Part shown: positions 1-24,000 of the stretch, one piece after another
Numbering within the stretch: the stretch's first letter is position 1
Layout: each line of letters begins with the position of its first letter
NCBI GenBank assembly: GCA_025963185.1
Contig: JAOPVE010000407.1
Location: 1 to 24,000 of the forward strand
Direction of reading: 5' to 3'
Source: Actinomycetes bacterium
GTDB taxonomy: Bacteria > Actinomycetota > Actinomycetes > Mycobacteriales > Cryptosporangiaceae
DNA: 24,000 nt
Notes under the pieces: generated by a model
What the model saw: only the letters and a program-made list of their open reading frames with translations
What the model was told of the DNA's origin: nothing
Database searches by the model: none
Program-made: the position numbers and the translations under genes

Positions 1-1812
1 TGCGCCGCCTGCCGCCGGGAGTACGACGACCCGGCCGACCGCCGGTTCCATGCCCAGCCGATCGCCTGCCCCGACTGCGGACCGACCCTCGAGCTGGTCG
101 CCCCGGCCCTGCACGAGACCGCCGACGCGGCCGTACGAGGAGCGCGTGACCTGCTCGCCGACGGCGTGATCCTGGCCGTCAAGGGACTCGGCGGCTACCA
201 CCTGGCCTGCGACGCCCGCAACGCCGGGGCCGTGGGTGAGCTGCGCCGCCGCAAGCAGCGCGGGGGCAAGCCGTTCGCGCTCATGGCCGCGAGCGCCGAG
301 GTGGCCCGCGAACTCGTGACGCTGACCGGTGGCGAGGAAACGCTGCTCACCGGATCCCGGCGCCCGATCGTGCTCGCGCCCCGGCGGCCCAGCAGCGGTG
401 TCGCTCACGAGGTGGCCCCGGGCAACCCCGACCTCGGAGTCATGCTCCCGTACACCCCGCTGCACGTGCTGCTGTTCGGCCTCGACGGCGATCCGGACGG
501 GCCGGACGTGCTGGTGATGACCTCCGGCAACATCTCGGGCGAGCCCATCGTGACGGACGACACCGAGGCGCTGGACCGGCTGGCCGGGCTCGCCGACGCG
601 TGGCTGGCGCACGACCGCGAGATCGGGATCCCGTGCGACGACTCGGTGAGCAGGCACGCGGGCGGGTCCGAGCTGCCGATCCGGCGCTCCCGCGGGTACG
701 CGCCGACACCGATCGCGCTGCCGTTCGAGATCGGTCCCACCCTCGCGGCCGGGGCGGACCTCAAGAGCACCTGCGCCCTGGCGTCCGGCCGGTACGCGTG
801 GGTCAGCCAGCACATCGGCGACCTGGACGATCTGTCGACCCTGACCGCGCTGACCCGCACCGAGGCGCACCTGGAGGCGCTGACCGGGGTCCGGCCCGAG
901 CTGGTGATCGCCGACGCCCACCCGGGCTACCGGTCCACCGGGTGGGCCCGGGAGCAGGCGGGCACGCGGCCGCTGCGGCTGGTCCAGCACCACCACGCGC
1001 ACGTCGCCTCGGTGATGGCCGAGCACGGCCTCGGTCCGGACGAGCAGGTCATCGGGATCGCGTTCGACGGCACCGGCTACGGCACCGACGGCGCGGTCTG
1101 GGGCGGCGAGGTGCTCGTCGCCTCGTACAAGTCGTTCCGGCGGGCCGGGCACCTGAAGTACGCGCCGCTGGCCGGGGGCGACGCGAGCGTCCTGCGGCCC
1201 TACCGGATGGCCCTGGCACACCTGCGCGAGGCCGGGCTGGCCTGGCAGGACGACCTGCCGCCGGTGCTCGCCTGCCCGCCCGTCGAGCGCGAGGTGCTCG
1301 CCCACCAGCTCGGCACCGGGTTCGGCACCGTGCCCACCTCCAGCATGGGACGGCTCTTCGACGCCGTCGCCTCCCTGGCCGGGGTCCGGCACGCCGTGGA
1401 CTACGAGGCCGAGGCCGCGATCGAGCTGGAGGGCCTGGCCCGGTCGGTGTCGGCGGACGGTGCCTACGAGTTCGCTCTGACAGCGGGCGGCGGGCCGCTC
1501 GTCGCCGATCCGGGTCCGGTGATCCGGTCCGTGGCCGCGGACGTGCGGTCCGGGGTGCCCGCGGCCCAGATCGCGGCCCGGTTCCACGCGGCCGTGACGG
1601 ACCTGATCACCGCACTCGCCGAGCGCTGCCGCGACGAGACCGGCCTGGACGTCGTCGCGCTCGGCGGCGGGGTCTTCCAGAACGCGCTGCTGATCGCCGC
1701 GGCTCAGCGCGAACTCGGCGAGCGCGGCTTCACCGTGCTGCGCCCGCGGCTGCTGCCGCCGAGCGACGCCGGCATCGCCCTGGGCCAGCTCGTCGCCGGT
1801 GCGGCGGGCTGA
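1..1812 (+). CDS. hypF: [NiFe]-hydrogenase maturation carbamoyltransferase HypF (5'-truncated by window edge)
   Basis: Frame 1 is open from nt 1. Translation starts CAACRREYDDPADRRFHAQPIACPDCGP (HypF zinc-finger CxxC pairs). It continues with KGLGGYHLACDA (YrdC/Sua5-like domain) and QHHHAHVAS and GGGVFQN (Kae1-like domain). Stop TGA at 1810-1812. Confidence 0.95.
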   Translation, partial: CAACRREYDDPADRRFHAQPIACPDCGPTLELVAPALHETADAAVRGARDLLADGVILAVKGLGGYHLACDARNAGAVGELRRRKQRGGKPFALMAASAEVARELVTLTGGEETLLTGSRRPIVLAPRRPSSGVAHEVAPGNPDLGVMLPYTPLHVLLFGLDGDPDGPDVLVMTSGNISGEPIVTDDTEALDRLAGLADAWLAHDREIGIPCDDSVSRHAGGSELPIRRSRGYAPTPIALPFEIGPTLAAGADLKSTCALASGRYAWVSQHIGDLDDLSTLTALTRTEAHLEALTGVRPELVIADAHPGYRSTGWAREQAGTRPLRLVQHHHAHVASVMAEHGLGPDEQVIGIAFDGTGYGTDGAVWGGEVLVASYKSFRRAGHLKYAPLAGGDASVLRPYRMALAHLREAGLAWQDDLPPVLACPPVEREVLAHQLGTGFGTVPTSSMGRLFDAVASLAGVRHAVDYEAEAAIELEGLARSVSADGAYEFALTAGGGPLVADPGPVIRSVAADVRSGVPAAQIAARFHAAVTDLITALAERCRDETGLDVVALGGGVFQNALLIAAAQRELGERGFTVLRPRLLPPSDAGIALGQLVAGAAG

Positions 1813-1839
1813 CGTGAGAAGGAGAAGAGGAGAGCGCGC

Positions 1840-2124
1840 ATGTGCCTAGCCGTTCCGGGACGCATCCTGAGCATCGCCGAGGCCGACGGGACCGTCATGG
1901 CCGACGTCGACTTCGGCGGCGTCCATAAGGGCGTGTGCCTCCAATATGTACCCGACGCCGCGATCGGCGACTACGTTGTCGTGCACGTCGGGTTCGCCAT
2001 CCAGCGCCTGGACGAGAAGTCGGCGCAGGACACCCTCGCGAACTTCGAGCGCCTCGGGATCCTCGAGGAGGAGTTCGGCGACGGTTTCAGCCGCGCAGCG
2101 AAGCAGGCAGGGGCAGAATCATGA
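1840..2124 (+). CDS. hypC: hydrogenase assembly chaperone HypC/HupF
   Basis: 94 aa with the diagnostic N-terminus [10 protein letters not shown] strong SD (AAGGAGAAGAGGAGA) lies upstream of ATG 1840. The stop overlaps the hypD start (ATGA at 2121-2124). Confidence 0.95.
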
Positions 2125-3221
2125 AGTATCTGGACGAGTTCAGCGACCCCGACCTGGCCGGCCACCTGGTCGAGGCGATCCATGCGGCCACGACGCGCCC
2201 GTGGGCGATGATGGAGGTCTGCGGCGGGCAGACGCACTCGATCATCCGGCACGGCATCGACCAGTTGCTGCCCGAGGGCGTGGAGATGATCCACGGCCCG
2301 GGCTGCCCGGTCTGCGTGACGCCGCTGGAGATCATCGACAAGGCCCTGGCGATCGCCGCCGAGCCGGGCGTGATCTTCTGCTCCTTCGGCGACATGCTCC
2401 GGGTGCCCGGCAGCAGCCAGGATCTGTTCGTCATCAAGAGCGCCGGCGCGGACGTGCGGGTGGTCTACTCCCCGCTCGACGCGCTCGCGATCGCCCGCGA
2501 GAACCCCGACAAGCAGGTCGTCTTCTTCGGGATCGGCTTCGAGACCACCGCCCCGGCCAACGCCATGACGGTCTACCAGGCCAAACGGCTCGGCGTGCCG
2601 AACTTCTCGCTGCTGGTCTCGCACGTGCTCGTCCCCCCGGCGATGGCCGCGATCATGGAGTCGCCGCGCTGCCGGGTCCAGGCGTTCCTCGCCGCCGGGC
2701 ACGTGTGCAGCGTCATGGGCACCGCGGAGTACCCGCCGCTCGCCGAGAAGTACCAAGTGCCGATCGTCGTGACCGGATTCGAGCCGCTGGACATCCTCGA
2801 AGGCATCCGGCAGACGATCATCCAGCTCGAATCCGGGCAGCACGAGCTCGCCAACGCCTACCCGCGGGCCGTCCGCGCCGAGGGCAACCCGGCCGCGATC
2901 GCGATGCTCCAGGACGTCTTCGAGGTCACCGACCGCACCTGGCGGGGCATCGGGATGATCCCGAAGAGCGGCTGGCGGCTGTCCGAGCGGTACGCGGCCT
3001 TCGACGCCGAGCGCCGGTTCGACGTGGCCGGGATCCGCACCGAGGAGTCGGCGATCTGCCGGTCCGGCGAGGTCCTGCAGGGCCTGATCAAGCCCAACGA
3101 GTGCGCGGCCTTCGGCAAGCAGTGCACGCCGCGTAACCCGCTCGGGGCGACCATGGTGTCCTCCGAGGGCGCCTGCGCGGCCTACCACGCCTACCGGCGG
3201 CTGGACCTGGTGTCGTCGTGA
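2121..3221 (+). CDS. hypD: hydrogenase maturation Fe-S protein HypD
   Basis: Starts [11 protein letters not shown] at ATG 2121; the longer track ORF from 1935 is an out-of-context extension. Motifs seen: [25 protein letters not shown] and a C-terminal Cys cluster. Confidence 0.95.
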
Positions 3222-3294
3222 GCGAGCGGAGCGAGCGAACCAACAAGCACAGTGCGACCGGGTCAGGCCGGCTAGAGCGAAGCGAGGGCCGCGG

Positions 3295-4353
3295 ATGACC
3301 GCCGAGCTGGACTTCGAGGCGTGGACCTGCCCGGTCCCGCTGCGGGACACGCCGTTCGTGGTGATGGGGCACGGCGGCGGCGGGGCGATGTCCGGGGAAC
3401 TGGTCGAGCACCTGTTCCTGCCGGCGTTCGGCGACGCGGCTGCCCCGGGCCTGGCCGACTCCGCGGTGATCACCGCGGGCGGCGCGCGGCTGGCGTTCTC
3501 CACCGACTCCTATGTGGTCAAGCCGATGTTCTTCCCCGGCGGATCCATCGGCGACCTCGCGGTCAACGGCACCGTCAACGACCTGGCCATGTCGGGCGCG
3601 ACCCCGCTGTACCTGTCGACGGCGTTCATCCTGCAGGAGGGCACGGCGCTGGCCGACATCCGCCGGATCGCGCGGGCGATGGGCACCGCCGCCTCGGCCG
3701 CCGGGGTCCAGCTCGTCACCGGCGACACCAAGGTCGTCGACAGCGCCAGCGGCGACGGCGTCTACGTGAACACCGCCGGGGTGGGGATCGTCCCGGACGG
3801 GGTCGTCATCGGCCCCACCCGGGCGGCCCCGGGCGACGCCATCCTGATCAGCGGCGACATCGGCGTGCACGGGGTGGCCGTGATGAGCTGCCGCGAGGGG
3901 CTGGAGTTCGGCACCACGATCGCCAGCGACACCGCGGCCCTGCACGGGCTCGTCGCGGACATGATCGCCACCGACGCCGACATCCACGTGCTGCGCGATC
4001 CGACCCGGGGCGGGGTCGCCGCCTCGCTCAACGAGATCGCGCGCGCCGCCATGGTCGGGGTCGAGCTGGTCGAGCGGGCGCTGCCGATCCCGGCCGAGGT
4101 GCGGGACGCGTGCAGCCTGCTCGGCCTCGATCCGCTGCAGGTCGCGAACGAGGGCAAGCTGATCGCGTTCGTGCCCGAGGACACCGCCGACCAGGTACTG
4201 GAAGCCATGCGCGCCCACCCGCACGGGGCCGGATCGAAGCGGATCGGCCGCTGCGTCCCCGAGCACCCCGGCACGGTCGTCGCGCGGACGGCCCTGGGCG
4301 GGACCCGCGTGGTGAGCATGCCGATCGGCGAGCAGCTGCCCCGGATCTGCTGA
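3295..4353 (+). CDS. hypE: hydrogenase maturation carbamoyl dehydratase HypE
   Basis: 352 aa with an AIR-synthase-like fold signature (VVMGHGGGG, GDTKVV). It ends ...PRIC with the conserved C-terminal Cys that carries the thiocyanate. Confidence 0.95.
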   Translation: MTAELDFEAWTCPVPLRDTPFVVMGHGGGGAMSGELVEHLFLPAFGDAAAPGLADSAVITAGGARLAFSTDSYVVKPMFFPGGSIGDLAVNGTVNDLAMSGATPLYLSTAFILQEGTALADIRRIARAMGTAASAAGVQLVTGDTKVVDSASGDGVYVNTAGVGIVPDGVVIGPTRAAPGDAILISGDIGVHGVAVMSCREGLEFGTTIASDTAALHGLVADMIATDADIHVLRDPTRGGVAASLNEIARAAMVGVELVERALPIPAEVRDACSLLGLDPLQVANEGKLIAFVPEDTADQVLEAMRAHPHGAGSKRIGRCVPEHPGTVVARTALGGTRVVSMPIGEQLPRIC

Positions 4354-4390
4354 CGTGAGCACTGGCCCGCTGACGTGAGCACTGGCCCGC
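4351..4390. repeat. perfect 20-bp tandem duplication (tgacgtgagcactggcccgc x2) at the hypE stop / downstream gene start
   Basis: 4351-4370 and 4371-4390 are identical. A third partial copy (cgtgagc) at 4391-4397 carries the GTG start at 4392. The first TGA is the hypE stop. Confidence 0.9.
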
Positions 4391-4391
4391 C

Positions 4392-5111
4392 GTGAGCGCC
4401 GCGGGAGCGCTGCTGTTCGCGCGGTACGCCTACCCGCCGAACGCGCTGGGCTACTGCGGCCCCGAGGGCGCCGACGCGCTGCTCGTGCCGGGCGCGGCCG
4501 CGGACATCGCCGCGCGCGCCCGGCAGTTCGAGGGCGCGTGGAGCTACCTGGAGTTCCTCGCCGAGGCGGCCGGGATCGCCGATCCGCTGGACGAGGCCGT
4601 GGTCGAGGCGTACTGGATCGGCAGCGACCTGCTCGCCGCGTCCGATCCGCGCGCCCTGACCGATCGGCTGCTCGACCGGTTCCGCGGCCAGTCCGGCGGG
4701 ACGTGGCGGGAGGCGGGCGACCGCGCGATCCCGCACCACGCCTTCCAGGTGTTCGAGGTCTACCCGTGGGCCACTCTGCTGGAGGCGGGCGGGCACCCGG
4801 TGGCGCTGTCGGTGCTCGATCAGTGCCGGATCCGCACGGGCACGGTCCTGTCGGCCGGCGGCGAGACCGCGCAGGTCCGGTCCCGGCCGCTGACCTGGGA
4901 CGGCACCGTGGCCAGCCCCGGAGATCCGCGGGTGGAGACCGCCCGCTGGTCCGCCGGTGGCCGGTCGCTGCTGTCCGGCCTCGCCCCGGGCGACCGGGTC
5001 GCCCTGCACTGGGACTGGATCTGCGACGTGATCACCGCCGAGCAGGCCACCCAGATCGAGGCGACCGAGGCCCAGGTCATCAGTGGAAGATGTTCACCGC
5101 CCGTGCGATGA
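4392..5111 (+). CDS. conserved uncharacterised protein linked to the hyp operon (from memory, resembles the actinobacterial DUF6390-type protein found after hypE)
   Basis: 239-aa ORF with high GC3, GTG start 39 nt after the hypE stop, same strand. No recognisable catalytic motif. The family assignment is recollection only. Confidence 0.65.
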   Translation: MSAAGALLFARYAYPPNALGYCGPEGADALLVPGAAADIAARARQFEGAWSYLEFLAEAAGIADPLDEAVVEAYWIGSDLLAASDPRALTDRLLDRFRGQSGGTWREAGDRAIPHHAFQVFEVYPWATLLEAGGHPVALSVLDQCRIRTGTVLSAGGETAQVRSRPLTWDGTVASPGDPRVETARWSAGGRSLLSGLAPGDRVALHWDWICDVITAEQATQIEATEAQVISGRCSPPVR

Positions 5112-5856
5112 CCAGCGCGGCCGTCGCGAGCGACACCGCGGCCTGCAGCAGCATCGCCATCTTGGCCCAGCGTGAGAGCGGCATCGTGTCGGTCGGGCTG
5201 AACGCCGTGGCGTTGGTGAACGAGACGTAGAAGTAGTCGGCGAACCGGGGCTCCCAGTCCTTCGGCCCGATCTCGGTGGCCGTCATCTGCGGGAACAGGA
5301 AGTCCGGGTCCGGATCGAGGCCGTTCGCGCGCGAGGCCGGGCCGCCCCGGTCCAGTTCCCAGTACCAGACCGCGAACACCAGGACGTTCGTCAGCCAGAT
5401 GTTGCCGCCGGTGATGAGCAGCGACCGGGCGTCGAACCCGGAGATCCCGTCCGTCAGCGCCGCGACGAGCGCGATCACCGACCAGGCGTTCGCCAGGCTC
5501 ACCACGGCCGCGAGCAGCAGCCCGAGCAGGCGCAGCGGCACCGAGTCGCGCTCGACCTTGCGCGGGTTGGCGACGAGCAGCACCGCGAGGATCGCCACCT
5601 CGACCCCCGGCAGCACCCACCGCCCCGTCATCGACAGCCGCTCGGGCAGCACGAGCTGCAAGAAGATCATGACGAGGATCGCCAGGCTGGCCGGCCAGCG
5701 CTCCTCCCCGCTGGTGCGCCGCCGCCAGGCCGGGTGCTCGCTGCCAGCCTCGGTGCCGGTCTCGGTGCCGGTCTCGGCGCCCAGGGGGTCTGTCTGTTCC
5801 GCCACCGGTCCATCGTGGCCGATCCGCGCCGGTTTTCCGGCGGAATCGCCGCTCAC
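5080..5856 (-). CDS. integral membrane protein, DUF1345-like
   Basis: Multi-TM protein with the C-terminal motif PRFADYFYVSFTNATAFSPTD. I place the start at GTG 5856-5854, which overlaps the upstream gene's TGA (5855-5853) as a GTGA coupling. The track ORF's extra 38 N-terminal residues are Arg/Pro-rich and overlap the upstream gene. Confidence 0.7.
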   Translation of the reverse strand: MSGDSAGKPARIGHDGPVAEQTDPLGAETGTETGTEAGSEHPAWRRRTSGEERWPASLAILVMIFLQLVLPERLSMTGRWVLPGVEVAILAVLLVANPRKVERDSVPLRLLGLLLAAVVSLANAWSVIALVAALTDGISGFDARSLLITGGNIWLTNVLVFAVWYWELDRGGPASRANGLDPDPDFLFPQMTATEIGPKDWEPRFADYFYVSFTNATAFSPTDTMPLSRWAKMAMLLQAAVSLATAALVIARAVNIFH

Positions 5857-6719
5857 GCGCGGGCCGCGTGGTCGCGCGGGGCTCCGGCGGGCGGGGCGTG
5901 CGCGGTGTCGTGGCGGGCCAGCTCGATCGCGCAGCCCACGGTGAGGACGAAGCCGGCCGCCGCCGCCCACCCGTAGCCCGGCCGTGCCGAGTCACCGAGC
6001 CACAGCAGGCCGGCCGCCGCGGGGGCCACCGTTTCGGCGGCGAACAGCACCGCGCTCAGCGTCGTGACCGATCCGCGCTGGAGGGCCGTCGCGAACAGCA
6101 GGGTGCCGAGGATCCCGTAGGCGGCGAGCGCGTACGCCGGGGGCTCGGTGACGATCCGCCACCACGGGCTCGGGAGGTCCAGGATCCTTGCCGAGATCCC
6201 GACTCCGCCGAACGCCAGGCCCGCGGCCGCCGCCAGTCCCGCGGCGCCCCACGGCCCGGCCACCCGTGCGGATCCGAGCCCGAGGGCCAGCACGGCCAGC
6301 GCGCCGGCGAGCACGATCCACTGGCCGGCCAGTGGGACCTTCGCGGCGCTCTCGGGCCGGGCGCTGAGCGCGAGCAGCACGAGCCCGGCCCCCAGCCCGG
6401 TCAGGGCGGCGAGCTGGACCGGCCGCAGCCGGGCACCGAGGAACCGCGCTGCGAGCACCGCGGTCACGCCCACACTCGCGGCCACGGCGGACTGGACCAG
6501 GAACAGCGGGAGCGTGCGCAGGGCCACGATCGAGGCCGCGAACCCGAGGAGGTCCAGCGCCAGCCCGGCCAGGTACGGGAGCTGCCCGGCGAGGCGGATC
6601 AGCAGCCGCGGATCGAGGTCGGCCTGCCCGGCGATCCGGCGGCTGCCCACGGACTGGAGCACCGACCCGGATCCGTAACACACGGCCGCCGCGAGCGCCC
6701 CGAGCAGCCCGATCACCAT
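5853..6719 (-). CDS. polytopic membrane protein, DMT/EamA- or NIPA-like transporter
   Basis: 288 aa with about 9-10 hydrophobic segments and the N-terminus GLLGALAAAVCYGSGSVLQSVG, typical of drug/metabolite-transporter-like folds. High GC3. Confidence 0.65.
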   Translation of the reverse strand: MVIGLLGALAAAVCYGSGSVLQSVGSRRIAGQADLDPRLLIRLAGQLPYLAGLALDLLGFAASIVALRTLPLFLVQSAVAASVGVTAVLAARFLGARLRPVQLAALTGLGAGLVLLALSARPESAAKVPLAGQWIVLAGALAVLALGLGSARVAGPWGAAGLAAAAGLAFGGVGISARILDLPSPWWRIVTEPPAYALAAYGILGTLLFATALQRGSVTTLSAVLFAAETVAPAAAGLLWLGDSARPGYGWAAAAGFVLTVGCAIELARHDTAHAPPAGAPRDHAARA

Positions 6720-6751
6720 CCCGCGAACTCTACGGGGGGCACCCCAACCAC

Positions 6752-6983
6752 CGAACTGCGGTAAGAGTGCCCGCCAATAGGCCGGGCGGAGCGAGGCGAG
6801 TGCCCGGGCCGCGTGGGGACGGCGCCGGTTCTCTGGCGCGCCGGTGTTGCACGTCGGGCTTTCGGATATACGCAGCCCGCTGATCGCGAGCCAGTGGTTC
6901 TGGTGCCGCCAGAGCCCGCATGGCCCTGTTGGCGGGCGCTCTCACTCCGGCCGGTCCGGACCGGCCGGGGTTACCGCAGTTCG
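6752..6983. repeat. long-range imperfect inverted repeat (about 30-bp arms) with an embedded 22-nt perfect palindrome; candidate structured RNA or MITE-like element
   Basis: cgaactgcggtaa (6752-6764) is the exact reverse complement of ttaccgcagttcg (6971-6983). The adjacent gagtgcccgccaatagg (6765-6781) pairs with cctgttggcgggcgctc (6925-6941); its only 2 mismatches are G-U wobbles on the + strand transcript. The perfect palindrome ccggccggtccggaccggccgg (6947-6968) is inserted in the 3' arm. Confidence 0.5.
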
Positions 6984-7052
6984 CGGGATGTGGTCCGCGG
7001 CGGGCCGGGGCGTGCCAGTATGTCGCCCGGCCAGGCCACGCCGTCGCCCGGC

Positions 7053-7087
7053 TCGCCCCCTCGCCCACCTCGCCCACCTCGCCCCGG
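7053..7087. repeat. 9-bp tandem repeat TCGCCCACC (2 perfect plus 2 degenerate copies) just upstream of the HAF-repeat gene
   Basis: Perfect units at 7061-7069 and 7070-7078. Degenerate copies at 7053-7060 and 7079-7087. The repeat ends 15 nt before ATG 7102. Confidence 0.7.
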
Positions 7088-7101
7088 AAGGCACCCCCGC
7101 T

Positions 7102-8154
7102 ATGCGCACCCGGATCCTCACGATCGCGGCACTGTCGCTCCTCGCCCCGCTCACACCCGCCCTCACCGGGCCGGCCGCCGCCGTCCCCGCCGGAGCGGCG
7201 AGTGCGCCCCGGTACACGATCACCGACTTAGGCACCCTCGGCGGGGACCGCAGCGCCGCGACCGCGATCAGCAACTCGGGCCAGGTCGTGGGCTACAGCG
7301 TCACCCCGCAGGGCGCCGAGCACGCGTTCCGCTGGTCCGCCGGATCCATGACCGACCTCGGCACCCTCCCCGGCGGCGGGTACAGCCACGCGAACGCGGT
7401 CAACGACGCCGGGCAGGTCGCCGGGCTCTCGGATCGCAGCAGCGGCGGCTACGGCTACCCGGTGCGGTGGAGCGCGTCGGGCGCGATCCAGGACCTGGGC
7501 GGCCCGATCACCAACCAGCTGGGGTCGGGCAACGCGATCGATCCGGCGGGGCGGGTCGCCGGCGGCCAGCGCCCGGCCAGCTCCGAGGGCGAGCCCGTGG
7601 CGATGCTCTACGACACCGCCGGACGGCCCCATCTGCTGGCCAAGGGGAGCCTGGGCGCGGCCGCGGGGATCAACGCGCGCGGCCAGATCGTCGGATCCCC
7701 CGCCTACATCTGGCAGAACGGCGCAGTGACCTCGCTGCCCGGCCTCGCGGGCGGATCGGCCTCGGCGCGCGCGATCAGCGTCTCCGGCCTCGTCGCCGGA
7801 TCCGCAAGCACGGTGGACGGATCCCTGCACGCGGCCCTGTGGCGGGGTAGGGCGATCACCGACCTCGGCACGATCGACGGGATCCGGTACAACCAGGCGA
7901 ACGCCGTGAACGCCGCCGGCCAGGTCGTGGGCACCGCGGATCCGCTGTGCAGCCCGTGCGTGGCCCCGCGCGCGTGGCTCTGGCGGGCCGGATCGGCCAC
8001 CGCGCTGGACTCGCTGATCCCGGCCGGATCCGGCTGGACCCTCCAGCAGGCCAACGGGATCAGCGACCGCGGCGAGATCGCCGGCGCCGGGCTGCACAAC
8101 GGGAAACTGCACGCGTTCGTGCTGGTCCCGGTGTTCCACGCGACCGCCGACTAG
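7102..8154 (+). CDS. secreted HAF-family extracellular repeat protein
   Basis: Start chosen at MRTRILTIAALSLLAPLTPALTG (signal peptide). It carries repeated units of the form HAFxW...xTDLGTLxG...AxAxNxxGQVVG (e.g. EHAFRWSAGSMTDLGTLPGG...NDAGQVAG) and ends KLHAFVLVP. Confidence 0.85.
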   Translation: MRTRILTIAALSLLAPLTPALTGPAAAVPAGAASAPRYTITDLGTLGGDRSAATAISNSGQVVGYSVTPQGAEHAFRWSAGSMTDLGTLPGGGYSHANAVNDAGQVAGLSDRSSGGYGYPVRWSASGAIQDLGGPITNQLGSGNAIDPAGRVAGGQRPASSEGEPVAMLYDTAGRPHLLAKGSLGAAAGINARGQIVGSPAYIWQNGAVTSLPGLAGGSASARAISVSGLVAGSASTVDGSLHAALWRGRAITDLGTIDGIRYNQANAVNAAGQVVGTADPLCSPCVAPRAWLWRAGSATALDSLIPAGSGWTLQQANGISDRGEIAGAGLHNGKLHAFVLVPVFHATAD

Positions 8155-8291
8155 GGCACCCTCGCCGTGGCCGCCGCCCCGGCCGCCGCCGCCCCGTGGG
8201 CCGGGGGACGGTCCGGGTGAGCGTCACCGACGCGCGCCTCACGATCGCCAACGCCCCCGGATCGTCCAGCAACAGCTCTGCTACCTCGACG

Positions 8292-8312
8292 TGACGGCCG
8301 CCTGAGCCGTCA
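8292..8312. terminator. weak hairpin between convergent genes
   Basis: tgacggc (8292-8298) / gccgtca (8306-8312), a 7-bp stem with a 7-nt loop and no U-tract. It overlaps the stop of the minus-strand gene. Confidence 0.3.
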
Positions 8313-8651
8313 GCCCGGTGCCCGGGTGGGCCACGGCGAGCCGCGGGTGATCCACCGGTACGCGCCGCTGATCAGGGCCGTGTTGACGAGCGCGCAGACC
8401 GCGCTGCCTCCGAAGTAGACGGCGGCGTTCGTCCAGCTCGGGCCGTCGCCGGTCATCAGGAACGCGAGCGCCCACGAGCACGGGCTGGTCAGCAGGAGCA
8501 GGGAGATCCCGGCGAACGATCCGCCGGGACCCTCGGTCGTCGCGAGCGCCCACACCAGGTAGCCGGTGGCGGCGGCGACCGCGGCGAGGTAGATCCGGGC
8601 GGCCCAGTTGCCGAACAGGAAACGCCAGAGGCTCTGGCTGTCAGTGGTCAT
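8310..8651 (-). CDS. small membrane protein (3-4 TM), unknown function
   Basis: Start moved to ATG 8651 (MTTDSQSLWRFLFGNWAARIYLAAVAAATGYLVW...). The hydrophobic segments begin immediately after it, and the upstream 52 residues of the track ORF are Arg/Pro-rich. Confidence 0.6.
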   Translation of the reverse strand: MTTDSQSLWRFLFGNWAARIYLAAVAAATGYLVWALATTEGPGGSFAGISLLLLTSPCSWALAFLMTGDGPSWTNAAVYFGGSAVCALVNTALISGAYRWITRGSPWPTRAPG

Positions 8652-8703
8652 GCGGGTGATCGTGGCGGAGCCGGCCGCCGCCGGCATGAGCACCAGTACT
8701 CGG

Positions 8704-9432
8704 TCAGGCCCGCTTTGCCCTGCCGCTGTAGGCGAACGAGACGCTGGCCGCCGCACACCCCGGATCGTCGGCGGCCAGCAACTGCGGCCACCCCGCCGCG
8801 TCGACATGCCGGCTCGCGAGCGTGATCGTCTCGTTCGGCTGGATCGTCAGCGCCGCCCCCGCGTACTGGGTGACCCGGATCGCCTTCGCCGCGTCGCACC
8901 GGCCCCTCGCCGTGCTGGCCGCCGCCGTGCCGTTCTTGGGGGTCACGTGCAGGGCACTCACGGCGATCGCGTACGGGTAGGGGTTGCTGATCGCCAGGTC
9001 CAGACGCGCGGTGCCGCCAGGGCGCAACTGCTGCGTCAGGTGGCCGGTGATGGCGAAGCCCTTGACCGTCTTGGCGACGTGCCACCGGTAGGACGCTGCC
9101 GCGCCTACCCGCCCGTCCGCGCCCAGCGGCTGCACGACCACGAGGTGGGTGCCCGCCCCGAGGTTGCGGAACGTCACCGGGTTCGCGCAGCGGTGCGGGG
9201 ACCTGCCGTCGAGCGCGCACTGGTAGGCCGCCGCGGGCTTGTGGTCCCGGAAGCTGAACGTGGCCCAGCCGACCGTCGTCGTCAGCGGGGGGCGGGTGCC
9301 GATCGCCGGGGCGGGCAGGGCCGCGGCCGGTGTGGCTGGGCCGGTCGACAGCGTGACCGCGATCGCGCCGCCCGCGACGGCCGCGACGGCCGCCGCGCCG
9401 AGCGCGAGGGTCCTGCGGGAGATGCGGGTCAT
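8704..9432 (-). CDS. secreted hypothetical protein
   Basis: 242 aa with an N-terminal signal MTRISRRTLALGAAAVAAVAGGAIA (RR-containing). The mature part is beta-rich with 4 Cys. It is co-directional with the small membrane protein downstream. Confidence 0.65.
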   Translation of the reverse strand: MTRISRRTLALGAAAVAAVAGGAIAVTLSTGPATPAAALPAPAIGTRPPLTTTVGWATFSFRDHKPAAAYQCALDGRSPHRCANPVTFRNLGAGTHLVVVQPLGADGRVGAAASYRWHVAKTVKGFAITGHLTQQLRPGGTARLDLAISNPYPYAIAVSALHVTPKNGTAAASTARGRCDAAKAIRVTQYAGAALTIQPNETITLASRHVDAAGWPQLLAADDPGCAAASVSFAYSGRAKRA

Positions 9433-9623
9433 GGCGGTGCCTCCTGGCGGGTCGGTGCCGGTCCGCGGTGGCGTGCACCGGCTGTTTCAGGATCCGCGAG
9501 AGCGCGGCGCACCCACATCGGATCCGCGGCCCGTCCCCGCTCGGTGGGCCGGCCGGCGTGCCGGCCGATCACCCGACACGCCAGTGCCTTGCCGCTGCCC
9601 GGCGGGGCCGGAACACTGGCGCG

Positions 9624-10013
9624 ATGAGGTTCGCCGGGAAGCTGTCACCGGAGGACTTCTGGCGCCGCCGCGCCGCCGGCGACGAGCGGGTCCGGGTGGC
9701 CGCGCACCTGCTGCCGCTCTACGGGATCGCCGGGTGGGACGGCCCGCTCATGACCGGCGGCTGGCAGTGGAGCGACGGCGAGCTCGAGTCCGCTGGGCTG
9801 AGCCACGGCACGCCAAACGAGTCATCGCTGCAGGTCGTGACGACCTCCGGGGACCCGGCCAGGATCGCCCACACGCTCCGGATGACCGGCGAGCTGGTAC
9901 TGGAGGGGCGCAACCTCGATCCCCCGGCGCTTCGGCTCGAACGGGTCACGGACGTCGAGCCGTACCTCGCCGGGCGGAGCGCCTATATCCGGAGGCTCCG
10001 CGGCGAGGACTGA
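9624..10013 (+). CDS. hypothetical cytoplasmic protein
   Basis: 129 aa from ATG 9624 (MRFAGKLSPEDFW...). High GC3 throughout and no recognisable motif. The track ORF's N-terminal extension from 9468 looks non-coding. Confidence 0.5.
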   Translation: MRFAGKLSPEDFWRRRAAGDERVRVAAHLLPLYGIAGWDGPLMTGGWQWSDGELESAGLSHGTPNESSLQVVTTSGDPARIAHTLRMTGELVLEGRNLDPPALRLERVTDVEPYLAGRSAYIRRLRGED

Positions 10014-10064
10014 GTGTGATCTGCTGACGCGCATTGTCCGGCCGGAAAGCGGGGGTATCGACAC

Positions 10065-11369
10065 ATGGCCGGTGGGCGGTCGCTCGGGCGGCAGTTCGGG
10101 TGGCTGTGGGCGGCCTACGCCGTCAGCACGGCCGGCACCTGGGTGGCGTTCGACGCGTTCCCGCTGATCGCGATCCTGGTGCTCCACGCCGGTCCGGCCG
10201 CGGTGTCCCTCCTGGCCGCCGCGGGGCTCGCGGTGGGGGCGGCGGTCGCGGTGCCGCTCGGCCCGTGGGTGGAGTTCCGGCGCAAGCGGCCGGTGATGAT
10301 CGCGATGGACCTGGTCCGGTTCGGCGCGGTCCTGAGTGTCCCGGCCGCGTTCGCGCTCGGCCGGCTCACGTTCGCTCAGCTCGTCGTGGTGTCGGTCGCC
10401 GTCGCCGCGGCCGGCATCACCTTCACCGCGGCCAGCGGCGCGTTCCTCAAATCGCTCGTGCCCCCGGCGGGACTGCTCGTCGCGAACGGCCGGTTCGAGT
10501 CCACGACATGGACCGCCACGGCCCTCGGGCCTCCGCTCGGCGGAGCCGCGATCGGGCTGCTCGGCCCGGTGGTGACCGTGGTGGCCGACGCGCTCAGCTA
10601 CCTGCTGTCGGCGGCCGGGATCCTCGCGATCGGCGGGACGGAGCCGCGGCCCGCACGTGCTGACGCACCCCGGGGACGGCTCGGCGGGCTGCTCGGCGGG
10701 TGGCGGCACATCCTCGCCGACCCGGCGCTGCGGCCGCTGTTCGCGAACACGGTGCTGGTGAACGGCCTGATCCTGGCGACCTCGCCACTGATCGCGGTCC
10801 TCATGCTGGGCCGCCTGGGGTTCGCGCCCTGGCAGTACGGGCTCGCGTTCGCCGCGCCCTGTGCCGGGGGGCTCGCCGGGGCGCGGCTGGCGCGCCCGCT
10901 GGTCACCCGGTTCGGCGAGCGCCGGGTCATGCTCACCGCCGGGGCGCTGCGGGCATGCTGGCCGGCCGGGCTGGCGTTCGTCCGCCCGGGCACCGGCGGG
11001 CTGGTACTCGTGATCGCCGTCCAGTTCGGGCTGGTCACGTGCATGGGTGTGTTCAACCCGGTGTTCGCCACCTACCGGCTGCGCCAGATCCCGGTGGACT
11101 GGATCGCCCGCACGCTGTCCGCGTGGTCGGTCACCAGTAAGGCCACGGTGGCCGCGCTGACCGCGCTGTGGGGTCTGCTGGCGAGCATCACCAGCCTGCG
11201 GATCGCGATCGCGGCCGCCGGTGTGCTCCTGCTGGCGACACCGCTCCTGCTCCCCTGGCACCTGCTCCCCTGGCAGCCGGTCTCCCCGCGCGCGGGCCGG
11301 GACGCCGTCACGGGGCGTCCCGGCCGGGCGATCAGGTCGCGGGCGGCGGTCAGTTCCAGACGTCGGTGA
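10065..11369 (+). CDS. MFS transporter (12-TM type)
   Basis: 434 aa. The N-terminus LGRQFGWLWAAYAVSTAGTWVAFDAFPLIAILVL and regularly spaced hydrophobic helices are typical of actinobacterial MFS (EntS/enterobactin-exporter-like) proteins. Confidence 0.85.
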   Translation: MAGGRSLGRQFGWLWAAYAVSTAGTWVAFDAFPLIAILVLHAGPAAVSLLAAAGLAVGAAVAVPLGPWVEFRRKRPVMIAMDLVRFGAVLSVPAAFALGRLTFAQLVVVSVAVAAAGITFTAASGAFLKSLVPPAGLLVANGRFESTTWTATALGPPLGGAAIGLLGPVVTVVADALSYLLSAAGILAIGGTEPRPARADAPRGRLGGLLGGWRHILADPALRPLFANTVLVNGLILATSPLIAVLMLGRLGFAPWQYGLAFAAPCAGGLAGARLARPLVTRFGERRVMLTAGALRACWPAGLAFVRPGTGGLVLVIAVQFGLVTCMGVFNPVFATYRLRQIPVDWIARTLSAWSVTSKATVAALTALWGLLASITSLRIAIAAAGVLLLATPLLLPWHLLPWQPVSPRAGRDAVTGRPGRAIRSRAAVSSRRR

Positions 11370-12186
11370 TCGCCGTTGTGCCGCACGAACTGCCGGTGCA
11401 GGCGAGCCCGCCGAGCGACTCCAGGGTGCGCAGCACGCGGTAGTGGGTGACGGTCTCGGAGTAGGCGCCGGTGGCCACGTGCGCGCCGGAGAACACGGTG
11501 GGGATCCGGTTGCCGGACACGCCGTTGTCCTCGTCGAAGGTCAGGACCAGCAGGCTGTTGTGGGTCTTCGCCCAGGTCACGTAGCTGTCGAGGTTGTTCT
11601 TGAGCCACGTGTCGCCGGTCTTGACGCTGCAGTCGTGCATGTCGTTGCACAGGTTCGGGACGACGAAGGAGACGGCGGGCAGGGTCGTGTAGTCGGTGGG
11701 GAACTGCGAGAACCGCAGGTTCGCCGAGGCGGCCACGTTCGTGAAGTTCACCCACGGGTTGTGCTTGCGGGCGTAGCTGCCCGAGGTGCAGCCGGTGTAC
11801 CCGTCCGAGGGCATGCTCTCGGAGTAGCCCGCGAAGGTGCGGCCCGAGGCGGTGACCTGGTGGCCCAGGTTCTCCCCGGAGTAGGTGTGCGGGCACGAGT
11901 CGTCGGTGAGGCCCTGGGTGGATCCGGAGAACAGCGCGAGGTAGTTCGGCTCGCTCGGGTGGGTCACCGCGACCGACTGGGTGAAGTTCGCGCCCCCGTT
12001 CGCCAGCGACGTGATGTACGGGGCGCTGGCGTTGCCGATGATCTGGGTGTTGGCGTGGTTCTCCTCGACCACCACGACGATGTGGTCGTAGCTGGGAAGT
12101 GCCGCGGCGGACGCCGCGTGGGCGGGAACGGTCAGGAGACTCACGCCAGCGAGTGCTGCGAGAGCGGCGAGCGTACGGATGCGCAT
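11350..12186 (-). CDS. secreted phosphoesterase-family protein (acid phosphatase / phospholipase C superfamily)
   Basis: Signal peptide MRIRTLAALAALAGVSLLTVPAHA, then YDHIVVVVEENH...SEPNYLALFSGSTQG...HNPW, which matches the phosphoesterase (PF04185-type) pattern. SD GGAAGGAA lies 7 nt upstream of ATG 12186. Confidence 0.8.
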   Translation of the reverse strand: MRIRTLAALAALAGVSLLTVPAHAASAAALPSYDHIVVVVEENHANTQIIGNASAPYITSLANGGANFTQSVAVTHPSEPNYLALFSGSTQGLTDDSCPHTYSGENLGHQVTASGRTFAGYSESMPSDGYTGCTSGSYARKHNPWVNFTNVAASANLRFSQFPTDYTTLPAVSFVVPNLCNDMHDCSVKTGDTWLKNNLDSYVTWAKTHNSLLVLTFDEDNGVSGNRIPTVFSGAHVATGAYSETVTHYRVLRTLESLGGLACTGSSCGTTAITDVWN

Positions 12187-12209
12187 GGGCCGGTTCCTTC
12201 CGGGCGGGA

Positions 12210-12231
12210 CTTGCGGACGGCTTGCGGACGC
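12210..12231. promoter_or_regulatory. 11-bp tandem direct repeat (cttgcggacgg cttgcggacgc) in the phosphoesterase leader
   Basis: Two head-to-tail 11-nt units differing only at their final base, 24-45 nt upstream of the phosphoesterase start. One-helical-turn periodicity is the binding geometry of OmpR/PhoB-type regulators. The sequence does not match the Streptomyces GTTCACC PHO unit. Confidence 0.3.
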
Positions 12232-12406
12232 CGATCACCTTCGCGACCGCCGATCACCATCCTCTTGCCTGCAGGCGCCCGCTGGCAGCCGGTCAGGTGA
12301 ACATTCCGGACACCCACTCGCGGATCCGGTGCGGCGGCGCCCGTTGCCTTCCCGGCCGCTCGGGGTTCAGGAAACGCAGCGGCGTTCGTCATCTTTGACC
12401 GGATAG

Positions 12407-12422
12407 ATGGGACCTGTCCCAT
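12407..12422. promoter_or_regulatory. 16-bp palindrome ATGGGAC-CT-GTCCCAT upstream of the PstS-like gene
   Basis: Perfect 7-bp arms with a 2-bp spacer (too tight for a hairpin, so more likely a dimeric operator). It lies in a locally AT-richer stretch 33 nt upstream of ATG 12455. Confidence 0.3.
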
Positions 12423-12454
12423 TTCGGGGCGCTCTCCGGAGAAAGGCAGTTTCC

Positions 12455-13564
12455 ATGTACCGAGGCATGTTAGGGCTGGTGGTCGCCGCTGCGGCCGCCG
12501 CCGCGATCACCGTTCCCGCCGGATCCGCGTTCGCCGCACCGGCAGGCGGGCTTCCTGGCGGTGACGGGCAGGTCCAGGTGCTCGCCGCGGCCGGATCCGA
12601 CACGACGCAGGACGTCATGGGCGCGATCCTCGGCGCCTACCGGACCGACGCGGCCGCCAACCCGGACGGCGACGTGACCGTCAACATCCCCGTCCGGCCC
12701 GCCGGGCTCACCGTGCCGGGCGACGCCACCTGCGCCGCGCGCAGTTACGTCCCCGCCGGGCAGGAGAACCCGCCGTCCAGCTACCCCGCGCCGTCGGGGT
12801 CGGGCCAGGGCAAGACCGCGCTCGCGGATCCGGCGAACCGCGCGACCGCGTGCATCGACATCGCCCGCTCCTCGTCGGGCCGGGGCGCGAGTGACCCCGC
12901 GGAGTTTGAGTACTACGGCTTCGCCAAGGACGCCGTGAGTGTCGCGGCCTACCCCGGCGCGGCCCCGGACGGCCTCACGCTGGCCCAGCTCCGGGGGATC
13001 TACGCCTGCTCGCTCACCAACTGGTCGCAGGTCGGCGGCCAGGACGCGCCGATCGTCCGCTACCTGCCGCCCGCCGGATCCGGAACCCGGTCGTTCTTCA
13101 CCGGCACGGTCCTCGGTGCGGAGCCCTCGGCGTCCTGCGGCGAGGTCCGGATCGCGGCCGAGAACGACGGATCCGCGGTGCCCGCCGCCGACCGCGCGAC
13201 GGCGATCCTGCCGTACTCGGCCGCGCAGTGGATCGCCCAGGCCAACGGCGTGGTCGCCGACCTGCGCGACGGGATCCGGATCGGCGCGATCGACGGCGCC
13301 AGCCCGGTCACCGGACCGGACGCCGACGGCCACTACGCGCCCAACGCCGCGGTGATCGCCACGTTCCCCGGCTCCCGGACCGTCTACAACGTGCTGGACA
13401 CCCGCCTGCCCAGCTACGGCCAGGCGCTGCGGGTCGTCGGATCCGGCGCCGCCGGCCCCGGGTTCCTGTGCTCGGGCAGCGCCGCGGTCACCGCGCTGCT
13501 CACCCGGTACGGCTTCACCCCGCTCCCGGCGGGCGCGGACGGCAGCACCTGCGTGCGGAGCTGA
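12455..13564 (+). CDS. secreted PstS-like / PBP-superfamily substrate-binding protein
   Basis: Signal MYRGMLGLVVAAAAAAAITVPAGSAFA, then GSDTTQDVMG...ARSSSGR...FAKDAVSVAAYPG...LTLAQLRGIYACSLTNWSQVGG, which is the type-2 periplasmic-binding (phosphate-binding-like) pattern. SD GGAGAAAGG lies upstream. Confidence 0.7.
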   Translation: MYRGMLGLVVAAAAAAAITVPAGSAFAAPAGGLPGGDGQVQVLAAAGSDTTQDVMGAILGAYRTDAAANPDGDVTVNIPVRPAGLTVPGDATCAARSYVPAGQENPPSSYPAPSGSGQGKTALADPANRATACIDIARSSSGRGASDPAEFEYYGFAKDAVSVAAYPGAAPDGLTLAQLRGIYACSLTNWSQVGGQDAPIVRYLPPAGSGTRSFFTGTVLGAEPSASCGEVRIAAENDGSAVPAADRATAILPYSAAQWIAQANGVVADLRDGIRIGAIDGASPVTGPDADGHYAPNAAVIATFPGSRTVYNVLDTRLPSYGQALRVVGSGAAGPGFLCSGSAAVTALLTRYGFTPLPAGADGSTCVRS

Positions 13565-13587
13565 CCGACGGCGAGCGATACCGATAG

Positions 13588-13614
13588 GGGCGGCCCGCCG
13601 GGGGCGGGCCGCCC
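13588..13614. terminator. GC-rich bidirectional terminator-like hairpin
   Basis: gggcggcccgcc (13588-13599) and ggcgggccgccc (13603-13614) are perfect reverse complements. The hairpin sits in the 61-bp gap between convergent genes. Confidence 0.6.
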
Positions 13615-13625
13615 TGTCGCGCGGC

Positions 13626-14477
13626 TCAGACCCCCGCGGCCGAGATGATGAGGTCGGTGAGGAACCCGGCGGCCATGCCCGCGACGAGGCCCCAGCCGAG
13701 CAGGTCCCGGCGGCCCTTGAGGCCGATCCCGGCGAGCTGCAGGACCACGTAGAGGATCGACCCGGCGGCGAGGGTGAGGAACGCGACGCTGACCGCCTGG
13801 TTCGTCACCGAGTGCCCGATCACCGTGCCGAGGAACGTCGGGCCGCCGCCGATCACGCCGAGGCCCAGGAGCAGGCCCCAGCTCGGCCTCTCGGCCTCGC
13901 CCGCCAGCGGCGCCGTGATCCCGAAGCCCTCGGTGGCGTTGTGCAGCGAGAACCCGATCACCAGCAGGGTTGCCATGGCGATGTCCCCGGCCGCGGCGGC
14001 GCCGCCGATCGCCAGTCCCTCGGCGAAGTTGTGCAGGCCGATCCCGATGGCGATGAGCAGCGCGAGCCGGCGGGCGGGGGTCAGCCGCAGCGCGGTCCGC
14101 TCGGCCGCGAGCTCGCCGCTGGCCATCGCGCCCGGCCCGAACTTCGGCTCCGGTGCGGCGGCGCGGCGGCGCATCCACGACTCGTAATAGACCAGGCCCA
14201 TGAGGCCGACGGTGAGGCCGCCGAGGAACAGCAGCCCGTAGCCGAACACCGGCCCCGCGCCACCCTTGCCGCCGTGCAGGTCGACGACCGCGGCGTCCAG
14301 CGGCTCGAACGCCGCCGACAGGACGTCCCACAGCAGGAACACCAGCACGCCCGCCGCCGCCGCGTTGAGCAGCTGGCGCAACGCGGGCGCGGGACGCCGG
14401 AGCCGCCCGACCGGCAGGCCGAGCAGTATCGTCGCCCCGGCGATGAGTCCGAGTACGAAAACCTGGACAGTGCTCAC
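13626..14477 (-). CDS. ZIP-family divalent metal transporter (ZupT-like)
   Basis: GLHNFAEGLAIG and FSLHNATEGFG motifs in a roughly 8-TM protein. Start placed at GTG 14477 (VSTVQVFVLG) because a strong SD AAGGAGGAG lies just upstream; the track ORF starts 11 codons earlier. Confidence 0.85.
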   Translation of the reverse strand: MSTVQVFVLGLIAGATILLGLPVGRLRRPAPALRQLLNAAAAGVLVFLLWDVLSAAFEPLDAAVVDLHGGKGGAGPVFGYGLLFLGGLTVGLMGLVYYESWMRRRAAAPEPKFGPGAMASGELAAERTALRLTPARRLALLIAIGIGLHNFAEGLAIGGAAAAGDIAMATLLVIGFSLHNATEGFGITAPLAGEAERPSWGLLLGLGVIGGGPTFLGTVIGHSVTNQAVSVAFLTLAAGSILYVVLQLAGIGLKGRRDLLGWGLVAGMAAGFLTDLIISAAGV

Positions 14478-14488
14478 AAGCTCCTCCT

Positions 14489-14507
14489 TCAGCTTAGCCT
14501 TACCTAA
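14489..14507. promoter_or_regulatory. DtxR-family (IdeR/MntR-type) iron box
   Basis: TCAGCTTAGCCTTACCTAA matches the 19-bp consensus TWAGGTWAGSCTWACCTWA at 17/19 positions. It is an AT-rich island in GC-rich DNA, 12 nt upstream of the ZIP start (abutting its SD) and 73 nt upstream of the FetB-like start. Confidence 0.55.
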
Positions 14508-14579
14508 CACCAGGTCGGCGGCCGGATCAACTGCGGGGTACTGGATGCGGCCGGACGGCGGAGAAGTGAGGAGACGCCC

Positions 14580-15398
14580 GTGGGATCAGCCACCCTCGTG
14601 CTCGGCCCCCGGCTGGGGATCGCGCTGGCCGTCCTGACCCTCGTCGCCGCGGGCACCGCCGCCGCGACCGGGCTCGGCTACTCGCGCCAGATCGTGGTCG
14701 CGTCGGTGCGGGCGATCCTCCAGCTCGCGGCGGTGTCGCTCGTCATCGCCGCGGTCGTCGCCTCACTGCCCCTCGCGGCCACGTTCGTGCTGGTGATGCT
14801 GGCAATCGCCGCGCTGACCTCCGGGCGGCGCATCACCGGGCGACGCGGCTGGTGGGCCGCCGCGCCGATCGCCGCGGGAGCGGTCCCGATCATCGCCGGG
14901 CTGATCGCCGGGGGGCTCGTACCGCCGCGCGGGATCGCGATCGTGCCGATGGCCGGGATCCTGATCGGCGGCGCGATGACCGCCACCTCGCTGGCCGGGC
15001 GGCGGGCGACCGACGAACTGGCGCAGCGCTGGGGCGAGTACGAGGCCGCCCTCGCCCTGGGATTCCTGCCCCGGGATGCGGCGATGCTGGTGATCCAGCC
15101 CGCGGCGGCCCAGGCGCTGATCCCGGCGCTCGACCAGACCCGGACCGTCGGGCTGGTGACCCTGCCCGGCGCCTACGTCGGGGTCCTGCTCGGCGGGGCC
15201 AGCCCGCTCGCCGCCGGGGCGACCCAGGTCCTCGTGCTCGTCGGCCTGCTCGCCGCCGAGGCGATCGCGGTCGCGGCGACCGCCGAACTCGTGGCCCGCG
15301 GCCTCCTGCGCCGGGCACCCGCCCGCCCCCGCCGCCCCAACCCCCTGCGCACCCTGACCCGCCGTCTACCGAAGCGTGTGCCGCTAGACCGGCCCTGA
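14580..15398 (+). CDS. fetB: FetB/YbbM-family (UPF0014) ABC-type iron-export permease
   Basis: By eye it aligns with E. coli FetB. VASVRAILQLAAV matches SVGRAIIQLIIV. IVPMAGILIGGAM matches VIPIAGMIAGNAM. LIPALDQTRTVGLVTLPGAYVGVLLGG matches LIPTVDSAKTVGLVSLPGMMSGLIFAG. GTG start with SD GAGGAG 6 nt upstream. Confidence 0.8.
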   Translation: MGSATLVLGPRLGIALAVLTLVAAGTAAATGLGYSRQIVVASVRAILQLAAVSLVIAAVVASLPLAATFVLVMLAIAALTSGRRITGRRGWWAAAPIAAGAVPIIAGLIAGGLVPPRGIAIVPMAGILIGGAMTATSLAGRRATDELAQRWGEYEAALALGFLPRDAAMLVIQPAAAQALIPALDQTRTVGLVTLPGAYVGVLLGGASPLAAGATQVLVLVGLLAAEAIAVAATAELVARGLLRRAPARPRRPNPLRTLTRRLPKRVPLDRP

Positions 15399-15426
15399 CC
15401 GGCGCAACGGCACACACGTGCGCGGC

Positions 15427-15460
15427 AGGGTTGGTCAGCCGGGAGGGTTGGTCAGGCGGC
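15427..15460. repeat. 17-bp tandem duplication (agggttggtcagccggg / agggttggtcaggcggc) across a stop codon
   Basis: The units at 15427-15443 and 15444-15460 share their first 12 nt and 14 of 17 positions overall. The second unit contains the stop (tca, 15452-15454) of the minus-strand gene. Confidence 0.8.
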
Positions 15461-16171
15461 GGGGGTGGGCTCGGGGGTGCGGGCCGGCTGCGGGATGCGG
15501 GTCCGGCGGCGCAGGCGCAGGCCCACGACCACGGCGGCCATCAGGACGGCGAGCACCACGTTGGTGACGACGACTGCCCGCACGGTCAGGCCGGACGAGG
15601 CGGCGGGCTTGCCGATCCAGCGCAGTGAGCCGGTCACCGTGATCGGGGTGGTACCGGCGAGCAGGTGGACCGTCCAGTCGCCGATCAGGTGGGCGTGCAC
15701 CGGGTCGGCGGCCACGGCGGGAGGCTGCGCGCCGCCCATCCAGTGGATCCGGTGGTCGTGCCAGCGGACCGTGTGCTGCGCCGAGATCCGCTTCCAGGCC
15801 GGCGCCACCGAGGACTGGCCGGGCGTCGCCGGATCCCCGAACAGGCTCTTGTTGATCAGCGCTGACTGGGAGAGCTGGTTCTCGTCGGTGCCCGCCGCGG
15901 TGATCCGCAGGTAGGGCTCGCGCAGGTAGCCGAGGATCAGCACTGGCTCGGCGGCCGAGGAGGCGACCTCGATCCATTCCCCCCGCGGATCGACGCGCGC
16001 CCGCACCCCGGCGGCCGCGGGCTGGGTGCTGGTCAGCGTGGTCTGGTAGTAGGCCGCGTCGGGGATCGGCTGGCCGCCGGCCAGGTGCGCCGACGCCGGA
16101 TCGGCGGCGGCGAGCGCGCCCGCCGGGGCGGCGAGAACCGCGAGCAGCACGGCGATCCGCAGAGTCCGCAT
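15452..16171 (-). CDS. secreted, C-terminally membrane-anchored protein with predicted N-terminal His and a His cluster (candidate metal/copper-binding protein)
   Basis: Start at ATG 16171 (MRTLRIAVLLAVLAAPAGALAAADPASA|HLAGG), giving an A-S-A signal-peptidase site that would leave His as residue 1. Also seen: an internal RWHDHRIHWMGG cluster and DPVHAHLIG, plus a C-terminal TM helix VVVTNVVLAVLMAAVVVGL followed by RLRRR. Confidence 0.65.
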   Translation of the reverse strand: MRTLRIAVLLAVLAAPAGALAAADPASAHLAGGQPIPDAAYYQTTLTSTQPAAAGVRARVDPRGEWIEVASSAAEPVLILGYLREPYLRITAAGTDENQLSQSALINKSLFGDPATPGQSSVAPAWKRISAQHTVRWHDHRIHWMGGAQPPAVAADPVHAHLIGDWTVHLLAGTTPITVTGSLRWIGKPAASSGLTVRAVVVTNVVLAVLMAAVVVGLRLRRRTRIPQPARTPEPTPAA

Positions 16172-16511
16172 GACAATCCCCTCGCCGGGCTTCACTGGCA
16201 GCGCGCGCCGTACCAGCCGGCTGCGCGCCAGGACAGGAGCGGCGAACGGCGGCGCGGATACCCCCGGACCGCCCCGCGGCCACATTCCGGCCCGAACGGC
16301 TGATCCGGGAGCACCCGGTGCGGGTGGGCGGCGCTCCGGCGGGCGGACCGGGCGGACCGGGAGAACGGCCGGCCGCCGTAGTCACGCCCGGATGACGCCC
16401 CGATGACAGCGCCGTCATGGATCTCGGCGTTGCACCCCAGACACCGCACTCTCAGTCACCGAGAGGCCGGCCCCGACCGGACCGGACCGGAAGACCCGAG
16501 AGGGGAACCGC

Positions 16512-19500
16512 ATGTTACGTCGCCTGCCCCGGCGATGGTGGACCGTCGCGGCCACCGGGCTGCTGCCGATCGCCAGCTCACTGCTGGTAATCGCCGCACC
16601 CGCTGCCGCCGCACCTTCCACCGGCAGCGTCACGCTGCGGGTGGAGAGTGCGCGGACTGTCGGTGCACCACCGGAGATCCAGAAGGGCGACCAGGTCACG
16701 AGCTACAAGTGGCTGGTCACCGCCGACGACGTCGGCAACCCGCACGACGCGCTGCAGAACTGCCTGCCCTCCCGGGCTGGCGTGAGCAGCGCCCACAACT
16801 TCGCCGACACGTGCCAGTGGCCGTCGATCCGGTACACCCCAGGCGCCGTGCCGATCGTCGCGCAGGGTGACCAGTCGGACCTGGGCGCCGGCAAGGCACT
16901 GGGCGGGCTGCCCGCCGGGAAGTACCTCATCTCGGTGACCGCGGACGGGTACAAGATCGACGGCGCGCACTTCGCCGTGACCGGCGGCCAGACCAGCCCC
17001 GTGACCGTGAGTATGCAGCCCTACCCGCTCCCGCTCGGATCGGTCCGGATCCGCGTCTTCAACGACTCGATCCCGGTCGACGGGACCTACGAGGTGGGCG
17101 CCGAGCGCGGCCTGGCCGGGTTCACCGCGCACCTGGCGGACGTCCTCGGCGAGGTCTCGGTCGACTACTACGGCAACCGGCTGTGCACCCAGTACGTGCA
17201 CACCCCGCCGGACGCGACCCACCCCGCCGGCCAGATCGTGTTCGACAACGGCAAGCCGCGGATCGCGCCGAACTCGATCGGCAAGTGCCTCAGCGACGCC
17301 AGCGGCGACATCGTGATCCCCAACCTCGGCCCGGACCGCTACGCGGCGCAGGTTGTCCCGCCCACCGGCACCTCGTGGTACCAGACGACGACGCTCGAAG
17401 GCGCCCACGACTGGGACATCTGGGTCCAGGAGGGCGACACCGGCTACGACACCGAGCAGACCGTCGGCGGCGAGAAGGTGCCGTACGTGGACTTCGGGTT
17501 CGTCGCTCCCCGCGCGCTACCGGCGAGCAGGGCGACCGGCGAGATCACGGGCACCGCCGTCGGCGGGCTCGCCTACATCGGCGGCCAGGGCGGCACCGTC
17601 GTCCCCGAGACCGGGATGGCCGGCGCGAAGGTCAGCGGCCCGATCCGCGCGCCGCTGATCGCCCTGTCCGATCTCGGCGGCAACGACCAGATGGTCTACC
17701 TGGGCCGGTGGGGCGCCGACGGCAAGTTCGACGTCAAGAACGTGCCCGACGGCGACTACCAGCTCACCATCTGGGACTACGAGCAGGAGTACATCCTGTG
17801 GAGCTTCAACGTCACCGTGAGCGGCGGCAAGAAGGTCGACGTCGGGACGAAGATGCTGGTCGGCTGGTTCAGCTCGTTCACCGGATCGGTGTTCCTCGAC
17901 GCCAACGGCAACGGCAAGCGCGATCCCGGTGAGACCGGCGTGCCCAGGTTCACGATCGGCCTCAAGGAGCGCGACAACTCCCTGATGGACCAGGCCACCA
18001 ACACCGTCAGCACCGACGACCAGGGCAACTACACCCTCAAGGAGGGATACCCGCTGACCAAGTGGCTCGTGCTGGAGGCCTTCAACACCCGGTTCCGGAA
18101 CACTGGCGTCACCTACCAGGCCGACAACCAGCCGCAGCCGACGACGCTGCTCGGTGGCGCGGTGGACATGAACGTCCTGCCGGTGATCGGCCTCGGCGGC
18201 CGCCTCGACTGGGGCGTCCAGCCCTACGCGGCCGGCGAGAACGGCGGCATCGCGGGCACCATCACCTACGACACGACCCGCAACGAACTCGACGCGTCCA
18301 ACTCGGTGACCGAGGCCTACCAGCCGGGGATCCCGAACGTGCCGGTGCACCTGTACGCGGTGGTGCGCGACGCCAGTGGCGATCCGGTGAAGAACGCCGA
18401 CGGATCGCTGCAACGCGGTCCGGAACTCAACGACGCCTACACGTCCGAGACGTGGCAGGCCGGGCGGGGCTGCACCGCGCGGATGTGGAACGGCCAGCCG
18501 CTCACCACCCAGCAGGCCCTGCCGGATCCCGGCGCCGCGGCGAACGAGCTGTGCCTCGAGGCGCCGATGATGGGCACCCAGTTCGCGCCCAGCGACACCA
18601 CGGCGGGCAGCTTCGGCCAGACCGTCAACGGCAACTACGCGTTCAGCGACTCGAAGCTGAACCTGTACCCGCCGGGCGATCCGCGGAACCCGGGCCCGGA
18701 CCACGGCCTGGCGCTCTACGCCCCGCTCCCGGACGGGCAGACCCAGCCGCTGGCGCCGGATGACTACATCGTCAGCGCCGAGATCCCGCGGACCGCGGAC
18801 GGCAAGCCGATGTACCAGGTCACCAAGGAGGAGGACGTCAACGTCTTCGACGGCGACGGCTTCCTGCCGCAGGAGAACTTCCCGCCGTCCCCCGCGCAGG
18901 CCGCGGACCAGCCTGGACCCGCGGACACCACTCCAGCGCCGGCGGTCAACCCCTCCGGCGGGCCGGGCATCACGTCCGGGTGCGCCGGCGCGGACCACAC
19001 CGTGCACGTCACCGACGCGGGATTCCTCGCCGGTGGCGGCAGCCCCTACGAGGGCCAGCAGAAGCCGCTGTGTGACAGCAAGCTGGTGGAGGTGCGGGCC
19101 GGGCAGACCGCGGCGCCGAACTTCACCCTGTTCACCCCGGTGCCGCTGCCGACCCACTTCTGGGGCCTGACGATCAACGACCTGGGCATCTCGCACGACC
19201 CGCGCAGCGCCAGCTACGGCGAGGCCGAGCCACTGCCGAACGTTCCGGTCGGGCTGTACGACTACGCCGGGCGCCTGGTGGACACCGTCGACACGGACTT
19301 CAACGGCTTCTACGAGGCCATCGAGCCGTCGACGGGCACGTTCAACTGCCCGGTCCCGGCCGGACCATGCCCGGGCATGTACCGCTTCGTGGGCAACGAC
19401 CCGGGACAGCCGGGCCATCTCAACGCCAACTACAACCAGCGGTACCGGACCATCGCCACGAACTTCCAGGCCTGGCCCGGACTGTTCACGGTCACCGACA

Positions 19501-21647
19501 CCGCCCCGACCCAGGTGGCGATGACGGCCCTGGCCCCCGGATCCACCCAGGTCGGCGCGGTGGACTGCACCCCGCCGGCGGCGACGCCCCAGCTGTTCTC
19601 GGTGTCCAAGCCGTACCTGCGCAGCACGGAGACCAGCCGGAGCATCACGATCCGGGGCACCGCGTTCGGCACGGCCAAGGGCACGGTCAGGATGGCGACC
19701 GCGACCGGCGGATCCGTTCCGGCGACCGTGACGAGCTGGTCCGGCACCGAGATCCACGTGACGCTGGGGACCCCGTCCTCGCCGTCCACGGGCACACTGT
19801 CGGTCACCACGGCGGCCGGGACGTCCACGATCAACGGGCTGGCGTTCCAGTTCGCGGGCACCTCGGCGATCGGATCGTCGGGCAACCCGCGGATCCGCCA
19901 GGTCAACCCGCCCGCCTCCGCCGTGAGCCCGGGCGAGAAGACCTACACCACCGTGCAGGCGGCGCTGGAGGACGCGGCGAGCGCGGCCCGCGGATCCGAG
20001 TACGACGTCGTGGTGGTGTGGCCGAACGCGCCCGGCACGGACAACCCGTCCGGGGCGTACTTCGAGAACGTCGTGCTGCACTCGGCGGTCCGGCTGCAGG
20101 GGGTGGGTCCCGGCGGGACGTACGCCGACGGCAGCCACGTCCCGGGATCCGTGCTCGACGGCCGCAACTTCGCGATCGACAACCCCAGCGGCATCGCCTG
20201 GATGAGCCTGGTCGCGTCGATCCCGTACGCGGGGCCCGCCGAGGTTCCCGACGGCGCGGTGGTCACCGTGCTGGCCCGGCGCGGCCAGTTCGACAACCGC
20301 GGCGCCCCGGCGGTGAACGGCTTCACGATCACCGGCGGCAACCAGTCGGACTTCCCGGGCAACGTCAACGAGATCACCGGCGGGATCAAGACCCCGTACG
20401 GCGCCGACGGGGCCGTGGTCACCCAGGGCGGCGGTGTGTACCTGCACGCCGAGGCCAGGGACGCCAAGGTCACCGACAACGTGATCGCGGGCAACAGCGG
20501 CTCGTACGGCGGCGCGATCCGCGTCGGCACCCCGTACGCCACCACGAACAACATGGCCGTGACGATCGCCCGCAACCAGATCCGCGACAACGGCGGCACC
20601 AACCTCGCCGGCGCCGTCGCGCTCTTCTCCGGGAGCAACAACTACTCGGTCGACCACAACGCGGTCTGCGGGAACTTCTCCGCCGAGTACGGGGGCGGGA
20701 TCTCGCACTTCGGGCTCTCCCCCGGCGGCGCGATCACCGCGAACGCGGTCTACCTCAACGAGTCCTACGACGAGGGCGGCGGCATCATGGTGGCTGGCGA
20801 GCTCCCGGCGGACCCCGCGAAAGCCTCCCCCGGATCCGGTGCGGTCACGATCGACGGCAACACGGTCCAGGCCAACCTCGCCAGCGACGACGGGGGCGGG
20901 ATCCGGTTCCTGCAGGCCGGGAACTTCCCGATCAGCGTCACCAACAACGTGGTCGCCGGGAACATCTCGGCCCACGAGGGCGGCGGCCTGGCCCTGGACG
21001 ACGCGACCGACGTGCGGCTCGTCGACAACACGGTGATGGACAACATCACCACGGCGACCGCGGTCACCAGCGACGGCAAGCCGGCCCCGGCCGGACTGTC
21101 GACGGCGGCCAACAGCGACCAGCTCCAGGCCACCCTGCCGTCCGGATCGGCGGCGTTCAGCAACCCGAAGATGTTCGGAAACATCTTCTGGGACAACCGC
21201 GCCGGATCCTGGAACGGTGTCTCCGTCACCGGGATCGGGGCGGCCGGGGCACCGGCGGGCGAGGCGATCCGGTACTGGGATCTGGGCTCGCTCGACGCGG
21301 GCGTGGTCCTGACTCCGACGAACTCGGTGCTGCAAACCACGACCGGCACGGCGCTGTCCAGCACGAACAAGGTGGGCAGCAACCCGAACGTGGTCTCGCC
21401 GTTCCTGACCAGCGTCTCGATCGATCCGTCGCGGACCTACCCGGCGTTCCGGCAGGCCGTGATCGTGATCCAGCACACCGCGGGCGCCGCGCTCGGGGAC
21501 TACCACCTGACCGCGGCCGGACCGGCGCTCAACGCCGGCGCCACCAGCAGGACGTTCGGGACCACGACGGTCAAGGCGCCCGCGCTGGACATCGACGGCG
21601 ACGTGCGCAGCACGAAGACGCCGGACATCGGCGCCGACGAGCGCTGA
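16512..21647 (+). CDS. giant (1711 aa) secreted multi-domain protein with carboxypeptidase-regulatory/SdrD-B-like Ig folds, an IPT/TIG-like domain and a C-terminal right-handed parallel beta-helix
   Basis: Signal MLRRLPRRWWTVAATGLLPIASSLLVIAAPAAAA. GSVFLDANGNGKRDPGETGVPRF is an SdrD B-like motif (about 17880-17960). PQLFSVS...ITIRGTAFG...VTSWSGTEIHVTL is IPT/TIG-like (about 19590-19850). Periodic GGG(V/I)xh coils follow: GGGVYLH, YGGAIRV, GGGISHF, GGGIMVA, DGGGIRF, EGGGLAL (about 20300-21200). The C-terminus is DIDGDVRSTKTPDIGADE. SD GAGAGGGGAA lies upstream. Confidence 0.9.
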   Translation: MLRRLPRRWWTVAATGLLPIASSLLVIAAPAAAAPSTGSVTLRVESARTVGAPPEIQKGDQVTSYKWLVTADDVGNPHDALQNCLPSRAGVSSAHNFADTCQWPSIRYTPGAVPIVAQGDQSDLGAGKALGGLPAGKYLISVTADGYKIDGAHFAVTGGQTSPVTVSMQPYPLPLGSVRIRVFNDSIPVDGTYEVGAERGLAGFTAHLADVLGEVSVDYYGNRLCTQYVHTPPDATHPAGQIVFDNGKPRIAPNSIGKCLSDASGDIVIPNLGPDRYAAQVVPPTGTSWYQTTTLEGAHDWDIWVQEGDTGYDTEQTVGGEKVPYVDFGFVAPRALPASRATGEITGTAVGGLAYIGGQGGTVVPETGMAGAKVSGPIRAPLIALSDLGGNDQMVYLGRWGADGKFDVKNVPDGDYQLTIWDYEQEYILWSFNVTVSGGKKVDVGTKMLVGWFSSFTGSVFLDANGNGKRDPGETGVPRFTIGLKERDNSLMDQATNTVSTDDQGNYTLKEGYPLTKWLVLEAFNTRFRNTGVTYQADNQPQPTTLLGGAVDMNVLPVIGLGGRLDWGVQPYAAGENGGIAGTITYDTTRNELDASNSVTEAYQPGIPNVPVHLYAVVRDASGDPVKNADGSLQRGPELNDAYTSETWQAGRGCTARMWNGQPLTTQQALPDPGAAANELCLEAPMMGTQFAPSDTTAGSFGQTVNGNYAFSDSKLNLYPPGDPRNPGPDHGLALYAPLPDGQTQPLAPDDYIVSAEIPRTADGKPMYQVTKEEDVNVFDGDGFLPQENFPPSPAQAADQPGPADTTPAPAVNPSGGPGITSGCAGADHTVHVTDAGFLAGGGSPYEGQQKPLCDSKLVEVRAGQTAAPNFTLFTPVPLPTHFWGLTINDLGISHDPRSASYGEAEPLPNVPVGLYDYAGRLVDTVDTDFNGFYEAIEPSTGTFNCPVPAGPCPGMYRFVGNDPGQPGHLNANYNQRYRTIATNFQAWPGLFTVTDTAPTQVAMTALAPGSTQVGAVDCTPPAATPQLFSVSKPYLRSTETSRSITIRGTAFGTAKGTVRMATATGGSVPATVTSWSGTEIHVTLGTPSSPSTGTLSVTTAAGTSTINGLAFQFAGTSAIGSSGNPRIRQVNPPASAVSPGEKTYTTVQAALEDAASAARGSEYDVVVVWPNAPGTDNPSGAYFENVVLHSAVRLQGVGPGGTYADGSHVPGSVLDGRNFAIDNPSGIAWMSLVASIPYAGPAEVPDGAVVTVLARRGQFDNRGAPAVNGFTITGGNQSDFPGNVNEITGGIKTPYGADGAVVTQGGGVYLHAEARDAKVTDNVIAGNSGSYGGAIRVGTPYATTNNMAVTIARNQIRDNGGTNLAGAVALFSGSNNYSVDHNAVCGNFSAEYGGGISHFGLSPGGAITANAVYLNESYDEGGGIMVAGELPADPAKASPGSGAVTIDGNTVQANLASDDGGGIRFLQAGNFPISVTNNVVAGNISAHEGGGLALDDATDVRLVDNTVMDNITTATAVTSDGKPAPAGLSTAANSDQLQATLPSGSAAFSNPKMFGNIFWDNRAGSWNGVSVTGIGAAGAPAGEAIRYWDLGSLDAGVVLTPTNSVLQTTTGTALSSTNKVGSNPNVVSPFLTSVSIDPSRTYPAFRQAVIVIQHTAGAALGDYHLTAAGPALNAGATSRTFGTTTVKAPALDIDGDVRSTKTPDIGADER

Positions 21648-21654
21648 CTCAGCT

Positions 21655-21687
21655 CCGGGGCGGCGGCCTGCCATACCGCCGCCCCGG
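21655..21687 (+). terminator. perfect 12-bp-stem hairpin directly after the giant gene (terminator or attenuator)
   Basis: ccggggcggcgg (21655-21666), a 9-nt loop, then ccgccgccccgg (21676-21687). It begins 8 nt after the stop and ends 59 nt before the next start. Confidence 0.5.
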
Positions 21688-21745
21688 ATCCCGGCCCCGT
21701 CCTCAGCACTCGCCCCCAGCACCCATTTCCCGCAAGGAGACCACC

Positions 21746-23008
21746 GTGTCCGACCATTCACTGCGCCGCGCCGTCGGCCGGCGCGCGTTCCTCGCCGGGG
21801 CGGCCGGAGCCGCCGGCTGGGCTGCCCTGTCCGCCAGCCGTGGGCCAGGCTCGCCGCGCCTGGCCAGGGCGGCCGTGACCACCGCCGTCCCGAACCCGAC
21901 CACCAGCGTGCACCTGGCCGGCACCGACGGATGGGTGTCGATGCCGCAGGGCGCCCCGGCGATCCCGCCGTTCTGGCCCGACCCGCTGGCCCCGGCGAAC
22001 GCCAACCTCTACGCGTTCGGGTTCCGGGACGTCACCGGGATGACCGCGGCGCAGATCACCGCCCAGCGCGGGAAGGCCCAGATCTCGGCGCCGATGCTCT
22101 CCTTCGACCAGGAGACCGACATCAAGATCACCCTGACCAACCTCGGGCTCTCCCAGCGGCCGGATCTCGTCGACGGCCACACAGTCCACTGGCACGGGTT
22201 CCGCAACGCGATCCCGCTGTTCGACGGGGTTCCGGAGCTGTCCATCGCGGTGCCGATCGGGCGGGACTTCACGTACTTCTACCGCCCGCACGACCCCGGC
22301 ACGTACATGTACCACTGCCACTTCGAGGACGTCGAGCACGTCCAGATGGGCATGACGGGGCTGGTGTTCGTCCGGCCGGTGCAGAACAAGGGCACCAGGG
22401 ACCTGCCCGCGGGCAAGTACGCCTACAACTGCGGCGACGGATCGACGCGGTACGACCGCGAGTTCGGCTTCATGTTCACCGAGGTCTGGGCCGAGGCGCA
22501 CTACCGCGACGCGCACATCCAGACGACGGACTGGACCGACTACAACCCGACGTTCTTCGCGATGAACGGCCGGGCCTACCCGGACACGCTCGCGCCGAAC
22601 GGCGATCCGCTGAAGGTGCCCGCCGATCCGCGGCTGCAGTACCAGCCGATCTCCTCGCTGGTGACCTGCAACTCCGGCGACCGGGTGCTGCTGCGGCTGG
22701 CGAACCTGGGCTACCAGAACCACGCGATCACGGTCGACGGCATCGACCTCACCGTGATCGGCAAGGACGCCAGCCTGCTCCGGGGGCGCGACGGGACCGC
22801 CCAGTACACCGTCACCAACACCGTCGAGATCGGGCCGGGCGAGAGCCGGGACGTGCTGTTCACAGCCCCGAACCCCGGCACCTACCTGCTCTACGACCGG
22901 GACTACCGCGCGCTGACCAACGCCGGCGGCGGGCTCGGCGGGCAGATGACCGAGATCCGGGTCTCGCCCAAGGGGACGGTCCCCGCACAGACCAAGGCCA
23001 ACGCATGA
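21746..23008 (+). CDS. Tat-exported two-cupredoxin multicopper-oxidase-like protein (MCO-A): domain 1 has a full ligand set, domain 2 has none
   Basis: GTG 21746 with SD AAGGAGA 5 nt upstream. Tat motif GRRAFLAGAAGAAG. Domain 1 carries HTVHWHG (22178-22198) and HCHFEDVEHVQMGM (22313-22354). In domain 2 the equivalent positions read YQNHAITVDG and NPGTYLLYDRDY...GGQM, so the His/Cys ligands are lost. The first 790 aa or so of track ORF 19367..23008 are a shadow of the giant gene. Confidence 0.9.
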   Translation: MSDHSLRRAVGRRAFLAGAAGAAGWAALSASRGPGSPRLARAAVTTAVPNPTTSVHLAGTDGWVSMPQGAPAIPPFWPDPLAPANANLYAFGFRDVTGMTAAQITAQRGKAQISAPMLSFDQETDIKITLTNLGLSQRPDLVDGHTVHWHGFRNAIPLFDGVPELSIAVPIGRDFTYFYRPHDPGTYMYHCHFEDVEHVQMGMTGLVFVRPVQNKGTRDLPAGKYAYNCGDGSTRYDREFGFMFTEVWAEAHYRDAHIQTTDWTDYNPTFFAMNGRAYPDTLAPNGDPLKVPADPRLQYQPISSLVTCNSGDRVLLRLANLGYQNHAITVDGIDLTVIGKDASLLRGRDGTAQYTVTNTVEIGPGESRDVLFTAPNPGTYLLYDRDYRALTNAGGGLGGQMTEIRVSPKGTVPAQTKANA

Positions 23009-23049
23009 GGAGGCCGAGCATGAGGAGGCTGAGCGTGAGGAGCCAAGGG
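23005..23049 (+). repeat. three tandem in-frame 15-bp units, each carrying a start codon and an SD-like GAGGAG(G)
   Basis: atgaggaggccgagc (23005-23019), atgaggaggctgagc (23020-23034), gtgaggagccaaggg (23035-23049), then ATG 23050. The first ATG overlaps the MCO-A stop (ATGA). Confidence 0.85.
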
Positions 23050-24000
23050 ATGATCAGCCACGGCCGGTTACGGCGCGCACTGCCGGCGGTGCTGGGACTG
23101 GCGACGGCCGCCGTGCTGGTGGTGCCCGGACCCGGCAGCTCCGCCGCGACGGCCAGCGAGGGGCTGGACTGCCAGAGTTCGCCGGACAACGCCTTCGCCC
23201 TCACCGCGAACGCCGGGTACGTCACCACCCCCGACGGCAACTCGATCTACATGTGGAGCTACGCCAGCGACGGCGGATCGTTCCAGCTTCCCGGCCCGTC
23301 CCTGTGCGTCGACTCGGGCGCGAAGGTCACGGTAACCCTGCGCAACACGCTGCCCGAGGCGACCTCGATCATGTTCCCCGGCCAGAAGCAGGTACTCGCG
23401 GACGGCCAGCCGGCCCAGCCGGTCACCGACTCCGCCGGGACCCTGACCTCGATGACCAGCACGGCGGGCGCCACCGGCGGATCCGTCACCTACACCTTCA
23501 CCGCCGGCAGCCCGGGCACCTACCTCTACCAGTCCGGCACCGACGTGCAGAAGCAGCAGCAGATGGGGCTGTTCGGCGCGCTCGTCGTGCGCCCGGCGGG
23601 CCACCCCGACCAGGAGAACGACCGGCCGGACTCCCGCTTCAGCGCCAGCCACGAGTACCTGTACATGCTCAGCGAGGTCGACCCGGACGCGCACCTGGCC
23701 GTCGAGCGCAAGCGGCCGTTCGACTGGAGCACGTACAAGGCGCGGTACTTCATGATCAACGGCCGGAGCATGCCGGACACGATCTCGCCGAACCACGCCG
23801 CGTGGCTGCCGAGCCAGCCGTACGGATCGCTGATCCACATCCGGCCGTTCGATCCGGCGTCGAACCCGCAGCCCGCGCTGATCCGGTACCTCAACGCCGG
23901 GACCGTGAGCTACCCGTTCCACCCGCACGGCAGCGACGAGCAGCTCATCTCCCGCGACGGCCACCCGGCCCAGGGACCGAACGGCCAGGACCTGTCGTTC
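23005..24000 (+). CDS. second multicopper-oxidase-like paralog (MCO-B), 3'-truncated by window edge: domain 1 has no ligands, domain 2 carries HPHG
   Basis: Not in the ORF track because it has no stop in the window. I translated frame 1 by hand and it is open from 23005 to 24000. Possible starts are 23005, 23020, 23035 and 23050. Signal ...GRLRRALPAVLGLATAAVLVVPGPGSSAATA. Domain 1 reads TSIMFPGQ where MCOs have TSIHWHG, and GTYLYQSGTDVQKQQQMGLFGALVV where they have GTYWYHSH. Domain 2 has FMINGRSMPDT and YPFHPHG (23911-23931). Confidence 0.85.
   Translation, partial: MRRPSMRRLSVRSQGMISHGRLRRALPAVLGLATAAVLVVPGPGSSAATASEGLDCQSSPDNAFALTANAGYVTTPDGNSIYMWSYASDGGSFQLPGPSLCVDSGAKVTVTLRNTLPEATSIMFPGQKQVLADGQPAQPVTDSAGTLTSMTSTAGATGGSVTYTFTAGSPGTYLYQSGTDVQKQQQMGLFGALVVRPAGHPDQENDRPDSRFSASHEYLYMLSEVDPDAHLAVERKRPFDWSTYKARYFMINGRSMPDTISPNHAAWLPSQPYGSLIHIRPFDPASNPQPALIRYLNAGTVSYPFHPHGSDEQLISRDGHPAQGPNGQDLSF

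Follow-up and report, generated by a model that had tools for sequence, protein, structure and literature searches.

What do a giant secreted protein and the multicopper oxidase (MCO)-like genes encoded behind it make together? We addressed this question in a 24,000-nt stretch of DNA from an Actinomycetes bacterium (GCA_025963185.1, JAOPVE010000407.1:1-24000; the window), for which an earlier note had proposed that the giant protein partners the MCOs in an undescribed extracellular copper-oxidase system. The + strand carries the giant protein gene, a hairpin, MCO-A and then MCO-B, which runs past the window end (Table 1). These elements had all been claimed before, and we found every one of them, at coordinates that were exact or a few bases off. 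MCO-A is a Tat MCO-like gene as described, with its GTG start at 21746 and not at 21747. What was taken for an MCO pair, however, is a trio: the near-identical contig L001 carries a third MCO-like gene, MCO-C, as the next gene just past the position of the window end. Other loci encode an additional small membrane-anchored protein, which follows MCO-C in many genomes. The earlier note did not include the third paralog, the small membrane protein or a complementary loss of copper ligands. The window contains the first three genes of a conserved cassette (giant, MCO-A, MCO-B, MCO-C and, in many genomes, the small membrane protein), for which a hetero-ring oxidase is proposed below.

Table 1. Features of the window, numbered from its first nucleotide
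Feature	Position	Strand	Basis
Giant secreted protein gene, 1711 aa, ATG start	16512..21647	+	ORF and translation
N-terminal signal sequence of the giant protein, MLRRLPRRWWTVAATGLLPIASSLLVIAAPAAA	16512..16610	+	hydropathy; cleavage site inferred
IPT/TIG Ig-like domain of the giant protein, ~residues 1026-1112	19587..19847	+	AF2, Foldseek, PDB profile
Right-handed parallel beta-helix of the giant protein, ~residues 1125-1711	19884..21644	+	AF2
GC-rich stem-loop, 13-bp stem, 9-nt loop, without U-tract	21654..21688	+	fold prediction
MCO-A ribosome-binding site AAGGAG, 6 nt before the start codon	21734..21739	+	direct reading
MCO-A, 420 aa, GTG start, Tat signal	21746..23008	+	ORF, Pfam
MCO-A domain-1 copper-ligand motifs HTVHWHG and HCHFEDVEHVQMGM	22178..22354	+	codons read; 3g5w alignment; ortholog invariance
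MCO-B, 5' part only, ATG start	23020..24000	+	Pfam; full length from L001

Conservation of the cassette and its intergenic hairpin

Wherever a genome locus extended far enough downstream, as 66 did, the gene order was giant, A, B, C. Through MCO-B we reached 80 loci, and the giant gene was present in all 35 that had enough flanking DNA; in the remaining ones the contig ends before the giant gene could show. There were 160 related loci in total, and our statement of linkage covers only those with enough flanking DNA. Since the same gene order recurs in every informative locus, the arrangement is far beyond chance, and the synteny that the earlier note had asked about (MCO genes downstream of giant homologs) is conserved without exception where the DNA suffices. 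Three divergent loci have the order A-B-C-giant, and distant giant proteins, at 36-47% identity, still keep the MCO trio.

The cassette is spread over at least 325 species genomes from three or more phyla, and the giant protein forms 643 sequence clusters at E <= 1e-30. Hosts were found in Actinomycetota, Peptococcaceae and Dissulfuribacter (Bacillota and Desulfobacterota included); most are soil actinomycetes, and a sulfur-disproportionating vent bacterium is also represented. Strict anaerobes are among the hosts, which is odd for an O2-reducing enzyme and speaks against such a role. Every cassette component is annotated only by a generic name or as 'hypothetical', and we found no description of this giant plus split-MCO cassette in the literature.

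Direct support for the partner idea came from a fusion of giant protein and MCO in one polypeptide. P0367, a single chain of 3026 aa, joins a homolog of the giant protein, 29% identical over ~1650 aa, to a complete MCO of three domains that bears the motifs HLHGGH, HDHAHG, HSMHVH and HCHILAHEDNSMM; the chain also contains two TM segments. In another protein, P0269, the C-terminal module of MCO-C is borne on the giant protein. The proposed partnership in an undescribed extracellular system is also supported by the synteny and by the lack of a known family for the giant protein.

The stem-loop that separates the giant gene from MCO-A begins 7 nt past the giant stop codon. It had been described as a perfect 12-bp hairpin at 21655-21687; the hairpin stands, but its stem has 13 bp, with 21654-21666 paired to 21676-21688. 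A scan for U-tail terminators makes no call there because no U-tract follows. Tail-less hairpins are able to act in high-GC actinomycetes. Strong stem-loops of unrelated sequence were found at the equivalent site in 50 of 74 related loci (absent in 24), with a mean best dG of -28.3 kcal/mol compared with -19.3 kcal/mol for shuffles. We regard the stem-loop as a candidate partial terminator or transcript-stabilising hairpin. Attenuated read-through and unequal stoichiometry, as suggested in the earlier note, are plausible on the basis of gene order and fold only, with no transcript data. In our model the hairpin would lower read-through or stabilise the upstream transcript, so that the giant protein probably exceeds the oxidase.

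The giant protein

The giant ORF has a GC3 of 0.95, which marks it as a real coding frame, and a ribosome-binding site (GAGAGGGGAA) lies upstream. Its N-terminal signal sequence is the only part of the protein with a Kyte-Doolittle hydropathy >1.6. A motif and hydropathy scan of all 1711 aa detected no LPXTG-like motif, second hydrophobic segment or C-terminal anchor, in agreement with the previous claim that LPXTG or any obvious anchor is lacking. Pfam placed CarboxypepD_reg at residues 130-169 (E 6e-12) and SdrD_B at 459-510 (E 1e-11); NosD and Beta_helix both matched at 1443-1519, below threshold. AF2 and Foldseek assigned tandem CnaB/prealbumin-type Ig folds to the N-terminal part, and AF2 modelled residues 1020-1711 as an IPT/TIG domain and a long right-handed beta-helix reaching to DIGADE(R) (pLDDT 85.9, pTM 0.90). 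The protein is built of a signal peptide, ~1000 aa of CnaB/prealbumin-like Ig folds, the IPT/TIG domain, the beta-helix and a C-terminal DIDG...DIGADE cap. Pfam and AF2 thus bear out the modules that had been named from the sequence (Ig-like/carboxypeptidase-regulatory-like, SdrD-B, IPT/TIG and a beta-helix ending DIGADE).

The IPT/TIG domain was predicted as a beta-sandwich at AF2 model residues 8-96. Foldseek matched it to a CGTase domain and to the IPT/TIG of EBF3, a PDB profile search to the IPT/TIG of 8co1 (E 0.018), and PF01833 is a precomputed annotation in many giant orthologs. Apart from this domain, the PDB profile search with the giant protein found nothing. Foldseek returned only generic pilin-like Ig matches for the Ig part and only weak generic matches to GH28, DFA-IIIase and AlgG for the beta-helix (TM 0.19-0.34, 10-14% identity). 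No match to a well-characterised family was obtained from Pfam or NCBIfam, which gave generic folds only; domain annotation and Foldseek, the checks proposed beforehand, leave the giant protein outside any such family.

Full-length giant orthologs share 51-75% identity over 1700 aa across orders. A Cys-rich central region within the Ig-fold part is highly conserved, and for the most conserved N-terminal segment (residues ~880-1025) AF2 predicted no fold (pLDDT ~25). In the cross-phylum alignment the beta-helix is the best conserved segment, with invariant residues peaking at 1300-1500. It consists of stacked xGGG coils with D or E before each; C1386, D1420-E1421, D1459-D1460 and H1665 are invariant, as are the tyrosines Y1378, Y1393 and Y1664. 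The protein has no Met- or His-rich copper-binding tracts; its 1711 residues include 23 His and 19 Met. As judged from these searches and alignments, the giant protein is without a solved or characterised relative, yet its conservation is above that of most enzymes, and for this reason it likely holds new biochemistry.

Two known groups of proteins resemble parts of it. Tandem CnaB/prealbumin-like folds also make up MSCRAMM B-repeats and pilins (SdrD, TIE protein, SpaA-type pilins), from which the giant protein differs by its far higher conservation and its strict linkage to oxidase genes; a sortase-anchored MSCRAMM or pilin identity was rejected, as there is no LPXTG signal, C-terminal hydrophobic segment or pilin motif. 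NosD is likewise a right-handed beta-helix with PbH1-type coils that is encoded with a copper enzyme, but the giant protein is ~4x larger, has an Ig stalk in addition and lacks NosFY or NosL partners. Membership of the NosD family was also rejected, with PF05048 and TIGR04247 both below their thresholds.

Distribution of copper ligands over three paralogs

MCO-A matched Cu-oxidase_3, Cu-oxidase_2 and Cu-oxidase above the Pfam gathering threshold. It has two cupredoxin domains, with the type-1 site in the N-terminal one, and its closest PDB matches are the two-domain MCOs 3g5w (E 1e-17) and 2zwn (E 2.5e-16). Domain 1 has the full type-1 copper set and four trinuclear-cluster histidines, in motifs that align to HTIHWHG and HCHVNVNEHVTMRGM of 3g5w. 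Across 72 orthologs there is no variation at H145, H148, H150, H190-C191-H192, H198 or M203, and the type-1 ligands (H145, C191, H198 and M203, aligned to 3g5w) are all in one chain. The motifs were also found in Dissulfuribacter, Peptococcaceae and other distant copies. In domain 2 the ligands are lost, with HTH and HDH of 3g5w replaced by TVD and YDR. The Tat motif reads GRRAFL in the window (GRRAFLAGAAGAAG); 70 of the 72 orthologs have the pattern RRx[FL..][L..], typically as LSRRALL.

The ATG of MCO-B at 23020 sits 11 nt past the MCO-A stop codon, which is overlapped by a GGAGG. Full-length MCO-B, taken from L001 (7490-8818), has 442 aa and a Sec-type signal peptide. Cu-oxidase_3 was above the Pfam threshold in both MCO-B and MCO-C. 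Compared with 2zwn, MCO-B has lost the domain-1 motifs (HTIHWHG to TSIVFPGQ, HCH to ESG) and kept both domain-2 HxH motifs: domain 2 begins within the window, where HPH is encoded at 23920-23928, and HSH follows past the window end. Conservation of H301, H303, H410 and H412 extends over 66 orthologs. MCO-C has no copper ligands left and also carries Ig repeats and a C-terminal domain of no assigned family. The type-1 ligands (His, Cys, His, Met) are absent from MCO-B and MCO-C. In Actinomycetota both look Sec-dependent, unlike the Tat-type MCO-A. The subunits of a mixed ring would thus have to meet and take up copper extracellularly, a plausible but unusual route that counts against such a ring.

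Across phyla, the orthologs of each of A, B and C share 30-37% identity, with 24-32% between paralogs, and the Peptococcaceae trio consists of minimal two-domain proteins of 332, 384 and 336 aa. At the level of sequence, these comparisons showed A, B and C to be ancient paralogs of two-domain multicopper oxidases. Among the matches listed there were no A-B or B-C fusions; each of the three is a gene in its own right, with a separate start codon and signal peptide.

The eight cluster histidines are divided between two of the paralogs: HWH and HCH are only on A, HPH and HSH only on B, and C has none. The set of four HxH motifs is complete only as A plus B, and no single gene product supplies all of it. 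The same split was found in loci with 44-69% GC. With this ligand content, no chain is able to form the trinuclear cluster as a homo-oligomer, and there is at most one active site per A-B-C set. Because the copper ligands are split over two proteins, the predicted oxidase probably works only as a mixed complex.

In two-domain MCOs the trinuclear cluster is built by residues of two protomers in a trimer, and the type C class is defined by two cupredoxin domains with an N-terminal type-1 site (PMC13151041). MCO-A shares this architecture, together with the spacing HxxHxH and HCHx5Hx4M, with the type C enzymes 3g5w (Nitrosomonas europaea blue copper oxidase) and 2zwn (metagenomic mgLAC), which are also among the best matches of the MCO-B profile. 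Known type C MCOs are homotrimers in which each chain gives both cluster halves, with three active sites, whereas in the cassette the halves are on two proteins.

We propose that A, B and C would assemble outside the cell as an A-B-C ring of pseudo-threefold symmetry, resembling the homotrimers that two-domain MCOs form. A single trinuclear cluster would form at the interface between domain 1 of A and domain 2 of B, wired to the type-1 copper of A, and the remaining two interfaces would be catalytically dead; the four ligand-less domains are exactly those that fall at the two non-A/B interfaces of such a ring. Electrons from the substrate, which may be a metal ion or a phenolic group bound to a surface or polymer, would enter at the type-1 site of A, and O2 would be reduced to water. 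The giant protein would be a physical partner of the oxidase, possibly a scaffold or substrate-presenting subunit, and the small protein may serve as its membrane tether. On balance we lean towards this explanation as a whole, a linked cassette encoding an A-B-C hetero-ring oxidase with a giant partner, the ring being inferred from ligand bookkeeping alone.

Other readings and known copper oxidases

The putative ring can be likened, by inference, to six-domain MCOs such as ceruloplasmin and Bacillus MnxG, with six cupredoxin domains and a single cluster between the first and last ligand-bearing domains; the oxidase would be their unfused, single-site counterpart. Both of these six-domain enzymes oxidise metal ions. 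Ceruloplasmin keeps extra type-1 sites, whereas in the cassette only MCO-A has one, and MnxG partners the small MnxE and MnxF, whereas the cassette oxidase is linked with a 1700-aa beta-helix protein. Six-domain MCOs (6dMCOs) are monomeric, single polypeptides (PMC13151041), in contrast to the six domains spread over three genes here. We would give an even chance to the more specific reading that A, B and C, the products of three tandem paralogs, form an obligate heterotrimer with six cupredoxin domains, one type-1 site and one cluster, in an unrecognised extracellular machine with the giant protein and the tether, and that this is an 'unfused' living intermediate linking the homotrimeric two-domain MCOs to six-domain oxidases made of one chain, such as ceruloplasmin.

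Copper resistance or homeostasis is a doubtful alternative. The MCO complex would be a cuprous oxidase detoxifying surface Cu(I) and the giant protein would bind or sequester copper, under the control of the adjacent two-component system and with CopC-CopD supplying or balancing it. A CopC-CopD fusion is found downstream in 26 of 55 long loci, and also in L085; a divergent OmpR-type response regulator is present in 43/55 loci and a histidine kinase in 39/55. The top NCBIfam match of A and B is copper_res_A, far under its cutoff, and acidic residues in HCHFEDVEH beside the type-1 His are conserved. However, CopCD and the two-component system are missing from part of the loci, the regulators vary (OmpR, NarL/GerE with HisKA_3, CHASE5 hybrid kinase), and the window itself has neither upstream. 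The giant protein also lacks the Met- or His-rich tracts. Nor does the presence of CopC-CopD mean resistance, since it is tied also to copper supply for cuproenzymes (for example PMC8689200).

In copABCD-copRS/pco, as in many cassette loci, an MCO, CopC/CopD functions and a two-component regulator share one neighbourhood. CopA/PcoA is a single three-domain MCO, whereas the cassette has three paralogs and a giant protein without cop/pco counterpart, and no CopB-type protein was recognised in cassette loci. Identity with a cop/pco operon was rejected (copper_res_A 44 bits against a cutoff of 479, CopC-CopD in only 26/55 loci, varying regulators).

A role of the giant protein as the substrate of the oxidase is unlikely; it would then be an abundant protein of the surface or a sheath, cross-linked or matured oxidatively, for example by Tyr coupling, and kept in excess by the hairpin. 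The strong intergenic hairpin in 50/74 loci fits unequal stoichiometry, and the pilin/MSCRAMM-like Ig stalk and the invariant beta-helix tyrosines are in line with this role. Yet 51-75% full-length identity is atypical of purely structural surface proteins, as is the conserved acidic/GGG ladder of the beta-helix, and a sorting signal or wall anchor is missing. The 1:1 fusion with an MCO in P0367 suits a complex better than an enzyme with bulk substrate.

Slightly less likely again, the beta-helix would be a polysaccharide or polymer enzyme (lyase, hydrolase or epimerase) or a binding module, with the oxidase as redox auxiliary, for example in lignocellulose or humic breakdown. Its top Foldseek matches are indeed carbohydrate-active beta-helix enzymes (GH28 exopolygalacturonase, DFA-IIIase, AlgG), but these matches are weak (TM 0.19-0.34, 10-14% identity) and the giant protein matched no CAZy-type Pfam family. 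Invariant D/E pairs on successive coils, and the Ig repeats and unassigned C-terminal domain of MCO-C, would be compatible with it. The mostly soil actinomycete hosts also agree, although the cassette occurs in the sulfur-disproportionating vent bacterium as well, and the neighbouring genes are not carbohydrate-utilisation loci.

Finally, a NosD-like maturation factor bringing copper to the extracellular interface cluster is very improbable: a heteromeric cluster formed after export could, by inference, need a chaperone, and weak NosD Pfam matches exist (giant protein E 1.5e-4, distant homolog P0332 E 6.4e-4), but PF05048 reached 21.8 bits against a gathering threshold of 23.6, no better than the generic Beta_helix match, TIGR04247 reached 17 bits against a cutoff of 300, NosD was absent among the best 50 Foldseek PDB matches, no NosFY-type transporter is nearby, and the giant gene heads the cassette and probably has the highest expression, an unusual situation for a chaperone gene.

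Few metalloenzymes have been studied as well as the multicopper oxidases, and to our knowledge the accepted view is that every active MCO consists of one gene product, either as a monomer or as a homo-oligomer. A long-standing model derives the six-domain oxidases from trimers whose ancestral chains had two domains. If the preferred reading, an A-B-C hetero-ring with a giant partner, is true, this split-ligand family, in which the third paralog is free of ligands, would be the first MCO to be hetero-oligomeric in nature, and it would offer an experimental handle on the origin of six-domain oxidases from two-domain trimers. That anaerobes carry the cassette also prompts one to ask which function a copper enzyme that reduces O2 has in such hosts.

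The gene cassette and its neighbours

The gene for the giant protein, a predicted secreted protein at the head of the cassette, was picked out as a real gene by a frame-specific GC3 filter (GC3 0.95; the GC content of the window is about 73%). The other elements described in the earlier note, a hairpin and the genes for the MCO-like paralogs MCO-A and MCO-B, were all found as well, and their description was right except for one-base details. An exact-protein look-up of MCO-A led us to a near-identical contig of 9.8 kb (L001, GCA_030840975.1), on which the order is giant gene, MCO-A, a complete MCO-B (442 aa) and then a third Cu-oxidase_3 gene, MCO-C. The "pair" of MCO genes proposed earlier thus stands as far as A and B are concerned, but it is not the whole set. 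In related genomes, MCO-C is a protein of about 950-1130 aa that combines a pair of cupredoxin-like domains with several Ig-like repeats and a C-terminal domain without an assignment. A 99%-identical MCO-A carries a Cryptosporangiaceae label.

Features of the cassette in the window, and copies of the small protein encoded after MCO-C at related loci
Feature	Position	Strand	Description
Giant gene	16512-21647	+	1711 aa; one hydrophobic segment, N-terminal
Stem-loop	21654-21688	+	13-bp GC-rich stem, 9-nt loop; begins seven bases past giant stop (RNA fold)
AAGGAG site	upstream of GTG 21746 (MCO-A start)	+	from sequence
MCO-A	start 21746 (GTG)	+	420 aa; GRRAFL Tat motif; three Cu-oxidase Pfam matches
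MCO-B	start 23020 (ATG), runs past window end	+	11 nt beyond MCO-A stop; GGAGG overlapping MCO-A stop
~160-aa protein, locus L003	20848-21354
~160-aa protein, locus L083	12395-12892
~160-aa protein, locus L084	26752-27345
~160-aa protein, locus L085	21926-22420

The hairpin between the giant gene and the MCO genes is real, with a stem longer than the perfect 12 bp (21655-21687) first reported, and only 57 nt separate it from the start of MCO-A. It was not listed by a consensus terminator scan because there is no U-tract behind the stem. At related loci, the 70 nt after the giant stop contain one strong hairpin (dG <= -25 kcal/mol) in 50/74 cases, with stems of unrelated sequence; the mean best dG after the giant stop was -28.3 kcal/mol compared to -19.3 kcal/mol for shuffles. 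The simplest reading, which is untested, is that the hairpin allows read-through with attenuation or stabilises the 3' end of the upstream message, though it is not universal. A sigma-70 promoter scan of 15300-24000 returned zero sites, which is uninformative for a genome of 73% GC.

Several further genes recur beside the cassette. Following MCO-C, a protein of about 160 aa is encoded in 30/55 long loci (roughly every second actinomycete locus); distant phyla have it too. It carries a TM helix at its N-terminus, matches no Pfam family and lacks conserved His, Cys or Met residues; it may be a membrane tether. A CopC-CopD fusion lies downstream in 26/55 long loci. Upstream, a divergent OmpR-type response regulator is present in 43/55 loci and a histidine kinase in 39/55. 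No such regulator/kinase pair was found by tblastn over the window, where its usual place is taken by an ORF divergent from the giant gene (15452-16285, minus strand) that had no Pfam match in either candidate frame. The intergenic region 16286-16511 contains short direct repeats, CGGACCGGGCGGACCGGG and GACCGGACCGGACCGG, and a GATGAC...GATGAC pair.

Elsewhere in the window, positions 1-5111 carry hydrogenase maturation genes, namely hypF (truncated at the 5' end by the window edge), hypD and an AIR-synthase-related gene resembling hypE. A DUF6390 gene comes next, and none of these looks connected with the oxidase cassette. The region 6941-10020 (about 3 kb) has no ORF passing a GC3/GC2 coding filter. 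Its overlapping long ORFs on both strands gave no family matches, and its sole Pfam match is DUF7942 (8310-8807, minus strand).

Conservation of gene order

Full-length orthologs, which align along about 100% of the giant protein at 51-75% identity, were found in many actinomycete genera, all of them generically named. We scanned one genome per species; 325 species had a relative of the giant protein and 80 loci were kept. Seven of the 80 end immediately past the giant gene, and in all 73 others the next gene is MCO-A. Loss of synteny between the giant gene and the MCO genes had been named in the earlier note as a finding that would refute a common system. The opposite was observed: in all 66 giant-based loci that extend far enough, A, B and C follow one another in this order and on the same strand, and the association held when retrieval was based on MCO-B. 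Of the 80 metagenome loci retrieved by alignment to MCO-B (29-73% identity), 35 had a detected giant gene, and it was never missing where flanking DNA sufficed. In the three most divergent loci (L165, L167 and L168; MCO-B identity 29-35%), the order is A-B-C-giant, and therefore the association of the giant gene with the trio survives rearrangement. Locus L154 was considered as a counter-example, having 1.25 kb upstream of A and no giant match, but was rejected as this stretch contains the giant C-terminal cap followed by extra repeats.

The family extends far beyond close relatives. A HMMER all-against-all search with the N-terminal 992 aa of the giant protein gave 643 sequence clusters at E <= 1e-30, spanning about 1100-3364 aa in length, and the distant giants looked up (36-47% identity) have the same trio downstream. 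The cassette was also found in a Peptococcaceae MAG and in Dissulfuribacter thermophilus, and loci with 44-53% GC are included. The full cassette thus occurs in strictly anaerobic lineages (Dissulfuribacter-type L083, GC 44%; Peptococcaceae MAG L087, GC 48%). This is odd for an O2-reducing enzyme; it may point to scavenging of O2, or to a function where oxic and anoxic zones meet.

Copper ligands divided between two of three paralogs

In two-domain MCOs, the trinuclear cluster is made of residues from two protomers of a trimer, and the classes differ by the domain bearing the type-1 copper, which in type C is the N-terminal one (PMC13151041). Type C enzymes are the closest known to A, B and C. 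However, while one chain of a type C enzyme gives both halves of the cluster, this is not so for any of the three paralogs. In MCO-A, residues H145, H148 and H150 (HTVHWHG) and H190-C191-H192, H198 and M203 (HCHFEDVEHVQMGM) are invariant in 72 orthologs, all in the N-terminal domain. They align with HTIHWHG and HCHVNVNEHVTMRGM of the two-domain MCO from Nitrosomonas europaea (3g5w), whereas the second-domain motifs of that enzyme are lost from MCO-A (HAIHTHG is replaced by NHAITVDG, and HDH by YDR). MCO-B is the reverse. Across 66 orthologs, conservation of HxH motifs is limited to H301/H303 (HPH) and H410/H412 (HSH), both in the C-terminal domain; in a profile comparison with the metagenomic two-domain MCO 2zwn, both second-domain HxH motifs are retained and the first-domain HTIHWHG and YHCH have become TSIVFPGQ and YESG. 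The 61 MCO-C orthologs have no Cys and no HxH motif.

The same division (HWH and HCH in A, HPH and HSH in B, none in C) was seen in distant loci, the Dissulfuribacter-type and Peptococcaceae ones among them; in Peptococcaceae (L087), A, B and C consist of two domains only, at 332, 384 and 336 aa. Each of the three is orthologous across phyla at 30-37% identity, compared to 24-32% between paralogs, so the triplication must be old. Leftover histidines (H326 of A; H69, H117 and H221 of C) were considered as extra metal sites, but not all are conserved across phyla and we make no claim for them.

If A, B and C formed a cyclic trimer, domain 1 of A would meet domain 2 of B at an interface containing the complete set of eight cluster histidines, together with the Cys-His bridge that leads to the type-1 copper of A. 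The remaining interfaces (B domain 1/C domain 2 and C domain 1/A domain 2) would consist of exactly the four ligand-less domains. Since no homo-oligomer of A, B or C could build a cluster, the predicted assembly is an obligate heterotrimer with one active site. We infer from the sequences that A-B-C is a functional analogue of a six-domain MCO distributed over three genes, the assembly and its catalysis both being inferences. A heteromer of A and B, with or without C, with a single interface cluster appears probable on this evidence. One complication is export: the Tat motif of MCO-A is present in 70/72 actinomycete orthologs while B and C look Sec-dependent, and therefore assembly of the trimer and copper loading would take place outside the cell.

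The acidic residues that separate HCH from the second type-1 His in HCHFEDVEH (MCO-A residues 194-198, window 22325-22339) are conserved. E197 also occurs in the type C enzymes 3g5w and 2zwn; E194 was present in 5/5 MCO-A sequences inspected by eye (window, L083, L084, L085 and L087) and is missing from both structures. These residues may form a cation-substrate site, which is untested.

The giant protein and its relation to the oxidase

Pfam matches of the giant protein above threshold were CarboxypepD_reg (residues 130-169) and SdrD_B (459-510); NosD and Beta_helix matches, both at 1443-1519, fell below it. AF2 modelling of residues 1020-1711 (34-sequence alignment) gave an IPT/TIG domain and a long right-handed beta-helix (pLDDT 85.9, pTM 0.90), and residues 34-1025 were modelled moderately (pLDDT 62) as tandem CnaB/prealbumin-like sandwiches. 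The domain make-up proposed earlier (Ig-like modules, SdrD_B, IPT/TIG and beta-helix) was upheld by Pfam and AF2. The lack of an LPXTG anchor was likewise borne out, as no LPXTG-like motif was found in a scan of the 1711-aa translation and the only hydrophobic segment is N-terminal. A very conserved Cys-rich stretch (about 880-1025) received no AF2 prediction, and hence no fold could be assigned to it.

A match to a well-characterised family with an unrelated role would also have counted against the original proposal, and no match to a well-characterised family was found. Pfam and NCBIfam gave generic fold matches only. A PDB profile search with the full-length alignment found no relative, the sole match being an IPT/TIG domain (E 0.018). 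In Foldseek comparisons with the PDB, the beta-helix model drew only weak, generic carbohydrate-enzyme matches (GH28, DFA-IIIase and AlgG; TM <= 0.34), and the N-terminal model resembled pilins, SdrD B-repeats and TIE protein with very low TM. Identification as NosD was rejected: PF05048 was below threshold, TIGR04247 scored 17 bits versus 300, and Foldseek also counted against it. The beta-helix is retained in 77/78 long giant representatives. In a cross-phylum alignment, invariant residues are densest in its coils 1300-1500; the invariant positions include stacked D/E-GGG turns, C1386, D1420-E1421, D1459-D1460 and H1665.

Two gene fusions connect the giant protein to the oxidase directly. 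The giant homolog P0367 (3026 aa; L082, 487-9567) shares 29% identity with residues 56-1703 of the window protein, in an alignment that takes in the terminal DIDG...ADVGADE cap. The giant part is followed by two hydrophobic (TM) segments and then a complete, conventional three-domain CotA-like MCO, which keeps all four ligand motifs (HLHGGH, HDHAHG, HSMHVH and HCHILAHEDNSMM). A second homolog, P0269 (L088, 954-7310), ends in the Ig-repeat and terminal module typical of the C-terminal end of MCO-C (30% identity, E 1.6e-35), a case of module transfer between subunits within the cassette. By Rosetta-stone-type arguments, these fusions indicate that giant protein and oxidase act in one assembly. 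L082 is a metagenome contig of 56% GC, on which LRR proteins, an IPP transferase and a radical SAM gene are among the neighbours of P0367.

Several roles are possible for the giant protein: it might serve as a scaffold, present the substrate or be the substrate itself, act on a polymer as an enzyme, or help the oxidase mature. The fusions lead us to favour a scaffold or physical partner, though we give no specific role better than an even chance. That the cassette encodes a functionally coupled multi-gene oxidase system we consider very likely, and the initial reading of an extracellular copper-oxidase system is both supported and sharpened.

The system is not a six-domain MCO, a cop/pco operon, NosD or a sortase-anchored adhesin. 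Our literature search found no description of hetero-oligomeric MCOs or of the giant-MCO gene combination; subscription journals were thinly covered, and this absence is not proof. The Nmar_1354 "heterotrimer" was rejected as a precedent, since it arises by proteolysis of one archaeal gene product. We rate the split-ligand A, B and C proteins as a variation on two-domain MCOs, coupled with a partner protein whose kind is unknown.

Follow-up and report, generated by a model that had tools for sequence, protein, structure and literature searches.

Complementary copper motifs in adjacent paralogs point to an oxidase with an active site common to different proteins

In every characterised multicopper oxidase (MCO) known to us, a single gene product supplies all eight histidines of the trinuclear cluster, whether within a chain or between identical chains. 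The last genes of the DNA analysed here, a 24,000-nucleotide window from an actinomycete genome, raise the question of whether such a site could be built from two different proteins. MCO-A and MCO-B, adjacent proteins of two cupredoxin domains each, retain copper motifs in opposite domains, and the initial annotation read them as the halves of a candidate split MCO. By combining motif, profile, ortholog and gene-neighbourhood comparisons, we find that the complementarity of MCO-A domain 1 and MCO-B domain 2 holds up, but that the unit is not a pair: it is a triad with a third paralog, MCO-C, accompanied by a large secreted protein, BIG. The three MCO-like proteins are probably subunits of one extracytoplasmic MCO, arranged as a ring with one type-1 (T1) copper and one trinuclear cluster, and the findings point to an undescribed oxidase with an active site common to different proteins.

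Gene layout and export signals

The genes at issue and the features that define their starts are as follows.

16512..21647, plus strand: BIG, a secreted protein of 1711 aa (open reading frame and Pfam)
21746..23008, plus strand: MCO-A gene, 420 aa, two cupredoxin domains
21776..21799, plus strand: twin-arginine (Tat) motif GRRAFLAG of MCO-A, read from the sequence
23005..23034, plus strand: 15-nt tandem duplicate ATGAGGAGGCCGAGC / ATGAGGAGGCTGAGC, offering two in-frame ATGs for MCO-B
23020..24000, plus strand: MCO-B, partial, the first 327 of 442 aa, with a predicted Sec-type signal; it runs past the window end

Upstream of BIG, the window carries hydrogenase maturation genes, transporters and other unrelated genes. 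MCO-A, MCO-B and MCO-C are three separate genes, each with its own signal peptide. Public annotation labels all three products 'multicopper oxidase domain-containing protein'.

Translation of MCO-A starts at a GTG 7 nt downstream of AAGGAG. Its RR motif is kept in 110 of 112 full-length orthologs, in the strict form in 105, which bears out the Tat dependence proposed at the outset. Among MCO-B orthologs the strict Tat motif occurs in only 7 of 118. The ATGA overlap first described between the two genes relies on the ATG at 23005, which belongs to the tandem duplicate and is probably not a real start: a GGAGG 6 nt upstream of ATG 23020, and the same start in the public annotations P0121 and L001, favour the second ATG. 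With 23020 as the most likely true start, MCO-B follows MCO-A after an 11-nt gap. P0121 is the full-length MCO-B, matching over the part visible in the window.

Copper motifs of MCO-A and MCO-B

Pfam families Cu-oxidase_3, Cu-oxidase_2 and Cu-oxidase (PF07732, PF07731, PF00394) match MCO-A above cut-off, and Cu-oxidase_3 (PF07732) also matches MCO-B and MCO-C above cut-off, so that all three fall within the MCO superfamily by their Cu-oxidase domains. The best solved-structure matches of MCO-A, both distant, are 3G5W (E = 1e-17) and 2ZWN (E = 2.5e-16), the Nitrosomonas europaea blue copper oxidase and the metagenomic mgLAC, both type-C two-domain MCOs. These alignments span both domains; identity to 3G5W is low and detected per domain only. 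A sequence search of solved structures with MCO-B returned no close homolog. AlphaFold2 monomer models are of low confidence for MCO-A (pLDDT 52) and MCO-B (pLDDT 60, with domain 2 below 50), and the fold of MCO-B domain 2 is a prediction from profile alignment alone.

Four positions in MCO-A correspond to copper motifs, two of them intact and two degenerate.

22178..22195, plus strand: HTVHWH, aa 145-150 (HTVHWHG, 145-151), L3-type motif, domain 1
22313..22354, plus strand: HCHFEDVEHVQMGM, aa 190-203, L4-type motif, domain 1
22718..22741, plus strand: NHAITVDG, aa 325-332, degenerate HxH position, domain 2
22892..22906, plus strand: YDRDY, aa 383-387, degenerate domain-2 HxH (HDH/HSH) position

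Domain 1 thus contains HxxHxH and HCH-x5-H-x4-M, just as first read. Judged by motif, HTVHWH, which aligns to HTIHWH of 3G5W, would contribute a T1 His along with two His of the trinuclear cluster, and HCHFEDVEHVQMGM would contribute the T1 Cys, the axial Met, another T1 His and two more cluster His. The predicted T1 ligands (H145, C191, H198 and M203) therefore all lie in domain 1. H145, H148 and H150 are invariant in 84 of 84 orthologs, as are H190, C191, H192, H198 and M203. The x5 spacing had been called atypical; it is the spacing of the type-C enzymes, the T1 loop reading HCHFEDVEH in MCO-A and HCHVNVNEH in both 3G5W and 2ZWN.

Domain 2 of MCO-A shows the opposite picture. NHAITVDG aligns to HAIHTHG of 3G5W and YPFHPHG of MCO-B, with T329 and D331 standing for the two His in most orthologs (D331 in 74/84). 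YDRDY aligns to IHDHV of 3G5W and AHSHA of MCO-B; Y383 and R385 are each found in 82 of 84 orthologs and D384 in 68. GGQM is also present, downstream of YDRDY. The motifs are as quoted in the initial annotation, and its view that this domain has lost the copper ligands stands; one His, H326, stays well conserved in the ortholog alignment.

The pattern is reversed in MCO-B.

23362..23382, plus strand: TSIMFPG, aa 115-121, degenerate HxxHxH position, domain 1
23521..23541, plus strand: YLYQSGT, aa 168-174, degenerate HCH position, domain 1
23911..23931, plus strand: YPFHPHG, aa 298-304, L1-type HxHG motif, domain 2

In the hhalign alignment TSIMFPG faces HTVHWHG of MCO-A, with His absent from these columns in 80 orthologs, and YLYQSGT faces YMYHCHF, so the dead domain 1 described earlier is indeed dead at both the HxxHxH and the HCH positions. 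YFMINGRSMPDT, also quoted by the earlier reading, is present in MCO-B as well. Alignment to the type-C MCOs and of the two proteins to each other yielded no replacement ligands for either degenerate domain, as had been anticipated, and the ligand columns of MCO-A domain 2 (84 orthologs) and MCO-B domain 1 (80 orthologs) contain no conserved His.

By its motif, YPFHPHG would supply two trinuclear-cluster His; in distant clades it reads HPFH(H/T)HG. Its Tyr had been taken for a replaced T1 His, an interpretation that falls away because domain 2 of type-C enzymes is the HxHG + HSH half and has no T1 site (3G5W domain 2 reads HAIHTHG ... IHDH). A second His pair had been expected in the C-terminus beyond the window, and both P0121 and L001 contain it, in YYHVAHSHA. 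H301, H303, H410 and H412 are invariant in 80 of 80 orthologs. The Cys pairs C51/C96 and C402/C439 are conserved too.

Paralogy, invariance and co-occurrence

By hhalign (probability 100%, E = 3e-51) MCO-A and MCO-B are related as paralogs in both domains, as was first proposed, and the relationship extends to MCO-C: all three are full-length paralogs at 100% probability, with E = 2e-39 and 7e-72 for the pairs that include MCO-C. Between A and B, hhalign pairs TSIMFPG with HTVHWHG, YLYQSG with YMYHCH, NHAITVDG with YPFHPHG and YDRDY with AHSHA.

At E <= 1e-5 we found 3764 homologs of MCO-A and 1990 of MCO-B. The eight MCO-A ligands and four MCO-B His are kept in 120 of the 120 matches listed for each family (identity 67-99% among those listed for MCO-A), and they are retained even in clades of 30-50% identity. 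Such invariance suggests that both putative copper half-sites are under purifying selection.

The genes never occur apart. MCO-B follows MCO-A in 79/79 genome loci and MCO-C follows MCO-B in 72/72; loci found from MCO-B have MCO-A upstream in 51 of 51 and a third MCO-like gene downstream in 51 of 51, so the neighbourhood predicted for A and B proved constant from either side. Relatives of MCO-A are present in at least 554 species-level genomes and in hundreds of metagenome contigs, mostly of soil bacteria; hosts include soil Actinomycetota, Chloroflexota, proteobacteria-like lineages and an unidentified soil clade. Such co-occurrence in an operon would also fit separate proteins that serve a common pathway.

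MCO-C and the BIG protein

MCO-C, encoded just beyond the window downstream of MCO-B, is the third two-domain paralog, and neither of its domains has copper ligands, although two His, H119 and H269, are well conserved. At the same divergence it is less conserved than its neighbours (about 50% identity versus 65-70% for MCO-A and MCO-B). MCO-C of Actinomycetota has an Ig-like tail of 600 aa; in some clades the protein consists of the two domains and nothing more (334-372 aa), which places its conserved role in the two cupredoxin domains.

BIG combines prealbumin-like/CarboxypepD_reg, SdrD-B Ig-like and C-terminal right-handed beta-helix domains (CarboxypepD_reg and SdrD_B above the Pfam cut-off, NosD and Beta_helix weak). 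It lies directly upstream of MCO-A in actinobacterial and Chloroflexota loci. BIG precedes the A module in a single fused chain (BIG-A) in 17 of 150 cluster representatives and follows the C module (C-BIG) in at least 15 loci from soil metagenomes, the two kinds of fusion belonging to different clades. Together these fusions tie MCO-A, MCO-C and BIG to one assembly, in which BIG would serve the oxidase for docking or for binding its substrate. The BIG-A fusions carry only the two domain-1 copper motifs. Among the best 150 50%-identity representatives, fusions were of the BIG-A kind only, with none between A and B or between B and C.

These features of MCO-C bear on an alternative in which A and B form the composite copper site in a heterodimer or some other stoichiometry, and C, outside the ring, serves the same pathway alongside BIG as a separate scaffold or adhesin with a cupredoxin fold. 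The lower conservation of MCO-C, its lack of ligands and its Ig-like tail, typical of surface proteins, would all suit such a role, yet we consider it unlikely. No locus lacks the C module (72/72 and 51/51), which is a paralog of A and B along its full length and in some clades consists of exactly two cupredoxin domains; known two-domain MCOs, moreover, are trimers (PMC13151041), and a live domain 1, a live domain 2 on a different chain and a third chain that is fully dead are what a three-membered ring with one site predicts.

Copper context of the operon

Downstream, the operon encodes a CopC-CopD copper transporter and a small conserved membrane-anchored protein that has no Pfam or NCBIfam family. 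A CopR-like two-component system, whose response regulator best matches the CopR/SilR/CztR subfamily, usually adjoins the operon and is not adjacent in this genome; SCO1/SenC adjoins the proteobacterial version. The CopC-CopD transporter and the CopR-like system suggest copper-dependent supply and regulation.

The same surroundings would fit an operon for copper homeostasis or resistance without any trinuclear cluster, in which A is a blue-copper electron-transfer protein, or one with T1 plus mono- or binuclear copper, and B binds or sequesters copper independently. MCO-A brings a Tat signal of its own, a trait of self-sufficient cuproproteins, and weakly resembles nitrite reductase and the CopA family TIGR01480. 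However, HCH with HxH is the hallmark of T3 ligation and would be left partnerless in an A-only protein, the NCBIfam scores are far under the cut-offs (44 versus 479 for CopA, 39 versus 296 for NirK), and the 4+4 count of His, their absolute invariance and the constant pairing of the genes are hard to square with independent proteins. We regard this second alternative as quite improbable.

A proposed three-subunit oxidase

Four trinuclear His are kept in MCO-A domain 1, together with the T1 Cys, His, His and Met, and four in MCO-B domain 2; the other four domains of the triad have none. This distribution would give a B-A-C ring with exactly one T1 copper and one trinuclear cluster, the latter at the interface between B domain 2 and A domain 1, with the other two interfaces silent; the proposed stoichiometry and ring order are deduced solely from this motif pattern. 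Such a ring could have arisen from a homotrimeric type-C two-domain MCO through gene triplication followed by complementary ligand loss. It would match the copper economy of six-domain ceruloplasmin with three polypeptides in place of one. MCO-A would be exported folded through Tat, and MCO-B and MCO-C through Sec, which implies that the subunits assemble and the cluster is loaded outside the cytoplasm.

Outside the cell the ring would dock to BIG, which probably anchors it or presents a substrate. We judge it an evenly balanced matter whether the heterotrimer, a six-domain ring of A, B and C, forms with BIG a copper-supplied cell-surface complex of which it is the catalytic core. From summed subunit lengths, an A-B-C-BIG complex is estimated at about 350-400 kDa and may oxidise a metal or surface-bound substrate; either a metal ion or a substrate bound at the surface is likewise our guess for the electron donor. 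Counting against the composite site, it would be unusual for the halves of a buried trinuclear site to meet only after export, one by Tat and the other by Sec, and the Tat export of MCO-A alone might mean that A functions by itself. The conserved His left in MCO-C (H119, H269) and in MCO-A domain 2 (H326) likewise count against it.

The least probable reading is that A, B and C are each homotrimeric, with Asp, Tyr, Arg or leftover His completing non-canonical metal sites: conserved polar residues do occupy former ligand positions (D331 and Y383-D384-R385 in A, H269 in C), but D331 (74/84) and D384 (68/84) are not invariant, the invariant cluster His, four each in A and B, would face dead partners, and the existence of both BIG-A and C-BIG fusions speaks for a single common assembly. 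We also know of no MCO with a trinuclear cluster built from Asp/Tyr/Arg-type ligands.

If the heterotrimeric ring is real, a cluster held across two proteins together with a dead paralog that closes the ring would be a quaternary arrangement new to MCOs, and a clean natural case of subunit entrenchment by complementary degeneration, in which a homomer becomes an obligate heteromer. The system is not rare, and it always comes with a partner of roughly 1700 residues and usually with copper-uptake genes. Expressed singly as a 'laccase', MCO-A, MCO-B or MCO-C should be expected to give an inactive protein.

Comparison with known systems

Literature searches in an incomplete collection found nothing relevant on heteromeric or split MCOs. 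The Nitrosopumilus 'heterotrimer' is a proteolytic variant of a single gene product.

Two-domain MCOs form a six-domain ring in which each cluster is bound by four domain-1 His of one chain and four domain-2 His of its neighbour. They assemble as trimers in which two protomers together ligate the trinuclear cluster, and in type C the T1 site is in the N-terminal domain (PMC13151041). Like MCO-A, type-C enzymes have chains of two cupredoxin domains, the T1 motifs (HxxHxH + HCH-x5-H-x4-M) being N-terminal, and their C-terminal half, HxH + H(D/S)H, resembles HPHG + HSH of MCO-B domain 2, the L1 and L2 signatures. Whereas every type-C chain carries both halves, giving three sites per homotrimer, here the halves lie on two gene products, the third paralog has neither, and a ring would have at most one site. 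The type-C count of 4+4 His per chain is broken by NHAITVDG/YDRDY in A domain 2 and by TSIMFPG/YLYQSG in B domain 1, a pattern that argues for a heterotrimer over a type-C homotrimer.

NirK contains a single T2 copper bound by three His, and an H-C motif. It is similarly a homotrimer of two-cupredoxin chains with a domain-1 T1 site and its catalytic copper between domain 1 and a neighbour's domain 2, but it lacks the pattern of HCH + HxH facing HxH + HSH, and MCO-A has His on both sides of the Cys. Both NirK (TIGR02376; MCO-A 38.9 bits, cut-off 296.3) and CopA/PcoA (TIGR01480; MCO-A 44.1 and MCO-B 36.6 bits, cut-off 478.95) were rejected as assignments, the ligand pattern being wrong as well.

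The Mnx complex (Bacillus MnxG with MnxE/MnxF) and MnxG/McoA/MofA of Pseudomonas and Leptothrix are likewise large extracellular multi-subunit or multi-domain MCO assemblies; their operons too have copper chaperones and two-component regulators, and in size class they come near the BIG-A fusions. MnxG, McoA and MofA, however, have all four copper motifs in one chain (PMC8218464), whereas of the four (HxHG, HxH, HxxHxH and HCHxxxHxxxxM) A has two, B two and C none. Accessory subunits of the Mn oxidases are not MCO paralogs, and none of these enzymes is known to have a trinuclear cluster split between gene products. Compared by description only, a Mn-oxidase operon (MnxG, McoA, MofA) is ruled out by this one-chain motif architecture.

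Similar in outline to the proposed ring is the fold of ceruloplasmin, hephaestin and factor V/VIII, a six-domain ring with one trinuclear cluster at a single interface. Ceruloplasmin is one fused chain with several T1 sites, whereas the ring proposed here would consist of three differently exported chains with a single T1; its six domains come from three separate genes and not from a single polypeptide. With no detectable close sequence relationship, the likeness would be a parallel outcome rather than membership of that family. In the model of Nakamura and Go, six-domain MCOs reportedly arose from a triplicated two-domain unit. If our reading is correct, the triad would parallel ceruloplasmin as an unfused system of independent evolutionary origin, and would show in living form the triplicated intermediate which this classical model places between the two-domain trimer and six-domain ceruloplasmin.

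MCO-A and the complete MCO-B

The window has a G+C content of ~72% and actinomycete MAGs as its nearest public relatives; MCO-A (A) shares 99% identity with P0001, a database protein named as Cryptosporangiaceae. Two adjacent genes and a short repeat at their junction are central here:

21746-23008, + strand: MCO-A, 420 aa, GTG start 7 nt after AAGGAG
directly after MCO-A and continuing past the window end: MCO-B (B), partial within the window
23005-23034: 15-nt tandem duplicate ATGAGGAGGCCGAGC / ATGAGGAGGCTGAGC, so that MCO-B's ATG and its Shine-Dalgarno-like GGAGG each occur twice

Pfam assigns multicopper oxidase (MCO) cupredoxin domains to both products, and neither reached a curated NCBIfam family, every match being far below cut-off. 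All motifs quoted for them in the initial annotation, which proposed A and B as a split, heteromeric MCO, were found. The ATGA overlap it described between the two genes is probably not real: ATG 23005 is part of the duplicate, which creates the apparent overlap with MCO-A, and a second ATG at 23020, with GGAGG 6 nt upstream, is the start in public annotations.

Looking up MCO-A retrieved a related contig (L001) with an identical MCO-A, which holds the 1711-aa upstream gene, MCO-A, a full MCO-B and the beginning of a third MCO-like gene. It shares the 15-nt duplicate arrangement, with one extra substitution. Database protein P0121 matches the partial MCO-B of the window over its 327 aa and is therefore the window's own MCO-B. 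Its C-terminus contains CGEYYHVAHSHALQQSTNYGASFGGMM, so that domain 2 of B carries HPHG and HSH, four candidate ligands of a trinuclear copper cluster (TNC); HSH supplies the second His pair to which the split proposal had looked for support beyond the window.

Ligand conservation and kinship with type-C enzymes

Among the best 120 database matches per family, the motifs of A and those of B are each present in 120/120. In the orthologs of A, extracted from 84 genomic loci, H145, H148, H150, H190, C191, H192, H198 and M203 are invariant (84/84), as are H301, H303, H410 and H412 in those of B (80/80), and His pairs are never present at the ligand-equivalent columns of A domain 2 or B domain 1 in ortholog and profile alignments.

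The solved structures closest to A are 3G5W and 2ZWN, both type-C two-domain MCOs; no close homolog of B was found among solved structures. Two-domain MCOs are trimers in which each TNC is ligated by two protomers, and the type-1 (T1) site of type C is located in the N-terminal domain (PMC13151041). Domain 1 of 3G5W and 2ZWN reads HTIHWHG ... YHCHVNVNEH and domain 2 HAIHTHG ... IHDH. The x5 spacing in HCH-x5-H, initially called atypical, is the norm for type C, as in this domain 1, and the domain 2 motifs identify B domain 2 not as a T1 domain minus one His, as had been thought, but as the HxHG / H(D/S)H half that type-C enzymes normally have.

A third chain without ligands

Directly after B lies the gene for MCO-C (C), whose product has two cupredoxin domains and none of the MCO ligand motifs; in Actinomycetota an Ig-like tail (~600 aa) follows these domains. 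A, B and C are paralogous across both domains, with B and C the closest pair in profile-profile alignment. Several further His residues are well conserved although they are not canonical ligands: H326, H252 and H257 of A, and H119 and H269 of C (numbering of locus L002). A H326 and C H269 occupy the 'first His' position in the HxxHxH-like stretch of domain 2.

A small membrane-anchored protein or lipoprotein of ~150-230 aa is always encoded after MCO-C. It has conserved motifs, DGGL..(Y/F)(V/R)VLD..KA and GQ(T/S)Y(Y/F)..Y.N, and matches no Pfam or NCBIfam family; with no Cys or Met retained, it does not seem to resemble a known copper chaperone.

Small protein after MCO-C in related loci
L002: 15625-16092
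L004: 15789-16349
L085: 20659-21105
L087: 13020-13724
L088: 12699-13193

Gene order, fusions and copper context

Scanning one genome per species, we found a relative of A in at least 554 genomes. Most belong to Actinomycetota, others to Chloroflexota and Gaiellales, and one is a Sphingomonadaceae MAG. Across 80 loci and four found earlier, the order is BIG (the secreted 1711-aa protein), A, B, C, the small protein (~155 aa) and CopC-CopD, usually with a two-component system nearby. A and B proved to be constant neighbours: the gene after A is B in 79/79 loci of sufficient sequence, the gene after B is C in 72/72, and a B-seeded scan of metagenome contigs placed A upstream and a third MCO-like ORF downstream in 51/51, one locus being flagged by the script solely from the overlap of stop-to-stop ORFs.

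The 80 close loci include a single alphaproteobacterial record, the Sphingomonadaceae contig (JBLNDL010000042.1), which shows 51% identity to A and the actinobacterial-type BIG, A, B layout; horizontal transfer or mis-binning could account for it. On two MAG contigs (L055 and L067) the BIG, B and C regions appear split into many short in-frame pieces, which could reflect pseudogenisation or frameshift errors of long-read assembly.

An exhaustive search with A returned 289 cluster representatives (E < 1e-30). Of the best 150, 17 are long, the largest 2816 aa, and carry a region homologous to nearly all of BIG fused ahead of the A module; encoded at these loci too are a B-like product with HPFH(H/T)HG and (F/Y)MWHSH, then a ligand-free C-like protein, sometimes of just 334-372 aa, and the small protein. 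In the 2816-aa fusion (L086, 3460-11910), PAP2, vanadium-chloroperoxidase-like (VCPO_2nd) domains and cadherin/Big_9 repeats precede the A module. A third clade, from soil metagenomes and with ~30% identity to B, has the order A, B and a giant ORF of > 2300 aa that starts with a ligand-free, MCO-C-like module and is otherwise BIG-like. This C-BIG fusion occurs in at least 15 loci, among them L125, L128, L130, L132, L147, L149, L152, L158, L164 and L168 (third ORF, ~7 kb each). Both A and C are thus connected to BIG through two independent fusion events.

The genomic surroundings suggest dedicated copper supply and regulation: CopC-CopD lies downstream of the operon, a regulator matches the CopR/SilR/CztR subfamily best, below cut-off, and the proteobacterial version of the locus has SCO1/SenC. 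Other genes in the window include:

166-4350: hydrogenase maturation genes (HypF, HypD, HypE-like AIR-synthase-family protein)
4392-5108: DUF6390 gene, after the hydrogenase maturation genes
13629-14510, - strand: ZIP-family metal transporter
14580-15395: UPF0014 membrane protein
15455-16285, - strand: 277-aa protein, no family

The hydrogenase maturation and DUF6390 genes appear to bear no relation to the oxidase cluster. The last three (13629-16285) lie directly upstream of BIG (16512-21647, + strand), a position held in most other genomes by a CopR-like two-component system.

A putative oxidase shared between chains

A twin-arginine motif is present in 110/112 orthologs of A, and its strict form in only 7/118 of B, which carries conserved Cys pairs; A is therefore probably exported via Tat and B via Sec, and we judge C, from its N-terminal sequence, to be Sec-dependent too. 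With such routes, any shared site must assemble outside the cytoplasm, and the unlike export of A and B is an oddity for a shared site.

Among the three chains, only A has a live domain 1 and only B a live domain 2, C having neither; this is the pattern that a three-membered ring of two-domain chains with a single T1/TNC predicts. In the ring order B-A-C, the sole live interface would be B domain 2 against A domain 1, the remaining two setting dead domains opposite dead ones. Predicted monomer structures were poor. We regard a composite copper site between A and B as likely, and give a full A-B-C ring docked to BIG slightly better than even chances.

The full-text literature, with most subscription journals outside its coverage, yielded no report of an MCO with a TNC split between gene products. 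In the known manganese oxidases MnxG, McoA and MofA a single chain bears all four motifs, so that their architecture differs, a distinction drawn from the motif layout described for them. The proposed A-B-C ring would mirror the single TNC of ceruloplasmin, with its chains unfused.
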